The notes under the pieces were generated by a model. The model was not told the origin of the DNA and searched no databases. It saw nothing but the letters and a program-made list of their open reading frames with translations. From positions 604 to 64,603 of the forward strand of contig CAMDWQ010000005.1 of NCBI GenBank assembly GCA_945877765.1: a stretch of 64,000 nucleotides of DNA, read 5' to 3'. Numbering within the stretch: position 1 is the stretch's first letter; each line of letters opens with the position of its first letter. The stretch comes from Candidatus Omnitrophota bacterium (GTDB lineage Bacteria > Omnitrophota > Gorgyraeia > 2-02-FULL-51-18). Positions 1 to 64,000 of this stretch are shown piece by piece. Both the position numbers and the translations under genes were made by a program.

Positions 1-558
1 TCGATCTTATCCAGCCCCATCACAAAGCCGTCCTTACGGACATCAAAATCGGCAAACTGAAAGTGGCAGTTTTTGAGCTGGAAATGATCGATTTGAAGCG
101 TCAGCGGGAGAGCTTTTTTTCCCGCGGTTGATTTCTCAGTAACTTCCCCCGAGGAAACTGCCGCCTCTGAAGGGGTTGCACCGGAAAGCGCATGATACAA
201 TTTGCCGTGAAATTTTCGCAAGACAATCACCGCGTCTTCCACCTGAAGGTCAGTGAGAATCAGCGCTTTTTTGGACAAAACCATCGGGGAAACATTCAAT
301 ACCACCCGATCCACGTAAAAAGAAGTCTCGCCCACGAAGGGCTGTTCTTTTTCGCGAATCTCAAAGCCGGTCAATTCAAACGTGCTCGGAAAGTGATAAT
401 CAATGCTCTGAATCAGCACTTTTTTATTAAGAGCCTCCTCGATCGCGCTCCGCAAAAAATCAGGCGCTTTGCGCTGAATCAGATTGGCTGCCGACACAAC
501 CGCCACGGCGAGGACCACCAACAACACAATCAGAACAATAAAAAATTTTTTCATCATT
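1..558 (-). CDS. AsmA/TamB-like envelope protein, N-terminal part (gene continues beyond the window edge)
   Basis: Minus-strand ORF starting ATGATG at 558..553 with a GGAG ribosome-binding site upstream. The N-terminus 'MMKKFFIVLIVLLVVLAVAVVSAANLIQ' is a signal-anchor like those of AsmA-family proteins. The reading frame stays open to position 1. The ORF-track + strand ORF 192..650 is its antisense. Confidence 0.45.
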
Positions 559-595
559 TCATCTTTCTCCCACTCCCTAATCGGATTCTAAAAAA

Positions 596-1450
596 TTACC
601 AGCGCCCTTTGACCCCAGCCTCTAGCCTCGATTCTTCCAGAGACTTTTGAAGGCGGATAAACCATTGGCCGTCACCGCTTAAAATATCCCGTGTCAGTAT
701 CAGTTCCACTCCGAGCGGACTTCCTTGTTCTGATTTCAAATTGACCGCAATCTCGCGCGAACTTCCCAAACGATACTGTCCGCCAAAAAGGATGCTTTTC
801 TTTCTGGACCCAGACTTCATTTCAAACTCAAGACTCAAATCGCGCGACACTTTCCATTTTCCAAAAAAAGCAATGGACTGTAGGCGCCTTTTTCCCAAAA
901 CTTCCGTGCCAATTTGATAACGAATCTCACCTTTCTTGGCGTAAATACTTTTGGTCTGAAAGGACCCTCGAAATCGAAGTGTCGAATCCGTATCCCCTCC
1001 CAGAGCATAAACGAGACGATTCTTTTCGGAAATTTCCCAAGTGCCCCCAAATTGCAACTCCTGCAAAGATTTAGTTTTGGTCTTAAGGTTGGTCTGCTCG
1101 TAAGTATAAACAAGCTCGTGGTTCTCATTGACGCGCCAGCCGGACTTAAAAGTCAGGAGGTCCTTACTGCCTGACTTTTTAGCCACTTCGAAAGCAATCT
1201 GATTCTTGAGGTTGACCCGCCACAATCCAGAAAGCCGGACCAGACTTGTAATTATTTTTTGATCGGATTGGCGTTCACTGACAGAGAGAACAAGCGCATC
1301 AGGCTCGGCTGCCACCAGAGAGCCTTTGACGAGAATCTCTTCATCCTTGCCCTCTCTCCTGTATTGGACTTGGTGATCGGGTGTGATTTCCCAGCGGCCT
1401 TTGACAACTTTGCCATTCTCGAGGAGCTCATTGAGTTTGGTTAACTTCAA
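596..1450 (-). CDS. hypothetical protein (repetitive beta-rich, 284 aa)
   Basis: Long minus-strand ORF tightly packed between flanking minus-strand genes. No recognisable motif. Confidence 0.4.
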   Translation of the reverse strand: MKLTKLNELLENGKVVKGRWEITPDHQVQYRREGKDEEILVKGSLVAAEPDALVLSVSERQSDQKIITSLVRLSGLWRVNLKNQIAFEVAKKSGSKDLLTFKSGWRVNENHELVYTYEQTNLKTKTKSLQELQFGGTWEISEKNRLVYALGGDTDSTLRFRGSFQTKSIYAKKGEIRYQIGTEVLGKRRLQSIAFFGKWKVSRDLSLEFEMKSGSRKKSILFGGQYRLGSSREIAVNLKSEQGSPLGVELILTRDILSGDGQWFIRLQKSLEESRLEAGVKGRW

Positions 1451-2130
1451 GCGAAGCGCGCCTTTTCGATCCGCGCCAGACTCTCTTCTTTGTGCATCCG
1501 CTCATCCAGCCCAATTTGTCGAAAAAGATCGGCCACATCTTTGAAATCCCCATAATCAGCCTTAAAATCACTGTCAAACGGCATCGTTTCAAATTGAGGA
1601 TTGGCCTTCACAAACTCCATATACTCATGCTCCGCGTGATCCTCAAAATCCGCATTCATGGCGTAACTCCACCGCGGTTTGATCACATACAATAGCCAGC
1701 TGACATGATAATAAAAAAATGCCATGAACTGCGGCACAATCCGGTAGAGAAAAAAATTCTCCCGGATCCCTTTTTTCTGGACCATCTCCTCCAGAATCAG
1801 AAGATGCCACTGCTCGTTGTCCTGCTGGTGACGGCTCTCTTTGATGAACTCAAATATCCTTCGCGCCAGCCCCGGCGCCGCGTACGTGTGCGTCATCGCG
1901 ATATAGGCCACATGCTCCCAGGACTGATACGGCACACGCGCGATCACTTCCAGGACTTTAAACTTTGAGATGCTTCGCTTATGGCCGTAAAATAAATCCA
2001 TCGCCAAAAAAAGAAAAGACGCCAGGAGCCCATAGCGCCTGCGCGGGGTCTCGAGAGTCTTGGCCTGTTCCTTCTTAAGGTCTATGATTTGCATGGAAAT
2101 CTTAGAATAGCAAAAACACCCCGCCTTCAC
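1447..2130 (-). CDS. alternative-oxidase-like diiron carboxylate protein (AOX/PTOX family)
   Basis: Motifs 'LEVIARVP' (LET-A-VP), 'ILEEM', 'EDHAEHEY' and 'DERMHKEE' correspond to the four iron-binding motifs of alternative oxidase (LET, NERMHL, LEEEA, RADE-xHH). The start may instead be at M13 (2094). Confidence 0.5.
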   Translation of the reverse strand: MKAGCFCYSKISMQIIDLKKEQAKTLETPRRRYGLLASFLFLAMDLFYGHKRSISKFKVLEVIARVPYQSWEHVAYIAMTHTYAAPGLARRIFEFIKESRHQQDNEQWHLLILEEMVQKKGIRENFFLYRIVPQFMAFFYYHVSWLLYVIKPRWSYAMNADFEDHAEHEYMEFVKANPQFETMPFDSDFKADYGDFKDVADLFRQIGLDERMHKEESLARIEKARFA

Positions 2131-2155
2131 AACAGCGGGGCGCTTTGTTCGCTTT

Positions 2156-3100
2156 TTACCAGTTGACTTTGGCTCCGGCCGTCCACAGATAGCTCAGCTT
2201 CTGGTGAACACCACCCGTATTTTGATAGACCGGCAATAAAATATTCCCGAACAGAGAAACATTTTTACTAGCCCCAATCTCTATCGACGGCCCCATGAAT
2301 ACCGATGTCTCGCCGCTATCGTCGTCCTCGACGCCGTTGAGTCGGTCTTTTTGAGCGTTGTGAAATGTCGTGTCCCATCCCACGCGCGTCTGGAAATTCT
2401 CACTTCGCGGATTCAAAATGTAGTCCGCATTCAAGGAGGCAAACAGCAGGTTGCCATGCCGAAATTCCTGCGCCCCCTGGCTTTTTATCACATAAGAGAC
2501 ATTGCCGCTTAATGAGACCGGTCCCGCCATATAGCGGTAAACAATCCCCACCGGATAATCCCATGACCCACTGCCAGGCTGAAGCTCCGGCTCAAAGAGA
2601 GCGCCGTAAGGATCCAACTCCCCGGTATCTCCCGTCGGAAACTTCACCCCGCCGCTAATCCCCAAGAAATCATCATTCTTGACGAGTATCTTGTAGATGC
2701 CGATTAGATTCATATCTCCCAGACCCTCCGAGCTCTGTTTACGGCCGATCGTCGCATGATGTTCAATGTCTAGCGATCCGCGGACCACATAAGGGATATC
2801 GGACAGCAAAGTGATTTTATCCGTGGGATTTACGCCAAACGTAAAATGATAAAACTCCTCATGCGTCTTATCATGAAACTCCCGTCCCGCGTGATGCAAA
2901 TTGTGAGCCTCGCGAGCATCTTTAACATCCCACTGCTGCTGCTCAAACGTAAAATTAAAAAAAACGTTTTGATCCCTTTGTTGAGTGTGGTCCGCACACT
3001 GCGAAAGCATACAACCGCAGGAATCGCAAGCCCAAACAATGCCCGGCAAAAAGCCAGATAGCACAGTAAAAACGATAAACATAAAAAATATTTTTTTCAT
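2156..3100 (-). CDS. putative outer-membrane beta-barrel protein with Cys-rich N-terminus (CDSCGC)
   Basis: Signal peptide 'MKKIFFMFIVFTVLSGFLPGIVWA', alternating beta-strand pattern, and C-terminal '...KVNW' aromatic terminus typical of OMP barrels. The 'CDSCGC' motif suggests metal binding. Confidence 0.45.
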   Translation of the reverse strand: MKKIFFMFIVFTVLSGFLPGIVWACDSCGCMLSQCADHTQQRDQNVFFNFTFEQQQWDVKDAREAHNLHHAGREFHDKTHEEFYHFTFGVNPTDKITLLSDIPYVVRGSLDIEHHATIGRKQSSEGLGDMNLIGIYKILVKNDDFLGISGGVKFPTGDTGELDPYGALFEPELQPGSGSWDYPVGIVYRYMAGPVSLSGNVSYVIKSQGAQEFRHGNLLFASLNADYILNPRSENFQTRVGWDTTFHNAQKDRLNGVEDDDSGETSVFMGPSIEIGASKNVSLFGNILLPVYQNTGGVHQKLSYLWTAGAKVNW

Positions 3101-3133
3101 CAGAATCTCCAAATTTTTTCAAACAATCCTCAA

Positions 3134-3254
3134 GTACCATAGGGGTCAGACCCCTATGGTACTTTTGTAAGTTGTTTATTTTAAATACCTTATAAAAAGT
3201 AAAACCTAATTTTAAGTAGGGTAGTGCCAGAGGGGTCTGACCCCTTTGGGATAC
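3134..3254. repeat. REPIN: two inverted copies of a 31-bp palindromic REP (GGTGCCATAGGGGTCAGACCCCTATGGCACC family) about 60 bp apart
   Basis: 3134..3162 'gtaccataggggtcagacccctatggtac' and 3224..3254 'gtgccagaggggtctgacccctttgggatac' have opposite core orientation (gtcagac versus gtctgac). The same family occurs at 27242, 47209, 47298 and 47953. Confidence 0.6.
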
Positions 3255-3292
3255 GAAAGTCTTTAAAAATAAGACTTTTTTTATTCAGAGAG

Positions 3293-3649
3293 TTAGACTT
3301 TGGGGACGGGGTCTATCGAAAAATAAAATACTTTGGAGGGAAAAATAAGATCGCTTTCAGAGAATTTTGAAATAAGATCAGGGGTGCCCGCAAAAGAAGC
3401 GGCAGAAAAAAAGTCATTCCCTCCGGCAGCAGCGGATTTCTGAGTTTTTTCAACACCAGAAGTGCTGGTGAATGTAACCTTTTGAGAATCGCCGACTGGG
3501 TGAACCTTGGGCGTCATCATCGAGCACATGTGAAACGCACGATTACCGCCGCAAGCCGTCTTTTCCTCTGAGAGTTTAATAAAATTACCCAGTGGAAGTA
3601 TCCACACCGAAAAACAAATTACCGTTGCCAGAGAAAATAGACGTCTCAT
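3293..3649 (-). CDS. small secreted Cys-containing protein, hypothetical
   Basis: ORF with signal peptide 'MRRLFSLATVICFSVWILPLGNF'. Cys pair 'KTACGGNRAFHMCSMM'. Start placed at the internal Met. Confidence 0.35.
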   Translation of the reverse strand: MRRLFSLATVICFSVWILPLGNFIKLSEEKTACGGNRAFHMCSMMTPKVHPVGDSQKVTFTSTSGVEKTQKSAAAGGNDFFSAASFAGTPDLISKFSESDLIFPSKVFYFSIDPVPKV

Positions 3650-3683
3650 CGATTTTAATTGTACCTTTTTAGGCCGCCCGAAA

Positions 3684-4946
3684 TCAATGACCCCCGCCAT
3701 GATGCTCCCCGACAGTAAAAGTGCCCTGCAAAAAGATCTGGTTATCCTCCGAACCGTCCGTCAGGTCAAAATGGGATACTTGAGCCCGCCAACGCATAAA
3801 CTCGCTCTGGTAGAACGTAAGATACCCACTGTAGCCCTGGTCAGATTGCTCGGGACTGTCGGCGGGGCGATTCACAATCTGTACTTGATCATAGCGAAAT
3901 CCCGCGGCCCACTTGGAGTGAATACGAAAGTCTAAGAGCGCATACCCTCCCCAGACATTGCCGTCCACATCATTGAGAAATATCGCGCCAGTCGTGTCAT
4001 CCACGGTTTCCAACTGCGACTCACTACGATTCAAATTGAAGACCTCACCCTGAAGCTTAATATTCTGATTGGGGTTCAAGTAATGGATCAGCGTCCCATC
4101 AACACCAAACACATTCACCTCCATCGCCGAATCAGCATCCCGCGACCCGATCGCGTCACTCAATCCGATTTCAAGATTGGTCGTGTCCGAGATATCCAGA
4201 TAATTCTTAAGATGCCCATAAATCGTCGGCCGGCGCTTGGTTTCACCAAAAGCCGTGCCGTCCTCACCGTTGCCGCCCTCCAAGATACCCAACGTCAACT
4301 GATGTTCGACTGGCCATGGCAGACCCAGAGATTTTGTGACATCCGCTCCGGTCTTACTCATTCCCTCGGTACCAAAATACCTCTGGATGACCAGCGGTTC
4401 GTCCACGGTATCCAAGGCGTCATGATGAAAAGCCAATACCTTTCCGATGCTGGGCTTGAACCGCCCTGCTCTGGCTGTTATATCCAGCGGGAGTTCCGAC
4501 CCGGTAAAATAAGCCTCCTCCAATTCAACAGCCCCCTCATCCGTAAAAGCGATCGTGGAGTCAAAATGCGAATGCGGCCCGACACTGCCCCCCAGTATCA
4601 ACTCCACCTCCCGCACGCTTACCCGATCCGATCCACCCCCATCCGTCTTGGGGCTGTCCGATCTAAAAACAACATCTCCGACAACGCCAATCTCCGGCAC
4701 GAACTGCGCGCCCGATCTTTGTGACGTCGTGATATCTTCATCTGGTGCGAAAGGCGGCTGGGCTGGGAAATCCTTCCGTAACTCGGCAATCTCCAACTGC
4801 TGTTTTTCCACCGTCTGCTTCAAGTCCCGGACCATCTGCGACAATTCACTGATCTGGGACTGCATCGCGCCCAGATCCGGTTGGGCCCACGCCTGCCCTG
4901 AAAAAAAGAATCCTATAATTAAAATAAAAACTAGAGTTGAACGCAT
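3684..4946 (-). CDS. secreted protein with N-terminal coiled coil and beta-rich C-terminal domain, His-rich terminus (possible outer-membrane/metal-related)
   Basis: Start at the ATG at 4946, which is preceded by AGGAGG; the ORF-track start at 5147 is upstream read-through. Signal peptide 'MRSTLVFILIIGFFFSGQAWA'. Ends '...GEHHGGGH'. Confidence 0.45.
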   Translation of the reverse strand: MRSTLVFILIIGFFFSGQAWAQPDLGAMQSQISELSQMVRDLKQTVEKQQLEIAELRKDFPAQPPFAPDEDITTSQRSGAQFVPEIGVVGDVVFRSDSPKTDGGGSDRVSVREVELILGGSVGPHSHFDSTIAFTDEGAVELEEAYFTGSELPLDITARAGRFKPSIGKVLAFHHDALDTVDEPLVIQRYFGTEGMSKTGADVTKSLGLPWPVEHQLTLGILEGGNGEDGTAFGETKRRPTIYGHLKNYLDISDTTNLEIGLSDAIGSRDADSAMEVNVFGVDGTLIHYLNPNQNIKLQGEVFNLNRSESQLETVDDTTGAIFLNDVDGNVWGGYALLDFRIHSKWAAGFRYDQVQIVNRPADSPEQSDQGYSGYLTFYQSEFMRWRAQVSHFDLTDGSEDNQIFLQGTFTVGEHHGGGH

Positions 4947-5013
4947 ATCTCCTCCTGATCTGAAATTAAGAAAAACACCCGTCACGCCGGTGACCGATGG
5001 TTCAATCGTCAGA

Positions 5014-5301
5014 TTAGAGAGCGGGCGGCCCGCGGAGGAGTATCCTGTAGGATGAAATAAATTCAAGCAGGGATGCCTGAAAATAAAAGAATCTTTTTGA
5101 AAATAAATAAATAGAAAAAAACGCGAAAACCACCGCCGTCGCGGCAAAACCAGTCAGGCTGACTTGGTAGACGGGGCAGGTCGAGTGCTTCGAATGATCA
5201 AAGTCCTTGCCATGCGTGTGAGGCAGTACGGACAAGGCCGCCAACCCGCCGGTAAACACCAGCGCCGCAATCAAAATCAGGGCAAAAAGTTTTTTCTTCA
5301 T
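5014..5301 (-). CDS. small membrane protein, His/Cys-containing (HTHGKDFDHSKHSTCP)
   Basis: Signal/TM 'MKKKLFALILIAALVFTGGLAALS'. Boundaries uncertain. Confidence 0.25.
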   Translation of the reverse strand: MKKKLFALILIAALVFTGGLAALSVLPHTHGKDFDHSKHSTCPVYQVSLTGFAATAVVFAFFSIYLFSKRFFYFQASLLEFISSYRILLRGPPAL

Positions 5302-5342
5302 TGAAAATTGATTGTAAACCTACGGAGGAAAAAAATAAAGGA

Positions 5343-5698
5343 ATTAGTGCGCGCCCAAATTCATCGCGGCAAATTCCCAGTTGATCAATTTTCCAAGGGC
5401 CGCCTTTAAATATTCATTTCGCCGATTCTGATAGTCTAAATAGTACGCGTGCTCCCACACATCCAGAGCCAAGAGAGCTTTCCCCTTTGTTGATGTACTC
5501 CGCCGTATTGATCAGCTCTTCAAGATCCATCTCTTCGTACCCAGTCCCCAAGACCAGCTCATTGAGTCGATCCACATAGCCCTGATGATGCTTGCCGTAG
5601 TGATAGCTGACAGTATTAGCAGAAATAATGGGAGCCAGCGCGTTCTGCGCGTAAGGAAGTGCTGTTAAAGTGAAAGGGACTGCTTTATGTTTGGGCAT
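5343..5698 (-). pseudogene. Fe/Mn superoxide dismutase remnant (internal deletion plus frameshift)
   Basis: N-terminal frame: 'LPYAQNALAPIISANTVSYHYGKHHQGYVDRLN' (SOD N-domain signature). A different frame 3' of 5470 encodes '[31 protein letters not shown]' (SOD C-terminal signature). The total span is only ~118 codons versus ~200 for an intact SOD. Confidence 0.55.
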
Positions 5699-5706
5699 GG
5701 AGTCCT

Positions 5707-6492
5707 TTAAATCGATTTAAGAAACGTGAATAGATGCTCGTTAAAAATAGCGGGATTCTCAAGATTGGATAGGTGAGCGGCTTCCGGAATGATGTGGAAA
5801 ACGGCATGCGGTATTTTTTTAGCCATGGCCTCCGAGACAGAAGGCGGAGTCAATTTATCTTCTTCCCCTACCAAGATCAAGGTAGGCACGGTGATACCGG
5901 CAAGAGCGGCTGTGGTGTCTGTTCGCGCCGCCATGGCCAGAAGCGCCCCCGAAATCCCAATCGGCGGATTGGCTTCAATCATTTTGCGCACAGAGGCGGC
6001 CAGATTTGGTTTTGTCAGCAGCGTTTTCTCAGTCAAAACATTTTTGACAAAGCCCTCGGCAAAAGACTTTACCCCATCTTTTTTTACAGCCCGAATAGAC
6101 GTCGCGCGCTTAATTTTTACCTCATCGCTGTCGGCTTCGCTTTTGGTATCGCAAAGAATCAACCCTTTCAAACGGTCAGCATGGCGCTGCGCGGCGCGTA
6201 AAGCGATGTAACCTCCCATGGAAAGCCCGCAAAGAACCGCGGATTCAATTTTCAAATGATCCATCCCAGCAATGAGATCATCGACAAAAAACTCAAGCGA
6301 ATACTGCCCATACCCCACATCGCTTTGGCCGTGGCCGCGGACATCATAAGAAATCACACGGTAAGTACCGGACAACGCCTCGATTTGCGGCGCCCACATC
6401 GAGCGGTTAAAAGGAAAACCATGGATAAAAATGACAGCGGTGCCTTGACGCAACCCGCTGTCATCCCAAGCAATCCCGTCTATTTTTTCCAT
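5707..6492 (-). CDS. alpha/beta-fold hydrolase
   Basis: 'IFIHGFPFNRSMW', nucleophile elbow 'GLSMGG', 261 aa. Confidence 0.7.
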   Translation of the reverse strand: MEKIDGIAWDDSGLRQGTAVIFIHGFPFNRSMWAPQIEALSGTYRVISYDVRGHGQSDVGYGQYSLEFFVDDLIAGMDHLKIESAVLCGLSMGGYIALRAAQRHADRLKGLILCDTKSEADSDEVKIKRATSIRAVKKDGVKSFAEGFVKNVLTEKTLLTKPNLAASVRKMIEANPPIGISGALLAMAARTDTTAALAGITVPTLILVGEEDKLTPPSVSEAMAKKIPHAVFHIIPEAAHLSNLENPAIFNEHLFTFLKSI

Positions 6493-6618
6493 GGCGTTTC
6501 CCCGTTCAATTACAAATTAATTTTACCTGTTTGTCCAGCGATTACTTACTTACTTACGTAATTTGTTAAACTTGGTGCCTTCCAGCGTCAACTAGATTTT
6601 GTATCGGGGGAAATGGCT

Positions 6619-6650
6619 AAAAAAAACCCGACCGGGAGTTCCGGCCGGGC
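6619..6650 (-). terminator. rho-independent terminator downstream of the Spy/CpxP-like gene
   Basis: On the minus strand: GC stem 'cccggccgg-aactc-ccggtcggg' followed by an 8-T run. Confidence 0.5.
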
Positions 6651-6683
6651 TCTGCTTTCTTGAGGAAGAAAGACGCTTGGGCT

Positions 6684-7013
6684 TTAAGAGTGGTGCTCTT
6701 TATGCTCGCCGCGTTTTTCCTTGTATTCTTCTTTCATCGCTTTATACTTTTCATTCTGTTCAGGCGTCAATACGGCTGCCATCTGACCTTGTGTTTCTGT
6801 CTTGAGCGCCTCCATCTTCGCTTTTTTCGCATCCATGATGGTCTGGATCTGCGCGGCCTGCGCATCATTCAAAGCCAACTTTTCCTTCAAACGATCCGCT
6901 TTTTTCTCACTGGACCCTGCTTTGCCGCCCATGCTACAACATTTTCCTTCAGCAAACACCGGCACCGACACCAACAACGCAAACGCAATCACCAACGACG
7001 TTACTTTTAACAT
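6684..7013 (-). CDS. periplasmic LTXXQ-motif protein (Spy/CpxP family)
   Basis: Signal peptide, 'LTPEQ' motif, helical K/E-rich 109 aa. Confidence 0.6.
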   Translation of the reverse strand: MLKVTSLVIAFALLVSVPVFAEGKCCSMGGKAGSSEKKADRLKEKLALNDAQAAQIQTIMDAKKAKMEALKTETQGQMAAVLTPEQNEKYKAMKEEYKEKRGEHKEHHS

Positions 7014-7180
7014 GACACTCTCCTTTGGTTGTTTCTAAGAATGGTGAGCGAAGTCGAACCATCCTATGGTTGGGATGACCCCCTCCCTCTTCACACCATT
7101 TAGACGCCATGGGTAAGGAAAAGTGTCACCCTAAATGCTTTATTATTGTAGTCTATGCCGTATTTCCTCCCACCATTTTA

Positions 7181-7262
7181 ACCCGCAAGACTCCCCCTCC
7201 CTGTCATCCCCGCAAGACTCCTCCCCTCGTCATCCCCGAAATCATTAATCGGGGATCAAACA
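7181..7262. repeat. MITE family A copy (hairpin 'gtcatccccgaaatcattaatcggggatcaaac' plus short direct repeats)
   Basis: Shares the 'GTCAT(T/C)CCCGA...TCGGG(A/G)ATCA(A/T)AC' hairpin signature with 8 other loci in the window. Confidence 0.5.
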
Positions 7263-7329
7263 TTTTACTTAACACCCGATGGGAATACGGAGGCTTGGAC
7301 TTTTTGCCGGCTTTGAATACGGGCTGTAC

Positions 7330-7953
7330 TTAAACATCGGGATTTTGATTTAATTCATACAGCGCAAACCGCGCCTTATTTAATTGAATCTGCTCCCCCG
7401 CCGAAATCGGCCAGAAACGCGCAATGGTATCCGATTTAAAAAAGCGATTCTCCGCGACTTGAAGCTCGCCCATTTTAGAAATCACCACACGGATCAAGAC
7501 TTCGCCTTGGGCCATTTTTTGAGGAGGGATGGAAGCGGTTGCCAGATAGCCTCTCTGTCGGTACGCCGCCTCAATGCGATTGGCGCATTCTCTGAGCTCG
7601 GTAAAATTAATCTTTTTTCCTTCGTACGCCGCCGTGATCTTGCCGAGCTCGGCCACGGATAAAATGGGACACTTCTCACAATCAATATTAATTTTTTTGA
7701 CTAAAAAATAAACCGTTTCATCCGTTTTTGGCTGGGGCGGTTTCTCGGTAGTAATGGAAGTAAGCCCCTGGTCCGCCGGCTTCATCTTCTCTTCAAAATT
7801 TTTACGCACTCCAGCCGCCAACGTATCCGCTTCGGACCCCGACGGAGGCAAATCAGCAGAATTGCTCGCCGCCAACGCCGACGCCGCAAAGGATGAAATA
7901 AACAGATAAGCGAGAAAAACGACAAACGATCGAGGTTTTGTGTTCATAAGCAA
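7330..7953 (-). CDS. POTRA-domain protein resembling the N-terminus of a TpsB (ShlB/FhaC-type) transporter; lacks the beta-barrel (truncated?)
   Basis: Signal peptide. 'YRQRGYLATASIPPQ...GELQVAE' is POTRA-like. Only 207 aa, and it ends immediately next to a MITE cluster. Confidence 0.4.
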   Translation of the reverse strand: MLMNTKPRSFVVFLAYLFISSFAASALAASNSADLPPSGSEADTLAAGVRKNFEEKMKPADQGLTSITTEKPPQPKTDETVYFLVKKINIDCEKCPILSVAELGKITAAYEGKKINFTELRECANRIEAAYRQRGYLATASIPPQKMAQGEVLIRVVISKMGELQVAENRFFKSDTIARFWPISAGEQIQLNKARFALYELNQNPDV

Positions 7954-7997
7954 TTTATTGTTACCACTCTTCCAAATTTAATAAATAAAAAAACTTA

Positions 7998-8046
7998 TGT
8001 CCCTGGAGTGGCTCGAACACTCGACCTACGGTTTAGAAAACCGTTG
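7998..8046 (-). tRNA. tRNA-like 3' fragment (anticodon arm, T-arm and 3' acceptor strand; no D-arm or 5' acceptor)
   Basis: Reverse complement: 'ACGGT-TTTCTAA-ACCGT AGGTC GAGTG-TTCGAGC-CACTC CAGGGAC A'. Its 19-nt anticodon arm is identical to that of the adjacent tRNA-Arg(TCT). No complementary 5' acceptor strand 'GTCCCTG' was found. Confidence 0.35.
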
Positions 8047-8127
8047 TGACAAGGCGGCTATCAATGCCGCCGCGAAATGTCGACAAGCAGAGGCTTGGCG
8101 ACCTCTATCGCGCACTGAACACAAACT

Positions 8128-8204
8128 TGGTGCCCCCGGCGTGATTCGAACACGCGGCCAACGGTTTAGAAAACCGTTGCTCTATCCAACTGAGCTACGG
8201 GGAC
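8128..8204 (-). tRNA. tRNA-Arg (anticodon TCT)
   Basis: Reverse complement 'GTCCCCGTAGCTCAGTTGGATAGAGCAACGGTTTTCTAAACCGTTGGCCGCGTGTTCGAATCACGCCGGGGGCACCA' folds as a cloverleaf. Anticodon loop TTTCTAA. Encoded CCA. Confidence 0.8.
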
Positions 8205-8287
8205 ATTAAAAAAGTATTATACCAACTTATCTAAATTTGTAGAAAAAAACTAGTGAAAGATGCCCGTCCCTGTTAGAATTCCCTGCA

Positions 8288-8362
8288 CGGGGCGTAGCTC
8301 AGCTTGGCTAGAGCGCTTGCTTTGGGAGCAAGAAGTCGCAGGTTCAAATCCTGTCGCCCCGA
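8288..8362 (+). tRNA. tRNA-Pro (anticodon TGG)
   Basis: 'CGGGGCGTAGCTCAGCTTGGCTAGAGCGCTTGCTTTGGGAGCAAGAAGTCGCAGGTTCAAATCCTGTCGCCCCGA'. Acceptor CGGGGCG/CGCCCCG, anticodon loop TTTGGGA. Confidence 0.85.
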
Positions 8363-8367
8363 TTTTT

Positions 8368-9324
8368 TTACTTAGATCTCTTTTTGACGAGGACTTTTTC
8401 CGCGGCTTTAACAAGGTTTTTGGACGTGAAACCATATTTCTCAAGAAGCTTTTCCGGCGGGCCAGACTCCGCGTAAGTGTCATTCATCCCGATAAACTCC
8501 ATCGGGACCGGACACTCCTGGGAAAGTGTCTGAGAAACAATGCTCCCCAAGCCTCCCCAGATAAGATGCTCTTCGGCCACCAGCACCGCACCGGTTTTCT
8601 TGGCCTGGCTGATCAAAAGTTCTTTATCGATAGGTTTGAGGGTGTGAATATCAATCACTGAAACCTCAATTCCTTTTGCTTTTAGCACTTCCGCCGCTTC
8701 CAGCGCCTCAAACACCAAGAGTCCCGTCGCTACGATGGTCAAATCCTTGCCTTCGCGTAGAAGGATTCCCTTGCCAATCTTAAATTCTGATTTTTCGTTA
8801 TAAATTACCGGTGCCTTGGGACGCCCGGTGCGCATATAAACCGGACCTTTGTAAGCAACAAGCTGCTTTACCAGCGAGCGTGTTTGAAATTCATCTGAGG
8901 GTGAGAGCACCACAAACCCCACCAGAGTTGCCGCCAAAGCCAAATCTTCCACCGACTGCTGAGAAGCACCGTCTTCGCCCACGCTGATTCCACTGTGCGA
9001 GGTGACAACTTTGACATTCACGCCCGGAAAAGCCACACCCACACGAAGCTGTTCATACCCTTTACACATCAAAAAGCAGGCAAAGGAACTAATGACTGGG
9101 ATTTTTCCGCAAATGGCAAGGCCTGTAGCCACACCCACCAAATTAGCTTCGGCGATTCCCACATCCACAAAGCGCTCCGGGAAAGCCTTGGCAAAAAAAT
9201 CCGTCTTGGTCGATTTCGACAGATCCGCATCCAGGACAATCAAATCCGGATTGGTCTGCCCGATCTCCACCAGCGTCTTGCCATACGCGTCACGTGTGGC
9301 CATTCCCATTGTTCGCACGAGCAT
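8368..9324 (-). CDS. transketolase, C-terminal (pyrimidine-binding) subunit
   Basis: 'GIAEANLVGVATGLA', 'HSGISVGEDGASQQ', transketolase C-terminal domain. Split-transketolase arrangement with the upstream gene. Confidence 0.85.
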   Translation of the reverse strand: MLVRTMGMATRDAYGKTLVEIGQTNPDLIVLDADLSKSTKTDFFAKAFPERFVDVGIAEANLVGVATGLAICGKIPVISSFACFLMCKGYEQLRVGVAFPGVNVKVVTSHSGISVGEDGASQQSVEDLALAATLVGFVVLSPSDEFQTRSLVKQLVAYKGPVYMRTGRPKAPVIYNEKSEFKIGKGILLREGKDLTIVATGLLVFEALEAAEVLKAKGIEVSVIDIHTLKPIDKELLISQAKKTGAVLVAEEHLIWGGLGSIVSQTLSQECPVPMEFIGMNDTYAESGPPEKLLEKYGFTSKNLVKAAEKVLVKKRSK

Positions 9325-10208
9325 TATTTGATCATTCCTAAAATTCTCTGAATTTCTTTTTCGTCCGTGCCCAACTCTTTAAGCGCCCGCCCGGTTTCAT
9401 CCTTGGTAGGCGCCACGCCGTGAAAATTATTATTGTTTTCCATAAAAGAGACGCCCTTACCCTTGACGGTATTAGCCAAGATAACCGCTGGCTGTTTGCG
9501 GGGGGACTTCGCCCAAGCCAGCGCCTCGATGATTTCCTGGTGGGAGTGACCGTCAATCGACTTGACCGCCCAACCAAACGCCTCCCATTTTTTATCCATG
9601 GGATCCATATTCAAAATGTCTTTGGTGGAAGATGTTAGCTGATACTTATTCATATCCATGATGAGCACGAGATTCGATAGTTGGCGAAAGGACGCAAACG
9701 CCGCCGCCTCCCAGGCCTGCCCTTCATTAAGCTCACCGTCGCTCATCACCACGTACGTCGTGTAATCTTTTTTGTCGAATCCCGCCGCGAGCGCACAGCC
9801 CGCCCCCACCGAAAGCCCCTGGCCCAGAGAGCCGGTAGACATTTCAATCCCCGGCAAGCGCCGCATATCCGGATGCCCCTGAAACGGGCTTTCCAATTGG
9901 CGGAAGGTCAAAATCCCCTCCCGTTCGAAATAACCGGCCAATGCCATCACGCTGTAAAGCGCCGGTGAGCCATGCCCCTTGGAAAAAATCAGACGATCGC
10001 GATCGGCCCATTTGGGATTTTTGGGATCATGACGCAGCGCGTGAAAATAAAGGTCGACCAAAATATCCGTCACCGAAAGCGACCCGCCCGGATGCCCGGA
10101 AGCGGCAATACCTGTCTGCTTAATGATGTCACGACGGACTTCTAGGGATAGATTGGTAAGTTTTTGAAAATCAACCGGCGACTTCACAGTGGAAGAAAAA
10201 TTTGTCAT
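9324..10208 (-). CDS. transketolase, N-terminal (TPP-binding) subunit
   Basis: 'GHPGGSLSVTDIL', 'VVMSDGELNEGQAWEA' TPP-binding motifs. Confidence 0.85.
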   Translation of the reverse strand: MTNFSSTVKSPVDFQKLTNLSLEVRRDIIKQTGIAASGHPGGSLSVTDILVDLYFHALRHDPKNPKWADRDRLIFSKGHGSPALYSVMALAGYFEREGILTFRQLESPFQGHPDMRRLPGIEMSTGSLGQGLSVGAGCALAAGFDKKDYTTYVVMSDGELNEGQAWEAAAFASFRQLSNLVLIMDMNKYQLTSSTKDILNMDPMDKKWEAFGWAVKSIDGHSHQEIIEALAWAKSPRKQPAVILANTVKGKGVSFMENNNNFHGVAPTKDETGRALKELGTDEKEIQRILGMIK

Positions 10209-10272
10209 AAGCCGTAAATTTTAGCGTTTCTTTTTGCAGGCGTCAAACGAATAAAATAGATACTTAATATCT

Positions 10273-10539
10273 TTAGGGGCGGTTTAAAATGTCGTGAGTT
10301 CCTATTTTCCTCAGGTAATAACCTTCCGGCCAGATCTCGAACGTAATACGATAGTTCATATTGACACTCATTTCCCAGATAAAATCAGTCCCGCGGATCC
10401 TTTTGACGCGCAGAGACGGATACGATGGATCTTCCATCAGCTTTCCCAAATTCTCGTACGCCGATTCACGAATAGCCGCCGGCAATTTGGAAAACGCCTT
10501 CTCATAAGGCCTTGAAAGAATGAACTTTTTATTTTTCAA
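10273..10539 (-). CDS. type II toxin, RelE/ParE superfamily
   Basis: 88 aa. 'PSLRVKRIRGTDFIWEMSVNMNYRITFEI' is typical of the RelE/StbE fold. Overlaps the upstream antitoxin gene by 11 nt. Confidence 0.55.
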   Translation of the reverse strand: MKNKKFILSRPYEKAFSKLPAAIRESAYENLGKLMEDPSYPSLRVKRIRGTDFIWEMSVNMNYRITFEIWPEGYYLRKIGTHDILNRP

Positions 10540-10801
10540 AATGCTTTTTCATTTCCTCGACACTTCCAAAAGAGACAAAATCCTTATTTTTTTTGGCTCG
10601 ATCGGCTTCTTTCTCCGCCGCCTGCCACTCCTGGGACCAAAACCAGGATTGATTGTCGTCGACAACCACTTTCGGCTTTAAAATGACCTGTTTTTTATCC
10701 ATCACGAAATCCACAAGACTCCCCACCTTGATGTGGAGCGCGCGGCGAATCCCGGACGGAATCGTGATCTGATAGTTGCGCGTAACTTTGCTCAGTGACA
10801 T
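10529..10801 (-). CDS. AbrB/MazE-type (SpoVT-AbrB) antitoxin
   Basis: 'TRNYQITIPSGIRRAL' swapped-hairpin DNA-binding motif, 90 aa. Confidence 0.55.
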   Translation of the reverse strand: MSLSKVTRNYQITIPSGIRRALHIKVGSLVDFVMDKKQVILKPKVVVDDNQSWFWSQEWQAAEKEADRAKKNKDFVSFGSVEEMKKHFEK

Positions 10802-10869
10802 AAAATGCCCTCCGTTTAGGAGTTTACTATATTACTAGTTATTGTCAAGAGGGCACTCGCTCCGCCCAC

Positions 10870-10950
10870 GTCATTCCCGAGAGTTTTAATCGGGAATCAA
10901 ACCAGGGTATGATCCCCGATAAATAATCTCGGGGATGACACTGGGATGAC
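10870..10950. repeat. MITE family A copy (both hairpin halves)
   Basis: 'gtcattcccgagagttttaatcgggaatcaaacc' + 'gggtatgatccccgataaataatctcggggatgacactgggatgac'. Confidence 0.55.
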
Positions 10951-10952
10951 AA

Positions 10953-11618
10953 TTAGCGGACTTCCGAAACCCCCGTCCTAAAACGAAGAAAATTATCCAA
11001 CGAGTCACAAATAAGATAAGGATTGGTCTTTTTCTGCTCCCCCATCGACACCATCGTCTTGTCCGCATAATTATGGCCGGGACAAAGAATCGTCGAGTCA
11101 TCCAGCTTCATGAGTTTTTGGGTCAATGAATAATAGAGCTCTTTGGGACTTCCGCCAGGCAGGTCGGTACGGCCGCAAGCATTGATAAAAAGGGTGTCTC
11201 CTGAGACCAAGTGGCCGCGGCATAAAAAACATTGGGAACCGGGCGTGTGGCCGGGTGTGTGGAGGCATTCGATCTCGACATCGCCAAGCTTTAGTTTGTG
11301 CCCGCTCTCCACCGGCTTGATATTGTCGTGGCTAAAATCAAGGTAGCTGATATCCGCTTTATTCACATACACGGGGCAGTCAACCGATTGCAGAAGCTCT
11401 TCGATTCCGTTGGTGTGATCAAAATGATAGTGGCTGACAAGAGCGCCTTTGATCTTTAGATCCTCTTCCTTGGCGACACGCAGCACCGTATCCACCTGCC
11501 AGGCGGGGTCCACAACAAATACCTCTCGCGTGATTTTGGAGCCAACCAGATACACAAAATTCTCCATCGGGCCGATTTCCATCTGCTTGAGGTATAAGTC
11601 AGAATTAGGCGGGGTCAC
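10953..11618 (-). CDS. MBL-fold metallo-hydrolase (glyoxalase II-like)
   Basis: 'ALVSHYHFDHTNG' HxHxDH motif, 221 aa. Confidence 0.75.
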   Translation of the reverse strand: MTPPNSDLYLKQMEIGPMENFVYLVGSKITREVFVVDPAWQVDTVLRVAKEEDLKIKGALVSHYHFDHTNGIEELLQSVDCPVYVNKADISYLDFSHDNIKPVESGHKLKLGDVEIECLHTPGHTPGSQCFLCRGHLVSGDTLFINACGRTDLPGGSPKELYYSLTQKLMKLDDSTILCPGHNYADKTMVSMGEQKKTNPYLICDSLDNFLRFRTGVSEVR

Positions 11619-12048
11619 ACTTCACCAAGTCAATTTTAAGCTTTTTAGCAATTTCAAAAATACGTTTATCGCGGTAAAACTCTCCGAAACAGATCCGCTT
11701 GATGCCCGCATTGGCGATCAATTTAAAACAATTCCAGCAGGGGCTTGCCGTTGTATACATCGTGCTGTTGTCAATGCAGACACCGTTTTTGGCGGCTTGC
11801 AAGATCGCGTTGGCTTCGGCGTGAATGGTCGCGACGCAGTGGCCGTTTTCCATCATGTGACCAGCTTCAAAACAATGCTCCAGCTTGCGGATCGAGCCGT
11901 TGTAGCCGGTAGAAAGGATGGTCTTCTCACGCACAATCACCGCCCCGACAAATTTGCGGTCACACGTCGAGCGGCTAGCGACCACTTTGCCGATATTCAT
12001 GAAGTATTCGTCCCAACCGGCACGCTTGGGATGTATTAGTTTTTTCAT
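11605..12048 (-). CDS. dCMP/cytidine deaminase (ComEB-like)
   Basis: 'HAEANAI' and 'PCWNC' zinc-binding motifs. The 'WDEYFMNIGKVVASRSTC' N-terminus is typical of dCMP deaminase. Confidence 0.75.
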   Translation of the reverse strand: MKKLIHPKRAGWDEYFMNIGKVVASRSTCDRKFVGAVIVREKTILSTGYNGSIRKLEHCFEAGHMMENGHCVATIHAEANAILQAAKNGVCIDNSTMYTTASPCWNCFKLIANAGIKRICFGEFYRDKRIFEIAKKLKIDLVKCDPA

Positions 12049-12266
12049 TACGAGGCCCAGGCCATTCTTAACTTACGATGATGGCTAGCGCAGTCTCGCA
12101 GGTATAGGTTAATCAGGTTTTGGTAAGGCAACCGCGCTTCACCGGCCAAGGCTTTAAAGTAAGCCACAGTATCCTGATCAAGCCTAATCGTAATCGGTGT
12201 CTTTAAGGATTTGACATAAGGATTCTTACGTCCCTTCATTTTAGAGAATTCGTAATGCGCTCTCAT
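12048..12266 (-). CDS. BrnA antitoxin
   Basis: 72 aa. 'KTPITIRLDQDTVAYFKALAGEARLPYQNLINLYL' is the BrnA signature. Confidence 0.6.
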   Translation of the reverse strand: MRAHYEFSKMKGRKNPYVKSLKTPITIRLDQDTVAYFKALAGEARLPYQNLINLYLRDCASHHRKLRMAWAS

Positions 12267-12553
12267 CTTATCATCCCCCAGTAATCTTTTTCTTCACGGC
12301 TATTGGCTTTTCTTGCTGAAATAATCCGGATACTCTTACCTCGACGATGACAGTGGCAAACCACTAATACTCGTAACTGACCACTGATGCCAAGCATGAT
12401 AAATCGATCCTCATCCCTTGAGTGATCCGGATCAAAGAACTCAATACCGCGATCATCATAAAAAACAGTCTCGGCTTCCTCAAATGAAACGCCATGCTTC
12501 TGCTTATTTTCTATGCTTTTCTTTATATCCCATTCAAAGGAAAATCCACCCAT
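12263..12553 (-). CDS. BrnT toxin (DUF497)
   Basis: 96 aa. 'FEWDIKKSIENKQKHGVSFEEAETVF' matches the BrnT family. Overlaps brnA by 4 nt. Confidence 0.6.
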   Translation of the reverse strand: MGGFSFEWDIKKSIENKQKHGVSFEEAETVFYDDRGIEFFDPDHSRDEDRFIMLGISGQLRVLVVCHCHRRGKSIRIISARKANSREEKDYWGMIR

Positions 12554-12584
12554 ATTTATAGTGTATGTACAAAATATGTACTTG

Positions 12585-13892
12585 TCAAGTGGCGTTTTTA
12601 AGCGCTGGTAATTGCGGATTGAAATATCCCATCAAAAGACAGGGAAATTCCTTTTCGAGGTTGTGAATCACATGGCTCATCCCCAACAGCTCAACATTTT
12701 TCCCCAAAAGTCCCAAATCCCGAAAATAATGCAACGGGTCATAATTGAGATTTCTCCACTGAATCATGTCAATTTTGTGCTCGGCGATAAATTTTTTAAG
12801 CGCCTGGAATTCCTCTACCGAATCCGTAAACCCCGGCATCGACAAATAATTAAGCGAGACAAATCCTCCCCGCTTTTTGGCCGCCTTAATCGATTCGATC
12901 ACGGTAGCCAGCGAATAACCTTTCGGCTGATAATAAAGCGAGTAATACGGCTCGCGGACGCTATTTAAACTCACGCGAATGCTGTTCAACCCCGCGTCAA
13001 AGAGTTTTCCCACCGTCTGCGGACGACTGGCGTTAGAATTGATATTGATCGAGCCCTTGGAAGTTTTCTGCCGCACCAGCTGGATTGCTTTTTCAATCAC
13101 ATCCCCCGAAAGCGTTGGTTCTCCTTCGCAGCCCTGTCCAAAACTGACAATAGGGTCCTCCACCTTTTCGATATGAAAAAGCGAAAGCTCCGCGATCTCC
13201 TGGGCCGTCGGCACAAATGCAATCCGCTTCTGCGTCGACGGAAAATCACGTCCATCCGGCTGTAATGAAATACACCCCTGACACTGCGCGTTGCACACCG
13301 GAGAAGTGGGGATCGGCGCCTCGAAGCGTCCCAGGAAGAAATTTTTGGCATTCGCGCAGGCATTGACTGTCGCACAATTGGCCAGATGCGGCACGAGTCT
13401 ATTTTTCGGAAAAAGGTCGGTATAATTTTTTATATTTTTTTCGATGAGACCACTATCCATGAAGCGCTCATCATGGCGAAAATCACGGTCCACTTGGATC
13501 GCCGCCGCGTAGAACGCATTTTTATAATAAACGCACGCCGCATAGGAGAAAAGGGGCAGCATCGGCACACCGCTCTCTTCCTCAAATGCCGCGCTGTGCG
13601 TGATCGAATGCCCCGGCGGAATAAACGCTGCCACCGCAAAACATTTTTTCTTCTCTTTCGAATAGGGATCCGACAAAAGCGGCCCCGGCACGCCGGTTTC
13701 GGGATCAAATCCTATCGGCACGCGCCCCGGCAGCATAAAAAGCTCGCTAAAATCCGGTAATTTTACAAATTCGGCAGGATCCAAATGAAAGAAACGGCCC
13801 GCTTTCATGCCAGCCGCTTCCAAGCCTTCAAAGGGATACACTTTCCCCGCTTCATCCGCAAATAAAAGCTGAGGGAAATCTTTTTTCTTCAA
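12585..13892 (-). CDS. radical SAM domain protein
   Basis: 'CNAQCQGC' CX3CX2C cluster motif, 435 aa. Function unknown. Confidence 0.55.
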   Translation of the reverse strand: MKKKDFPQLLFADEAGKVYPFEGLEAAGMKAGRFFHLDPAEFVKLPDFSELFMLPGRVPIGFDPETGVPGPLLSDPYSKEKKKCFAVAAFIPPGHSITHSAAFEEESGVPMLPLFSYAACVYYKNAFYAAAIQVDRDFRHDERFMDSGLIEKNIKNYTDLFPKNRLVPHLANCATVNACANAKNFFLGRFEAPIPTSPVCNAQCQGCISLQPDGRDFPSTQKRIAFVPTAQEIAELSLFHIEKVEDPIVSFGQGCEGEPTLSGDVIEKAIQLVRQKTSKGSININSNASRPQTVGKLFDAGLNSIRVSLNSVREPYYSLYYQPKGYSLATVIESIKAAKKRGGFVSLNYLSMPGFTDSVEEFQALKKFIAEHKIDMIQWRNLNYDPLHYFRDLGLLGKNVELLGMSHVIHNLEKEFPCLLMGYFNPQLPALKNAT

Positions 13893-14143
13893 GAAACCTC
13901 GGGGGTGTATTGAAAACGCGGCATTTTTTTCCCATCAACGGTGACTGATTCAATAAACATTTTTTTAGGCCTTACCCAAAGAGCCCCCAGACGGTTGGCG
14001 TAAAGCGCTTTGTAGACAACCATCTCTTCCAAAGTCTCGCTGTGACGCGCAATCCCGAGAACCTCATAATTTTTTCCTTTGTAGTGACGGTATTTTCCGG
14101 GAGGTAGCAAAGGATCAGGGTGAAGCAAGTTTAAACGTGTCAA
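13889..14143 (-). CDS. DUF1653 domain protein
   Basis: 'YRHYKGKNYEVLGIARHSETLEEMVVYKALY...WVRP' family signature. Confidence 0.55.
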   Translation of the reverse strand: MTRLNLLHPDPLLPPGKYRHYKGKNYEVLGIARHSETLEEMVVYKALYANRLGALWVRPKKMFIESVTVDGKKMPRFQYTPEVS

Positions 14144-14910
14144 TCCAAAAACCCCCCGGTGGACTGCAAGGGTTGGTCGTTTTCCGATTTTGAAATCCAG
14201 ACGGCGATCGCATGACGCGGCGCCTTCGCCAGACCTTGGGAGTTAAACTGTATCGAGGTTTTTAGCACACCTTCGCGATACTGCATTTTTTTATGCTCCA
14301 ATGAAAGCGCCGTAAAATCATGCGGCAATATCTTGCCTTGGTTTTCACCGCCGCCGACGCGAGTCAGCATCCCGCACCCCAAATAAGCCGCATGGACGGA
14401 AATATTGTCGATGACGACCCCGTTGTGAGGAAGAAAAGAGACTTCAAATTCCATCGGCCCTTTTTGCTCCACCCGAAGGACACCGACATCTTTTTTTCCC
14501 TTAATGCTTAGCGTTGGCGAGCGATACCATTCTCTGGATTCTTTGCCATTCTCAACCATCATGGGCGTGTAAACGGACGACGTTTTCCATACCGCGGAAT
14601 ACTCTCTCTGGCGGCGAGTGTATTCCGCTGAAGAAAGAGCATCTTTCCACCCCAAGTAGTCCCAATAGTCGACATGAAACGCCACCGGCACAAACGCTTT
14701 CCAAAGATAAGGCGAATTTTTAAGCCCCGTCATCCACGCATCCGCCGGCGGACAACTCGAGCAGCCTTCGGAGGTAAAAAGCTCAATCAACACCGTCTGG
14801 TCCGGACCGCTTTGAAATGTCGCCATTCCCGCACCCGTGCTACTCACTGCACCGGCAGATAGGACTCCGGCAAATAATAAAAAAATGGTAAGGCTTAGAT
14901 TTCGACGCAT
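14140..14910 (-). CDS. DUF1223 secreted thioredoxin-like protein
   Basis: Signal peptide. 'ELFTSEGCSSCPPAD' and 'AFHVDYWDYLGWKD' signatures. Confidence 0.6.
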   Translation of the reverse strand: MRRNLSLTIFLLFAGVLSAGAVSSTGAGMATFQSGPDQTVLIELFTSEGCSSCPPADAWMTGLKNSPYLWKAFVPVAFHVDYWDYLGWKDALSSAEYTRRQREYSAVWKTSSVYTPMMVENGKESREWYRSPTLSIKGKKDVGVLRVEQKGPMEFEVSFLPHNGVVIDNISVHAAYLGCGMLTRVGGGENQGKILPHDFTALSLEHKKMQYREGVLKTSIQFNSQGLAKAPRHAIAVWISKSENDQPLQSTGGFLD

Positions 14911-14966
14911 GAGGTCATTCTAACATGGGCAGCGCCGCCAAGTCATGATCGGCAGCGATTTCCTGT

Positions 14967-17900
14967 TTAAGCCGACCAGTCAGTTTGCAAAGACAGACGA
15001 ATCGCCGACGCCATATCGTTTACCAACGCCGTGATAGGCGGCAGGAGAATCCATAGAAGACTCTCCCCTTCAATGATTTCCTGAGTCTGGATAGCGTAGA
15101 ATTTTGCCGAATCAATTTTGGGCTTTCCAAGTCTTAGGCTATTTAAAAAATTAATCAGCCCGCTCTCCCCGATAGCTTGAATCATCTGCTCTTTGCCCTG
15201 TCCGGCATGCGCTGACCACAGCCCCGCCAAAGTTTCCGCTTCTAAAAAAGCGATTCCCGTGTTGGGCAAGCCTTCGACGAGAAGTGCCACCACCGAATCA
15301 CTCTTTAGTTTTTCAATCTTGTCCCCTGCTTGGCTTAAGACAATCCGCGAGACAACCGCGCCCTCGGGTCTTTGGGTCAACACTTGACCCATTCTTGCTT
15401 TTGACTGAATCCTAGCAAGCCTTCTCTGCGCCGTTAACCCCATCTTGCCGGGAAGCTGGTCAATATTGAGAAGAATGTACTGGTTACCGCGAGAGCGCGC
15501 CACGCGGTCAAATATGGCCTTCAGCAGCACTTTCTTAGCCTTCAAATCAAGCACCGAGCCAAATCGAGGATCCACCAGCTGTGCCAAATCAATCTCAACA
15601 AAACCGAACCCCGTCCCGATCGCCCCAGGTACCTGCTCGTTCCACATTTTTTGCATGCGCTCAATCAGAAATCCCTGCCCCCGCCGAGCGCTTTGGCGGC
15701 CTTGGTCTTTTTTGAGAGTTTCCTTTATCATCCGCATTTCCTCGGGACTAATCCTAAAAAGAATCTTAGCTCCCACTCTGACTTGCAGCCCTTGAGCACT
15801 TTTGCGTAGATTGAAAATGGGAATTACTCCGCTTTCCTGCTGGACAGCCAAGCGCCCCCACATAGATTTCTTTCCATGCATAGGCATAGGCAGAGACATC
15901 TCTGTAAAAAAAGTTTTGAGGTCTTGGAGCGTTTGGGAATTGGTGGGGAGGGAATCCTCCATCTCGATTTTTTTATTTTCTGCCAGCCGCGCCGCCTGAT
16001 CCGCTCCGTCATTCTGAGGCGCTGCAGGCGATGAAGAATCCAAGCGATGAGATTCGTTGGCATCAGCCAATTTTTCCACTCGAGAAGCATACCTTGAGAT
16101 GTGCTGTCCTGGTTGTACGCCATATTGATCTTCTAGCGCATCTTTCAAAAGATCTTCTGCGATTTTTAAAATCTCGCCCTCATCGACATTTCCCCAAATA
16201 CGCTTGGAAATCAACTCGATTTCTTCACCAGAATGAAATGCCCCCGAAAGTGTATTCGCTTTAGTGGCATCATATTTCAAACGCTCTGAATGCATTCCAG
16301 TTGCCGGTCCTGCGTGGCGTAAGAATAATTGAATGCCACACTTTTGAAGGATAATTTTCGCCACGTAAGCAATATTTTGCGATGGCGCCATATGAATACC
16401 TTGGGAGTGCTTTATTTTCATGGTAATAATTTTTTCATTACCCTCGGATGCCGCCAACCGTGCGGCCGTCATTCCCCCCTGACCAAGCAAGTTCAAAGCT
16501 TTTGTGTATCGCACCAGCTGAGCTACGACTTGACTATTTTTATATTCAATGATGTTGCGCGAATGGGCCCATTTGTAATCCTGAAGCATTCCCGCCTCTG
16601 AGTTGAAAAAATAGGATTTTCTGCGATCTAAAAATAACTGCCAGGCGGAGATTTTTTCTGGCGGCTCAAATCCTTTTAACCGCTGGTTGAGGCTTTCCTC
16701 ATACCCGCCTTTGCCGGCGCGATAAAAAGTGATTTTCTGCCCCAATAAGGGGTAATCCTTACTATCTTTTAATACATCTGCAATAATGGGACGAGAGAGA
16801 CGTTGAATAAAATCCTCGTTGTATTTAAAAAAGGAGGTGTATTGCTGATGGAGATCATTCGGCATGCCAGAGATTGCGGGGTAAACGAAATTCTCATAAC
16901 TAATACCGCCATTAAAAAATGGGATTAACTGAGACCACACGCGGAATAAGCTCATCTGGACCGCAGATATCACCGTGTCCAGCTCATCGGTGATTTTCGA
17001 ATCTAGATCATCTCTAGGAATTGTGCTCAATGATTCATATTGTTTTTTTAAAAACAGCATGTTGGCGTGCATGATAATAAGGTCATGATGCGAATCACTG
17101 CTGAAACTATTAAAATGCACGCCCTGTAAAAAATGATAGAGCGCAATCATTTTGACCGCCTGCAAACGGCGCCTAAATAAAGGCGGATCCGTCGCATCTG
17201 ACTGCATGATTTCAGGCGAAAATAAATTTGGAAGCTGTAAAGACATCTTAATAAATCCTTCGTTCGCCAAAGGATCTTGAACGTTTTTCAAATCTCCCCC
17301 CAAGATCAAAAAACGTTTAAGCACCAGTCCAAAGAGAGATTCAAAATCCAATTTAAGCTTCGCATTAGAACCGTTGTTGTAAACTTCTATGGCCTCTTCC
17401 ATCACAACAACCTCGTGCTCAGAAAGAGGCTCGCTCATGGATTTTACGATGTACGCCATGGCAACCGCCTCCAGAGACTCAAGCGCGGTCCTTGCGCTCC
17501 AATCGCCTTGGTCCAAGATTACCGTCCCCTGATTACGCAACCTGTCCAGCGCCGAAGAGACCTGAGATGGAAAATTTTTATATTCGGAACCATCAAACAG
17601 TCGGTTGACAGCAAAAACCACCTCGCTGTACCCTCGAGCCGCATCGTGTGGTGACCCAACAGCGGCTGTTTGCCAACTCTGTATCAGGGAAAGCAAAGAA
17701 GACCTGCTTATCTGGGGATCATGGCCCGCCAACCGCGCCGCCGCAGCCGTGGAACCGGTGTCAGTCCTTGACATTTGACTTTCTGGGCTTTCCACCAACC
17801 CTTCGGCCCGCCTCAGGGCAAGCCGCGCACCAGAGCGGTGCTTATTTTCCAGTTGAATCAAGTGATTGAGCACTTCTGCCGTACTCGAGGCATCTCCCTG

Positions 17901-20900
17901 CCACTCTCCATCCGCAGAATGAAGCGCCCAACCCTCTGTGGTCTTCTCAATAGTTATATCGGTAGTGCTCGCTGGATTAGGTACGTCTTCGACACGTTTG
18001 ATGCCCGGTATCGCCCAGAAAATCTCGCGCCGAAGCGGGCGCGCATCCCTAGGTTCCCCGATCAATGCAACAGACTCGATGGTTGTTTCCCATGTGGGGT
18101 CGCTCACAAAAATTTTATTCCGTTCAGAGGCGGGAATCAAATCAGCGGGATCAATATAAATTATTTTATTTTCGACAGCCATTTGGTTGATAATGTCATA
18201 ATTCGGGTCTTGAAGACGATCGGCTTCCGCCTCATCCCGAAAATAAAAAATTGCCTGATGCAGGTGGGGAGCAATAATCGATTTGTTCCGGGATGGTCCA
18301 ATCTTACCGATGTTTTTTCCGTGACGGACACTATCACCTTGCTTAAGTCCCTCGGCTGGCACAATGTGCGTATAGACAGTATAAAGCTTCCTGCCGTAAA
18401 CGGTTGTTTCCATGATGACGGTGCTTTGCATGTCGTCTTCAAAGATCCATTTCACCTTGCCGTCGATCAAAGAAAAAACAGGTCGTCCTGATCCCGCCGC
18501 TTCCACCTTACCATCAACCGATTCAATGACCGCCAAATCAATACCGCCATGCTTCTGTTCCCGGTGCGACTTAAAACGGCTCACCTCTCGCCACCAACAT
18601 CCCAGATCCCCAAATTTCATTCCCTCGCGCAAAATAAAACGTCGAGCACCCCACTCCTTGGCCGTTTTTCTATAGGAAGATAAAACCATTCTGCTTAACT
18701 GACGGTGGGCCTTTTTCAGAAATATTTTATCCTGAGACTTCTCCCGGCTGTGGAGGTCTGTTTGGCCGACCATAACAGTCTCCTGCACTGCCGAAGGCTG
18801 TTCCGCCGGCTGATTTGGTTGCACCGCGCTTATATCTACTTCGGAACCGGTGTCAGTCCTTGACATTTGACTTACTGGTTTTTTCGCCAGCCTCGCGGCG
18901 GAAAGATCTCGTGTGGACGCATCAGTCAACGCCTCGATGAGCAAAGAAAATGGATTGTCTTGTTTAATAAGAATACCCCGCACCGTTAAAAAAGTTAGCT
19001 TTAGTTGATCTGTTATCTCAAAAGAGACCCTATTCTCCTCTTGTGGACGATCGTCCGAAACAACACTTGTTATTAGGTACCACATCTCTCCCTCGTTATT
19101 GAGGCACTGTTTAAAAATATTTGCTACCGATTCTTGTTTCGCATCAAAAAAATATCCATCAACAAACGATCGAAGCATCGCTACAAAATCCTCTGATGTA
19201 TCATGAACTAAAATCGTATGTAGAACCCTGCTAACATCCAGAAAACGAAGCCTGGCGGATCCTAGTGCGTCCGCCGATTCGGGCACATTCCAAACCGTGT
19301 TCAAATCTCTCAAAACAACATGCCACTTTTTCTCCTCGCTGCCCTGCATCAGCCCGGTATTAGCAAAAGTGGGGTAGCGATGAATATATCCATTTCGATG
19401 AAGCTCTCTCAGAGCCTTGCCATACTCATAAAATATTTTTTGGACTGATTCTTTGTTCTTTATGGGATTAAAAAAATCTCTGTCAGAGGCTTTTGAATCA
19501 GACGAGTTGTGCTTAAGATCACCAATAACTCCCTGATCTGTCACCGATAGCCGGAAATCTTCGCCGGTCATGCCGGCAGCGACCCAAGCATATTGTTGTG
19601 TGGAATCATGGCTACTTTCCATGAGTGCCCAGCCCAGAGCTTTATCGACCGGCAAGCTAAGCTGCGAGAGCTTGCGCATCAGCTCATCTTCGAGCTCTGC
19701 CCCCTTGGGATTTAAAGTACCGCTATAATTTTGCCCAGCAAATGTCGTTGTTGTAAATCGACCTTGATTATCGATGGTTGGTGGAAATTTTACAAAACCA
19801 GCCTCCCCCAAATAAGGCACTAACTTATTAGCCTCATCCACCCGCGGCCTTACACCCTTAAAACGGATATATAAAATCCCATCTATGGGAGAATCTAACT
19901 TCAAATAGATCGTTCGACCTTCCTCTGGCCAGAAATATTCACGATGTTGAATAAAAATTTTTCCTTGGTGTAAGGCTTGGGCCTGTAAAATATCCGCGGT
20001 ACTTACCAATGCCCCGGACATTATCTTTTCCGCGATAGCTTTTTCCTCGTGGCTCAAAGAGTCAAAAAATTTTGTATCACGGTGGTCTTTGACTATTTTA
20101 AAAGTGGCTTTTGCCAGCCGCGCGCCGGAGCGGCGTTTAGAAGAGATGGGGTCAGTCCTTAAGATTTTACTTTCTGAGTTTCCCGCCAACCGCGCCGCCT
20201 GAGGCCTAGTCTTTCCTTCAAGCTTATTTCGGATTGCCTGATAATCCGAATCATTCTGACCATTGTCTCTGATAATCAGCCTCTGATTACCAGGCAATGT
20301 GATCACCATAAATCGATTCGCTAACTCATTGGCAATGTGAACCTTCACTACATACGTCTGCAAGACATCTGGCGTCGTCACAAGGTACTCTTTGTAAGCA
20401 GGTGCTTGCGAGACATTCTTCGCATCAAAGCCATCTCCGGAACGAATCAGTCGGACAAAATCATGAACAAACGCCGGATCTTTTTTTTGGATGTTTCCGT
20501 TGATAGCATAGACTCTGGAACTGGTGTCAGTCCTTGACATTTGACTTCCCGAGTTTTCCGCTAACCCTTCGACCCGGCTCAGGGCTAGCCGCGCTGCAGC
20601 CCCACTGTTATCTTTCGAAGACTCACCACCCGTACTGCTTGGAATGAGCCCAGTAATCCAGGTAGCGACTTTGATGATGTTATCCGCAACGACTTTATCC
20701 CCATAATAAGAGGACAAAAGGCCTGCGGGTTCGCCGAAGCCCGGTACTCTACCGACCCATTTTTGAACCGAAAGTCTTATTTTTAAAATCACCAGAGGCT
20801 TCAGTTGTTTGAAAGACGCCAGAATCTGCAGAGGTACCCCGATAACATTAACAATGGGTAGAACACTAAGATAGGCCCAGCCGAATTTTTGCTCGGGGTG

Positions 20901-23900
20901 ACGGAACGCAAATATATACGTGGTCACAAACCGGTACGCTGAGCTGATCGACCACGAGATAAGAAGCCACTTCCAGTTGTTGCCCACGACACCCATGCCC
21001 ACCCCCAACAGATCGGAAGTCCATGTGAATATCTTTGGAAGCAAATGAAGCGAATAAAGAAGCAAATAGACATCGATCCCCGTGCTTGATTCCTTGAGAC
21101 CAGCAAGCTCATTTTTCTGATCCTCAGAAATCAACCCATGTGAATACGCTTTATCGATATCGTCAAAAAATACGCGATTGATAAAATTCATGCGGAATTT
21201 TTCCATAAAAATAAATTTCCCAATGTCAAAAGGAGCTTTGATTATCCGGAAAAGTGTTTTGACTGCCCAGCGGAGCACGCGCCAAGAAAAAGTGGCGGTT
21301 GCTGTGACGGCACTACGCATGAATTTGAATGGAAGTGTTAAAGAGTGCCCAACCATATAAGCTAAATAAGCAGACCTAGGCTCTCTAAATTCTCGGGCTT
21401 GTTCGGGACTGATGCGCTTGGTGATTTCCCAATAATCAATGTTATTTTTTCTTGAGAGCTTGAGAAATTCAGCAAGGTCAAACCCTTTTGCCCAAAACTG
21501 TGGGGAACGATCCAAGAAAGTCTCCCTAAGAGCACGATAATCTTTTATCCAAGCGGCTAGGTGAGCAGACTCCCCCGGTTCCAGTAAATCGGGGTGGGCT
21601 TTCATATATTCCTCAAAAAGATCCATATTCATTAGATGAAAAGTATCCGGATAATTCTCGGCTTGTTTCGCGTGATCAGTGGCGTCCCTGAATTGCTTAA
21701 AAAAGAAAAATGGAAACGTGTAGCCCCACAGCAGAGCCGATATATTTCTCTCCGTATCCACCCAAAGCATAAGGCCGCTTGCCAAACTCCGTTTGATGTT
21801 GGGAAATGAAAACCACGCCATCCCCGGCGCGCCGCTGTCATTGATAGCGACTTGAGAAATCAAGTTACCCGCACCGGCCTCCGCCAACGGCTGTTTAAGC
21901 TGGCGCATAAGCTCCACCTGTTCATCAAACTTTCCATCCTTCTCAGTTGACAACCGCAGATAAGACCCGCGCAGTTCGACGTAGTCCATCACCAGTGCCC
22001 AAGAGCCGGCTTGAGGAACCCAAGCATAGGCCTCGCGCGGAATGATGCCCTCAAAATTTTTACCTTTTAGAGAGCGAACGATCATGCTCAAAAATTTATA
22101 ATTATACAAAAGCGCCCTAGCGACCTCTTCATACCGCTGGGGACCAAACCCGCCTTGAAAGGTTAAAAAATATTGCACGTCCCGGATGATTCTTTTAAGC
22201 CCCCGCGCCCGAAATATCTTGAGGACCTTTATCTCTTTGTCTGGACCTTCCACTTTCCACACTTCACTAAAACCGCCGCCATCCCCCAGGCGAGATTTCA
22301 CCAGGTAGCTCTTATTGCCGAGACTATTCCCGGAAAAGTCCTTAAGCTCTAAGTTAATACTTAATTCTGGATACAGCCCATTTTTTGTATTTTCCGCCAA
22401 TCGCGCCGCGGTAGGCGTTAAGTGCCAAGCTTGATTTCCACTCGGTCGGGGTGTATATTCAGGGCGTAAAGGAGTTTTCCAATGAAAAAAAGCCTCATCT
22501 CCAGCGATCCCGATTTTTGCGCGGGGAAACTTTGCTTCACTGCGACGCGTATCCCTGTTTATATGGTTCTTGAGCTTCTCGAAGCGGGTGAATCTTGGAA
22601 AAAGATCCTCAAAAGCTACCCAAGTCTGAATGAGGCTCACATCCACGCCGCGCTTCACACGGCGGCTGAAGTCTTGAAAAATCAGGAATACCATTCTTTT
22701 GCCTAAATCTGACATTTCCTGGAAACTTTTTGGAGATGAAAATATCAGCTTTGACGTCATAAAATTTCTAAAGAAAAAGGGGTATAATGTCATTGCCTGC
22801 CCAAAAAGTCTAAAAAATGGCGAATTATTCCATCGGCTAATCAAAGAGAGACGAATACTTTTCACCCACGACAAGGACTTTCTGGACTCTGGGCGGTATC
22901 CTGCCTCTAAAACAGACGGCATTATATTCATCCCGATCCACCCCGCCACAGACAAAAATGTAATTCCCGCACTCCATAGCATGCTGGTAAAAATATCGCC
23001 GAGAGAAATATCTGGGCGGTTGGTTATTTTGTCAATGGATGGTTTCACCATCCAGCCGGACTCAGCAGACTTCGCTTCCTGATTCTCAGCTAGCCACGTA
23101 GTCTGATTTTTCTCCTCTATCCCATTGTCACGGCCTGTCTTCACCCCCAACGCCTGAGTAAGCTCCGCAATTTTCCCCGCCGTCAGAGTTCTGAGGAGCA
23201 TATTAGTTTTGGGTGTGAAGGAATTTAATACGGGAAGTGGTGAGTGGCTTTTTTGGCTTAAGAGAATTTGTTCGTATCTTTTGAGATTGGTCTCTTGCAA
23301 CACTTGAGGAGTCAGGGAAATGTAGGAGATGTTTTTCTGCTTGAGTAGGTATTTAAGATTGGGGGTGTGGTAGCCTCCGGTGATTAGAATGTACTCGTGT
23401 GCGGCGTGGGTAATGGTTTTTGTAGGTGCGGCGGGTCCGGGTCGCAAGCCCTCGCTTGCGACACTTCGCTTCGGCATGGATAGCCTTCGCGTCGTCACCT
23501 GTCGGACTCCGCTGTGCTCATGTAATTCTTCATTCCGCGCAGCGGAGGCCTCCCCTCCGGCGCCACCCGCATGTGCTTTGTTTGCTGTACCTGTCGCCGG
23601 GTGTGGGGTACTTTCTATCACCTCCAGCATATTGGAGATAAAGGCTTGGTCTCTTTGGTAGGTTAATTCATAGAAGTCTTCGCAATAACGAACCATGTCT
23701 TGGTAGCCATTTTCTAGGAATAAGGCTTTGTCATAATTGTTTTTTTGATTCATGAGCTTTTGGTTGAGGAAACCTGTGATTTTTTGGATACTCGTGTTTT
23801 GTTTATCTTTTCTATAAGACTCATACTCTTGGGGAGTTAGTTGAAGTAGGAATAATTTTTTTAGGAAGTCGATGTTGTTAGAAGCTTGAATTAGATTCTT

Positions 23901-25130
23901 TTCATCGGGGGTCACGATGAGAGAGTCGAGGATCTTTTGTTCTAGAAGCTTTTGTTCGTTTAGGATCTCTTGGGGGTTTAAGGACAATGAATATTTGAAA
24001 TAGGCTAGATACTTTTGAAGATGGGGATAGTTGCTATTGTCTTTTAGTTGATCCGATAGGAGAAAGAGGAAGGCTTTGTGGACTTGTTCGTCTTTGGATC
24101 TTGCGGCGTCTTGGAGCTCTTTTTGGGTTTGGGTGGAAAGAGAATTAATCAATAGGGCTTGTTCTTTTTGAGCTACTTCGAAGTTGATTTGTTTTTCTTT
24201 TTGGTTTAGGTCTTCTAGGAGTTGTATGTTTTTAAAGCCTTTAAGTTCTAGCTTTTGGGCTTCTTGAAAGAGAAGGCTTAGGTATTCTCGCAAAGAGAGC
24301 TCGCCTTTTTGGTGAGCTTTAAGTTTTTGGTTAAAGGCTAGAAGGTAGGGGTTTAAAAGAGTGGGCTCCAAGGTGTGAATTGTGTTTTCAACTTGTGCTA
24401 GATAATCGCTGTATTTTTCCCTTCGTTTGGCACTTCGCCGGTAAAGCTCCACCGACTTGGCGTAGAGAGACATGTCTTCTACTCCCCAGAGCGTCATGGG
24501 GTGATTGCTGGTTAGGTCTAGATACTCGGTGCCTTGGAGTTTGGCCTGGAGAAGAAAGGATTTGGCGACTTGTTGTCTTTTTTCAAGGGAGGCGTATTTT
24601 CTTAAGAAAGAGAGAGATTCGTTGCCGCTTCCAGCTTCTAGGAAGATGTAGTTTGAGAGATTCTTTTTCTGGCTATAGAGGATATCTAAGAGCTTCGCCT
24701 CATTGAGTTGTCCTGAGTTGTTGGTGTGAGCATCTTGAATTAGTATTACACATGCCGGGTGGCGCCGGAGGGGAGGCCTCCGCCGCGCGGAGTGAACATT
24801 TACACGAGCACGGCGGAGTACCGCAGGTGACAGGCCCCGGCCACTCCGTAGCACGCTTTTGGTTGGAGCAACCCAAGCATCTTCGATAGTTGCTACTGAT
24901 TCAGGGATTTGGGGAAGAAAGTCTTTGGCCCACTTTAGACTTTTTTGCTTTTCCCCTCCATCCTCAATCCTCCATCCTCTATCCGCCTTTAATAGTTCAG
25001 GAGCTGCATAAGAAAACTCTTGAATTAAAAGGCATAAAATTAGCGTGAGCGAGAGGCTCTTAAGAAAGACCGTTCGGGTCGCTTTATTAGCGAGGGCGGT
25101 GTTATTTGTCATAAGTTCATGTGTCAACAT
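14967..25130 (-). CDS. giant modular protein (3387 aa): signal/anchor, a ~600-aa N-module shared with the second giant ORF, a kinase-like module, an M23 peptidase module and further uncharacterised modules separated by AARLA-type junction motifs
   Basis: Single uninterrupted 10,164-nt ORF. N-terminal hydrophobic segment. The N-module aligns with ORF 47988..55961 ('IQDAHTN', 'LEAGSGNESLSFLRKYASLEKRQQVA', 'GGYHT'). Gly-loop 'LGDGGGFSEVWKVE..KVLKI'. M23 signature 'HGGIDLA...YTVYTHI...GDSVRHGKNIGKIGPSRN...PHLH' at about 18230..18560. Confidence 0.7.
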   Translation of the reverse strand: MLTHELMTNNTALANKATRTVFLKSLSLTLILCLLIQEFSYAAPELLKADRGWRIEDGGEKQKSLKWAKDFLPQIPESVATIEDAWVAPTKSVLRSGRGLSPAVLRRARVNVHSARRRPPLRRHPACVILIQDAHTNNSGQLNEAKLLDILYSQKKNLSNYIFLEAGSGNESLSFLRKYASLEKRQQVAKSFLLQAKLQGTEYLDLTSNHPMTLWGVEDMSLYAKSVELYRRSAKRREKYSDYLAQVENTIHTLEPTLLNPYLLAFNQKLKAHQKGELSLREYLSLLFQEAQKLELKGFKNIQLLEDLNQKEKQINFEVAQKEQALLINSLSTQTQKELQDAARSKDEQVHKAFLFLLSDQLKDNSNYPHLQKYLAYFKYSLSLNPQEILNEQKLLEQKILDSLIVTPDEKNLIQASNNIDFLKKLFLLQLTPQEYESYRKDKQNTSIQKITGFLNQKLMNQKNNYDKALFLENGYQDMVRYCEDFYELTYQRDQAFISNMLEVIESTPHPATGTANKAHAGGAGGEASAARNEELHEHSGVRQVTTRRLSMPKRSVASEGLRPGPAAPTKTITHAAHEYILITGGYHTPNLKYLLKQKNISYISLTPQVLQETNLKRYEQILLSQKSHSPLPVLNSFTPKTNMLLRTLTAGKIAELTQALGVKTGRDNGIEEKNQTTWLAENQEAKSAESGWMVKPSIDKITNRPDISLGDIFTSMLWSAGITFLSVAGWIGMNIMPSVLEAGYRPESRKSLSWVKSIRLSLISRWNNSPFFRLFGQAMTLYPFFFRNFMTSKLIFSSPKSFQEMSDLGKRMVFLIFQDFSRRVKRGVDVSLIQTWVAFEDLFPRFTRFEKLKNHINRDTRRSEAKFPRAKIGIAGDEAFFHWKTPLRPEYTPRPSGNQAWHLTPTAARLAENTKNGLYPELSINLELKDFSGNSLGNKSYLVKSRLGDGGGFSEVWKVEGPDKEIKVLKIFRARGLKRIIRDVQYFLTFQGGFGPQRYEEVARALLYNYKFLSMIVRSLKGKNFEGIIPREAYAWVPQAGSWALVMDYVELRGSYLRLSTEKDGKFDEQVELMRQLKQPLAEAGAGNLISQVAINDSGAPGMAWFSFPNIKRSLASGLMLWVDTERNISALLWGYTFPFFFFKQFRDATDHAKQAENYPDTFHLMNMDLFEEYMKAHPDLLEPGESAHLAAWIKDYRALRETFLDRSPQFWAKGFDLAEFLKLSRKNNIDYWEITKRISPEQAREFREPRSAYLAYMVGHSLTLPFKFMRSAVTATATFSWRVLRWAVKTLFRIIKAPFDIGKFIFMEKFRMNFINRVFFDDIDKAYSHGLISEDQKNELAGLKESSTGIDVYLLLYSLHLLPKIFTWTSDLLGVGMGVVGNNWKWLLISWSISSAYRFVTTYIFAFRHPEQKFGWAYLSVLPIVNVIGVPLQILASFKQLKPLVILKIRLSVQKWVGRVPGFGEPAGLLSSYYGDKVVADNIIKVATWITGLIPSSTGGESSKDNSGAAARLALSRVEGLAENSGSQMSRTDTSSRVYAINGNIQKKDPAFVHDFVRLIRSGDGFDAKNVSQAPAYKEYLVTTPDVLQTYVVKVHIANELANRFMVITLPGNQRLIIRDNGQNDSDYQAIRNKLEGKTRPQAARLAGNSESKILRTDPISSKRRSGARLAKATFKIVKDHRDTKFFDSLSHEEKAIAEKIMSGALVSTADILQAQALHQGKIFIQHREYFWPEEGRTIYLKLDSPIDGILYIRFKGVRPRVDEANKLVPYLGEAGFVKFPPTIDNQGRFTTTTFAGQNYSGTLNPKGAELEDELMRKLSQLSLPVDKALGWALMESSHDSTQQYAWVAAGMTGEDFRLSVTDQGVIGDLKHNSSDSKASDRDFFNPIKNKESVQKIFYEYGKALRELHRNGYIHRYPTFANTGLMQGSEEKKWHVVLRDLNTVWNVPESADALGSARLRFLDVSRVLHTILVHDTSEDFVAMLRSFVDGYFFDAKQESVANIFKQCLNNEGEMWYLITSVVSDDRPQEENRVSFEITDQLKLTFLTVRGILIKQDNPFSLLIEALTDASTRDLSAARLAKKPVSQMSRTDTGSEVDISAVQPNQPAEQPSAVQETVMVGQTDLHSREKSQDKIFLKKAHRQLSRMVLSSYRKTAKEWGARRFILREGMKFGDLGCWWREVSRFKSHREQKHGGIDLAVIESVDGKVEAAGSGRPVFSLIDGKVKWIFEDDMQSTVIMETTVYGRKLYTVYTHIVPAEGLKQGDSVRHGKNIGKIGPSRNKSIIAPHLHQAIFYFRDEAEADRLQDPNYDIINQMAVENKIIYIDPADLIPASERNKIFVSDPTWETTIESVALIGEPRDARPLRREIFWAIPGIKRVEDVPNPASTTDITIEKTTEGWALHSADGEWQGDASSTAEVLNHLIQLENKHRSGARLALRRAEGLVESPESQMSRTDTGSTAAAARLAGHDPQISRSSLLSLIQSWQTAAVGSPHDAARGYSEVVFAVNRLFDGSEYKNFPSQVSSALDRLRNQGTVILDQGDWSARTALESLEAVAMAYIVKSMSEPLSEHEVVVMEEAIEVYNNGSNAKLKLDFESLFGLVLKRFLILGGDLKNVQDPLANEGFIKMSLQLPNLFSPEIMQSDATDPPLFRRRLQAVKMIALYHFLQGVHFNSFSSDSHHDLIIMHANMLFLKKQYESLSTIPRDDLDSKITDELDTVISAVQMSLFRVWSQLIPFFNGGISYENFVYPAISGMPNDLHQQYTSFFKYNEDFIQRLSRPIIADVLKDSKDYPLLGQKITFYRAGKGGYEESLNQRLKGFEPPEKISAWQLFLDRRKSYFFNSEAGMLQDYKWAHSRNIIEYKNSQVVAQLVRYTKALNLLGQGGMTAARLAASEGNEKIITMKIKHSQGIHMAPSQNIAYVAKIILQKCGIQLFLRHAGPATGMHSERLKYDATKANTLSGAFHSGEEIELISKRIWGNVDEGEILKIAEDLLKDALEDQYGVQPGQHISRYASRVEKLADANESHRLDSSSPAAPQNDGADQAARLAENKKIEMEDSLPTNSQTLQDLKTFFTEMSLPMPMHGKKSMWGRLAVQQESGVIPIFNLRKSAQGLQVRVGAKILFRISPEEMRMIKETLKKDQGRQSARRGQGFLIERMQKMWNEQVPGAIGTGFGFVEIDLAQLVDPRFGSVLDLKAKKVLLKAIFDRVARSRGNQYILLNIDQLPGKMGLTAQRRLARIQSKARMGQVLTQRPEGAVVSRIVLSQAGDKIEKLKSDSVVALLVEGLPNTGIAFLEAETLAGLWSAHAGQGKEQMIQAIGESGLINFLNSLRLGKPKIDSAKFYAIQTQEIIEGESLLWILLPPITALVNDMASAIRLSLQTDWSA
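22482..22706 (+). CDS. DUF433 protein (antitoxin-like partner of DUF5615), nested antisense inside the giant ORF
   Basis: AAAGGAG ribosome-binding site 8 nt upstream. 'ATRIPVYMVLELLEAGESWKKILKSYPSLNEAHIHAAL' matches the DUF433 family. Confidence 0.55.
   Translation: MKKSLISSDPDFCAGKLCFTATRIPVYMVLELLEAGESWKKILKSYPSLNEAHIHAALHTAAEVLKNQEYHSFA
22699..23082 (+). CDS. DUF5615 PIN-like protein (toxin-like), nested antisense inside the giant ORF
   Basis: Overlaps the DUF433 gene by 8 nt (typical TA coupling). 127 aa. DUF433-DUF5615 is a known gene pair. Confidence 0.5.
   Translation: MPKSDISWKLFGDENISFDVIKFLKKKGYNVIACPKSLKNGELFHRLIKERRILFTHDKDFLDSGRYPASKTDGIIFIPIHPATDKNVIPALHSMLVKISPREISGRLVILSMDGFTIQPDSADFAS
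23485..23572. repeat. MITE family C copy, in-frame inside the giant ORF (inverted relative to the copy at 24754)
   Basis: Reverse complement matches the 24754..24845 and 63585..63680 elements ('gcggaggcctcccctccggcgccaccc'). Translated within the giant protein as '...GGAGGEASAARNEELHEHSGVRQVTT...'. Confidence 0.55.
24754..24845. repeat. MITE family C copy, in-frame inside the giant ORF
   Basis: 'gccgggtggcgccggaggggaggcctccgccgcgcggagtgaacatttacacgagcacggcggagtaccgcaggtgacagg'. Encodes '...NVHSARRRPPLRRHPA...' in the giant protein. Confidence 0.55.
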
Positions 25131-25233
25131 AACATGGATAAAGTATGCCCAATTGGGTCGACAGAAGCAAACTTAAAATAGAAATTAATTATTGTATAAC
25201 CTGTTATAAATAATAGAGTTACAGCCATCCAAT

Positions 25234-25266
25234 GTCATCCCCGAAATTTCTTATCGGGGATCATAC
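25234..25266. repeat. MITE family A half-element upstream of the giant ORF start
   Basis: 'gtcatccccgaaatttcttatcggggatcatac'. Confidence 0.5.
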
Positions 25267-25289
25267 TTTAATATAGGGCTTGGGGGGGG

Positions 25290-25733
25290 TCAATGTCCGC
25301 TGTGGTAGGGCAAATGGTGGATAATAGTTTGAGCACGATAGACCTGCTCAGCGGCAATGACAGCGGCGATCTCATGAGGCAATGTCATCGGGCCAAAGGA
25401 CCATAAAAGATCGGGTTTTAAATTTTCGATGTCCTTGGCACTAAATCCATCGGCGGGACCAATCGCTACCCAAAGTTCCTTGGCGCCGGAGTTCATTATC
25501 CTTTGAAGCGCCTTGGCTAGTTCTTCCGAGGAAAGCATTTTGGCATTTTTGGAGGTGTGGCAGAGCCAGAGTTTAGCTTGCGGCCTTTTACTGACATCAA
25601 GATTCGTCTTTAAACACTCACCAAATTTTCCGATGCGCTGCGTGTATTCATTAAATAAAGCCAATGCATCCGGCGATTTAAATGATTTGGCGATATTGGA
25701 GGATGCCCAAGCCAGACAAAACTTGATTTTCAT
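25290..25733 (-). CDS. rlmH: 23S rRNA (pseudouridine1915-N3)-methyltransferase RlmH
   Basis: SPOUT C-terminal signature 'FGPMTLPHEIAAVIAAEQVYRAQTIIHHLPYH'. Start placed at the internal Met (MKIKF...). Confidence 0.7.
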   Translation of the reverse strand: MKIKFCLAWASSNIAKSFKSPDALALFNEYTQRIGKFGECLKTNLDVSKRPQAKLWLCHTSKNAKMLSSEELAKALQRIMNSGAKELWVAIGPADGFSAKDIENLKPDLLWSFGPMTLPHEIAAVIAAEQVYRAQTIIHHLPYHSGH

Positions 25734-27217
25734 CGGGCCCAATCGCGTGAACGCTTCACCGCCTCTTTCCAACCGGCATAAAGCGCGTCTCTTCCTTTAA
25801 ACTTCGCATCGGGATAAAAAATTCTATCCACCTGCCGCAAACGGTTAAACTCCTGCTGATTTTTCAAAAATCCAACCGCTATTCCCGCTAGCCCCGCCGC
25901 CCCCAATGCCGTCGTTTCCCGCACGAGAGGCCTCTCAACCGGGATTCCTAAAATATTGGCCTGAAACTGCATCAGGAAATCATTGGCGCTAGCTCCCCCA
26001 TCCACCCGCAGTGACCGAAAGCTTCGTCCCGTATCTTTTTTCATCACTTCAAGAATATCCCTCGTCTGATACGCGATCGCTTCCAAAGCCGCCCGCACCA
26101 AATGCTCCCGTTTCGTTCCCCGGGTGATTCCAAATATACTTCCGCGAGCGTGCGGATCCCAATACGGCGCTCCCAACCCCACCAACGCCGGCACAAAATA
26201 AACGCCTTCATTCGAGGCGAGGCTTTCTGCCATTTTCTTGGCGTCTTCGGCTCGGTTTAAAATTTTGATCCCGTCCCGAAGCCACTGAACCGCAGCGCCT
26301 CCGATAAAAACACTTCCCTCGACTGCGTAATCGGTGTGTTTTAAATCACCCAAAGACCATGCCACCGTCGTCAAAAGATTTTTAGAAAATTTAGGAGAGG
26401 ACCCTGTGCTTTCCAGCATAAAAAGACCGGTTCCGTAGGTATTTTTAATGATGCCGGATTTAAAACAGCCCTGCGCAAAAGAAGCCGCCTGCTGATCGCC
26501 AATCACACCCGTAATCGGAATGCTGGCGCCAAACCATTGCGAATGAAGATCAGCGCACCGGCCGCTAGAGGGCACCACTTTCGGCAAAATAGTTACAGGG
26601 ACACGAAAAATTTTACAAAGCTGGGAATCCCACTGTTTGGTTTTCAAATTAAATAGCATTGTACGCGAGGCATTGGAGGAATCAGTCACATGCGATTGGC
26701 CTTGAGATAATTTCCAGATGATCCACGAATCAATCGTGCCCGAGAGAATCTCCCCACGGCCCGCCTTGGCACGAGCCCCCTTGATATGATCCAAAAGCCA
26801 CGTCAATTTGCTAGCGCTAAAATAAGCATCTAGAAAAAGACCTGTTTTGGCATGAATTGTTTTTTCAAAACCTTTGTTTTTAAGCGCCTGACAAAAAGCT
26901 GCCGTCCGTCGGCACTGCCAGACAATCGCGTTGTGCAAGGGCTTGCCAGTTTTCTTATCCCAGATCAAAATCGTCTCCCGCTGATTGGTGATACCAATCG
27001 CCGCGATCGCGGAAGGTTTTATTTTTTTAAATGTTTTTGCCAGGATTCTCCGTACACTTTGCCATATTTCCTCGGGGTCATGCTCGACCCACCCAGGCTT
27101 AGGAAAAATTTGGGTAAATTCCTCATAAGCCTGAAAAACAATTTTTTGGGAACGGTCAAACACAATCGCGCGGTTCCCCGTCGTTCCCAGGTCCAATGCT
27201 AAAATGTATTTTTTCAT
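25730..27217 (-). CDS. glpK: glycerol kinase
   Basis: 'LALDLGTTGNRAIVFD', 'PGWVEHDPEEIW', FGGY-family signatures over the full 495-aa length. Confidence 0.9.
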   Translation of the reverse strand: MKKYILALDLGTTGNRAIVFDRSQKIVFQAYEEFTQIFPKPGWVEHDPEEIWQSVRRILAKTFKKIKPSAIAAIGITNQRETILIWDKKTGKPLHNAIVWQCRRTAAFCQALKNKGFEKTIHAKTGLFLDAYFSASKLTWLLDHIKGARAKAGRGEILSGTIDSWIIWKLSQGQSHVTDSSNASRTMLFNLKTKQWDSQLCKIFRVPVTILPKVVPSSGRCADLHSQWFGASIPITGVIGDQQAASFAQGCFKSGIIKNTYGTGLFMLESTGSSPKFSKNLLTTVAWSLGDLKHTDYAVEGSVFIGGAAVQWLRDGIKILNRAEDAKKMAESLASNEGVYFVPALVGLGAPYWDPHARGSIFGITRGTKREHLVRAALEAIAYQTRDILEVMKKDTGRSFRSLRVDGGASANDFLMQFQANILGIPVERPLVRETTALGAAGLAGIAVGFLKNQQEFNRLRQVDRIFYPDAKFKGRDALYAGWKEAVKRSRDWAR

Positions 27218-27241
27218 TCTGCCTCCCGTCTGGCTACACCC

Positions 27242-27272
27242 GGTGCCATAGGGGTCAGACCCCTATGGCACC
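27242..27272. repeat. single REP palindrome (31-bp perfect palindrome)
   Basis: 'ggtgccataggggtcagacccctatggcacc' between glpK and cobO. Confidence 0.6.
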
Positions 27273-27274
27273 GA

Positions 27275-27832
27275 CTAAAAATCGATTCCCTTTTGTGCCT
27301 GAATCCCCTTTTGAAACGGGTGCTTAATCTCCTTCATCTCCGTCACCAGATCCGCCCGTTCAATAATCTCCGGCTTGGCGTTACGCCCAGTAAGAATAAG
27401 GTGAGTCTTGACAGGTTTTTTATCAATCATCTCAAGCACGTCCGCTAGACCCACCAATTTTATGTCTAGATAATCAATGGCGTAAAGCACTTCATCCAAA
27501 ACCACGACATCATACAAGCCAGAGAAAATTTTTTCTTTTGCCAATAAAACCGCATCTTCTGCCGCTTGTTGATGCTCCGCTAATGGCTTCTTATCCCCCA
27601 TGATGCTGACAAAACCTTTGCCCAGCTGCAGGATTTCAAGACGAGGATGATTTTTAGCGCTTTCGAGCTCACCAAACACCACCGGCCAATCCCCCTTAAA
27701 AAACTGGATCACCAAGACCCGCATCCCATGCCCCAGCGCCCGAAACACATTCCCCAGCGCTGCGGATGTCTTGCCTTTACCGTTGCCGGTGTAGACAATG
27801 ACCAGGCCCTTCGTTTTAGGGGAGGCGGTCAA
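27275..27832 (-). CDS. cob(I)yrinic acid a,c-diamide adenosyltransferase (CobO/BtuR family)
   Basis: 'GLVIVYTGNGKGKTSAALG' P-loop and C-terminal 'ADLVTEMKEIKHPF' typical of the CobA/CobO family. Confidence 0.75.
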   Translation of the reverse strand: MTASPKTKGLVIVYTGNGKGKTSAALGNVFRALGHGMRVLVIQFFKGDWPVVFGELESAKNHPRLEILQLGKGFVSIMGDKKPLAEHQQAAEDAVLLAKEKIFSGLYDVVVLDEVLYAIDYLDIKLVGLADVLEMIDKKPVKTHLILTGRNAKPEIIERADLVTEMKEIKHPFQKGIQAQKGIDF

Positions 27833-28241
27833 AACGCTCCATCAGTTCGTTGATCACTTTTTCATTAGCGGGCGGGAATTTAAAATTTTTTAATTGGGCG
27901 ACATCCGACCACTGAGCTTTCTGGCATTCCAATGCCCTGGGCTCACCGGATACCAGCGAGCAGAGATAAAAATTAAGCCAGATAATTCTCTCTTTGTATA
28001 AATGGCGAATCTCCATTAGCTTTTGCTCCACCTTCACTTCAACCCCCGTCTCTTCGCGCGCTTCGCGCACAGCACACTCCTCAAAAGTTTCTCCCTCATT
28101 TTTTTTACCGCCAGGAAATTCCCAATAATTGGCAAACGAGTCATCTTTGTTTCTTTGGGAAATCAAAAAATTACGGCCGCTTCGAATAATCGCGACCCCG
28201 CAGGGGATAAAGCTGCCATTGGGCGTACTGTTTACTTTCAC
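27816..28241 (-). CDS. NUDIX hydrolase (MutT-like)
   Basis: Nudix box 'GGKKNEGETFEECAVREAREETGVEV'. Confidence 0.7.
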   Translation of the reverse strand: MKVNSTPNGSFIPCGVAIIRSGRNFLISQRNKDDSFANYWEFPGGKKNEGETFEECAVREAREETGVEVKVEQKLMEIRHLYKERIIWLNFYLCSLVSGEPRALECQKAQWSDVAQLKNFKFPPANEKVINELMERFDRLP

Positions 28242-28636
28242 TTGACCTGCAGTATTCTTTTTTTGACCAGGGATACAATTTTTTCATCATATCCCAGATA
28301 GGGACAGAGACTAATTTTTACACCAGCGTATTTTTTGATTTCAGTGGTAATGATTTCGGGGATATCCGACTGGACATGCTTTCCCATTAAAATAAAATAA
28401 GGCAAAATGCGGATTTGCTTAGCCCCTTTTTTAACACAAAATTCAATCGCCTCTTGAATGGAAGGATACGTAATTTCAAGATACGCGCACACCACGCGCG
28501 AAAAACGCTTATCTTTTTGGATTTGTGAGGCGACCTTTACCATCGCTTGTTGAAAACCTTCCTGGCGGCTGCCATGGCCGACCAGAATGACAAAATATCT
28601 TTGGGGCGGTGCGGCTAGCGATCTAGATGACTTCAC
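28238..28636 (-). CDS. sirohydrochlorin cobaltochelatase, small CbiX form
   Basis: 'YFVILVGHGSR' N-terminal motif. 132 aa. Next to the cobO-like gene. Confidence 0.6.
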   Translation of the reverse strand: MKSSRSLAAPPQRYFVILVGHGSRQEGFQQAMVKVASQIQKDKRFSRVVCAYLEITYPSIQEAIEFCVKKGAKQIRILPYFILMGKHVQSDIPEIITTEIKKYAGVKISLCPYLGYDEKIVSLVKKRILQVK

Positions 28637-29378
28637 AAGACTTTTTCAATACCCAGCCGGTCGTCTTATCTTGGAGAGCGATGTAATACCACTTGTCCGT
28701 CTGGTCAATCACGCGGGCTTTAGCGCCTTCGTGAAGGACGAACGCTTTAGTCTCTTTATCAGAGGGACCGTACCGCGCGGTGACTTCTTTTTCCAATACA
28801 ACCAAAAACGGGTCTTTCGCCGAAAGCCAACGAAAATAAAAAGCGGTTCCCGTCAAAATTAATAGCAGTGTAAAAAATCCCCCAATCCCAGCCGTCATGG
28901 ATTTTGATTGATGAAAGAAAAAATTTAGAACTGATACAATAAACAAAATCACCATGATGAAAGCAAATAGCAAGGCTATCTCGTCCACCGTAACCCAATT
29001 CAGTATCCTTTGGGCGCTTGAGATAAACACATTTTCATCGCTGTCGGCAATTCGGTCCGCCAGCGTCGTTTTGAGCACCGACTTATTCCATTCCACGTCA
29101 CGATCCCGAGGGGCCAGCGCATGCGCCCTTTCATAATCCACCAGAGCGGCACCTTTGTTGCCCGCACGAAAATCAGCATTCCCTAAGTTGTAATACAACG
29201 CGGCCGTCGGTTTACCCGAGGCGGCTGATTTTCGATAGAGGGAAGCCGCTGACACATAATCTCCTGCCTGGTACTTCTCGTTGGCTTCTTGAAATAAAGA
29301 CTTTTCGCCAGAAAACGCGAGCGTCGTTGAAAAAATAAACCCCAAAAATAGTGCCGCCACGATCAATCGTCTCATCAA
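28623..29378 (-). CDS. BatE-like protein (TPR repeats + TM + C-terminal SH3b)
   Basis: Signal peptide, TPR 'YYNLGNADFRAGNKGAALVDYERA', TM segment, C-terminal 'WYYIALQDKTTGWVLK' SH3-like. Last gene of the Bat operon. Confidence 0.55.
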   Translation of the reverse strand: MMRRLIVAALFLGFIFSTTLAFSGEKSLFQEANEKYQAGDYVSAASLYRKSAASGKPTAALYYNLGNADFRAGNKGAALVDYERAHALAPRDRDVEWNKSVLKTTLADRIADSDENVFISSAQRILNWVTVDEIALLFAFIMVILFIVSVLNFFFHQSKSMTAGIGGFFTLLLILTGTAFYFRWLSAKDPFLVVLEKEVTARYGPSDKETKAFVLHEGAKARVIDQTDKWYYIALQDKTTGWVLKKSCEVI

Positions 29379-31270
29379 AGCTTCACCCTTTCAAAAAAAG
29401 TGATCACCCGGTCTGCTAGTTGATAGAGCTCCAGCATATCCTCTTTAGTTTTATTCGACCGCGCAAATCTCCCAGAGGAAAGCTCATCAAATAAATTTTT
29501 AATATTGTTAAAAAGCTCAGGTGCCAGCTCCTCTTTGGCTCGCGCTTCGATCGCGGCCAACGAAACGGCTTGCGGCGATACACCGATCTTGTCGGCAAAA
29601 TAGGTGTAAATAGCCCGCGAAATCTCCGCGTAAAATTCTTCCTGCTTTTCCTCACGTAAGAGCCGCTTGGCATTTTTTAATTTTTGACGTGCCAGCGCAT
29701 GAGAACGTCGAAACCGTAAATCGCTAAGCCCAGAAAAACCATCCGTCTTACGGCCGGCAGCCAGCAAACCAAAAATCATCCAACCTGCCATCAATAGACC
29801 GATCAAGACCCAATAGGCTGGCCTCCGAAATATATTGTATCCCGACACCGCCTGGAAGGGTTGTGAGTTTCGGATAAAACGGATGTCTTTGGCAAGCACA
29901 GACACATCTTCCTTTTGCGCAGGTTCCGGTGCCGACAAAGAATTGGAAGATGGCTCTTCGCTCGACTGGGCGCTTCCGGTTACCACAAGAACGTGCGGAT
30001 CCGACTTCATCACTTTGTATTGTTGGTCTTTAGGGTCAAAGTAGGAAAACTCAATGGCCCCAATCGTATACTTTCCCGGCTTTTTCGGAACAATGATCGT
30101 CTCGGCAATTTTCTCTCCCTCGACAATCAGTTTTTCTTTTGAAATATTCACCGATGAGGAGGAATCGTACACTTTAAAATCATCTAGCTTGGGAAACGCC
30201 GGCATCTCCAGGGTGCTGATATTGCCGCGGCCCCACACACGAGTACGGTAAGTCACCGCATCACCCGTCTGGGCTTCCTTCCTATCCGCGGAACCTTCCA
30301 TTAAGTAGTTACCGACCGCCCCATTAAAACTGGCCGGCTTTCCCTCCAATGGCAGCTCCTTGACCGTAATTTTGACGGGGCCCACCGTTAGATTTTTTGT
30401 CACGATCCGTGTCATGAAAGGCGATTGAAAAGCGCGTTGGGCGCCAAAAATATTGTTGGAAAAGAAATCATCGAACGCATCATTTTCACGGATTTGTACA
30501 TCCGCTACCAAGGTGCCCGGCTCTAGATCATAAACACCTGCTTTTGTCGGGAAAAGTGCCAGCTTGCGGACATCGGCAACCACGTAACGCGATCCGTCTA
30601 AAATTTTTTCGGTGCGCTTGATAGTTTTTTCGGGAGGAAAATCTTCCACCCAAAATCCAGTAGTTACCGGTTCTTTCTCAAAGCCTTTATAAGTGGAGGA
30701 AAGCCGCGTATAAAATGTGTAAGTCAGCATGATCGGCTCGTTGACATAAACCTCGTCTTTATCAAGCCACGCCTGCACAAAAATATCTTTGTCCGAGACG
30801 CTCCCCGTCGGCAGGGCTCGTACCGAGGGCGCGGCCGCGGGACCTGAGGAGCGAGGGGTGGTCGACGAAACTCCCGTCATGGACCCGGCAGAAACAACAT
30901 CCACTTCTAGCGGAGCGACATTAAATGATTTGCCGCCAACAGCAACGATGAAAGGACCAATTTTTTTCTTACCCAGCGAATTGGCGACAAGCACATAGCT
31001 AAATACGCTGCGAGAAGCCATCTGGCTATTGGTCATCGAGATTTCCTGGGAATGACCCTGCGAGTAGGCGGTGAATCCGTCGAGAGCCCCCAACTGAGGG
31101 GTCGAAATTTTTCCTGGAGCATCGGTGATCACCAAATCCATCGTGACTTGGCTTCCAAGCTCAACACGCGAACTTGAGACAGAAGTCTCAATCGTCATCT
31201 CCGACCCGGCCCAAGACACCGGCGCCGTCATCAAACTGAGCGCCGCTATTATCAACCCAAATTTCTTCAT
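29375..31270 (-). CDS. BatD-like protein
   Basis: About 630 aa, signal peptide, C-proximal TM 'YWVLIGLLMAGWMIFGLLAAG'. Position between the batC-like and batE-like genes. Confidence 0.55.
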   Translation of the reverse strand: MKKFGLIIAALSLMTAPVSWAGSEMTIETSVSSSRVELGSQVTMDLVITDAPGKISTPQLGALDGFTAYSQGHSQEISMTNSQMASRSVFSYVLVANSLGKKKIGPFIVAVGGKSFNVAPLEVDVVSAGSMTGVSSTTPRSSGPAAAPSVRALPTGSVSDKDIFVQAWLDKDEVYVNEPIMLTYTFYTRLSSTYKGFEKEPVTTGFWVEDFPPEKTIKRTEKILDGSRYVVADVRKLALFPTKAGVYDLEPGTLVADVQIRENDAFDDFFSNNIFGAQRAFQSPFMTRIVTKNLTVGPVKITVKELPLEGKPASFNGAVGNYLMEGSADRKEAQTGDAVTYRTRVWGRGNISTLEMPAFPKLDDFKVYDSSSSVNISKEKLIVEGEKIAETIIVPKKPGKYTIGAIEFSYFDPKDQQYKVMKSDPHVLVVTGSAQSSEEPSSNSLSAPEPAQKEDVSVLAKDIRFIRNSQPFQAVSGYNIFRRPAYWVLIGLLMAGWMIFGLLAAGRKTDGFSGLSDLRFRRSHALARQKLKNAKRLLREEKQEEFYAEISRAIYTYFADKIGVSPQAVSLAAIEARAKEELAPELFNNIKNLFDELSSGRFARSNKTKEDMLELYQLADRVITFFERVKL

Positions 31271-31284
31271 GACACCCCTTCTAA

Positions 31285-32295
31285 CTACCAATCTTTTTCG
31301 GAAGACCTTCTAGCCTGTATTCTAGAATTTTTCTGTGATCCCTGCAATTTTAAAACTTGCTGCTCCTGGTTCTCAAGCGCCCCCAGAATTTGTTCCGCGC
31401 GAATCTGAGACTCACTGCGCTCCGGGACTTCCTCTTTCGTCTGACCGCCCTCATCCATCCCAGCACCTGACCCCTTTGAATCTTTCGGCTCTTCTTCTTT
31501 GCCTTGATCCTGCTCCTGTCCTGTTTGCGCTTGCTCCTGCCCCTCTTTCTTTTCCTGGCCTTCTTTTTTCTCTTCTTCGCCCGTCGCGCCCTCACCCTCC
31601 TCCGCCTGCCCATCTTCTTGCTTTTCTTCGCCCTTCTGACCTTCCTCTCCAGCCTTCTGCCCTTCTTTCTTCTGACCCTCCGACGCGTCCTGTTCTTTCT
31701 GATTTTCTTTTTGCTCACCCTGGCCTTGGTCCTCCTTCTTATCCTGGCCGGCATCCTGCTTTTTTTGATCCGGCTGATTCTGGCCGCTAGAATCTTTCTT
31801 TTCTTCCTTCTTCTCTTGTTTCTTATCTTCCTTTTTATCTTCTTTCTTTTTGTCCTGATTTTTTTGAGCACTATTTTCTTTGGTCAGAAGCTCAAGATTG
31901 TATTTGGCATCCTGATCCTCTTTATTGAAGCGCAGCGCGTTCTTGTAGGCCTCAATCGCTTTTTCTTTTTGATTTTGCCGAAACCAGCTATTGCCGAGAT
32001 TGTAGTAAGCTTTGGATTTTAAAATGGGGTCTTGCTCACCGCTTGCCGCTTTCTCATACGCCTGGGCGGAAGACTCAAAAGCGTCTTCTTTGAAAAAAGT
32101 ATTTCCCAGATTGTAAAGCGTAAGGGTTTGGCGGGGATCCGACTTTAACGCGCCCTGATATTCCGTGCGCGCTTTGCCGAGCTCCCCTTTTTTATAAAAC
32201 TGATTTCCCTTTTCATTTTTTATCTCGGCAATAGGGCTAAAGCCGCAAAAGAAAATGGCAAGCATCAGTGTCGCCCCTACCGATGTTAGTCTCAT
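31285..32295 (-). CDS. BatC-like TPR protein with long K/E/Q-rich low-complexity tail
   Basis: Signal peptide, TPRs ('YNLGNTFFKEDAFESSAQAYEKA', 'YYNLGNSWFRQNQKEKAIEAYKNAL'), then ~150 aa of KEDKK/EGQ repeats. The KR-rich ORFs 31350..31871 and 31504..32022 are frame artefacts of this region. Confidence 0.55.
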   Translation of the reverse strand: MRLTSVGATLMLAIFFCGFSPIAEIKNEKGNQFYKKGELGKARTEYQGALKSDPRQTLTLYNLGNTFFKEDAFESSAQAYEKAASGEQDPILKSKAYYNLGNSWFRQNQKEKAIEAYKNALRFNKEDQDAKYNLELLTKENSAQKNQDKKKEDKKEDKKQEKKEEKKDSSGQNQPDQKKQDAGQDKKEDQGQGEQKENQKEQDASEGQKKEGQKAGEEGQKGEEKQEDGQAEEGEGATGEEEKKEGQEKKEGQEQAQTGQEQDQGKEEEPKDSKGSGAGMDEGGQTKEEVPERSESQIRAEQILGALENQEQQVLKLQGSQKNSRIQARRSSEKDW

Positions 32296-33281
32296 TTTTT
32301 CCTCTCTGACAAAAACATCTCTATCAAAAGAAGCAAAATGGCAATTAGCAGAAAAAATTGAAAATTCTCCTCATATTCCACGGACCACTCGCTCTTCAAA
32401 TCTTTTTGTTTCATCCCCATCATTTCGTGGACCAATCGGTCGGTCTCAAAATTTCCGCCCGAAGCGCGAAAATAGGCCCCCCGCGTGCGGCTAGCGATAT
32501 CTCTCAATAGGTTTTCGTTGAGCTTGGAGATGACCGTACGGCCGCTGCGGTCTTTTTTGCTGTCGCCGCCGGAATGCTCCGAGGGTAAAGTACCGCCGTC
32601 GTTAGTGCCAATCCCGATAGTAAAAACTCGTATCCCAGACTTCGCCGCGCGGTCAGCCGCTCCCAGCGCATCGGGCTCATGATTTTCCCCATCGGTCAGG
32701 AGTATCACAGCTTTATATTCTTTTTCTTTTTCCGCAAATGCCTGCCCTGACACAGCCAGCGCACGCGCAAGCGAAGTCCCCTGATTACTGATCAACTCCG
32801 GGCTGATCGTAGACAAAAACAATTTGACCGCGTTGTAATCCAGGGTCAGCGGGCATTGAATGACGGCATCCCCCGCAAAAGCGACGATCCCGATACGGTT
32901 TCCCTTTAGCTTCTGAATCAACTCGGTAAGTTCCAATTTTGCTTTCTCAAGGCGGCTGGGGGCGATATCCCTGGCCAACATGCTATTAGAAACATCCACC
33001 GCGATCATGACATCGATTCCTTTTCGCTCCACCCGCGTTTCTTTCTTTCGAAAATGGGGCTGCGCTAGAGCTAAAACAAGGCAAAAAATTGCCAGGACCA
33101 AAAGAATCCTTTTTAGAAAACGCACGGTAAGATTTAGCGATCCTGAAAGCGTCCGCACAAGCTCGCGATCACCAAAGCGCGACAAGGCTTTTTTTCGCCG
33201 CCAGGAGTTCAGGGCAAAAACAGCCGTGACCAGCACCAAGAGCCAAAACCAAATAAAATTTCCGGGCAAACCCCATTCCAT
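32292..33281 (-). CDS. BatB-like von Willebrand factor A protein
   Basis: Two N-terminal TMs, MIDAS 'DVSNSM', vWA fold. Confidence 0.7.
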   Translation of the reverse strand: MEWGLPGNFIWFWLLVLVTAVFALNSWRRKKALSRFGDRELVRTLSGSLNLTVRFLKRILLVLAIFCLVLALAQPHFRKKETRVERKGIDVMIAVDVSNSMLARDIAPSRLEKAKLELTELIQKLKGNRIGIVAFAGDAVIQCPLTLDYNAVKLFLSTISPELISNQGTSLARALAVSGQAFAEKEKEYKAVILLTDGENHEPDALGAADRAAKSGIRVFTIGIGTNDGGTLPSEHSGGDSKKDRSGRTVISKLNENLLRDIASRTRGAYFRASGGNFETDRLVHEMMGMKQKDLKSEWSVEYEENFQFFLLIAILLLLIEMFLSERKK

Positions 33282-33297
33282 TTATTACTCCCCACTT

Positions 33298-33364
33298 GTC
33301 ATTCCCGCGAAGGCGGGAATCAAACCCAGACACGATCCCCGATTAAAGATTTCGGGGATGACAC
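33298..33364. repeat. MITE family A copy between the batA and batB genes
   Basis: 'gtcattcccgcgaaggcgggaatcaaacccagacacgatccccgattaaagatttcggggatgacac'. Confidence 0.55.
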
Positions 33365-33373
33365 AATTAAAAA

Positions 33374-34363
33374 TTAAGGTATTTTTACCAGTAATAAATT
33401 GGTCCACGCAATCTCGATCAACAAAAAGATAAGCGCCGGCCACAAAAACAAAAAGTAATGTTCCTCGTAATGGACAAACTTCTCGACCGTAATCTCTGTT
33501 TTTTCAAGGCTGTCAATATCACGAAAAATATCCCTCAGCGACTGCTGATCCTGGGCACGGAAATATTTTCCGCCTGTCTTGGAGGCAATCTCGGACAAAA
33601 GTTTTTCATCGATTTGTGTCTGCATCTTCATCAAACGGGTTCCAAACGCGGGGTCTTTGACCGGAATATAGGCAAAACCTTCTTTCCCAACACCGACGGT
33701 ATAGACACGGATTTTAAATTGCTTTGCCAATTCAGCGGCAGTCAGAGGATCGATTTCACCGGCGTTGTTTACCCCATCCGTCAAAAGAACAATTATTTTG
33801 CTCTTGGCTTCCGAACCGCGCAGGCGATTTACGGCATTGCCCAAACCAAGACCGATCGCTGTCCCGTCTTCCACCATCCCGATCTGGATCTGATCTAAAA
33901 GCGTCAAAATCGCCTTGTGGTCAATCGTCAACGGGCACTGGGTAAAACTTTGCCCCGCAAAAATGACAAGTCCAATACGGTCATTACTTCTGCCCTCAAT
34001 AAACCGCTTCGCCTCAAGCTTCGCGGCCGTTAGACGATTATCCGGCTGAAAATCCAAAGACGCCATACTCCCCGAAATATCCAGAGCGACCACCAAATCA
34101 ACCACATGGCGGGTCGATTTCTCTTCCCCCGTGCCGGTTTGAGGCCTCATGAGAGCCAGAATAAGAAACGTCAAAGCCGCCAGTCGAAGAAGCGCCGTGA
34201 CCACACGCCGCAGACCGGTTTTTTTCCCGCCGGCAGTCTTGATAAGTTTGAGATTTGAAAACTTCAGCGCACCGTCTTTTCCGATCCAACCCAAAAGGTA
34301 AGCCAGAAAAAAAAGAATCACCGGAATAAAAAATAATAAAAATAGAGGGTCTTTAAATTTCAT
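33374..34363 (-). CDS. BatA-like von Willebrand factor A protein
   Basis: TMs, MIDAS 'LDISGSM', vWA. Confidence 0.7.
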   Translation of the reverse strand: MKFKDPLFLLFFIPVILFFLAYLLGWIGKDGALKFSNLKLIKTAGGKKTGLRRVVTALLRLAALTFLILALMRPQTGTGEEKSTRHVVDLVVALDISGSMASLDFQPDNRLTAAKLEAKRFIEGRSNDRIGLVIFAGQSFTQCPLTIDHKAILTLLDQIQIGMVEDGTAIGLGLGNAVNRLRGSEAKSKIIVLLTDGVNNAGEIDPLTAAELAKQFKIRVYTVGVGKEGFAYIPVKDPAFGTRLMKMQTQIDEKLLSEIASKTGGKYFRAQDQQSLRDIFRDIDSLEKTEITVEKFVHYEEHYFLFLWPALIFLLIEIAWTNLLLVKIP

Positions 34364-35329
34364 CTATTTCCCCTTACTATTTTTGGCGGAAGCTTGCGGC
34401 GGCGGCATCGTCAATTGAGCGAATGCCTCTAAGCGGCCTTTTAGCGTCTGGGCCAACAAACGGTCCGGCACAAAACGAGCAAACTTCACTAGATCCGTTT
34501 TATCAAAAATTTCATTGGCATGCTCCAGCGCCACAGAATCAAAAATGATTTCTTTTAGCAGAGGTTTTATCTCAACGCTGGTATGTTCCATGACATCCAG
34601 GCCATACCTTCTTTCCAAGTACCGGCGTAGAATAGTCGACAACTCACTATAGTGTTCCTTGATTCTTCCCGATGAAAGCCACTCCTTTTCCTGCAAACGT
34701 CTCAACTCAAGTAAAAGTCTCTCGCCTGCGGGCAACCGGCTCTCCATATCCTCTTTTCTTTTCTTTTGGTCCTGGATTAAAAGATAAATCAGAAGCCCTG
34801 TCAAAAGAAGCGCAATAAACCCAAGAAGCCAATCCACCAAATAACGCAGCGGCACGCCGGCAGGTCCCTTGATAGGACGGATATCCGCTTTGTCATCCTT
34901 TGTTTTTCCCACACTAATCACTCGTACCGGAATCTCCGGCGTATTAGCTTCGGCTCGCTGCCCGCCGGTATTCCAGATCACCAGCGGAATCGAGGGAATT
35001 TTAAAATCACCCACTTTGAAAATGGTTAGGCGTAGAGTCACTGTCTGCAAGACCCCGTTGCCCTTTTTGGTGACCAATGGCTTATCAATGGACCTGATCT
35101 CAAAGGGCGCCACGAGCGTTTTGGCGGAAATCGGTTCAATCAAAACCCCTGGGGGAAAGTGAGCCTGGATAACCAACCGGACTTCGTCGCCGACATGAAT
35201 CACCGAAGGAAATACCCGAGCGCTAAGGCCGCCCACGCGCCCTGATGACTCTTCCTCCGTCTGTGCCGCCAATAGAGGCCGCATCAAGAAAACAGCGGCA
35301 ACCATCAGAAGGATTAAAGCTTTTTTCAA
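34364..35329 (-). CDS. membrane protein of the MoxR-DUF58-Bat operon (DUF4381-like position), hypothetical
   Basis: Signal peptide, central TM 'WLLGFIALLLTGLLIYLLI', helical C-terminus. Sits between the DUF58 and batA genes, as in Bat operons. Confidence 0.45.
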   Translation of the reverse strand: MKKALILLMVAAVFLMRPLLAAQTEEESSGRVGGLSARVFPSVIHVGDEVRLVIQAHFPPGVLIEPISAKTLVAPFEIRSIDKPLVTKKGNGVLQTVTLRLTIFKVGDFKIPSIPLVIWNTGGQRAEANTPEIPVRVISVGKTKDDKADIRPIKGPAGVPLRYLVDWLLGFIALLLTGLLIYLLIQDQKKRKEDMESRLPAGERLLLELRRLQEKEWLSSGRIKEHYSELSTILRRYLERRYGLDVMEHTSVEIKPLLKEIIFDSVALEHANEIFDKTDLVKFARFVPDRLLAQTLKGRLEAFAQLTMPPPQASAKNSKGK

Positions 35330-36207
35330 CGGTTAATCCTCCGAATTCTTTTCTTAAAAAACTGAATCAATGGATCGATGTAGGAGGACCCGGCATTGAT
35401 GTTGATAAAATCAATTCCAATCGAAGAGAAAAATTTTTCACGATTTTCCTTGCGCGAAACCCCTTCTTTTTCAAAACGTTTGCGAAAATCAGCGCCAGGA
35501 GCCAGTGAAAAAACTTCGCCGGTCTCCGCGTCTTCCAGATCAATCGAAGCGCCAAATGAGGGGAATGCTTTCTCCGACGGATCTTCGACAACGATGGCGG
35601 TCACGTCATGTTTTTTGTGGGCAATTTTCAAAAGATTGTCATAGTTCTCTGACATAAAATCCGAGACCAGAAATACCGTCGAACGCTTGGTCACGACATT
35701 ATTTAAAAGTTTGAGCGCGCAGTTGATATCGGTACGCTTTCGTTTGGGGCTAAAAGAAAGGATTTCACGAATCACACGCAGCACGTGGGAGCGGCCTTTT
35801 TTAGGGGGGATATATTTTTCTACTTCATCGGTAAATAAAATGAGGCCTACCCGGTCTTTGTTTTTGATGGCAGAGAATGCCAGAAGCGCGCAAATTTCAG
35901 CAATGGTTTCGGATTTGCTTTTGCCATGTGTGCCGTATTGGCCTGAGGAGCTTAGATCTACCAGAAACATTACGCTAAGCTCGCGCTCCTCGACGAATTT
36001 CTTCGTATAAGGCGCTCCCATCCGAGCCGTGACATTCCAATCGATGTCGCGGATATCGTCCTGTGCGTCATATTCACGCACCTCGCTAAACTCCATCCCG
36101 CGGCCTTTAAAGACACTATGATATTCGCCCGCAAAGATGGTATTCACCAGCTTTGAGGTGCTAATTTCAATAAAGCGGACTTTAGCCAGCAGTTCTTTGG
36201 ATATCAT
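35326..36207 (-). CDS. DUF58 domain protein (MoxR partner, vWA-like)
   Basis: 'DIRDIDWNVTARMGAPYTKKFVEERELSVMFLVDLSSS' DUF58 signature. Confidence 0.7.
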   Translation of the reverse strand: MISKELLAKVRFIEISTSKLVNTIFAGEYHSVFKGRGMEFSEVREYDAQDDIRDIDWNVTARMGAPYTKKFVEERELSVMFLVDLSSSGQYGTHGKSKSETIAEICALLAFSAIKNKDRVGLILFTDEVEKYIPPKKGRSHVLRVIREILSFSPKRKRTDINCALKLLNNVVTKRSTVFLVSDFMSENYDNLLKIAHKKHDVTAIVVEDPSEKAFPSFGASIDLEDAETGEVFSLAPGADFRKRFEKEGVSRKENREKFFSSIGIDFININAGSSYIDPLIQFFKKRIRRINR

Positions 36208-36214
36208 AAACCCT

Positions 36215-36432
36215 ACAACCCCTCCGCCTTCGGCACCTCCCCTTCGAAAGGGGAGGAAATCGTGCTGTCTTTCCCCTCCCTTTTAAAACAGAAGAAAATC
36301 AAGCACCTTTTCCCCTCCTTTCGAAGGAGGGGTGGCGCCGAAGGCGACGGGGTGGTTGACACGTTCAACACCATGTCTAAACCCCTGCAACCCCTCCGCC
36401 TCCGGCACCTCCCCTTCGAAATGGGAGGAAAA
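36215..36432. repeat. MITE family B ('CCCCTCCGCCTCCGGCACCTCCCCTTCGAAAGGGGAGG ... CCCCTCCTTTCGAAGGAGGGGTGGCGCCGAAGGCGACGGGGTGGTTGA'), 1.5 copies inserted between the moxR and DUF58 genes
   Basis: Nearly identical to 62418..62540. Imperfect terminal inverted repeats and internal palindromes. Confidence 0.55.
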
Positions 36433-36436
36433 TTTT

Positions 36437-37432
36437 CTACGGAACCTCAATCTGGTCAAATACCATTTTCACCAAATCTTCCGAAGTTTTTTGCTCAGCT
36501 TCGGCTTCATACGTGGGAATTACTCGGTGGCGCAGCACATCCAGTCCGATGGCTTTCACGTCATCCGGCACCACATAGCCGCGGCCTTTGAGAAAAGCAT
36601 GGGCTTTCGATGCAATATTTAGATAAATCGTCGCACGCGGTGACGCGCCGTAAAGCACAAGCGCTTTCATCCCTTTTATTTTATAGGCTTCGGGGTCCCG
36701 CGTCGCGCATATGATATTGACGATATAATCTTTGATTTTGTCATCGATATAAATCTCTTTAACCACCTCGCGGGCGCGCAAGATATCCTCGGGTGTTGCC
36801 ACGGGCCTAATCACCGCGGGCTTGTGTCCTGCCATGCGATCCATGATTTCCAACTCTTCCTTCTTGTTGGGATAATTAATTTTAAGTTTAAACATAAAAC
36901 GATCTACCTGCGCTTCAGGAAGCGCGTAGGTTCCTTCCTGCTCAATCGGATTTTGAGTCGCCATGACCATAAAAAGATCCCCCAGCGAATAAGTCTGCCC
37001 GCCCAGCGTGATCTGTCTTTCCTGCATCGCTTCCAAAAGAGCGCTTTGAACCTTCGCCGGCGCGCGATTAATTTCATCCGCGAGAATTATATTAGAAAAA
37101 AGAGGGCCTTTTTTAGTCACAAACTCGCCAGTCTTCGCATTGTAAATCTGCGTCCCCAACAAATCCGCCGGCAAAAGATCCGGAGTAAACTGTATCCTCT
37201 GAAAACCCGTGCTGATCGCCTGCGAGAGCGTTTTTACAGAAAGCGTTTTTGCCAGCCCCGGCACACCCTCCAACAGCACGTGCCCATCCGCCAAAAGACT
37301 CAACAAAAGCCTCTCCACCAGATAATTTTGTCCAACAATGACTTTGCCGATTTCCGCCTGCAAAGCACGGATCAACACACTCTCTTTTTCAACTTTTTGG
37401 GCGACTTCTTTGATATCAACGCTCATAATCAA
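36437..37432 (-). CDS. MoxR-family AAA+ ATPase
   Basis: 'LLEGVPGLAKT' Walker A and full MoxR-like length. First gene of the Bat-type operon. Confidence 0.85.
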   Translation of the reverse strand: MIMSVDIKEVAQKVEKESVLIRALQAEIGKVIVGQNYLVERLLLSLLADGHVLLEGVPGLAKTLSVKTLSQAISTGFQRIQFTPDLLPADLLGTQIYNAKTGEFVTKKGPLFSNIILADEINRAPAKVQSALLEAMQERQITLGGQTYSLGDLFMVMATQNPIEQEGTYALPEAQVDRFMFKLKINYPNKKEELEIMDRMAGHKPAVIRPVATPEDILRAREVVKEIYIDDKIKDYIVNIICATRDPEAYKIKGMKALVLYGASPRATIYLNIASKAHAFLKGRGYVVPDDVKAIGLDVLRHRVIPTYEAEAEQKTSEDLVKMVFDQIEVP

Positions 37433-37514
37433 GACCTCCTAAATATTAGGGTATTATACTAAATATTTGAAACAAATGTGAAGCACCCATCTCTCCATGT
37501 CTCTTTGTCCCCCA

Positions 37515-37735
37515 TGTCATTCCCGAGAGTTTTAATCGGGAATCAAACCCAAACTGCGTCATTCCCGAAATCTTTAATCGGGAATCAAACCGGGGTATGA
37601 TCCCCGATAAATAATCTCGGGGATGACACTGGGGTGAGACTGGCATGACACTCGCATAAGACACTGGCATGACACTCGCATAAGACACTGGCATGACACT
37701 GGGTTGACACGGGTGATGCTAGGAATGACACCAGA
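37515..37735. repeat. cluster of MITE family A elements (3 hairpin units) plus a 24-bp tandem repeat (gacactggcatgacactcgcataa, x2.5)
   Basis: Direct reading: 'gtcattcccgagagttttaatcgggaatcaaac', 'gtcattcccgaaatctttaatcgggaatcaaac', 'ggtatgatccccgataaataatctcggggatgacac', then tandem units. Confidence 0.55.
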
Positions 37736-37739
37736 AACA

Positions 37740-38129
37740 CTAATTTAATATTTTAAACGATTTCTGTCCAAACACCGTATCATTTACAAAAATCCTAAAT
37801 TCATATTCTCCCGCATGCTCAAATTTGACCGAAAAAATATTAAACACAAGCTCACAATCCCGCGAGCGGTCCTTCACCGTATATCCCTGAATCATTGCCC
37901 GGTGCATCGATTTCCCCTCGTTCAAATCAAACAGCTCGAGCGAAAAATCAAACGTCCCCTCAATCTCGCGAAACTGGACATAAATACTCATCGACGGGTG
38001 CGAGGACGGAAACTTCACTGACTTAATTCGGTCAAAAATACCAATCAGCGTGCGTTTATGCGTCCCCTCCTCGACAAGCGTCTGGTCACAAAGAAGTATG
38101 GCTTTCAAAATCGGCTTTAAGTGCATCAA
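37740..38129 (-). CDS. hypothetical protein (129 aa)
   Basis: ORF with good coding look. Stop/start coupled to the downstream TPM gene. Confidence 0.4.
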   Translation of the reverse strand: MMHLKPILKAILLCDQTLVEEGTHKRTLIGIFDRIKSVKFPSSHPSMSIYVQFREIEGTFDFSLELFDLNEGKSMHRAMIQGYTVKDRSRDCELVFNIFSVKFEHAGEYEFRIFVNDTVFGQKSFKILN

Positions 38130-38557
38130 TCCTCCGTAACGGTGTCTGGTAATTGGTTGGTGTCGCCAAGTTTAGCGGGGAAATATAATTGGAGCTGTTC
38201 ACCAACGCTCCAGATCCCCGCCAAAAGACCTTTTTTGATTTCATTCTTTTTAAAAAAACCCAGCATCAGGTCTCGTGTTTGGTCCCAAAAATAGGGCCGG
38301 ACTCTCTGGTGAATTCCTGAGTCTCCCACAATCACCAATTGATGACTTTCAAGGGCAATAAATAGAAGGACAGCATTTTTTTCTTTTGTCCGATCAAGCC
38401 TCAATTTTTTAAATAAGCGCTGGGCTTCTATTTTTGGATCTCGACTACACTTTTTTCTCAAATGCACTTGAATCTCGCCAGTAGTCAACCGCTCTGCTGT
38501 ACGAATCGCCTCAACAATTTGCCCTTCATCTTCTTTAGAAAAAAAAGGTCCTACCAT
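38126..38557 (-). CDS. TPM-domain protein (TLP18.3/Psb32/MOLO-1 family)
   Basis: 'AVLLFIALESHQLVIVGDSGI' is the TPM-domain core. Start at the internal Met (MVGPFF); the ORF-track N-terminal extension is W/R-rich nonsense. Confidence 0.55.
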   Translation of the reverse strand: MVGPFFSKEDEGQIVEAIRTAERLTTGEIQVHLRKKCSRDPKIEAQRLFKKLRLDRTKEKNAVLLFIALESHQLVIVGDSGIHQRVRPYFWDQTRDLMLGFFKKNEIKKGLLAGIWSVGEQLQLYFPAKLGDTNQLPDTVTED

Positions 38558-39250
38558 GAGCCGCTGGACCCCCCACCGCCAAAACTCCCGCCGCCGCCGC
38601 CGCCAAATCCCCCTCCACCCCAACCACTGCCTGAAGACCCGCCACCACCCCACCAGATAAACGGACCTCCTCTTCCAGAGTAAGTTCTCCCTTTGGATCG
38701 TTCGAGCACGATGATAATAAAAATCAGCATCAACACAAAAAGAACGGGCTTGAAAGAATTTATTTTTTCATCATCAATAGTTGCCGCGTACTCTCCTCTT
38801 GTCGCGCGCAGAATCCCATCCACCGCCTTCTCGACGCCGACATCATAATTTCCCTCCCGAAAGTTGGGCACTATTTCATTTTGAATAATCTGATTAGCCG
38901 TCACATCCGGCAAAGCGCCTTCAAGGCCGTAGCCTACTTCAATACGTACTTTCCTGTCGGATTTAAAAATAAGCAGCATGACGCCATTATCTTTCTCTTT
39001 TCCGCCAATCTTCCATTGCTCAGCCAAGCGAATCGAAAAATCCTCCAGCGAACCCCCTTCCAACGAATCAAAAATCGCCACCACCACCTGCGTGGAATTC
39101 GCCTTTTCAAACTCCGCTAAGGTCGTCTCCATTTTTTCCCTGCTCTCGGAGGAGAGAAGGCTAATATAGTCGTTCACGTAATGCTCGGGTTTTTCGGGAA
39201 TGGGGAGCGCGAAAGCGGGAGATGATAAGAGGGAAATAAACAGCCCTACG
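38551..39250 (-). CDS. TPM-domain protein with TM and Gly-rich tail (YgcG-like). Start codon unclear, and the reading frame runs on into a MITE
   Basis: 'TQVVVAIFDSLEGGSLEDFSIRLAEQWKIGGKEKDNGVMLLIFKSDRKVRIEVGYGLEGALPD' TPM signature. C-terminal TM plus 'GGGGSSGSGWGGGGFGGGGGGSFGGGGSSGSW'. No ATG before the signal peptide 'RLFFRVIVGLFISLLSSPAFA'. Confidence 0.5.
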
Positions 39251-39300
39251 ATTACTCTAAAAAATAGTCGCCGGTATGATCCCCGATTAAACAATTCGGG

Positions 39301-39500
39301 GATGACATGGAGTGCCAGGGTCCAACACCCGACGGGTGGCGCCAACTCCCGGCACGCGGTCAAAAAATTATTTCGGGACGCGTAGATGAGACGAGCGGCC
39401 ACGGTGTCCCGTCGTAGTAGACGGGACGAGCGAGTCCTCATCTCCGAGTTAATTTTGCCTCGGCGGGGCAAAATTAACGCCGGCCCGAAATGATTTTTTG
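39301..39500. repeat. composite structured element: family-C-like head ('cccgacgggtggcgcc') followed by a ~170-bp region bounded by a 27-bp inverted repeat (gcacgcggtcaaaaaattatttcgggac / gcccgaaatgattttttgaccgcgtgc)
   Basis: Long perfect inverted repeats visible directly. Inner second inverted repeat 'ctccgagttaattttgcctcggcggggcaaaattaacgccgg'. Confidence 0.45.
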
Positions 39501-39517
39501 ACCGCGTGCCGAGCACA

Positions 39518-40108
39518 TTAGAACTGAACTTTAGGCGCCTGCGCCGCACCCACATCCGATTTAAAATATTCTTTGGCCTTAAATCCAAACATTCCCCCAA
39601 TAATATTGGATGGGAAAGAGCGAATCCGCGTATTAAACATCTGCGCCGCCTCGTTAAAGCGTCCGCGCTCAACCGACACCCGATTCTCCGTCCCCTCCAG
39701 CTGGGCTTGAAGCGCGATAAAGTTCTGGTCAGCCTTGAGCGCTGGATAATTCTCCGACACCACCAAAAGACGGCTAAGTGCCGAACTCAAACCGCTCTGC
39801 GCCTGTTGAAACGCCTGAAACTTCTGCGGATCCGTCAGCATATCTGAGGAAATCGTCCCCCCGATCCGCGCTCTAGCATCCGTGATCCCCTGCAGTGTCG
39901 ATTTCTCGTGAGCCGCGTAGCCCTTGACCGTCTCCACGAGATTAGGAATCAAGTCCGCTCTTCGCTGATACACATTTTCAACCTGAGACCAGGCTTGGCT
40001 GACTTTTTCATCCAATGCGACCAGATTGTTAAACGCACCCGCCAGCGACATCCCCACCAACACAATCACACCCACTACAATCAAAAGCACTTTCAACCCT
40101 GTTTTCAT
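39518..40108 (-). CDS. LemA family protein
   Basis: N-terminal TM. 'NNLVALDEKVSQAWSQVENVYQRRADLIPNLVETVKGYAAHE' is the LemA signature. Classic lemA-TPM(ygcG) pairing. Confidence 0.75.
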   Translation of the reverse strand: MKTGLKVLLIVVGVIVLVGMSLAGAFNNLVALDEKVSQAWSQVENVYQRRADLIPNLVETVKGYAAHEKSTLQGITDARARIGGTISSDMLTDPQKFQAFQQAQSGLSSALSRLLVVSENYPALKADQNFIALQAQLEGTENRVSVERGRFNEAAQMFNTRIRSFPSNIIGGMFGFKAKEYFKSDVGAAQAPKVQF

Positions 40109-40200
40109 TTTAAAACCCCCTTATAAAAAGATAGTCATTTAGTTTAAGCTCCCCTGAAGGCGAAGTCAACAGAGCCCGGGTCAGCTCTCCCCATTCACGG

Positions 40201-40566
40201 TTATTGTCTTTTGATAACACCCAGGATTAAAGAAACGAGTCCCGCGGCTAAAAAGCCTAGAGGGAAGAGCCAGATGCTGGTAAAACTGTTTAGCTTCACG
40301 GCGGGTGTTTTTGTTGAATGGTAGTAAACCGAAACACGATCGCCGACGCGGCGCAGCCGACTAACCGGCACCACAGCGCTTTGGGCTTGACCGGCCAATT
40401 CAAAAGATATCGTGGCCCTCGCACCCCTTCTAAGAATTTCTATATGCGTGATAGCCCCATCGATGGGCGTGGCACCCTTCAGATAATCAATCGTCTGAAA
40501 CAGACAATACCCGCCAACCGCAAAAAAAATCACCGCCAACATGACCGAAGTTATAATATTTTTCAT
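40201..40566 (-). CDS. small membrane protein, hypothetical
   Basis: Two TM segments at the ends. 121 aa. Confidence 0.4.
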   Translation of the reverse strand: MKNIITSVMLAVIFFAVGGYCLFQTIDYLKGATPIDGAITHIEILRRGARATISFELAGQAQSAVVPVSRLRRVGDRVSVYYHSTKTPAVKLNSFTSIWLFPLGFLAAGLVSLILGVIKRQ

Positions 40567-41033
40567 AAATCCAAAGCCTTTCGCATGTTCACCGCTTCGT
40601 GGTAACCGCCTTTGTAGCGTTTGATCACCTGTCCTTTTTTGTTGGTCACAATAAAGGTGGGATAATTATTGATTGAGGCTGCTTTTTTGTATTTTGATTC
40701 CAAGTCCATCACGACGGGAAGCGGGTAGGTGCCGGCGTAGTCCAAAATTTTGGCCGGGGTGTCGGCGCCTACGACGATGGTGAACGGAATGCCGTCGGTT
40801 TCCATCTGGCTGTTTAAATCAACAATCATAGGGGTCAGTGATTTGCAAGCCCCGCACCAGGGCGCCAGGTAGACCGTCAAGCACTTTTCCGCGGAGCAAG
40901 GCCCGCCCACCAAGACCTTTTCTTCAGCGAAGGTGGAGGGGAATTTTTTTAAAGCCATTTCTGGAATTTTTTTGGGAGATAGAAAAAACCAAACCCCTGC
41001 GGCGACCAGCATCAGTACGATTATTTTTTTCAT
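40563..41033 (-). CDS. thioredoxin-fold thiol:disulfide oxidoreductase (TlpA-like)
   Basis: Signal/TM, 'WCGACK' CxxC active site. Confidence 0.7.
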   Translation of the reverse strand: MKKIIVLMLVAAGVWFFLSPKKIPEMALKKFPSTFAEEKVLVGGPCSAEKCLTVYLAPWCGACKSLTPMIVDLNSQMETDGIPFTIVVGADTPAKILDYAGTYPLPVVMDLESKYKKAASINNYPTFIVTNKKGQVIKRYKGGYHEAVNMRKALDL

Positions 41034-41039
41034 GAATGG

Positions 41040-41267
41040 TTAAAAATTTTGGTTAGTGAAGAACACAATAAAGGTGCCAAAGCCTGCGTTCATGAGGGCC
41101 GCTGTCCAGAATAAAACGGGGTTCTCTTCTCTGACAACGCTGACGAGGCGCGGGAAAATGCTAACCCCCGTGATCGGCGGTTTTATAAACAAAATGGTGC
41201 CCGTTAAAACGCCCCACGTGACCAACACGATATGACCCCAGCCCCATATTTGCAAAAATATTTCCAT
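41040..41267 (-). CDS. small membrane protein
   Basis: 75 aa, two hydrophobic helices. Confidence 0.3.
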   Translation of the reverse strand: MEIFLQIWGWGHIVLVTWGVLTGTILFIKPPITGVSIFPRLVSVVREENPVLFWTAALMNAGFGTFIVFFTNQNF

Positions 41268-41395
41268 GTCCCTTCCTCCAAGCCTAAGGTTCGGATAACC
41301 AATTGACTATACCCGACGCTCCAATTTAACACAACTCAAGAAGACATCATGGAAAGTGACAGCTCAAAAAACTTTATGCTATAATTCCTTTATCT

Positions 41396-42463
41396 ATGAC
41401 GCGAAACAATCTGATTTCGTATTTCTTTGCTGCTCTCCTGCTTTTCATTCTGTATAGCACGCTTTTAGTGCTTTCTCCGTTTACTCAACCTATTTTTTGG
41501 GCGGTGGTCATCGCGTTTGGATTTTATCCCCTGCACCAGCGCATCGTCGCCGTATTTAAAAAACGTCATGACTTGGCCGCATTTTTTAGCACCCTCCTTA
41601 TTTTTTTAATCGTCGCACCGATCCTGATTGCTCTTGTCGGCGCCTTGGTTCGGGAAGTCATCAGCGCTTATCAATGGGGCGTGGATGCGGTTAAAAGCGG
41701 TGAGATTGAAAATTGGGCCAACCGGATCCACCTTATCCCTTGGGTCCAACAAATTGAAAACTCCGAAATCTTTCAGACGCAGTGGATTCACGAGGGGCTA
41801 AAAAAACTTCTCATTAATTATACTGATTTTTTTGGCGCCTTTGCTCTTAAATCGGCAACCCTGGCCACTAAAAATATATTTGTCCTGGTAATTAACTTTT
41901 TCATCATGATATTTCTTATTTTCTTTTTTTTGAGGGACGGCATTGGGATCTACCGCTTTATCTATCAAATCACCCCCCTTACCGAAAAAACAAAGAAGCT
42001 TGTTTTCAAACAACTGGAAGACACCTTCTCCGCAGTCATCCGCGGACAGCTCGTGACGGCTTTAGTCCAAGCCATTGCGGCGGGAATTATTTATTGGCTC
42101 TTGGGTGTTCCCCTTCCGCTTTTCTTTGCCGGCGTGACGTTTATTGCCTCCCTGATACCGGTGGTTGGTGCCGCCGTGGTTTGGGTTCCTTTGGTCATTT
42201 ACCTTTTCTTTAAGCAACTGTATCCCAATGCACTCATTTTATTTTTGATGGGAGTCTTTGTGATCAGTTTATTGGACAATCTTTTGAAGCCCATCCTGAT
42301 CGGAAAGAAAACAAAACTGCCCTACCTGCTTTTATTTCTGGGTATTTTGGGAGGCTTGCAAGTGTATGGCCTGATGGGCATCTTCCTGGCGCCGGTTGTC
42401 CTGTCCTTATTCTTCGTATTGATCAAAATCTATCAGGAAGAAATTCTCGACGAAAGAAATTAA
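41396..42463 (+). CDS. AI-2E family transporter (PerM/YdiK-like)
   Basis: 355 aa, ~8 TMs. The only long + strand gene in this block. Confidence 0.8.
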   Translation: MTRNNLISYFFAALLLFILYSTLLVLSPFTQPIFWAVVIAFGFYPLHQRIVAVFKKRHDLAAFFSTLLIFLIVAPILIALVGALVREVISAYQWGVDAVKSGEIENWANRIHLIPWVQQIENSEIFQTQWIHEGLKKLLINYTDFFGAFALKSATLATKNIFVLVINFFIMIFLIFFFLRDGIGIYRFIYQITPLTEKTKKLVFKQLEDTFSAVIRGQLVTALVQAIAAGIIYWLLGVPLPLFFAGVTFIASLIPVVGAAVVWVPLVIYLFFKQLYPNALILFLMGVFVISLLDNLLKPILIGKKTKLPYLLLFLGILGGLQVYGLMGIFLAPVVLSLFFVLIKIYQEEILDERN

Positions 42464-43380
42464 GACTCTAGCTGGATGAAGGATATCATTCGCCCGGCTT
42501 GTTCTTTTTCCTGGCGGAAGGAGTAAAAATATTTCTTTTTAGAAACCGTGCAAAGTGCCGTATCTAAAAAATTTTCAGATGGCACTCCGACGAGCATTAT
42601 TTGCTCCCGGTTCTCTCTTACTAAATCAAAAGTATATTTCTTCCCGCGTTGACGCAAGGCCGGACCTGAAAAAAAATTCTTAAATTCCGCGCCGACCTGA
42701 TAGTGCTTGGCGCAAATCGACGGTCCAAAAATAATGTAAATTTCGGATGGCTTGCATTTTGATTTTTCCAAAAGAAGATCGACGGCATTTCGTGAAATTT
42801 TCTGCTGGGTCCCGCGCCAGCCGGCATGCACGATCCCCACCCAGCCAGGCGCGTAGAAAAAAATCGGCAGGCAATCCGCAGTCATCACCAAAAGGGTAAG
42901 CCCCGCGATATCCGTGATCATCCCATCGGTATTTTCCAATCGGTGAAAACCCGCAAACCTCTGCCCCGACTTCTGCTCAAGTACAGCCACCCCGGACCCG
43001 TGAACCTGCTTTGAGTAGACAAACCGCCCTGGAAATTTTATTTTTTTTGAAATAGTCACAGCGCTTGCCGAGAGAGCCTTTTGTAGTTTAATTTGATTTT
43101 CCTCGATCCCCAAATCCTCTGATTTTTTTATCAATAACGGAAAAAACTTTGTGGTGATTCCAAGGGTCGCTTTTTGTTTTTTCCATTCGGGAAAATAAAT
43201 GAAATCTCTTTTAAAAATAATATACTTCCATTTGTGTTTCAAGCTAAAAGCCAAAGACGGCACAGCCAGCGTTAGGCCGAGAAAAATAAGTGGCAGTCCT
43301 GGGATGATTGGCAGAATCCAGCCGATAAGCCCTATCAAAATTAAAAAAACTCCAACAATAAAAAGAAATATTTTTTTCAT
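42460..43380 (-). CDS. fusion of YbaN-like (DUF454) membrane domain with a PgeF/YfiH (DUF152) purine nucleoside phosphorylase/laccase-like domain
   Basis: N-terminal 'GWILPIIPGLPLIFLGL' (DUF454 signature). C-terminal 'FYAPGWVGIVHAGWRG' (YfiH/PgeF signature). Confidence 0.6.
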   Translation of the reverse strand: MKKIFLFIVGVFLILIGLIGWILPIIPGLPLIFLGLTLAVPSLAFSLKHKWKYIIFKRDFIYFPEWKKQKATLGITTKFFPLLIKKSEDLGIEENQIKLQKALSASAVTISKKIKFPGRFVYSKQVHGSGVAVLEQKSGQRFAGFHRLENTDGMITDIAGLTLLVMTADCLPIFFYAPGWVGIVHAGWRGTQQKISRNAVDLLLEKSKCKPSEIYIIFGPSICAKHYQVGAEFKNFFSGPALRQRGKKYTFDLVRENREQIMLVGVPSENFLDTALCTVSKKKYFYSFRQEKEQAGRMISFIQLES

Positions 43381-43382
43381 CG

Positions 43383-44018
43383 CTAGTTTTTTTCGACTTG
43401 AGCAAATGGAAGGTCGAGTACAGGAAAATCTTTTGCATTTTTAAAATCAAAATGCCACCATTCAGTGGTGATGCCGCCAAAACCTTCAGCCTCCATTGCT
43501 TCCTGAAGAATCTGCCGGTTGTTTCTCTCTTCTTGGGTGCCGCCCGTATAATTCCGGTGGGCACGCTCGGAAAATTCATCGTAGCCTGACGGCATCGACA
43601 GCTCTTTTCCTTGAGTATCCACCAGTGTTAAGTCCACGGCCATGCCGCGGTTGTGATTAGACCCTTTGGCGGGGTTGGCCACATAGCCCTCTACCGGATA
43701 TTTGGCCCACATTTTTTTCTGAACCGAAAGCGGCCGGTAGCCATCGTAAATTTTAAGGCCAAGCCCGCGTTTCTGGAGAGCTTCCTGGACTTTCAATAGA
43801 GCCTCCGCCGCTTCCCTACGCAGAAGAATACGAGCGTCTTGAGGATAAAGAATTTCGCCGACAAAATTATCCTTGGTTTTGTACCGGATATCGACAAGCA
43901 CTTTGGGATTCTGATTCTGGATGTCTATCAATTGCGGCTCTTGCGCACAGCTCGGGGAAGTAGCAAACAAGCAGGCGGCGATAAGGAGGGCTCGTCGAAA
44001 TCTCTTGTATCGCCGCAT
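43383..44018 (-). CDS. D-alanyl-D-alanine dipeptidase (M15D, VanX/DdpX family)
   Basis: 'SNHNRGMAVDLTL' and 'EWWHFD' zinc-ligand motifs. Signal peptide. Confidence 0.75.
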   Translation of the reverse strand: MRRYKRFRRALLIAACLFATSPSCAQEPQLIDIQNQNPKVLVDIRYKTKDNFVGEILYPQDARILLRREAAEALLKVQEALQKRGLGLKIYDGYRPLSVQKKMWAKYPVEGYVANPAKGSNHNRGMAVDLTLVDTQGKELSMPSGYDEFSERAHRNYTGGTQEERNNRQILQEAMEAEGFGGITTEWWHFDFKNAKDFPVLDLPFAQVEKN

Positions 44019-44027
44019 GCTGTCTGT

Positions 44028-44348
44028 TTACTTGCCTTTGGAGGCGGCCTTTCGGACTTTGTATTGCTCATCCTGGGATTTGAAAAATGGCACTGGGTTT
44101 AAATTCTCTGCCCAAGTGCTTGTCGGGCGCATAGATGAAAAACCCGAACGCTCGGCTTCTCTGGCCCAAAATCCGGGCGCCGCGTTTTTAGCTTCAGTTG
44201 CTTGCGCCTTGCGGCCCTCTCGCTGTGCCTTTTTGATCGCCGTCATTTCCTGGCGGTGAGCCTCACGCGCTGCGTCGGGACCTTGGGCCGCCAACGCCTG
44301 CGAACACACAATCGATAAAAATAAAGTAAATATAATCTGCTTTTTCAT
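44028..44348 (-). CDS. small secreted protein, hypothetical
   Basis: Signal peptide 'MKKQIIFTLFLSIVCSQALA'. Confidence 0.35.
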   Translation of the reverse strand: MKKQIIFTLFLSIVCSQALAAQGPDAAREAHRQEMTAIKKAQREGRKAQATEAKNAAPGFWAREAERSGFSSMRPTSTWAENLNPVPFFKSQDEQYKVRKAASKGK

Positions 44349-44366
44349 TCGATCTCCTTTTATATT

Positions 44367-44684
44367 TTAGGACGAGAAAAACTCCCGAGCCTTTTGCTTA
44401 CCGGTAATATCCTTATAATCCTCGTAATCAATAAACGTAAGGTCTGGCCGCCGCTCCTTGATACGCTTCACCGTCCCGCCGCGATTGGCATCCAGGCGCC
44501 CGGTGTTGCGAGAGGTAATAAATCGAAATTTCACGCCACACTGGGGACAGACAGGCGTATTTTGATAATCAATGCCCAACTCTCTGCAGGCCGTACAATC
44601 CGCTGTCACATCGCCTACAATCAAGAGACATTTAGAAATTTCCGTAATATCGCAAGCCTGCCACACGCGTAGGTAAAAACTCAT
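44367..44684 (-). CDS. hypothetical Cys-rich protein (possible zinc ribbon)
   Basis: 'CTACRELGIDYQNTPVCPQCG' CxxC...CxxC. Confidence 0.35.
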   Translation of the reverse strand: MSFYLRVWQACDITEISKCLLIVGDVTADCTACRELGIDYQNTPVCPQCGVKFRFITSRNTGRLDANRGGTVKRIKERRPDLTFIDYEDYKDITGKQKAREFFSS

Positions 44685-44691
44685 CGTTCTA

Positions 44692-44823
44692 TCATCCCCG
44701 TCTCACCCCACAGTGTCATCCCTGAATCACTCCCCACATCATCCCCACAGTGTCATCCCCGAGATTATTTATCGGGGATCATGCATAGGTTTGATTCCCG
44801 ATTAAAGCCTTCGGGAATGACAT
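44692..44823. repeat. MITE family A cluster (degenerate direct repeats 'cacagtgtcatcccc' + hairpin units)
   Basis: 'gtcatccccgagattatttatcggggatcatgc' and 'gattcccgattaaagccttcgggaatgacat'. Confidence 0.5.
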
Positions 44824-44845
44824 TATACGACCTTAAACGATGACC

Positions 44846-45463
44846 TTAAAACAAACTTGTCGGAAACGCGTTTTCCGCTTTTTTATGGGACTGGATCTCA
44901 TTCACCGCGTTGGACCAATTAATCGCCACTTCGTATTTCTGATAATCGCGGTTGGAAACAAAATAAATTTTCCCGTGCTTAAGGCCATATTCATAAAGGT
45001 CCTTGGTGATGCGCACGTCATCGATGCAGTATTTTTTAAGCTCGTCCATGCGGCCTTCGTTAAAATATTTGATCGCGTCCAGGCCACTGCCCGATTTGGA
45101 TTCGCCCAGCGTCGCCTGAGCCACACTCTGCAAGCTGATGCGGTGGCCACGCACCTTTTCAAATTCTTCCAAGAGGTCCAGGACAGGGAAATTTTTAATC
45201 GGTGTAATTAAATACGGCGCCAAGACCTCCATATCGAAGCTGCGAACATTAAACCCAATGACCAAATCCGCTTTTTTTAAATAGTCCTCAAATTTGAGCA
45301 TTTCTTTTTCTTCGAATGCCAGATACTTGTCTGTTTTGGAATCGTAAAGACAGGCGACGGACACTTTTAGAAGATGAAGCTTCTTGCGGTCCACTTCATT
45401 AAACCCTTTTTGGGTTTCAACGTCCACCACCACATAATGTAGCCCGGAGGAATTAGAGATCAT
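44846..45463 (-). CDS. DEDD-type 3'-5' exonuclease domain protein
   Basis: 'VVVDVETQ' (Exo I), 'GFNVRSFD' (Exo II), 'YCIDDV' (Exo III). Start at the internal Met. Confidence 0.5.
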
Positions 45464-47138
45464 GGGTTGTGACAGCACCCAAGGCTGCAGAAGACACAAG
45501 CCTGGAATACTTGGCAAGCACACCTGTACGAATTTTGGGAAAATAGGGTTTCAGTTTTTTTAAACGCGCTTTGATTTCCTTGTCGGAGAGCTCCACGCGA
45601 ATCGAAAGTTTTTTGGCGTCAATCTCAATCATGTCACCGTTTTGGAGAGCGGCTAACGGACCCCGTACCGCAGCTTCAGGCGCCACATGCCCCACCACAA
45701 AACCATGCGTGCCGCCCGAGAATCGTCCGTCCGTGATTAGAGCCACCGAATCGCCGAGTCCGGCACCAATAATGGCACTAGTGACTGCCAACATTTCACG
45801 CATTCCGGGACCGCCCTTGGGACCTTCGTAACGCACCACGATGACATCATTGGGTTTAATTTTTTTCGATAAAATGGCTTTCAAAGTTTCTTCTTCCGAA
45901 TTGTAGACGCGCGCGGGGCCGCGGTGCTTAAAAATTTTAAGTCCGCCGATTTTAGCCACAGCGCCTTCCGGTGCTAAATTTCCACGAATCACCACCAGGG
46001 GACCCGTCGGATAAAGTGGGTTTGAAAGCGGTCGAACGATATCATGGTCGGACACCGGCTTCACATCCCTTAGATTCTCGGCGACCGTTTTTCCGGTGAC
46101 TGTCATCGCATCCCCATGGATCAATTTGGCATCCAACAGCATTTTCATGACACCCGGAATACCGCCAACCTTATTCAAATCGCTCATCACGTACTTGCCG
46201 CTGGGTTTTAGATTGGCCAAATGCGGCACCCTTTTCGAAATCCGGTTAAAATCATCCAAAACAAGCTTCACGCGCGCCTCATTGGCAATCGCCATTAAGT
46301 GAAGCACCGCATTGGTCGACCCGCCAAGCGCCATCACCACCGTGATCGCATTTTCAAATGCCTTTTTGGTCAAAATATCCCGAGGAAGAATCTTGTTTTT
46401 AATCAGTTCAATGACGGCTTTACCCGCTTGGTGAGTATCCTGACGCTTCTGGTCACTCTCCGCATCCGCCGACGAACTAAACGGCAAGCTCATTCCCATC
46501 GCCTCAATCGCAGAAGCCATGGTGTTAGCCGTGTACATCCCGCCGCAAGACCCCGCTCCCGGACAGGCATTGCATTCCACGCCTTTAAATTGCTCTTTGG
46601 TAATTTTCCCAGCGCTGTAGGAGCCAACCGCCTCAAAAATACTGACAATATCAATATCCTTGCCTTCAAATTTACCCGGCTTGATCGTGCCGCCATACAC
46701 AAACACACTAGGAATATTCATCCGCGCAATCGCCATGAGAGCGCCCGGCATATTTTTATCACAGCCGCCAATCGCGACCAATCCATCAAAACGCTGCGCG
46801 CACGACACCACTTCGATGGAGTCCGCGATGACTTCGCGGCTAACCAAAGAATATTTCATCCCTTGAGTCCCCATCGAAATCCCGTCCGAAACCGTAATCG
46901 TGCCAAACGTCAGCGGCACCCCATTGCCCGCACGGACTCCCTCATCCGCCTTCCGTGCCAACTGGTCAATATGCATGTTGCAAGGCGTAAGATTACTCCA
47001 GGCGCTGGCGATACCAACAATCGCTTTCTGGAAATCAGCATCCTTAAATCCAACCGCCCGAAGCATCGCCCGATTCGGCGCGCGATAGTCTCCACCTGTG
47101 ATTTCGGAACTTCTTTGGTTTAAATGGTTTGTGGACAT
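45453..47138 (-). CDS. ilvD: dihydroxy-acid dehydratase
   Basis: 561 aa. 'CDKNMPG' and '[16 protein letters not shown]' IlvD/EDD signatures. Confidence 0.9.
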
Positions 47139-47208
47139 AGGGAGAATTATATCACGCCGAAAAAATTCTTCAATGAAAAGAGAAAAAGACGTTTAGGCCG
47201 AAGAAATT

Positions 47209-47328
47209 GGGGTCAGAGGGGTCAGACCCCCATGGCACCACCGCCCAGAATATACTCATATAAAATCATAACCAATTGAAATATATAAAGTTGTGTCGGT
47301 GCCATAGGGGTCTGACCCCTATGGCACC
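47209..47328. repeat. REPIN (two inverted 31-bp REP palindromes about 60 bp apart) immediately upstream of the RAYT gene
   Basis: 47209..47239 'ggggtcagaggggtcagacccccatggcacc' and 47298..47328 'ggtgccataggggtctgacccctatggcacc'. Confidence 0.65.
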
Positions 47329-47418
47329 TTTTTTAAAATAAAAGTGACGAAAACAAGGGGGTGCGTCGTCAAGTAGGGTGAGAGTCATTTAAAATTGAAC
47401 TTAAATTAGGGGGATATC

Positions 47419-47991
47419 ATGCCTAGGCCATCAAGAATGATTTACGAGGAAGCGTTTTATCATGTATTTAACCGTGGAGTTAATAAAATGCCTATATTTT
47501 TTGATGAATTAGATAATAAAATATTTATAAAAATATTGCGTCATGAAGCATTGGAAATGAATGTTCGTGTGTTTGCTTATTGTCTAATGCCGAACCATTA
47601 TCATTTATTCATCCAAACTAAAAATGCTAATTTGAATATATTCATGCAAAAATTGGCAGGTCGCTATGTCCAGTTAGTTAATTTCCGGCATAGCCGGGTT
47701 GGCGCATTGTTTCAAGGTAGATATCAAAATCGTCTGGTGGATATCGACTCGTACGCACTGAGGTTAACTAGGTATATTCATCTGAATCCGGTGATCGCTG
47801 GTTACGCCAAAAGGCCGCAGGACTATCCATGGTCCAGTTACAACAGTTATCGAGACAACCAAAATTCTTGGATATCGACTGACTTACCGCTAGAGCTTTT
47901 AGGTGGAAAAAATAAAGCTTCGTTTAGGCAATTTGAGAAGTTCCATGAAACGGTGCCAGAGGGGTCTGACCCCTATGGTACCGTGGTTTAG
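47419..47991 (+). CDS. REP-associated tyrosine transposase (RAYT, IS200/IS605-like Y1 transposase)
   Basis: HuH motif 'HYHLF'. 'YIHLNPV' family signature. 190 aa. The 3' end reads through another REP copy (47953..47982). Confidence 0.75.
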   Translation: MPRPSRMIYEEAFYHVFNRGVNKMPIFFDELDNKIFIKILRHEALEMNVRVFAYCLMPNHYHLFIQTKNANLNIFMQKLAGRYVQLVNFRHSRVGALFQGRYQNRLVDIDSYALRLTRYIHLNPVIAGYAKRPQDYPWSSYNSYRDNQNSWISTDLPLELLGGKNKASFRQFEKFHETVPEGSDPYGTVV

Positions 47992-50900
47992 GCGGCCTGG
48001 AGAAATTGGCGCTGCTGACTGGCGAGAAAACGCAGGGCCGTGCTGACGTCGACCTGGGTGAGCGCCCGCAAAGCCAATCGTGCGGCTAGTTGAAGCAACG
48101 CCCGGCCCAAGAGGACTTCCGTGAGTTCTTGGGTTTCGGGACGCAGTCCTGAAAGCGTCGCCCAGGCATCGTCAAACGGCTGAGGACGGTTTTTGGGATC
48201 CTTCAGACGGCCCAAAATGATGGCTAACTGCATGAAGCTAAATGATAACACGTCGCCATCGGCCACTTCTTTCACCGGCACGCGAAGCTCTTCTTGGAGA
48301 GCGGGCCTCTGCGGCGGACCAACACGCACCATCTCGGCTCCCACCAAGTCCTCGGGGGCAGATTCCAGAAAGAGACTACTATCCCAGCGGATCCAAGTAG
48401 CGGCATTGACGCCGACGGGAACCAAATAGACGTTTCGTCCCCATTCTTTCGATTTTATCGTATGTAAATACAGGATAAACGCTTCAAGGTACGCAGGACT
48501 TGCCATGTCCAGCCAGGCGGTGTTGATTTCTAAAATCACAGGCTTGGTGTGATCCACAATCACCGAATCCAAGAGCGAGTTGACGCGCCCTTCCACCGAA
48601 GAGGAAAGACTACTCAGCGCACTGATACTGTCCGCACCACGGCCACGACTGCGAATCAACTGCTCATACTGCCCGCGAGTTACCGTCAGAATAGATTTAC
48701 TGTAGCCACGAAGCCAAAGCTCGGCTTCCCCCTTCTTATTCATCCTGACATTTAATAGGGATGAATCTCGACCCCTAGCTGTCTCTACGGGGAAATCCGC
48801 CTCATTTTTTAATTGTGCTATTTCCCAGGTAGAAACCTTAAAAAGGTTCCTATTTTTTCGAATCAAACGGCGTAGATAGCTTTGTGACCGCGTAAGCGAA
48901 GACGCTGCACGGGCTCGAGGCCGACTGCTGGCCGACGACGCATTTTGCAAGCGTGATCGTGAAACATAAGGCTCGATAATAGATAAGCCGGCCAGTCGGG
49001 CGGCAACTGACGGAGAGACAAAAATAACAGTCTGCGTGAATTCATATGTTCCCCGCGGTGGCACTTTTATATAAAAAAACATCGCATCAGGCTTATTTCT
49101 GGTTAATTCTAATTCCTGGTCTCCGATATTCAGAATGCGCGTGGTAACGGTTGCATAATCATCCGTTAATGTAAACGTCCTATCAATCGTAAAATCTTGA
49201 TACTGGCGAGTCTCCAGCTCTAAATTGGAATTCATTGAAGTGGAAAGCTCCTCAAGGCGCATCTTAACAAATGCTGTGCCGTTGACACGGTTAGCGTCTA
49301 TCATCTTCCATTGCCCATTAAGCAGAGTTGGATATGCCCAAAAATGTCCATCCAATGTTTGGCCATTAACAGCGGTAGTATTCCAAAAAACAGGCATTGT
49401 CGCTCGAGCTGGGATCCGGAGCGAGCTCCTTCCCGATAGACTTATAAGCTTAATCCAATCTCTCCCATCACGCTTTTCAACCGGCAATACTCTCTTAGCT
49501 ATCGCAGATAAAATATTTCTTGCTAACTCACTATCTGTTTTTAGTGAGAGCTGCGTCGAAGATGCTTCTGGATTATTATCTGTTGGATTTGAAAACGATA
49601 AAAATTTGTGCATTTTTTTACCCTCTCTTTGAAAATCAAATTCAAGAGAGACAATCATTTGTTTTCCCCGCTGTCCGTGAGGGATACGAATGGTCAAGAG
49701 CCCATCCGTAAAATCGAAACTATCAAAAACGTATACATTGTTTGTAGATCCTGTAGCGCGTACGCCATGAACAAGCTCTCTAAAATTAGTGAAACGGCCA
49801 ATAGCTGCGATCAGCTCGTCACTAGTTATGCTCTGGACTTCATCATCAACCCATGCCGCCAACCGCGCAGCAACCGGAACCGCTGGAACCTGATAAGTCG
49901 CTTCACTTTGAAAATAACTGGTAGGCGCCGTCGGATTCATTTTGGAACCATAGGCAACCGCAAACAGATTCCCTTCTTTGGACTCATACATTTTGTCGCC
50001 ACTATCCATCGCGATTACTTTAAATCTAAATATGCCAGGTCGCTTAGCTTTTAGATTTAGAACATAGCGAAAGATGCCATCCTGGGAAAAATTCGGATCC
50101 CGAACCATATCAAATTCCGACTCAACCTCACGCTCATCCTCAGTATATTTCAACGTCACCTTCACAGAAGCAGCTGCTTCGGCCACATACGCTTCAATTA
50201 AAAATGGGGTTATCTCTGTATTGGCCGTATCCGTAAACCGATGCATTTCCTCGCGATCGTTTTCACTGTCGGGACTTGTGCGAACGATAAGATCTTCTTT
50301 TTTTTTCTCTAGATCTTTTTCTGAAAGCTCTTCCCTCTTGGCGAGCAATTTCTTAATCAGTGCTACGGCGCGTGTTACTTCCACGGGCACCGCCTGGCCA
50401 TCTTCGGTCACCGGATTTCCCTGTAAAGCGGCTCTGAGATTTTCAACAGTGATAGGTAACTTGTTTTCCCATTGGCCGGATTTTTTCCCCGCTACGTTTA
50501 TTTTGTTCTCCGGTCCATACGCTCCGAGGTCAAGCCAGTTGGGAACAAACATGAGCGAATCCGACATAAAGCTAAGCTCAAGCAATGCCTCTTGCACAGC
50601 GGAAGTCAATTCGCCTGACTCGGCTATGGAAGGGTCCAACCCCGTCATTTCAGGAAATTGCGCTCGGGCGATTTCTAAAAATGCTCTTCTTGTGCCTGTG
50701 TCGGTTTCATTCCAGTCACTGCGCATGGACTCTGAGTCATGAAGACTATAAGTCCTAAAAGCAACCGGCTGTGAGGAACGTGGATCATGAACATTTTCAC
50801 CATTCTCACTGGGCATTTTTCCCCACATGGAGCATACATAATCAAAAGCACCTAGATGAGGCTTTTTGAGCTGTTCCGACGTAAAACGCGCCAATGTCTC

Positions 50901-53900
50901 AAAGATCACCGACGTCCCCGCTTTTTTGGCCCGATCCAGAAGCTCTGAAAAAAGTTCCTCTCCCGGACCGTAATCGTAGGCAGCGACACGCAAGTTATCG
51001 TCGGCCTGGGGACCCTCGCCTTCGAAAAGATACTGAACAATTCCATTATCTATATCTTTATCAACCAAATCTCTTTTTCCATAACGATGGTCTGTCAGCC
51101 GGACATAATTCCACACCGGCCCCTGCCCGTAAACTTTTGGCTCCACCACATCATCCACACGGACCCATGGCGCCTCCAATCCTTGATACTTGTCATCTGC
51201 TTTTTTAGCCTCGCGCGCGACGTACATCATCGCGTACTCGGCCAAATGATCTTCGTCTGGATAAGCCAAGTCCACGAGCCTTTTGACCAAGGGATTGGCG
51301 GAAATTAATTCCGATGTTTTCAGCGCGTGTGCAAAAATCGCGGTAACTTTGGCGGCGGTCTGCTTCTTAATATTCTCCGCCTCAACTGGCTTTTGACTAG
51401 CCTCGGCCTTGGCGGCATCAACCATTGATCGCACTTGGTCATAGACCCCTAGACTCCCAAGAGTAAACTGACTTTCACCATCTTCCATATACAAATACGC
51501 CAAATAAAACCCAAGCACATGATCCAAGCGTATCGTGGTCGCCATTTTCTGGTAGTACTCAAAAAGCTTGATCATGTACGGCAGAGTATCCGGATGAGAC
51601 CAATCATAAGCAAAAAACTGCCAGTATTGACCAATGGGGTGCTTTTCCTCCGGTAGAGAGCCGTGCGTAAAAGGCCTTTGGTAACCATTTTCTTTTTTAA
51701 GACCGAAAATCTGGGGATTCATCCACACGTCAGCCCCGCCTCGGGCGAAAGGAATATCCATGGCGACTTGAATGCCATTTTCCTTAGCAACCGCCGCATA
51801 CTGATCAAATTGATCCCGCGCGACAAACTGGATAAACGAGCGAAGTTCAATCTCGCCTGCATATTTATTTTTCAAGCGCGCAATTTCATCCGCATTTCTA
51901 TCACTAATGAGTTCCTCCCAAGTTCTCCAATCCCAGCCATTAAATGGATTTTTACTTAGATGTTCTTCTTTGAGAATAAGAAATAGCATATGATCCGGTA
52001 GCCAGTCCGCGTGGTTGGCCTTAAACTCATCAAATTTTTGCTTGGTCTGGCTCTCTTTAAACCCAGCCGAATTTTTTAAAGAATCCCAAATAATTTCAAG
52101 GGCTTCTTTATTAAGCGCAATCACTTGGTCATGCTGAATCGTTTCGCTGTCGCTGAGGCTTTGAATTTGCTGAGCATGCGCTGTAACAAACTCGTCATAG
52201 GCTCTAAGATCCAGATCGCCGTTGAAAGATTCTTTTAGGGCGGCTACCAACATCGGAACGCTGATATAACGAAGGTCAATCGCTCGAGAACTATCCTCCG
52301 AATACGGCGAATTAAATGCCGCCGACCATATCAGTGGAAGGATCTGATGCATCGTCAATCCCATTTCTTTAAAAATAGGGATCATTTGAATAGCGGTCTG
52401 GAAATTTCCTATTCCCCAATCACCCTTGTGACGCAGATGGTGAAACGGCATGAAAGACCCTGTGATTCTCTTGCCGTATTCGACGGGAGAAATAAAATCT
52501 TTCGCTAGGGGCCTATCAACAACCTCAATCGCCGCCAAGCGCGCGCCATCAGCTTTCACCAATCCCGAATCGCGCAAGATGTCTTCAGGTTTAATGGCAG
52601 AGCCCATCATCATCAAATGCGCGCCTGTAACCCAAGGATAATCCCGACGAATTTTTTGGATTTGCTCAACAGCCTTGCGTCGACTAAATTTTTTGAAATT
52701 GTCATGTTTTTCAGTAGTATCTTTCTTCCACTCCGCTTCGTATTCACGCACAAGCCTAAAAGCCTCTTCATTTTTTCTCCAATTAATTCCCGTCAAATAC
52801 ATCCAAAATCGGATTCCCCATGGAGAAGCAAAAGCGGTAATACCCACATGAACTTTGATGTCTTTTGTGCGATCGTCCTCGTGAATTGCTTCCAAGTACT
52901 GTTCGAATGGCTCCCATAAGATTGGGGGCTGCGTAAATATGCCCTGAACATTTTTATGAGCCAGTCTTTCAGCGGTTTCCGCTGTAGGATATAAATTTGG
53001 ATTTGCAGCAGCATATAGTGAGATATTGTTAGCAGAGGGATTCATCAAATCTCTTGCCATTGAAGCTACGCTTTTCGATGAAACGGGCCATATTTCTGAG
53101 CCTGCCAAAAGATTTTTAAATAAACGTTGAGCTAACCCTCCTCCCGTGACTACAAATAATCCAATAATGTTTTGGTTTTCAGCGGCTAAGGAGATTACAG
53201 CTTCAAGACGCTTTATCAAACTATTTCTTCGACGCGCATTCGCCGCTATAGTCACAATGGTATTGAATTTGCTTCCGGCGGCCAACTCGAGAGTATCATC
53301 CGTTTTCACCAATCGCTTTCTGTAATTTTTAAAAACCTTCCAAAAGTCTAAGTTTCCGTTCATCTGGCTTTGATAAAATACATATAGATCTCTATCTTTC
53401 CACCAGGATTCAATTCCTTTTATGAAGAAAACGTGCTTAAGAATCGAGTCAACCACATGTGCCCATAAAAATTCAAGAGCTTGAAAACGTGCCGAGTAAG
53501 GTAGGTCTGTTAAAGTAAGTGCATACACGCCGAGTTTTTTTAATCGGTCCGGGCTACTGCTATTGAGCCCATTAGAACTCTCGACGGTGATAATAAAGCT
53601 ACTGTTTGCCTCCGCCAACCGCGCGCCCTCATCGCGAGCTTCCCTATGCTCGCGTCGCCATAGATTTCGCCTTGCTTTGTCGGTAGCCCTATTAAAATGA
53701 GGCCCCCCACCTTTCGATTTAGCCCCTACAAGTAATTCCGGCTCCCCTGCCAAAAATTTGCTCGCCATTTCGCGTGCAGAAATACGAGCTTCCTCTTTCA
53801 AATCTGATCCTGGTTGCTCTAATATTTTCAGTGTATTAAAAATGTTTATTTTTCCAGAATCATCAGCGCGCTCAAAAACTCGTTCGAGCATAATCAAAGC

Positions 53901-55961
53901 TATATGTTCTTGGGTGCTAGTCCGTTTTTCGGCATCGGGGGCAATACCTTTTACTGACTTGATTAGACACTCCACAGCTCTAGCCATCAAATCAGGCTCT
54001 AAAGCAGCAAAAAATATACTAATGCTCTTTCGATGGCTGGCCACAAAACCCCGCTGATCAAGATGCCCAACAATAAGCTCTATCGGTTTCAAAATTCTTC
54101 CGGAAAGGTTCTGCCGGGCTTTTACGTCCCGCTGCAATCGAGTCAATCTCCTTAAGGCTATGCCTCCATCCTTTTTATTTTGTATGTTACGAAGTTCGTC
54201 CTTTACCTCTATGTAGAGGGCAGAATATACGTTATCTTCTTTCTGCCGTTCCATACTTTTAGCAGCTAACCTCGCCCCCCGAGGGACCATTGTCCCCAAC
54301 CGCGCAGCAACAAGCGTTGTAACCAGCTGACCCTCAAAAACCTGCTGAGCACCCGGCACCGTTGCCAAGGTGGAGTCATTGTTCGAGGCGGTCTTGGTTT
54401 CCTGCTCGGATCCTGGGGCTAGCTGATCTAAGAGTATTTTTTCATATTTCTCTTTACTGGTTTCCTTGAGGATTCTCGGCACCACCACAACATAGGAAAT
54501 ACCGCGCGCCTGCAAAAGCTCTTTTAAATGCTCGGTATGAAACCCGCCGCAGACTAAAATGGCTTTTTTCTCCTGGTGGCGGTCCATTTGCTCCAACATG
54601 TTTTCAAGAAATGCCTTATCGCGCAGGAAGGTCAGGTCATAAAATTGCAGCGCCTTTTGGAAATCAACCCCCAACCGCTCATCCCACATCACCACGTCTT
54701 CCGCGGGAGACCCCGTAGCCATGATTTTTAAATTAAAAAAACCGGCAATATTTAGAAAGCTATAGTCGCTTGGGTTTTTTTGGATCTGGGTAAAATCGTC
54801 CTTGGAAAGCTCCAAGTTAAAAAGCCGCCTCAATACTTCCGAGGCACGGCAAGCGGCCAAAAGCTCTTTTTCATCACTTGTGCGCGCCAAAAGATTAAAG
54901 ACAATCTTTTCCAGCCCTTCTTTTTCTTTTAATACTTCGGCGGCGCTAAAAGCCCTCGACCTCATGACATATTCAATGCTTTTGGTCAGCTGGGGATAAA
55001 AAGAGGGGTTTGTATTTTTTTCTTTTAAGAGTGAGTAAAACGCGTCCTGCACTTGCGGATCCAACTTCGACCCATTCACTTTCATTTGCTCGGCAATTTC
55101 TACAAGGGGCTGACGCTCGCTGACTGAAAGTGAGGCGATTAATTGCGCCTGCTCGCTCTGGGCTTTTTCAAAATTGATTTGCTTCTCAAGCGTACGGATA
55201 TCTTGCATTTGGGCTAAGTGAGGAAATAATTCGAAAGACACGTTTAAGTTTTTTGCTTGAGCCGCTAGTGCGTCGAAATAGTCCGCGGAAGAGCTCTCTT
55301 GATTTAAAAAAGCATCCCGCCGGGCGTCCATTTGTTGAAGCAGAGGATTCCAAACCCTGGCGGTGAGAGTTTTTTTGGCGCGCCGGAGCCGGTCCAGAGA
55401 CTCATTTAAAAAAGGCCTGTCTTTTTTAAGATCGCGGTAAAGAGCCAAACCCTCCCAATAAAGTTTTTTATTTTCCACGCCCCATAAAGAAAATGTTTTG
55501 TCTGAGGTGAGATCTAGATAATCGGGTCCTTGAATCAAACCCCGGCGTAAAAAATCACGAGCAACTTGTTGTCTTTTTTCCGGCGTGGCAAAACGGCGCA
55601 GATAAGAAAGAGAATTGTTCCCCGTGCCGGCTTCTAAATAGACATGCTGGATCGATTCGCTGCTTAAAATCGTATCGATGGCTTTGGCGATGTTGAGACC
55701 GGCGGATTCATTGGTGTGTGCGTCGCGAATCAAAACGATTGATCGGTCCGCGTGCGGCGCTGTATATTTTTCTTCCATCAAGGCAACCGAGTCAGGAAGT
55801 GTGAATGTCAACTGCGGCGGAAACATCACTTGGCTAATTTCTGCGGGAGAGGCAAGCGCAAACTCTTGCCCAGCAAACGCCACCAGCAAAACCACAGAAA
55901 TGGTTTTGAGATAAAATTTAGACTTGTTGGGTCGTATATTTAATAGTCTTAATAAAGGCAA
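47988..55961 (-). CDS. giant modular protein (2657 aa): signal/anchor, an N-module shared with the first giant ORF, a GH77 (4-alpha-glucanotransferase/amylomaltase)-like module and other modules, separated by AARLA-type junction motifs
   Basis: Single 7974-nt ORF. N-terminus 'MPLLRLLNIRPNKSKFYLKTISVVLLVAFAGQEFALASPAE' parallels the N-terminus of ORF 14967..25130. GH77-like signatures 'WGIGNFQTAIQMIPIFKEMGLTMHQILPL', 'MDIPFARGGADVWMNPQIF', 'GQYWQFFAYDW' and 'IRLDHVLGF' at about 51200..52470. Confidence 0.7.
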   Translation of the reverse strand: MPLLRLLNIRPNKSKFYLKTISVVLLVAFAGQEFALASPAEISQVMFPPQLTFTLPDSVALMEEKYTAPHADRSIVLIRDAHTNESAGLNIAKAIDTILSSESIQHVYLEAGTGNNSLSYLRRFATPEKRQQVARDFLRRGLIQGPDYLDLTSDKTFSLWGVENKKLYWEGLALYRDLKKDRPFLNESLDRLRRAKKTLTARVWNPLLQQMDARRDAFLNQESSSADYFDALAAQAKNLNVSFELFPHLAQMQDIRTLEKQINFEKAQSEQAQLIASLSVSERQPLVEIAEQMKVNGSKLDPQVQDAFYSLLKEKNTNPSFYPQLTKSIEYVMRSRAFSAAEVLKEKEGLEKIVFNLLARTSDEKELLAACRASEVLRRLFNLELSKDDFTQIQKNPSDYSFLNIAGFFNLKIMATGSPAEDVVMWDERLGVDFQKALQFYDLTFLRDKAFLENMLEQMDRHQEKKAILVCGGFHTEHLKELLQARGISYVVVVPRILKETSKEKYEKILLDQLAPGSEQETKTASNNDSTLATVPGAQQVFEGQLVTTLVAARLGTMVPRGARLAAKSMERQKEDNVYSALYIEVKDELRNIQNKKDGGIALRRLTRLQRDVKARQNLSGRILKPIELIVGHLDQRGFVASHRKSISIFFAALEPDLMARAVECLIKSVKGIAPDAEKRTSTQEHIALIMLERVFERADDSGKINIFNTLKILEQPGSDLKEEARISAREMASKFLAGEPELLVGAKSKGGGPHFNRATDKARRNLWRREHREARDEGARLAEANSSFIITVESSNGLNSSSPDRLKKLGVYALTLTDLPYSARFQALEFLWAHVVDSILKHVFFIKGIESWWKDRDLYVFYQSQMNGNLDFWKVFKNYRKRLVKTDDTLELAAGSKFNTIVTIAANARRRNSLIKRLEAVISLAAENQNIIGLFVVTGGGLAQRLFKNLLAGSEIWPVSSKSVASMARDLMNPSANNISLYAAANPNLYPTAETAERLAHKNVQGIFTQPPILWEPFEQYLEAIHEDDRTKDIKVHVGITAFASPWGIRFWMYLTGINWRKNEEAFRLVREYEAEWKKDTTEKHDNFKKFSRRKAVEQIQKIRRDYPWVTGAHLMMMGSAIKPEDILRDSGLVKADGARLAAIEVVDRPLAKDFISPVEYGKRITGSFMPFHHLRHKGDWGIGNFQTAIQMIPIFKEMGLTMHQILPLIWSAAFNSPYSEDSSRAIDLRYISVPMLVAALKESFNGDLDLRAYDEFVTAHAQQIQSLSDSETIQHDQVIALNKEALEIIWDSLKNSAGFKESQTKQKFDEFKANHADWLPDHMLFLILKEEHLSKNPFNGWDWRTWEELISDRNADEIARLKNKYAGEIELRSFIQFVARDQFDQYAAVAKENGIQVAMDIPFARGGADVWMNPQIFGLKKENGYQRPFTHGSLPEEKHPIGQYWQFFAYDWSHPDTLPYMIKLFEYYQKMATTIRLDHVLGFYLAYLYMEDGESQFTLGSLGVYDQVRSMVDAAKAEASQKPVEAENIKKQTAAKVTAIFAHALKTSELISANPLVKRLVDLAYPDEDHLAEYAMMYVAREAKKADDKYQGLEAPWVRVDDVVEPKVYGQGPVWNYVRLTDHRYGKRDLVDKDIDNGIVQYLFEGEGPQADDNLRVAAYDYGPGEELFSELLDRAKKAGTSVIFETLARFTSEQLKKPHLGAFDYVCSMWGKMPSENGENVHDPRSSQPVAFRTYSLHDSESMRSDWNETDTGTRRAFLEIARAQFPEMTGLDPSIAESGELTSAVQEALLELSFMSDSLMFVPNWLDLGAYGPENKINVAGKKSGQWENKLPITVENLRAALQGNPVTEDGQAVPVEVTRAVALIKKLLAKREELSEKDLEKKKEDLIVRTSPDSENDREEMHRFTDTANTEITPFLIEAYVAEAAASVKVTLKYTEDEREVESEFDMVRDPNFSQDGIFRYVLNLKAKRPGIFRFKVIAMDSGDKMYESKEGNLFAVAYGSKMNPTAPTSYFQSEATYQVPAVPVAARLAAWVDDEVQSITSDELIAAIGRFTNFRELVHGVRATGSTNNVYVFDSFDFTDGLLTIRIPHGQRGKQMIVSLEFDFQREGKKMHKFLSFSNPTDNNPEASSTQLSLKTDSELARNILSAIAKRVLPVEKRDGRDWIKLISLSGRSSLRIPARATMPVFWNTTAVNGQTLDGHFWAYPTLLNGQWKMIDANRVNGTAFVKMRLEELSTSMNSNLELETRQYQDFTIDRTFTLTDDYATVTTRILNIGDQELELTRNKPDAMFFYIKVPPRGTYEFTQTVIFVSPSVAARLAGLSIIEPYVSRSRLQNASSASSRPRARAASSLTRSQSYLRRLIRKNRNLFKVSTWEIAQLKNEADFPVETARGRDSSLLNVRMNKKGEAELWLRGYSKSILTVTRGQYEQLIRSRGRGADSISALSSLSSSVEGRVNSLLDSVIVDHTKPVILEINTAWLDMASPAYLEAFILYLHTIKSKEWGRNVYLVPVGVNAATWIRWDSSLFLESAPEDLVGAEMVRVGPPQRPALQEELRVPVKEVADGDVLSFSFMQLAIILGRLKDPKNRPQPFDDAWATLSGLRPETQELTEVLLGRALLQLAARLALRALTQVDVSTALRFLASQQRQFLQAA

Positions 55962-56078
55962 ACAGCACGCCCCTTGGTAAAAAAATAGTGCCCGCCGGAT
56001 CGACGAATAGTTAAGGAATTATGCCTGATGTTTGGCTAATTATCAAATTATTAAGTCGATTAACTAATTAGCTCTAGA

Positions 56079-56150
56079 GTCATTCCCGAATGCTTTAATC
56101 GGGAATCAAACCTAGACATGATCCCCGATTAGAGATCTCGGGGATGACAA
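56079..56150. repeat. MITE family A copy upstream of the second giant ORF
   Basis: 'gtcattcccgaatgctttaatcgggaatcaaacctagacatgatccccgattagagatctcggggatgacaa'. Confidence 0.55.
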
Positions 56151-56160
56151 GCTTTTAGAG

Positions 56161-57105
56161 TCAAGCGGATACCCCCAAACTAACTAGAGACTGAATAACA
56201 CTTTCGTTGGCAAGTGTCGGAGTTTTTGTTTCTCTTCCCAGGCGCACGATGGCGCCATTGAGCGAATCAATATCAATTTTTTTGCCGCGGCGCACATCCT
56301 GAAGCATCGATGGAAAGTGAGCCGCAGTCCGGGGGATTAATTTACCAACCAACAAATCAATATATTCTTCGGCGCTGGCCGGACTGAGCACCACCCCTTT
56401 CTGTGTTCCCACCGCATAACATTCGCGCACGATAGCTTTCATCATTTCACGCGTATCGTCATTTTCAAGAATTTTTCCATAGGGAATCTCGTGAATTGTG
56501 CAAATGGCGTTGAGCGCGCAATTATAAATCACTTTTGACCAGATATAGGGAAGGATGTCCGGTACCCCCTGTGAGGGAATCTTGGCTGTATTTAAAATCG
56601 CGGCCATCTGGTAAGCGCTGAGTTTTGGGGTGGAGCCTTCGACCCCAGGACCGATATAGACCGAATCCGCATTAACCGTCACTTTGGCAACGCCTGGCTC
56701 GGTCTCGACCCCAAAAATAATACGGCCGGCCAAAAATTGTTCAGGGCTCACTTTTTCTAAAATAGCTTCGATGTTTCCTAATCCATTTTGCAAAGACAGC
56801 AGCATGGTGTGCGGTTTCATTAGCGGCGCCAGCTGTTTTACCGCTTCTTGAGTATCAAAAGATTTAACCGTGAGAATAATAAGGTCAAAGGACGTGCCTG
56901 AATTTTCTACCTCGGCAATCGTGGTGTACAAATCAAATGCTTTGATGCGGTAATCGCCCCAGATACCTGTAATGGCCAGGCCATTTTTGCGAATCGCCTC
57001 GACGTGCCAGGGACGTCCCAAAAGCGAGACTTCATGACCGGTTCTGGCCAGAAAACCACCCACGACGCTGCCGACACCGCCGGCGCCAAAAATGAGGACC
57101 TTCAT
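56161..57105 (-). CDS. panE: 2-dehydropantoate 2-reductase (ketopantoate reductase)
   Basis: 'MKVLIFGAGGVGSVVGGFLA' Rossmann N-terminus. ApbA/PanE-length protein. Confidence 0.75.
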   Translation of the reverse strand: MKVLIFGAGGVGSVVGGFLARTGHEVSLLGRPWHVEAIRKNGLAITGIWGDYRIKAFDLYTTIAEVENSGTSFDLIILTVKSFDTQEAVKQLAPLMKPHTMLLSLQNGLGNIEAILEKVSPEQFLAGRIIFGVETEPGVAKVTVNADSVYIGPGVEGSTPKLSAYQMAAILNTAKIPSQGVPDILPYIWSKVIYNCALNAICTIHEIPYGKILENDDTREMMKAIVRECYAVGTQKGVVLSPASAEEYIDLLVGKLIPRTAAHFPSMLQDVRRGKKIDIDSLNGAIVRLGRETKTPTLANESVIQSLVSLGVSA

Positions 57106-57129
57106 ATGATGAAATACTCCTAAAAAAGT

Positions 57130-57275
57130 GTCGTTCAGTGTCGTTCAATGCCATTCAGCGTCATTCCCGAAAGTTTTAATCGGGAATCAAACTAGGTATG
57201 ATCCCCGATAAATAAATTCGGGGATGACATAGGGGTGGCACTGGGATGACACAGGAGTGGCACTGGGATAACTCA
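57130..57275. repeat. MITE family A copy with flanking short tandem repeats
   Basis: 'gtcattcccgaaagttttaatcgggaatcaaactaggtatgatccccgataaataaattcggggatgacat'. 'ggggtggcactgggatgacaca' repeated. Confidence 0.55.
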
Positions 57276-57292
57276 AGGGTGCCCATGGGTTG

Positions 57293-57970
57293 CTAAACCC
57301 CAGACTTTTTATAACGGGTTTTGTCAAAAATACCCGCAGAGAAAAACGCTTTTTTTCTTTCCACGCACTTATTGCATTCACCGCAATGCTCGTAGCCTTT
57401 GGGATTCACACAGGAGAACGTAAGCTCTAATTGGAGATTTTTACCTAGCAGGAGGACTTCTTCTTTTTTCATTTTCTGGAAAGGCGCTTTGATCGCGATG
57501 GATTCATCAAGCCCCAGAGAAAGAACATCTTCCATCTTCGCCAAAAATGCCTTTGAGCTGTCTTTAAAAGGATTACCCTTCAAGACTCCTATTTCAATCG
57601 AAGAAATCCCGCTCATGGCGGCCACGCAGGCAGCTTTACAAAGAAACAAAATATTACGTCCGGGCAGATACATCGACTCATCTTTGGATTTGGGACCGGG
57701 CACCTTGATTCCCGTAATGCTCCAGTGCCGGTCATACGTATCGCGCATCGGCAGGTCCACAATTCGTAGAGGCTGGAGCTTGTGGGATTTGAGACTGCGA
57801 TGAAATGACTTAAGCCAGTAAATTTCCGCATCTTCCCAGCGCAGATTGTTGCGAATATAAAGCGGTGTCACCAACTCATAGCGCGAGAGAGCATCCGACA
57901 AAAGAACGGAGCTTTCCACGCCACCCGAAACTAGCACACAAACATGATTTTTGGGAATCTCTTTAGACAT
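57293..57970 (-). CDS. QueC-like PP-loop ATPase (7-cyano-7-deazaguanine synthase family), divergent PP-loop 'SGGVES'
   Basis: 'VCVLVSGGVESSVLL', C-terminal zinc motif 'CGECNKCVERKKAF', '...DKTRY' end typical of QueC. Confidence 0.6.
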   Translation of the reverse strand: MSKEIPKNHVCVLVSGGVESSVLLSDALSRYELVTPLYIRNNLRWEDAEIYWLKSFHRSLKSHKLQPLRIVDLPMRDTYDRHWSITGIKVPGPKSKDESMYLPGRNILFLCKAACVAAMSGISSIEIGVLKGNPFKDSSKAFLAKMEDVLSLGLDESIAIKAPFQKMKKEEVLLLGKNLQLELTFSCVNPKGYEHCGECNKCVERKKAFFSAGIFDKTRYKKSGV

Positions 57971-57972
57971 AC

Positions 57973-59163
57973 TTATGGATTATACTGCAGGCGGACCCTA
58001 AACTTCGAGCCTTTTTGAAGCGTACTTTCGACCTCGATTTTACCCTGATGGCTCTCAACAATATGTTTGGCAATCGAAAGACCCAGGCCGGCGCCTCCGC
58101 TTTCCCGGGAGCGGCTCTTGTCCACGCGGTAAAACCGCTCAAAAATTCTAGGGAGTTCCACCTGGGCAATGCCAGCACCCTCATCGATGAATTCAATTTC
58201 AGCCTGGTCTGCATTGACAGAAGCACGCACGGTAACTTTTCCGCCAGTCGGACTGTATTTAATCGCATTGTCTAAAAGGTTGGAGATTACCCGTTCAAAA
58301 AGCGCCGTGTCGGCTTTTATTAAAAGAGGTTTGGGGGTAATCTGTATTTCAAAACGAATTTTTTTATCTCGGATTTTAAAATCGAGATAGCCCATTACCC
58401 GATCGAGCAGTCCCTGGAAATCCACGGATTGTATCCTCAACGAGTTCGCGCCAGACTCAATCGAGGACAACAACAGCAAGTCTTCGACCAGTTCGCTCAA
58501 TTTTTTGGCATGCTCTTCGATGATGGTAAGAAAATTAATCCGGTTCTGCTTATCATCAATCGCCCCCTCTTTAAGAGTTTCCACATAACCAAGGATGGAG
58601 GTCAGGGGAGTTTTTAATTCGTGAGAAACATTGGCCACAAATTCCGTTCGCACCCGCTCAAGCTCTTTGAGGAGGGTCACATCATGAAATACAGCCACCG
58701 CTCCCAAAAAATTAGCCGCTCCCACAATCGGCGATACTTGGATTTCAAATGTCTTTTCCGACAGGAGAACCGAATGCTCTTTACGGACAACGACACGTTC
58801 GCGCAGACAAGCCTCAATCATTTCATTGACTTCCGAATCCCTGAAAATTTCCCAGAAGTATGCATTTTGAGATAGGCTTTTCTTAAGGCCAAGCGCCTGC
58901 TCAAGCGCCGCATTCAACAGAAGCATTTTTCCCTGCGCATCCACAATGAGGACTCCCTCGGCCATACTCCCGAGGGTTGCCAGAATCCTATCACCCGCTT
59001 CCTGTGCCTGCAGGCTTTTTTTCTCAAGCTGCGTGTGAATCTCTCGCGAGCCAGCGATCGCCTGCCTCTCTACTTTGCGGCGGTGTAAATATTTTCCGAG
59101 AATAAAAAAAATAATCGCACAGAGCAGATAGCCTGCCAGGTAACTAACGGACATGTCGACCAT
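57973..59163 (-). CDS. sensor histidine kinase (TM-PAS-HisKA-HATPase), PhoR-like
   Basis: H-box 'HELKTPLTSILGYVETL', G-boxes 'GGAGLGLSIAK'. Confidence 0.8.
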   Translation of the reverse strand: MVDMSVSYLAGYLLCAIIFFILGKYLHRRKVERQAIAGSREIHTQLEKKSLQAQEAGDRILATLGSMAEGVLIVDAQGKMLLLNAALEQALGLKKSLSQNAYFWEIFRDSEVNEMIEACLRERVVVRKEHSVLLSEKTFEIQVSPIVGAANFLGAVAVFHDVTLLKELERVRTEFVANVSHELKTPLTSILGYVETLKEGAIDDKQNRINFLTIIEEHAKKLSELVEDLLLLSSIESGANSLRIQSVDFQGLLDRVMGYLDFKIRDKKIRFEIQITPKPLLIKADTALFERVISNLLDNAIKYSPTGGKVTVRASVNADQAEIEFIDEGAGIAQVELPRIFERFYRVDKSRSRESGGAGLGLSIAKHIVESHQGKIEVESTLQKGSKFRVRLQYNP

Positions 59164-59848
59164 CCTCGATAAAACGGTATCCCGATCCCCTTACTGTTTC
59201 AATGCTGTCGCGGTACTTTCCCAACTTTTGACGAATACTTTTTACATGCGCATCCACTGAACGATCCACCACAAACGACTCCCCTTGCCATACATGATCC
59301 AAAATTTTATCGCGTGAAAAAACCTTCCCCTGATTTTCCATTAAGAATGCCAGAATATTAAACTCAAGCTTGGTCAAAACCACGGGCTTTGCCTGGACAG
59401 TCACGCGATGGCGCTCGCGATCAAGGACAATGCCGGCCGCCTTTAGAAGAACTGCCCCCTCTTTCTCGATGCTGCGTTGTCCGCGAAGGATATTTTTGAC
59501 GCGCGCCAGGAGCACTTTCACGCTGAAAGGTTTTGAAATGTAATCAGAGGCGCCCAGCTCAAGACCGACCACCTGATCAATTTCGCTGCCCTTGGCAGTG
59601 AGCATTATCACCGGCGTCGAGCGAGTTCGGCTGTCGGATTTAAGTAGGCGGCATACTTCCAAGCCATCGATCCCAGGGAGCATTAAATCCAGGAGAATCA
59701 AATCAGGTTTTTTGGCACGCGCAAGGTCAAGCCCCTGCTCCCCTGTATGGGCACAAAGCACTTGATAGCCTTCTTTTTCGAGATTGTACTGCAGGAGCTT
59801 GGCGATATCCAATTCATCGTCAATGACGAGAATTTGATGTTTGGGCAT
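59144..59848 (-). CDS. OmpR/PhoB-family response regulator
   Basis: REC 'ILVIDDE...DLILLDLMLPGIDG' plus a winged-helix C-terminus. Confidence 0.85.
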   Translation of the reverse strand: MPKHQILVIDDELDIAKLLQYNLEKEGYQVLCAHTGEQGLDLARAKKPDLILLDLMLPGIDGLEVCRLLKSDSRTRSTPVIMLTAKGSEIDQVVGLELGASDYISKPFSVKVLLARVKNILRGQRSIEKEGAVLLKAAGIVLDRERHRVTVQAKPVVLTKLEFNILAFLMENQGKVFSRDKILDHVWQGESFVVDRSVDAHVKSIRQKLGKYRDSIETVRGSGYRFIEDGRHVR

Positions 59849-60549
59849 TATTTTTTCTTTGGGGTACCGAGAATTTCTTTCACCTTCTCTTTAATCTTGT
59901 CGTGGATTTCATCCACGCTTTTATCGGCTTCCACGGCTTCAAAATTAAATTCCTTAGAGAGTTTGTCATATTCTTTGATCAGGGCGGACTGGTAGTTGGC
60001 AAAGCTGTCAAAAAGATCCTGACCCATATGCAAATCCATACCCGCTTCCCAATAGTTCATACCGCCAGCCTCAATGACTCTTGGAATTAAATCTTCGGTT
60101 TTAATTTTAAGATAAATCACTAGGTGCGGAATGATCGCAAAACTAAAAAGGTTCCTGATCCACTGCGCATCCGCGTCGCGCACCGCATCCCGGACAAACG
60201 CCGTATAAATATAACGGTCCGTCAGGACAATATGCCCAGATTTCAACGCCGGAATGATTTGATTTTCAAAACGATCGGCAAAATCGGTAGCATACAGCAA
60301 CGTAAACGTCATGCGATCCATGATGTTTCCGCTTTTGGCCAGCTCAATTGATTTTTGCATGAGATTCGAACGCGCCCAGCCTGTCTCGAGCACAGCGTAG
60401 CCCTGCACTTCCAGCCAGTTTTTTAAAAGCGCGACCTGCGTCGAACGGCCGGTGCCGTCCGTGCCTTCAATCGCGATTAATTTACCCTTGATCTGGTAGG
60501 GCTTAAGATAGGCTAAATTTTCGCCAAAATACTTTGGGTCTTCGGGCAT
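59848..60549 (-). CDS. thymidylate-kinase-like P-loop protein with degenerate Walker A (GTDGTGRST, Lys->Arg)
   Basis: 'IAIEGTDGTGRSTQ', 'TDRYIYTAF' (DRY motif). Paralogue of the next gene. Confidence 0.55.
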   Translation of the reverse strand: MPEDPKYFGENLAYLKPYQIKGKLIAIEGTDGTGRSTQVALLKNWLEVQGYAVLETGWARSNLMQKSIELAKSGNIMDRMTFTLLYATDFADRFENQIIPALKSGHIVLTDRYIYTAFVRDAVRDADAQWIRNLFSFAIIPHLVIYLKIKTEDLIPRVIEAGGMNYWEAGMDLHMGQDLFDSFANYQSALIKEYDKLSKEFNFEAVEADKSVDEIHDKIKEKVKEILGTPKKK

Positions 60550-61231
60550 AAATCGTCCTTTTTTTCAGATATCCCTTCAAATTCTCTTTTACCTTGCCGC
60601 GTACGATTTCCTGCTGGTCGTGAATCTCTAGCGTGGCATCGATGGAGGTCAGAGAAAACTCACCGACCATTTTTTTGTATTCTTCCATGATCTTGCCTTG
60701 AAAAATTTTAAATGATTCCTTGGTATCCTTGGAAAGCTCAAGATCCATCCCCGCCTCGTGAAACTTGATCTGCGCGCGGTTGGTAAGAATGCGCTCGCAG
60801 GCGGTCTGAATCGGCACATCGAAATAAAAGCTAATATCGGGCTTGACCGCAAAATTGTAAAGATTGCGAACCCACTGAGGACTGACGCCGCGCACCGTAT
60901 CGCGCGCAAACGCCGTGTAGGCATAGCGGTCCGCCAGCACAATCATTCCCGCTTTTAGCGGAGGAATAATCTGATAATTTAAGCGGTCAGCAAAATCCGT
61001 CGCATGCAAGAGGCTGAAAGTGGTTGGCGTGAGAATATTTTTCTTTTTCCCGTCGCGCGTGGTTTCTTTGACGAGGTCTGAGCTGTTCCATTCCGTAAAA
61101 AAAACAGAATAGCCTTCTGATTCCAGCCATTTTTTTAAAAGCGCAACTTGCGTGCTCTTCCCCGAACCGTCGACACCTTCGACGATGAAAAGCTTTCCGG
61201 GATATCCATGTTTTTTATCAAATTGGGGCAT
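60503..61231 (-). CDS. thymidylate-kinase-like protein (canonical P-loop EGVDGSGKST)
   Basis: 'FIVEGVDGSGKSTQ', 'ADRYAYTAF'. Possible 47-nt overlap with the upstream paralogue. Confidence 0.6.
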   Translation of the reverse strand: MPQFDKKHGYPGKLFIVEGVDGSGKSTQVALLKKWLESEGYSVFFTEWNSSDLVKETTRDGKKKNILTPTTFSLLHATDFADRLNYQIIPPLKAGMIVLADRYAYTAFARDTVRGVSPQWVRNLYNFAVKPDISFYFDVPIQTACERILTNRAQIKFHEAGMDLELSKDTKESFKIFQGKIMEEYKKMVGEFSLTSIDATLEIHDQQEIVRGKVKENLKGYLKKRTIYARRPKVFWRKFSLS

Positions 61232-61368
61232 CGATTAATCCTTGTAACCATTGTTGATAATTCGTTCAAAAAGACTCATATGCTAGGCGCGAAGAAGAGA
61301 GCGCGGAGACGCTATGGGAATAGCGTCGCACAAGCGAACGACTGAGCAACAACGCAGATGAGGCTTTT

Positions 61369-62376
61369 TCAACGAATTATCTTACCACTAAAAAACGGTT
61401 TTTGTCCAAACCACTGCACACGCAGGCTCGGCTTCACATGCTTGTATTTTAAATACTTTTTGACGATAAGATCCAATATCAATCCTTCTCGTATCCCCTT
61501 GTCAGATATAAAAATACGGTCTTTTTTAAATTGTTTTAAGAGCATCATCACCAAAACACTGCCGGCAATGATTAGATCCGCTCTCTTCTTATCTAGGCCG
61601 GGAATTTTACGAATCCTTTTGATGCTCATGTGGACTAGTTTTCGGTGAAGCTTAGCTAATTCTTTTTTTCGGAGTTCAAAATACCCTCTTAAGCGAAGTG
61701 CGCGCGATTCCCTTATTTCATAAACCATGGACGCTAGATTGATCAGCGTCCCCCCAGTACCCGCCAAAGAAAATTTTTTGCCATTGGCCATCTTCAACAC
61801 ATCGGCTATTTTTTCCTCAATCGATTCTTCAAGGTTACGAAGATTATCCTTCGACGGCGGATTTTTTTTCAAAAAACGATCTTTGAGCCGTGCCACACCC
61901 AAAGGCAGGCTCTCATCCATATCGATGCGCCGACGGTCGCCCAGAACAAATTCAGCACTTCCTCCGCCGATATCGATCACCATTCTCTTTTCTTTCGGAC
62001 GAGCCACACCGGACGACGCTCCCAGAAAAATAAGCCGTCCTTCTTCACGTCCGCTAATCACCCGGACACGGATGCCGGTTTTTTTATAAACAGCTTTCAC
62101 AAATTCAGGCCCATTTTTGGCATCACGGACAGCGCTTGTTGCCACTGCGACCGTTCGCCGAACTCGTTCTAATTTTGAAATTTTTGAAAAACGCTCAATC
62201 GTCTTGAGCGCCCGCTTGATGGCTTGGCGGGAAAGTTTTCGGGACTTAAAACTTCCATCCCCGATGCGGGTCATGTCCTTTTTATGGTCCAAAACCTCAA
62301 ACGAAAGATCGGGATACAGCTGTACGATCTTCATGTGAATAGAGTTGGTGCCGATGTCGAAGATGGCTATTTTCAT
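61369..62376 (-). CDS. Ppx/GppA family phosphatase (exopolyphosphatase/guanosine pentaphosphate phosphohydrolase)
   Basis: 'IAIFDIGTNS', 'DIGGGSAEF' ASKHA phosphate-binding motifs. Confidence 0.75.
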   Translation of the reverse strand: MKIAIFDIGTNSIHMKIVQLYPDLSFEVLDHKKDMTRIGDGSFKSRKLSRQAIKRALKTIERFSKISKLERVRRTVAVATSAVRDAKNGPEFVKAVYKKTGIRVRVISGREEGRLIFLGASSGVARPKEKRMVIDIGGGSAEFVLGDRRRIDMDESLPLGVARLKDRFLKKNPPSKDNLRNLEESIEEKIADVLKMANGKKFSLAGTGGTLINLASMVYEIRESRALRLRGYFELRKKELAKLHRKLVHMSIKRIRKIPGLDKKRADLIIAGSVLVMMLLKQFKKDRIFISDKGIREGLILDLIVKKYLKYKHVKPSLRVQWFGQKPFFSGKIIR

Positions 62377-62417
62377 GGGTTTCAAAGAGCATTTTACCAC
62401 ACCCTCAACCAATTACC

Positions 62418-62540
62418 CCACAACCCCTCCGCCTCCGGCACCTCCCCTTCGTAAGGGGAGGAAATTGTACACCATTTCCCCTCCTTTCGAAGGAGGGGTG
62501 GCGCCGAAGGCGACGGGGTGGTTGAAGGTTGGTTCGGGTT
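62418..62540. repeat. MITE family B copy upstream of the ppx gene
   Basis: 'acaacccctccgcctccggcacctccccttcgtaaggggaggaaattgtacaccatttcccctcctttcgaaggaggggtggcgccgaaggcgacggggtggttga'. Confidence 0.55.
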
Positions 62541-62798
62541 GGTTTAGGAGATCTCGCGCATCCTCATCGGTGAAGCATGATATTTCCGGCAACACTGGGT
62601 TTCGTGGCTATCATGCTTAGGCTTCTCTTCTATTTCTTCGATCAATTGGCCCAGCATTTCATTCTCTCTTTTCAAAGTGGCGATTACCACTTCACGCTCA
62701 AACATAGGCGTTTCTCCTTTTTTGTCTTTTTTTGTCATCATGAGATTACCGAATCTCTATAAGCATCAGATGAACATTTCATGATTTTTCTATGAAAT

Positions 62799-63548
62799 TT
62801 GAGGTATCCTATTGTCATGGAAATCCAGGGAAAGACAGCCCTCGTCACAGGGGCCGCCAAGCGTGTCGGTAGAGTCATCGCTCTTCAATTGGCCCAAAAA
62901 GGGGCTGATATCGTCCTGCATTACCACAATTCCAAAGAGGAAGCCCTTAGCACCCAAAAGGAAATTAAGGCGATAGGTGTCCACTGCCATTTGGTCCAGG
63001 CGGATCTCGCGCACGCCCAGCCCATTCATCACATGACTCAAGATCTAGAAAAAAACAAAATTAAAATTGATATCTTGATCAACAGCGCCTCTATTTTTTA
63101 CAAGACTCCCCTGCCCACGGTGAGCGAAGCCGACTGGGACCAGCTGATGAATGCCAATCTAAAAAGCTATTTTCTCCTCTCTCGCGAAATCGGCCTAGCC
63201 ATGAAAGAACACGGTAGTGGAAAAATCATCAACATCGTCGACTGGAGCGCTTTTCGCCCGTACAAAGATTACCTTCCCTATTGCACCTCCAAGGGAGGCT
63301 TGCTGACAATGACCAAAGCCCTGGCACGCGACCTAGCCCCAACCGTATGCGTCAATGCCATAGCCCCAGGTCCCGTCCTGCAACCTGAAAAATTATCCGA
63401 AGAAGAAATGCAGGAAACGATTAAAAAAATCCCCCTAGGCCGCTGGGGAAAACCCGAAGATGTCGCGAACGCCGTCAATTTCCTCGTGGAAAGCGATTAT
63501 ATCAACGGCACAGTTTTAGTAGTCGATGGCGGGCGGTCGATAGTATAA
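62799..63548 (+). CDS. SDR-family oxidoreductase (pteridine/sepiapterin-reductase-like position next to queD)
   Basis: 'GKTALVTGAAKRVG' Rossmann motif, catalytic 'YCTSK'. The start may be M7 (62817). Confidence 0.7.
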   Translation: MRYPIVMEIQGKTALVTGAAKRVGRVIALQLAQKGADIVLHYHNSKEEALSTQKEIKAIGVHCHLVQADLAHAQPIHHMTQDLEKNKIKIDILINSASIFYKTPLPTVSEADWDQLMNANLKSYFLLSREIGLAMKEHGSGKIINIVDWSAFRPYKDYLPYCTSKGGLLTMTKALARDLAPTVCVNAIAPGPVLQPEKLSEEEMQETIKKIPLGRWGKPEDVANAVNFLVESDYINGTVLVVDGGRSIV

Positions 63549-63584
63549 TCACGTGAACTGGTGGTAATTTAGAACCCATGCACC

Positions 63585-63680
63585 CCGACGGGTGGCGCCG
63601 GAGGGGAGGCCTCCGCCGCCCGCAGTGAAGAATTACACGAGGACAGGCGGAGTCCCGCAGGTGACAGGACCCGTCGAGCA
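63585..63680. repeat. MITE family C copy between the SDR and queD genes
   Basis: 'ccgacgggtggcgccggaggggaggcctccgccgcccgcagtgaagaattacacgaggacaggcggagtcccgcaggtgacaggacccgtcga' with terminal inverted repeats ccgacgggt/acccgtcg. Confidence 0.55.
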
Positions 63681-63704
63681 CTTACACCGTACTAAGGAGC
63701 ACCC

Positions 63705-64000
63705 ATGTACCAAGTAGTCAAAGAAATCCATTTCTGCTACGGCCATCGCCTCATGAATTACAATGGCAAATGTGCCCATCCTCACGGCCACAACGGAAAG
63801 ATCGAAATTGAGCTGGCCGCTGGCAAGCTCGACAACCGCGGCATGGTCTATGACTTCGGGGATATTAAGGAAATCATCCAAAAATGGGTCGACCACGAAC
63901 TCGACCATCGAATGATTTTGAAAAAAAATGATCCTTTAGTGAAAATCTTAAATGATTTAGGCGAACCCTATTTTCTAATGGATGAAAATCCAACTGCCGA
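63705..64000 (+). CDS. queD: 6-carboxy-5,6,7,8-tetrahydropterin synthase / 6-pyruvoyl-tetrahydropterin synthase (QueD/PTPS), 3' end beyond the window
   Basis: AAGGAG ribosome-binding site. 'EIHFCYGHRLMNYNGKCAHPHGHN' Zn-binding signature. Confidence 0.7.
   Translation, partial: MYQVVKEIHFCYGHRLMNYNGKCAHPHGHNGKIEIELAAGKLDNRGMVYDFGDIKEIIQKWVDHELDHRMILKKNDPLVKILNDLGEPYFLMDENPTA

Follow-up and report, generated by a model that had tools for sequence, protein, structure and literature searches.

The 64-kb stretch of DNA analysed here (the window) carries three copies of a GC-rich imperfect palindrome with a core of ~84–92 nt, designated family C, which is probably a small mobile hairpin repeat tolerated in frame in two loops of a giant protein and read through by the ribosome (Table 1). 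One copy is intergenic and two lie in opposite orientations inside a single ORF of 3387 codons that contains no stop; the peptides quoted for them in an earlier reading of this DNA from its letters alone (the sequence-only reading) were recovered, bearing out its proposal of a three-copy family with two frame-preserving, oppositely oriented in-ORF members. A 29-mer, GGTGGCGCCGGAGGGGAGGCCTCCGCCGC, matched with at most one mismatch at positions 23539–23567 (−), 24758–24786 (+), and 63591–63619 (+), with no occurrence expected from 100 shuffles. The in-ORF pair forms inverted arms (23494–23569 and 24756–24831) of 76 nt that are 88% complementary and 1186 nt apart, and each arm matches the intergenic copy at ~90% of positions.

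Table 1 Coordinates of the repeats and associated genes in the window.
Feature	Position	Strand	Remarks
Giant ORF hosting both in-frame copies	14967..25130	−	3387 aa, no internal stop
Family C, site 2	23433..23570	−	sense to gene; body 23495–23570, 3′ tail 23433–23440
Nested hairpin insert in site-2 copy	23441..23494	−	exactly 54 nt = 18 codons
Family C, site 1	24743..24854	+	antisense to gene; core hairpin 24754–24841
Intergenic element, ~190 nt	39325..39515	+	ends ACACCCGACGGGTGGCGCC (5′) and GAGCACATTA (3′), similar to family C plus flanks
31-nt REP hairpins around RAYT gene	47209–47239, 47298–47328, 47952–47982
IS200-like Y1 transposase (RAYT-type)	47419..47991	+	Pfam; flanked by 31-nt REP hairpins
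Paralogous giant ORF	47988..55961	−	2657 aa, GH77 domain; N-domain empty at both sites
Family C, intergenic	63586..63692	+	between short-chain dehydrogenase gene 62799–63548 and + strand gene starting ~63706
Family C ends for matching with a full-length IS			CGACGGGTGGCGCC...ACCCGTCG

Further family C copies occur in other Omnitrophota sequences, namely L001 (two in 20 kb), L002, L006, and L009/L010, and all comparisons within the family rest on eight distinct copies. The intergenic copies lie in unrelated contexts. The 91-nt core of the intergenic copy in the window (63586–63676) matches one between genes on another contig (L001, 899–989) at 100% identity, and across the window and the other contigs the inserted DNA is 88–100% identical to intergenic copies. 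Homology between copies outruns the ~90-nt core, reaching 106–112 nt at site 1 and 107–109 nt between genes; the ~90-bp element of the sequence-only reading thus corresponds to the core, and the outer homology is an addition to it. Both in-ORF copies are 1 nt shorter than the intergenic copies of the window and L001. We considered that selection for a multiple of three had produced this shorter variant specifically in ORFs and rejected the idea, as L009/L010 carry it intergenically.

Searches for family C outside these sequences returned little. Exact 23-mer and 22-mer patterns gave no match in GTDB representative genomes and JGI metagenome contigs, and neither did the gapped pattern GGTGGCGCCGGAGG N30-58 GCGGAGT N3-10 CAGGTGAC in the same collections. 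A profile search of 1.84 billion representative proteins with the forward-frame peptide matched five proteins, confined to the protein family of the giant ORF plus two short ORFs. A protein search with six concatenated element translations recovered P0014 alone and missed P0001 and P0020, indicating an insensitive query. A look-up of the giant protein of the window itself returned no record. In an Rfam scan of the window, family C had no match, two tRNAs alone reaching the gathering score, and a literature search on palindromic repeats of Omnitrophota found nothing relevant.

The giant ORF begins with a region of ~640 aa composed of a signal-anchor and a QDAHTN...GGYHT domain, common to more than 60 Omnitrophota proteins, and contains a Peptidase_M23 domain at aa 2211–2295. 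The N-terminal domain has no Pfam match, no PDB sequence match with the family profile, and no significant Foldseek match in the PDB; an initial guess of a TraB/Tiki/ChaN-like fold, which none of these searches supported, was dropped. An AlphaFold model of the domain has a mean pLDDT of 73.5, with values below 50 at residues 92–101, 111–121, and 513–576, that is, inside both inserts. These low-confidence stretches fall between predicted elements E80–86 and E127–132 and between H476–507 and E579–584, respectively. In the model, both inserts are therefore predicted loops, described here as surface loops, that join confident core elements. The paralogous giant ORF in the window serves as an internal empty-site control: its BLASTP alignment to the giant ORF is gapped at both places, in agreement with the earlier claim that the paralogue has no inserts at the equivalent positions. 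The GC-rich, well-folding 3′ end of this paralogue (47981–48191) was examined as a further in-ORF element and proved to be normal coding sequence with a REP after it.

The copy at site 1 encodes aa 94–127 (LRSGRGLSPAVLRRARVNVHSARRRPPLRRHPAC), immediately ahead of the strand VILIQDAHTN, and its net gain amounts to about 99–102 nt, or 33–34 codons, without a stop. The corresponding spacer measures 10–13 aa in 30 of the 61 aligned homologues, with a mode of 12, and reaches 45 aa in P0014 and the window. At site 1, three of these 61 homologues contain family C and 58 do not. It fills the site in the window, L002, and L006, and among these relatives it occurs in reversed orientation within ~7 nt of the same position, next to a shared flank. 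The close relative L001 has no family C there and carries instead a perfect 31-nt REP, also in frame, and the flanks of L001 and L002 are 89–93% identical though the site is filled differently.

The body of the site-2 copy encodes AGGAGGEASAARNEELHEHSGVRQVT (aa 521–546) and has an orthologue at site 2 of L001 (11548–11636), which differs from it at two compensated pairs; 12 of the 14 sequences compared have no family C at this site. In the window, the body is parted from its last 8 nt by a second, nested hairpin insert that encodes about TRRLSMPKRSVASEGLRP and folds with a 9-bp stem, GTCGCAAGC-GAGG-GCTTGCGAC (z = −3.8). L001 lacks the nested insert in its orthologous copy, and the insert occurs once in the window. 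The copy that the sequence-only reading placed from 23485 as one uninterrupted element is consequently split, and it lies ~35 aa upstream of ITGGYHT instead of directly before it. The question of element length modulo 3 was answered in favor of whole codons, with 33–34 aa gained at site 1, 54 nt in the nested insert, and no stops. The ~60 nt flanking the site-2 copy were considered as an older outer palindrome and discarded, since shuffled sequence folds just as well (z = +0.7 and −0.8).

The consensus family C hairpin contains 26 pairs, with 97.3% of cells paired, and seven copies keep it. Compensatory double changes occur in four of its pairs, and the hairpin covariation score of 0.125 compares with 0.056 in shuffles (reached by none of 500) and 0 to 0.05 in slid controls. 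The closing stem, CGGGT...ACCCG, shows no variation across seven copies and is prolonged by 1–5 complementary bases that differ by subfamily; site-1 copies have additional imperfect outer repeats, GTRYTAC...TG(G)CCGGG. Because the hairpin is kept by compensation even inside the ORF, we infer that DNA or RNA structure has been constrained rather than the encoded peptide; the source of this constraint might be mobility or palindrome-templated repair. All eight copies have a TA dinucleotide on each side, 6–22 nt away from the core, against ~75% expected by chance on our estimate. The 102 nt observed at site 1 would match a 100-nt element with a duplicated TA, its boundaries being tentative. A TA target-site duplication fits these data, and we do not claim one because chance gives TA about as readily.

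With a maximum of 106–112 nt, family C is far too short for a transposase gene. Pfam scanning of the 42 ORFs in the window gave no cognate autonomous IS with family C ends; the sole transposase among them is the Y1 enzyme, which is tied to a different repeat, the 31-nt REP family GGTGCCA...TGGCACC, whose palindromic copies flank this RAYT gene as in a REPtron. The in-frame REP at site 1 of the L001 orthologue belongs to this family. Family C differs from that arrangement in its length of 84–112 nt, and no copy adjoins the RAYT gene. It is small, without transposase, and dispersed in several copies with a terminal inverted stem and filled versus empty sites; the description of family C as a MITE therefore holds for these features and lacks a parent IS among the 42 window ORFs. 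The intergenic element of ~190 nt has an interior unlike family C and inverted arms of its own (39350–39380 and 39481–39511); judged by its ends, it may be a related longer member of the family.

Insertion into these loops extends beyond family C. The site-1 spacer exceeds 13 aa in 31 of 61 homologues, so that about half bear some insert, and inserts of at least 5 aa occur in 20 of 62 sequences at site 1 and in 13 of 62 at a second loop. All seven site-1 inserts that were read as DNA fold as hairpins, and they belong to several unrelated families. The inserts of L007 and L008 have the form GTCATTGCGAG...CTCGCAATGAC, in stretches that fold at −80.5 and −56.8 kcal/mol; P0001, P0014, and P0007 contain heptamer palindromes; and L007 has copies of the D1 family of the window in two places, site 2 and a third loop. 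Among homologues, the site-1 inserts vary in loop position, length (+5 to +46 aa), sequence, and orientation. Such a frequency, with half of the homologues carrying some insert at site 1, is high for pure tolerance.

These observations are consistent with the following scenario. Family C would be a small non-coding hairpin repeat, MITE- or long-REP-like, of a narrow lineage of uncultivated Omnitrophota. Its copies would have settled mostly between genes, and two would have landed in the N-terminal domain of the giant gene, where site 1 is predicted to link the leader region to the strand that ends in IQDAHTN and site 2 to link a long helix to the ILITGGYHT strand. Open frames are available in about half of the cases (two, three, and four of the six frames in the three copies tested). 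The ribosome most likely reads through the inserts, because the gains are whole codons and no stop occurs in the frames used, and the protein would thereby gain ~34 and ~46 loop residues. The inserts would persist through the tolerance of the loops for almost any extra sequence and not through a need for the peptides, and the same loops appear to have repeatedly taken unrelated palindromic elements in other members of the family.

Several observations could be read instead as signs of use. Under exaptation, selection would favor a stable hairpin at site 1, or a loop there that is long and flexible; the mRNA structure might, for instance, slow translation while the protein is being targeted to the membrane, or the added residues might serve as a spacer tuning the domain. 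Site 1 lies ~50–85 codons past the signal-anchor helix, and a function there would explain the presence of palindromes in many lineages, the extended spacers in 31 of 61 homologues, the unrelated families whose examined DNAs all fold as hairpins (7/7), and the maintenance of the hairpin by compensatory changes while the peptide changes. The in-ORF copies of family C are also confined to the gene family of the giant ORF, which fits site preference or local function as well as tolerance. Half of the homologues, the window paralogue included, nevertheless manage without an insert; the variable position, length, sequence, and orientation of the inserts resemble tolerance, not a defined function; covariation may predate insertion and have arisen in master copies; and palindromes are perhaps simply the commonest mobile DNA of these genomes. 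We thus regard exaptation as unlikely. A shade more doubtful still is the proposal that the loops at sites 1 and 2 are selected "landing pads", recruiting hairpin mobile DNA for useful structure, which could be a pausing or stabilizing element in the mRNA shortly after the signal anchor or portable homology for swapping or inverting the central block.

That the copies act as recombination substrates, either in a 1.2-kb inversion switch turning the gene on and off or as crossover points that swap the central N-domain between alleles, appears improbable. The inverted arms described above invite this reading, as do the reversal of the site-1 copy between relatives with a common flank and the end of the L006 gene at the right end of its site-1 copy, beyond which lies unrelated DNA; this junction might, however, be an assembly chimera at the repeat. 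Nucleotide identity between the window and L001 is 80–100% at aa 11–80, 82–95% at aa 486–600, and 45–65% in between, a divergent block that roughly spans the two sites, but its boundaries are off the elements, the right one being ~20 codons upstream of site 2. Inversion would destroy the 3387-codon ORF, the inverted isoform was seen in none of the four gene-bearing assemblies, 76 nt at 88% identity makes a poor substrate for homologous recombination, and no recombinase gene is adjacent; the inversion raised in the sequence-only reading gains no support from these data. It is very improbable that the inserts are missing from the mature protein, skipped by translational bypassing or removed from the RNA. 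As stable GC-rich hairpins in an AT-richer gene, they superficially resemble bypass elements, but every in-ORF event examined (site 1 of the window and of L002, site 2 of the window and of L001, and the 54-nt nested insert) adds whole codons and no stop, a pattern expected only if the inserts are read, which argues against bypassing; Rfam also gave no intron or ribozyme match in the window. We give next to no credence to the segments being ancestral protein sequence, or a repeat collapsed into the gene by an assembly artefact. The sharing of site 2 by two lineages is all that was found in its favor. Against it, family C is missing from 58 of the 61 homologues aligned over site 1 and from 12 of the 14 sequences compared over site 2, a comparison that the sequence-only reading had named beforehand as its own test and that decides for insertion; the inserts are 88–100% identical to intergenic copies versus 45–65% for the central coding DNA; homologous coding sequence resumes on either side of each insert; and in-gene copies are also found in independent assemblies from other samples (L001, L002, and L006).

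A mobile hairpin repeat that is tolerated in frame and read through, our preferred reading, would extend a Rickettsia-type phenomenon to the Omnitrophota, an uncultivated phylum known mainly from metagenomes. The domain provides a natural experiment in which two or three loops have received several hairpin families in both orientations, with nesting and differently filled alleles. It is suited to questions of how peptide segments arise from mobile DNA, what renders a loop permissive, and whether nucleic-acid or peptide structure is under constraint. In practice, gene calls in Omnitrophota MAGs can come out divided or shortened at such repeats, as in L001, L006, and L007, and the repeats also give rise to spurious short ORFs (P0066 and P0068 are examples).

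Among known systems, translational bypass inserts, exemplified by T4 gene 60 and the "byps" of Magnusiomyces mitochondria, are GC-rich, structured, and mobile, need not be a multiple of three in length, and often carry stops. The likeness to family C is that of a GC-rich structured insert in a coding gene; the difference is that all inserts here are multiples of three and stop-free, and no in-ORF copy breaks the frame. Bacterial MITEs are known to form in-frame fusions, as in intragenic ERIC (Delihas 2007), Coxiella QMITE1/2 (PMC5896051), and Anabaena MITEs (reviewed in PMC10969869). In common with family C, they are small, non-coding, dispersed, and polymorphic, with inverted ends, and are sometimes intragenic with an open frame. 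They have two TIRs around a non-palindromic core, whereas family C is one long imperfect hairpin throughout, with neither a target-site duplication nor a parent IS identified (42 window ORFs). A REPtron combines REPs with a RAYT Y1 transposase (PMC3733652), and the window holds a true one at the Y1 gene. Family C is likewise a GC-rich extragenic palindrome, but it is 2–3 times longer than these REPs, lies away from the RAYT gene, and shares with them only short motifs (GGTG...).

The closest parallel is with Rickettsia palindromic elements (RPEs), to which the sequence-only reading had aptly compared the inserts. RPEs are palindromes of ~100–150 nt that occupy intergenic DNA and also lie in frame within genes that are unrelated to one another or essential, where they add a peptide segment at positions judged compatible with the fold (Ogata et al. 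2000 Science 290:347 and Ogata et al. 2002, as summarized in PMC10969869). Family C, like RPEs, is palindromic and both intergenic and in frame within a gene, adding residues at a permissive position: the ORF is intact, the gains are multiples of three, and the inserts coincide with stretches of pLDDT <50. The hosts differ, Rickettsia there and Omnitrophota here, going by the names given to homologous proteins, and family C is likened to RPEs in behavior, no shared sequence being expected. RPEs occupy many genes, while the in-ORF copies of family C are so far found in one protein family. In the giant-protein family, several unrelated palindrome families have entered the same two or three loops, in either orientation and nested, and to our knowledge such reuse has not been described for RPEs. 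As judged from sequence, family C is a new example, in an uncultivated phylum, of the selfish palindromic DNA in proteins known from Rickettsia.

Two copies of the GC-rich imperfect palindrome of family C lie in opposite orientations inside the giant ORF, as the sequence-only reading had claimed. A 29-nt element probe (≤1 mismatch) matched the window at 23539-23567 (-), 24758-24786 (+), and 63591-63619 (+), with no match in 100 dinucleotide-preserving shuffles, and an independent repeat search returned inverted arms at 23494-23569 and 24756-24831 (76 nt, 88% complementary, 1186 nt between them). Each arm is a ~90% match to the window's intergenic copy, in agreement with the resemblance reported earlier; stretches 23400-24950 and 63500-63800 were inspected as raw sequence. 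The ORF spans 3387 codons with zero internal stops and contains both copies, upholding the claim that neither introduces a stop or frameshift, and the peptides quoted by that reading are encoded at aa 94-127 (site 1, the N-domain loop before (L)IQDAHTN) and aa 521-546 (site 2, the loop before ILITGGYHT). The probe matches, inverted arms, and open frame therefore establish the in-frame pair as genuine, and chance is ruled out.

Homologue alignment was used to ask if the segments are ancestral in all homologues, and ancestry fails. The N-terminal domain of the paralogue is homologous to that of the giant ORF (33% identity, ~500 aa), and its alignment is gapped at precisely sites 1 and 2, so the earlier statement that it lacks the inserts stands. 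A database search with the N-domain found 13 homologues, those with names being Omnitrophota/Omnitrophica, and searching again with a profile of three sequences yielded 56. Site-1 counts come from a 62-sequence alignment, in which 61 members span the site-1 spacer, flanked by conserved IED and LIQDAHTN. This spacer measures 10-13 aa in 30 of the 61 (mode 12) and 45 aa in the window protein; only three carry family C there (the window protein, P0014, and P0020). At site 2, 12 of the 14 sequences in alignment A2 pass directly from a long helix to ILITGGxHT, and family C occurs only in the window protein and its orthologue P0001. Intergenic copies in the window and other contigs match the inserted DNA at 88-100% identity, whereas over the middle of the host gene the window and its orthologue share only 45-65%. 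Because most homologues lack family C and the inserts closely match intergenic copies, both in-ORF segments are insertions and not ancestral coding sequence; a reading as ancestral sequence or assembly artefact is effectively refuted.

Family C is a repeat that forms structure, occurs in multiple copies, and is polymorphic for presence or absence; eight distinct copies were recovered, three of them in the window. Its core is a single long imperfect hairpin, each strand folding at -34 to -51 kcal/mol (z -1 to -3.5). RNAalifold on a seven-copy alignment gave 26 pairs with 97.3% of cells paired and compensatory double changes at four of them. The covariation score of 0.125 compares with 0.056 ± 0.014 in shuffles (0/500 reach it) and, after partners are shifted by 1-3 columns, with 0 to 0.05. 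The hairpin closes with an invariant CGGGT/ACCCG stem, which is lengthened by 1-5 complementary bases that differ among subfamilies. Homology spans 106-112 nt among site-1 copies and 107-109 nt among intergenic copies. Compared with the in-ORF copies, the intergenic copies of the window and L001 have one extra nucleotide; the shorter form is not an ORF-specific variant, because L009/L010 carry it between genes. No Rfam family matches the element, and it was not found in the GTDB representative genomes or JGI metagenome contigs scanned.

Repeat elements and associated features in the window and related contigs (L-numbers)
Feature	Contig	Position	Context
Family C	window	23433-23570 (-)	site 2 of giant ORF
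Family C	window	24743-24854 (+)	site 1 of giant ORF
Family C	window	63586-63692 (+)	intergenic
Family C	L001	899-989	intergenic, between convergent genes
Family C	L001	11548-11636	site 2 of orthologue P0001
Family C	L002	about 8517-8622	site 1 of P0014
Family C	L006	about 2935-3040	site 1 of fragment P0020
Family C	L009/L010		intergenic, between divergent epimerase genes; one in NCBI MAG GCA_947444795.1
Giant ORF	window	14967..25130 (-)	
Paralogue	window	47988..55961 (-)	
REPtron	window	47209-47991	Y1 transposase at 47419-47991
REP GGTGCCAnAGGGGTCnGACCCCTnTGGCACC	window	3132-3253, 27242-27272	other gene ends
GTCATYCCCGA...TCGGGRATGAC	window	7224, 10865, 25229, 33292, 37511, 37553, 39273, 44747, 56074, 57155	each about 40-90 nt; 25229-25267 and 56074-56158 immediately upstream of the two giant genes
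Composite GC-rich element	window	36210-36460, 62415-62525	
[AG]ARLA	window	giant ORF aa 909, 1513, 1646, 1670, 2079, 2435, 2465, 2890, 3047	e.g. 17738-17850, 18820-18935, 20500-20615
[AG]ARLA	window	paralogue aa 563, 780, 1140, 2032, 2321, 2627	
tRNA-Arg(TCT)	window	8128-8204 (-)	
tRNA-Pro(TGG)	window	8288-8362	

At site 1, family C of P0014 (L002) and P0020 (L006) reads ...PGGAGGEASAAR..., the reverse of the window orientation. BLASTN aligned the L006 gene flank (2696-2936) with window 25093-24853 on the minus strand and the element (2935-3031) with window 24743-24839 on the plus strand (93.8%). The upstream flank terminates ...AAAAG(T/C) in both, and therefore the insertion points coincide within the ~7-nt terminal repeat, with the element flipped; this reflects either separate insertion events at a single preferred target or inversion in situ. 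L001, a close relative of L002 (89% identity upstream and 93% downstream of site 1), has no family C here and instead carries a perfect copy of the window's 31-nt REP GGTGCCAnAGGGGTCnGACCCCTnTGGCACC, read as VPQGSDPSGT. In the window, hairpins of this REP flank an IS200-like Y1 transposase (PF01797, E = 8.5e-10), a classical REPtron; more REPs lie at other gene ends.

Aligned as DNA across site 2, the window and L001 share the element, with identical orientation and position. The window element holds an exact extra block of 54 nt (18 codons; 23441-23494) between CAGGTGA and CCGGACCCG, a nested in-frame insertion that forms a strong hairpin (z = -3.8) and occurs once in the window. Two stem pairs distinguish the orthologous copies (TG/CA versus CA/TG); both are compensated, and each comprises one synonymous and one non-synonymous change. 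In this small sample of site-2 orthologues, the hairpin is kept and the peptide is not.

Insertion into these loops extends across the family. The site-1 spacer exceeds 13 aa in 31 of the 61 homologues; relative to the 12-aa mode the additions range from +5 to +46 aa, and their sequences are unrelated. By column occupancy, inserts of at least 5 aa occur in 20/62 sequences at site 1, 13/62 at a second loop after aa 157, and 5/23 at a third loop. Wherever DNA was fetched, the inserts were palindromes. Site-1 elements of L007 and L008 read GTCATTGCGAG...CTCGCAATGAC and fold with their conserved flanks (201 and 132 nt) at -80.5 and -56.8 kcal/mol, respectively; P0001, P0014, and P0007 contain palindromes built of heptamers, and P0004 and P0005 short GC hairpins. 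L007, from a different groundwater project, has two GTCATYCCCGA...TCGGGRATGAC copies in frame, at site 2 and in the third loop. These other families are exclusively intergenic in the window itself, where the GTCATYCCCGA family, also present in L002, is the most abundant, as single or double hairpins. AlphaFold, run on a 15-sequence alignment, modelled the window N-domain at a mean pLDDT of 73.5, with high confidence in the conserved parts; values drop under 50 within the two inserts, at residues 92-101, 111-121, and 513-576. These stretches link strands 80-86 and 127-132 at site 1, and helix 476-507 with strand 579-584 at site 2. Pfam, a PDB profile search, and Foldseek against PDB assigned the fold to no known family. 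The L007 N-domain (2213-5500), with three in-frame palindromic inserts of two families, is broken into two called ORFs (2213-3127 and 3140-5500), and such repeats may therefore fragment gene calls in MAGs.

Between window 25130-23200 and L001 10001-12019, the N-domain gene is mosaic, with nucleotide identity of 80-100% at aa 11-80 (including 60 identical nt across the signal anchor), 45-65% at the central helical aa 140-480, and 82-95% at aa 486-600. Truncated gene copies occur in L006 (2677-3111), ending at the right end of family C followed by the 3' end of a convergent lpxB gene, and in L002 (8976-9116), where aa ~240 is followed by 137 nt identical to L001 DNA downstream of the giant gene; these represent genuine deletions or else k=141 assembly joins. 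Among other repeats, [AG]ARLA occurs nine times in the giant protein (0.14 expected), six times in the paralogue, and four times in a 2653-aa L001 ORF, often followed by SQMSRTDT(G/S)S; its DNA core AAGTCAAATGTCAAGGACTGACACC is near-identical at four giant-gene positions and in L001. The motif resembles a linker between modules, or a processing site, in a modular protein or polyprotein. In L001 (11925-12160), tandem TGACCCCAGACA repeats part the N-domain ORF from the next giant ORF exactly at the [AG]ARLA point. The 11-mer GGGTGGCGCCG of family C (six window matches at ≤1 mismatch, 1.1 expected) recurs in a composite GC-rich element, which contains two internal hairpins, CCTCCCCTTCGAAAGGGGAGG and CCCCTCCTTTCGAAGGAGGGG. 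Window 7998-8046 is 84% identical over 49 nt to part of tRNA-Arg(TCT) (8131-8179), 133 nt away, and may be a tRNA remnant; ARAGORN and Rfam called no tRNA there.

Both window in-ORF copies preserve frame and occupy variable loops of low predicted confidence. They are probably translated, all events being 3n and stop-free. About half of the six frames per element are open (2/6, 3/6, and 4/6 in three copies tested), and selection would remove frame-breaking or stop-bearing insertions. The same 3n, stop-free pattern makes bypass or excision of the inserts unlikely. Since half of the family, paralogue included, has no insert, the elements would be tolerated passengers rather than needed parts. The hairpin or the loop length may nevertheless have a functional role, with which the high site-1 insert frequency is consistent, as is the restriction of in-ORF family C to this gene family in a forward-peptide profile search of 1.84 billion representative proteins. 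The case for inversion or recombination between family C copies is only circumstantial: the divergent block of the window/L001 mosaic lies roughly between sites 1 and 2, the L006 gene copy ends at a family C element, and the site-1 copy is flipped between relatives, but inversion would wreck the giant ORF and no inverted isoform was seen.

In-frame palindromic mobile elements are already known as Rickettsia RPEs, intragenic ERIC, and Coxiella QMITEs (PMC10969869, PMC5896051); a literature search found no report of such in-frame palindromes for Omnitrophota. The kind of phenomenon is therefore known and the Omnitrophota instance is new. Distinctively, several unrelated families reuse the same loops here, both orientations occur within about 7 nt of one position, one insertion is nested in another, and covariation preserves the hairpin within coding DNA.

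Follow-up and report, generated by a model that had tools for sequence, protein, structure and literature searches.

A giant Omnitrophota protein with a GH77 cassette between pentapeptide-bounded modules, a candidate bacterial polyprotein

The window analysed here, a 64 kb stretch of Omnitrophota DNA, carries a giant open reading frame (ORF), designated G2, at 47988..55961 on the minus strand, on which all features described below also lie. G2 has a TTG start and encodes 2,657 aa followed by a stop codon, and its reading frame is open without break for 7,974 nt, so the giant ORF of 2657 aa called at this position by the first-pass annotation is intact. The TTG start matches the start position in the homologues P0002 and P0005, and an SD-like AAGGGG lies ~9 nt upstream of it (about 55971-55976). 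Further upstream, a promoter-like site (TTGATA-17-CATAAT, 10/12 matches; 56018..56046) is a consensus match only, the regional count of such sites near G2 being equal to the shuffle expectation. The source DNA is of metagenome type, and the gene is called as two pieces in one near-identical MAG contig, both of which would fit an assembly or annotation artefact, with the length of G2 due to a chimeric contig or to fused neighbouring genes. This is extremely improbable given the uninterrupted frame, and given that the same order of N-module, cassettes and C-module is repeated in thousands of cluster representatives and dozens of independent MAGs. G2 is a genuine Omnitrophota gene.

The first 38 residues (55848..55961) form a leader that is signal-peptide-like by pattern, with a basic n-region, a hydrophobic core of 12-13 residues (TISVVLLVAFAG) and then QEFALA|SP; the leader pattern ..F..Q[ED]x.FA.P[ED] is kept throughout the family to which G2 belongs. 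The only other strongly hydrophobic stretch in G2 runs across an AARLA site at aa 2320. The leader is followed by the N-module (aa ~56-520; 54402..55796), a hydrolase-like domain of the TIKI/EreA/ChaN/TraB fold, with a parallel beta-sheet core and helices on its flanks. No Pfam model matched the N-module above threshold (PF04187, Cofac_haem_bdg, reached 15.5 bits against a cut-off of 27.7, E=0.018, in a match confined to the GGxH region), and an NCBIfam search gave no match. Sequence alignment identified the 2His/2Glu-type residue set of the TIKI superfamily, comprising the first acid/His pair D80-x-H82 in DAHTN (55710..55724), E110 in YLEAG 28 residues past H82 (55626..55640), and the second catalytic-type His, H475, in GGFHT immediately after a beta-strand (54534..54548), with these residues invariant in 25 sequences. 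The candidate active site, as read from this alignment, is intact. The likeness to the TIKI superfamily (Tiki1/2, RRSP of MARTX toxins, TraB/PrgY, erythromycin esterases, ChaN, HopBA1) thus lies in the fold and in the 2His/acid spacing: RRSP has an acid/His pair E3900-x-H3902 with E3930 28 residues on, and H85/E113 of Bcr135 are spaced as H3902/E3930 of RRSP (PMC6254334). The G2 module differs in that its first acid is Asp, whereas that of RRSP is Glu, in a helical insertion of ~290 aa, and in that it always heads a giant modular protein.

A paralogue of 3,387 aa, designated G1, is encoded at 14967..25130 and has a leader, an N-module, nine ARLA sites, an M23 peptidase cassette and a divergent C-module. 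The N-module that the first-pass annotation had described as common to both giants was stable on proper alignment, with 36% identity between G2 aa 74-513 and G1 aa 127-626 (BLASTP, E=3e-58 and 2e-11). BLASTP between G1 and G2 gave no significant similarity besides the N-module, in keeping with the earlier observation that the downstream cargo differs, and the C-module, common to both but divergent, was seen by profile and not by BLASTP. The genes adjoining the giants in the window are ordinary housekeeping genes. The family of G1 and G2 comprises 8,389 cluster representatives and is almost restricted to Omnitrophota, and the 42 related loci come nearly all from Omnitrophota MAGs. Members have a signal-like leader, a TIKI/EreA/ChaN-fold N-module of ~470 aa with invariant D-x-H...E...H residues, a variable series of unrelated cargo cassettes and a C-module of ~220 aa ending in ...Q(A/S)A. 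Among the cargo of relatives are adenylate kinase, hexokinase, PEPCK and FBPase.

Five cassettes lie between the terminal modules of G2, of which the third is the sole recognisable enzyme and the other four are unannotated. This third cassette (aa 1144-2030; 49872..52532) contains a complete GH77 4-alpha-glucanotransferase and a C-terminal extension of ~190 aa. The GH77 amylomaltase-like module proposed by the first-pass annotation is borne out by a Pfam match to PF02446 (E=2.1e-59, 202.1 bits against a cut-off of 25, profile positions 6-460 of 465), and the sequence strings quoted in its favour (WGIGNF..QILPL, DIPFARGGADVW, GQYWQFFAYDW and IRLDHVLGF) were all found. The interval given for it, about 51200..52470, covers only the N-terminal half of the domain, which spans aa 1176-1836 (50454..52436). 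GH77 chains in the PDB align with G2 as far as the nucleophile (best 1tz7, E=1e-18, phmmer), and known GH77 amylomaltases (MalQ, DPE1; Aquifex 1tz7, Thermus 1cwy) share with G2 the signature blocks SPY, GQxW, DxP...ADVW, RLDH and HD. The catalytic positions of the Thermus reference sequence, D293 (RIDH), E340 (EDLG) and D395 (HD), each have a counterpart. The nucleophile is D1480 in IRLDH (51522..51524), placed by phmmer to 1tz7 and by MAFFT; MAFFT alignment places the acid/base catalyst at E1688 in IFETLA (50898..50900) and the transition-state-stabilising Asp at D1742 in SLHDS (50736..50738). The EDLG motif, formerly described as not obvious, is therefore present as ETLA, with the E1688 column corresponding to the Glu of EDLG in P0155-P0158 and the Asp next to it replaced by Thr.

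In contrast to known GH77 enzymes, that of G2 is one cassette inside a 2,657-aa protein, with EDLG changed to ETLA, the C-terminal extension and a ~185-aa insertion after the nucleophile strand (aa 1497-1680; 50922..51473). The altered motif and the insertion could be signs of a decayed module that is no longer catalytic and persists as a glucan-binding remnant, as could scores below the NCBIfam malQ equivalog cut-offs (TIGR00217, 131.6 against 205.65; NF011081, 179.1 against 556), which make the cassette a GH77 member and not a curated MalQ equivalog. Decay is nevertheless very unlikely: the nucleophile Asp, acid/base Glu and transition-state Asp are kept in G2, its closest relative L025 and P0153, the Pfam profile is covered almost from end to end, and the insertion, also found in L025 and P0153, is present in the stand-alone GH77 protein P0155, which retains EDLG. 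With all three catalytic carboxylates conserved, there is no support for the earlier suggestion of a possibly non-catalytic module, and for the same reason the cassette is probably active, with alpha-1,4-glucan (maltodextrin/glycogen) disproportionation as its predicted reaction. The L025 copy of the cassette shares 51% identity over 913 aa and occupies aa 2284-3192, compared with aa 1143-2034 in G2, with the pentapeptide described below on both sides in each protein. This difference in position between motif-bounded copies bears out and extends the cassette-exchange family envisaged in the first-pass annotation.

Among the cassettes of other kinds, cassette 1 (aa 567-778; 53628..54263) has no Pfam match and shows weak similarity to P0139 and L015, cassette 2 (aa 784-1138; 52548..53612) has no Pfam match and no PDB sequence match, and cassette 4 (aa 2036-2319; 49005..49856) has no significant match in Pfam or PDB. 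The protein closes with an alpha/beta C-terminal module (aa 2446-2657; 47991..48626) that ends ...QFLQAA and is conserved across the family. This conserved module, the TIKI-type nature of the N-module, the inter-cassette pentapeptide and the Omnitrophota origin are additions to what the first-pass annotation had noted.

Cassettes are set apart by the pentapeptide (G/A)AR(L/M)(A/S). In G2, linker sites 1, 2 and 3 are GARLA, at aa 562-566 (54264..54278), 779-783 (53613..53627) and 1139-1143 (52533..52547), and sites 4 and 5 are AARLA, at aa 2031-2035 (49857..49871) and 2320-2324 (48990..49004). Site 1 lies in a region of the AF2 model with pLDDT ~30 and has a near-copy, AARLG, at 54294..54308; at the cassette boundary of site 4, L025 carries the motif too. 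G1 and G2 together contain 15 copies of [AG]ARLA where 0.04 are expected (maximum 2 in 2,000 shuffles), and none was found outside the two giants in six frames of the window; for the relaxed motif, 15 of 16 copies in the window fall inside them. The same excess was seen in 152 family proteins (477 copies against 4.5 expected), and at 33 Omnitrophota loci nearly all six-frame copies fall in an ORF beginning with the N-module. Synonymous codons differ among the 15 window sites, so the motif is under selection as a peptide. The sequence flanking the motif is unconserved and has a lower hydrophobicity than positions drawn at random (824 sites, p~1e-12). Across the family, blocks of homology stop at the motif: only 122 of 892 HSPs between members cross a motif site, compared with 380 +/- 33 under random placement, and GARLS and GARLT mark the exact limits of a 249-aa adenylate-kinase cassette. 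A single motif variant is shared by the paralogues of a given genome, and which variant is preferred changes from genome to genome. Even the relaxed motif is absent from 11 of 135 long members (about 8%), which have only looser xxRM[ASG] variants. A sixth AARLA of G2 (aa 2626; 48072..48086) is probably not a linker site, since it lies within a structured helix of the C-module; equivalent copies are found inside this helix in other members, indicating that linkers are not the only place where the peptide occurs. No description of the pentapeptide or of either terminal module was found in the literature.

Taken with the established architecture, motif statistics, fold assignment and catalytic-residue conservation, the division of modules by an almost invariant motif resembling a cutting site suggests that G2 may be a bacterial polyprotein. 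We infer, with moderate confidence, that G2 is a precursor resembling a polyprotein, that it is cut at the motif, and that its own TIKI-type module probably makes the cuts. Such a precursor would be headed by the signal-like leader, apparently of Sec type; the cut itself, the protease, the scissile bond and the cellular compartment are the inferred parts of this reading. The pentapeptide, in exposed and unconserved linkers, would serve as a protease recognition site, with R-L|A as the simplest scissile bond, and the TIKI-type N-module, carried by every member, would be the leading candidate for the protease, working in cis or on sister molecules. The GH77 enzyme and the other cassettes would in this way be freed as individual proteins. 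A counterpoint is topological: relatives that begin with a signal-like leader carry ATP-dependent cargo of cytoplasmic type (hexokinase, adenylate kinase, PEPCK), a puzzle for which the model offers no solution.

The same architecture would also suit an uncleaved multi-enzyme scaffold, one long polypeptide that holds enzymes together and is membrane-tethered or secreted, in which the pentapeptide would act as a conserved hinge, or as an epitope at which a partner (e.g. the C-module or a chaperone) docks, and not as a cut site. We regard this as a serious but lesser possibility. A 2026 preprint on 'multi-enzyme metabolic cluster' giants of Omnitrophota invokes no processing, and the occurrence of the motif inside the folded C-module helix is as expected of a scaffold, whereas preservation of an exact pentapeptide among proteins whose N-modules are only ~30% identical is rare for linkers of unprocessed multidomain proteins. 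The motif variant common to the paralogues of one genome and different between genomes fits a recognition site, and every carrier also encodes the hydrolase-type module with an apparently intact catalytic set. Cleavage at the motif by another protease, whether from a different gene of the genome or from a host or prey cell, is unlikely. The N-module would then function in esterase activity, haem or ligand binding, anchoring or export, as the diverse activities of TIKI-fold proteins allow, and one motif variant per genome fits a single trans-acting protease equally well; against this, the motif-bearing ORFs in the loci examined all begin with their own N-module, and a protease gene is not a constant neighbour, the genes around the giants in the window being of housekeeping type.

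Extended from G2 to the phylum, self-processing becomes a tentative proposal that may well not hold: that Omnitrophota make some of their enzymes as self-processing polyproteins, in which a TIKI-type endopeptidase cuts (G/A)AR(L/M)|(A/S) and cassettes are swapped between fixed ends. If true, a virus-like gene-expression strategy would operate in thousands of chromosomal bacterial genes, with a repertoire of glycogen and sugar enzymes such as GH77, joined in relatives by hexokinase, adenylate kinase, PEPCK and FBPase. It would also supply the missing cleavage points of giant proteins in Omnitrophota, for which West-Roberts et al. raised cleavage as a possibility and stated the cleavage points to be unknown. 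Two preprints describe giants of this kind, the 'multi-enzyme metabolic cluster' proteins of Omnitrophota with at least 10 kaa (bioRxiv 10.64898/2026.06.07.730766) and the Archaeovorin / Dockerin-type giants of tens of thousands of residues (bioRxiv 10.1101/2023.11.21.568195); both bring in peptidase domains of the C39 and S8 types and give the cleavage points as unknown, and neither a TIKI-type N-module nor the pentapeptide came up in term searches of the two texts. These giants resemble the G2 family in their Omnitrophota origin, in the many unrelated enzyme domains that relatives of G2 likewise carry along one very long polypeptide, in the emphasis on sugar metabolism and in the N-terminal signal or TM segment, but G2 is far shorter (2.7 kaa, well below the 10-kaa cut-off) and has one recognisable enzyme.

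MARTX toxins likewise have conserved N- and C-terminal regions around a variable cargo array that differs between paralogues and strains, and their effector RRSP has the TIKI fold, as does the G2 N-module. MARTX cargo is freed by autoprocessing after Leu in inter-domain linkers. Neither Peptidase_C80 nor RTX / glycine-rich repeats were found in G1 or G2 (Pfam, NCBIfam, E<=0.1); MARTX cargo consists of cytotoxins, whereas that of G2 and its relatives consists of metabolic enzymes, and G2 differs further in its N-terminal, signal-like leader. Viral polyproteins, gingipain (RgpA/Kgp) and Mycoplasma adhesin precursors encode several units per ORF, with a short recognition sequence at the borders and the protease in the same precursor. 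In contrast to these, the G2 family is a chromosomal bacterial family of thousands of members, with housekeeping-type cargo and a proposed protease of TIKI type.

The giant ORF G2 (window 47988..55961 (-), 2,657 aa) is uninterrupted, and its TTG start, which aligns with the starts of homologues, is preceded by an SD-like site (AAGGGG) ~9 nt upstream and a promoter-like site ~57 nt upstream. BLASTP comparison of G2 with G1, the paralogous giant ORF of the window (14967..25130 (-), 3,387 aa), found two matching stretches, aa 74-460 (36% identity, E=3e-58) and aa 462-513 (46%), with no further similarity at BLASTP sensitivity beyond aa 74-513, confirming the N-terminal module that the first-pass annotation had described as common to both giants. 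That annotation had also placed a GH77 module in G2, which was borne out by a Pfam match to PF02446 at aa 1176-1836 (E=2.1e-59, profile positions 6-460 of 465); its overall interpretation is supported and the finding is real. NCBIfam 4-alpha-glucanotransferase models match G2 but score under their equivalog cut-offs, and solved GH77 structures can be aligned with it through the nucleophile motif. An alignment set the G2 cassette beside the one in L025 (the closest relative), two more Omnitrophota GH77 sequences, four stand-alone GH77 proteins and Thermus amylomaltase. D1480 (IRLDH) aligns to the GH77 nucleophile, E1688 (IFETLA) to the Glu of EDLG and D1742 (SLHDS) to the Asp of the HD motif. 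The module is therefore most likely catalytically active as a 4-alpha-glucanotransferase. The EDLG motif, earlier noted as not obvious, is indeed altered, but its catalytic Glu is retained as E1688; it was overlooked because it now reads ETLA and lies ~200 residues downstream of the nucleophile, past a ~185-aa insertion also present in the stand-alone 688-aa GH77 protein P0155. A ~190-aa extension C-terminal to the GH77 domain is conserved in L025 and P0153. The GH77 module in itself is ordinary, whereas the frame around it is not. Another glucan-enzyme fusion, P0154 (NCBI, Candidatus Omnitrophota, 1,532 aa, partial), carries alpha-amylase, hGDE-central and GH77 domains behind a similar hydrophobic leader (..VLIIAFLAQDIVWAHPD..); no DAHTN-type N-module was seen when its sequence was read by eye, which suggests related but distinct frames for such fusions.

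Reading the translations of both giants brought out a recurring 'ARLA', part of a pentapeptide, (G/A)AR(L/M)(A/S), that stands between unrelated cargo cassettes. When the entire 64 kb window was translated in six frames, all 15 [AG]ARLA matches fell in the reading frames of G1 and G2 (shuffle expectation for the two: mean 0.04, max 2), as do 15 of the 16 six-frame matches to the relaxed pattern [GA][AS]R[LM][AST]. Synonymous codon differences occur at all 15 [AG]ARLA sites (GCN, CGN/AGG, TTR/CTN), pointing to selection at the peptide rather than the DNA level and ruling out a DNA-level origin through recombination or an RNA signal. Five sites in G2 (aa 562, 779, 1139, 2031 and 2320) mark off an N-terminal block and a tail with five cassettes between them; aa 2626 carries a sixth copy, this one within a structured helix of the conserved ~220-aa C-terminal domain (C-module). 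Cassettes 1, 2, 4 and 5 have no Pfam match and show similarity within the family alone, and cassettes 2 and 4 have no PDB sequence match. Across 152 family proteins [AG]ARLA occurs 477 times against 4.5 expected, the general form being (G/A)(A/S)R(L/M)(A/S) with GARLA > AARLA > GARMA > GARLS, and the preferred variant is common to paralogues in one genome and differs from genome to genome. The first site typically lies just past the N-module, and the flanking residues show no conservation; hydrophobicity in the flanks of 824 sites falls below that at random positions (0.28 vs 0.317, p~1e-12), and an AF2 model of G2 aa 1-570 has a pLDDT of ~30 around the first site. A sortase- or exosortase-type sorting signal was ruled out, as the motif is internal, repeated and without a following TM segment and basic tail. 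At family C-termini (e.g. G2 aa 2640-2657) the final helix often reads ..Q(G/A)ARLAx(R/K)MxEQ(A/S)A-COOH, with the motif copy 8 residues from the invariant C-terminal Ala; other members have FRLM or SMMR at these positions. Conceivably this copy acts as a degron-like end or as a tail that is product-like or auto-inhibitory. G1 shows peculiarities of its own: at aa 1512-2470 a second linker peptide (...(R)xEGLxExxxSQMSRTDTGS...) recurs 3-4 times alongside several ARLA sites, two of its inter-site 'cassettes' are just 24 and 30 aa, and it has hydrophobic stretches absent from G2 at aa ~1416-1439 (scan) and aa ~690-760 (by eye).

The motif coincides with the borders of exchanged segments. Of the 892 BLASTP HSPs that join family members at <=60% identity beyond the N-module, only 122 cross a motif site, compared with 380 +/- 33 crossings for randomly placed sites (minimum 283 in 200 trials). 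Over 913 aa, the G2 GH77 cassette (aa 1143-2034) shares 51% identity with L025 aa 2293-3192, a stretch bounded by ARLA at 2279 and 3189 and differently placed in its protein; the N-modules of G2 and L025 are 62% identical, yet GH77 is the sole cassette they have in common. The cassette-exchange family proposed from the sequence alone is thus supported, with the motif as its physical boundary. In the related protein P0015, the 249-aa cassette between GARLS and GARLT is exactly one adenylate kinase, starting 17 residues past the site (query: E. coli Adk). A Pfam scan of 11 other members found the cytoplasmic-type enzymes adenylate kinase, hexokinase, PEPCK, FBPase, NAD-dependent epimerase, a 6-phosphogluconolactonase/GlcN6P-isomerase-type domain, aldose 1-epimerase, HAD and PALP, together with CsrA, response-regulator receiver, FHA and HEAT domains. 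A UDP-glucose pyrophosphorylase-like cassette was recognised by eye in the upstream member of a tandem pair (locus L004), and the GH77 of G2 is in keeping with this sugar-metabolism theme. One of the cassettes of G1 is an M23 peptidase; the 157-aa G1 cassette at aa 2893-3049 (window 15984..16454 (-)) contains 'QGIHMAPS', by eye like the active-site motif of the phosphocarrier HPr (GLHARPA), with no Pfam match at E<=0.05. Membership of the MARTX group was ruled out, as Pfam and NCBIfam searches of the giants gave no C80 or RTX match at E<=0.1.

The N-module, a ~470-aa domain after the leader, has the TIKI/EreA/ChaN/TraB fold. What defines the TIKI superfamily is a core of parallel beta-sheet together with a 2His/2Glu catalytic set (RRSP E3900, H3902, E3930 and H4030; Bcr135 H85/E113; PMC6254334). 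G2 has D80-x-H82, E110 exactly 28 residues on, the same spacing as in RRSP and Bcr135, and H475, which comes immediately behind a strand; D80, H82, E110 and H475 are invariant across the N-module alignment. This match in catalytic set and spacing indicates that the N-module is very probably an active hydrolase of the TIKI superfamily, whose members include site-specific endopeptidases (Tiki1, RRSP) and also esterases and a haem-binding protein.

With architecture, motif statistics, border position, fold and catalytic residues observed directly, the best-supported reading is that G2 is a polyprotein-like precursor, for which we infer cleavage, protease, scissile bond and compartment. In this model a protease would recognise the pentapeptide and, most simply, cut it at R-(L/M)|(A/S), freeing the complete GH77 enzyme along with the other cassettes; the likeliest protease is the TIKI-type N-module, which every motif carrier encodes. 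One main rival is a scaffold of several enzymes that stays uncleaved, with the motif serving as a hinge or as a docking epitope. The other is cleavage by a protease other than the N-module. The giants' neighbourhood in the window consists of ordinary housekeeping genes, among which a dedicated protease was not found. When motif loss was compared with active-site loss, members without the canonical motif were found to retain the N-module catalytic residues; these, like members poor in the motif, use looser xxRM[ASG] variants instead. For a polyprotein-like precursor the leader is a puzzle: it is Sec-signal-peptide-like (basic n-region, 12-13-residue hydrophobic core, ALA|SP), whereas relatives carry ATP-dependent cytoplasmic-type enzymes. 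The protein might be tethered to the membrane with its cargo on the cytoplasmic side, be genuinely exported, or be delivered into the cell of a host or prey.

When one genome per species was scanned, 42 related loci emerged, almost all of them in Candidatus Omnitrophota MAGs, with three to five paralogues each in several genomes; some family records are labelled 'uncultured Planctomycetia'. Word-index homology searches gave just 3 and 6 matches, and the family became visible through an exhaustive N-module profile search, which returned 8,389 cluster representatives at E<=1e-3 and 3,829 at E<=1e-30. In the 150 best profile matches the N-module starts within ~50 residues of the N-terminus, and protein lengths reach about 7,000 aa. 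Two members stand head-to-tail in one Omnitrophota MAG contig (L004, 1704..9155 and 9962..15364): the upstream one, about 2,400 aa long once a spurious 5' extension is discounted, contains nine GARLA sites and ends ...AFASAA, and in the downstream one the 1,801 aa before the locus end include not a single canonical [AG]ARLA but one match under the relaxed pattern.

Giant multi-domain ORFs are an Omnitrophota hallmark. West-Roberts et al. (bioRxiv 2023) speculated on cleavage of giant Omnitrophota proteins by C39 or S8 domains and reported that lack of cleavage-point information prevented splitting them for structure prediction and analysis; Seymour et al. 2023 described giant ORFs in general terms only. 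A June 2026 preprint described 'multi-enzyme metabolic cluster' giants of 10 kaa or more that carry a sugar-metabolism module and show signal-peptide/TM topology; searching its text by term turned up nothing on cleavage, linkers, the motif, GH77 or TIKI-type domains. Literature searches for GARLA and AARLA returned surnames alone and no description of the pentapeptide; none was found for bacterial metabolic polyproteins, for the N-module as a TIKI-type domain or for the C-module. As far as could be found, the frame carrying GH77 is a widespread, undescribed architecture. The G2 locus and its family supply a candidate cleavage motif, a co-encoded candidate protease module and an in-silico rule for dividing giants into cassettes, so that whether Omnitrophota giants are processed, and where, becomes directly testable. 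If cleavage is true, bacteria would be using polyprotein expression for ordinary metabolic enzymes, and a large group of processing proteases would join the TIKI superfamily as a new clade; even without it, the frame of N-module, motif and C-module is an undescribed organising principle in at least 3,800 protein clusters (representatives at E<=1e-30).

Several features of the surrounding DNA were also recorded. Between the giants, a gene run (28623..36207 (-)) includes a TPR/SH3 protein, BatD (PF13584) and further ~320-330-aa ORFs guessed to be Bat/MoxR-type; no link to the giants was found. Two neighbouring overlapping ORFs at 59848..61231 (-), of 233 and 242 aa, resemble thymidylate-kinase-type P-loop proteins (GxDGxGKST) by eye and are apparent paralogues of one another. 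Directly at the 3' end of the G2 gene lies a mobile element, an IS200-like Y1 transposase gene (PF01797, E=8.5e-10; 47419..47991 (+)) convergent with G2 and overlapping its stop codon by 4 nt, and a terminator-like hairpin is present at 47300-47326. A 5.2 kb contig from another MAG (L001; GCA_947444795.1, contig CANFBX010000091.1) encodes a protein 97% identical to G2 ~aa 293-1110, its gene called in two pieces probably through a frameshift or assembly error; this match indicates that near-identical strains are present in public data.
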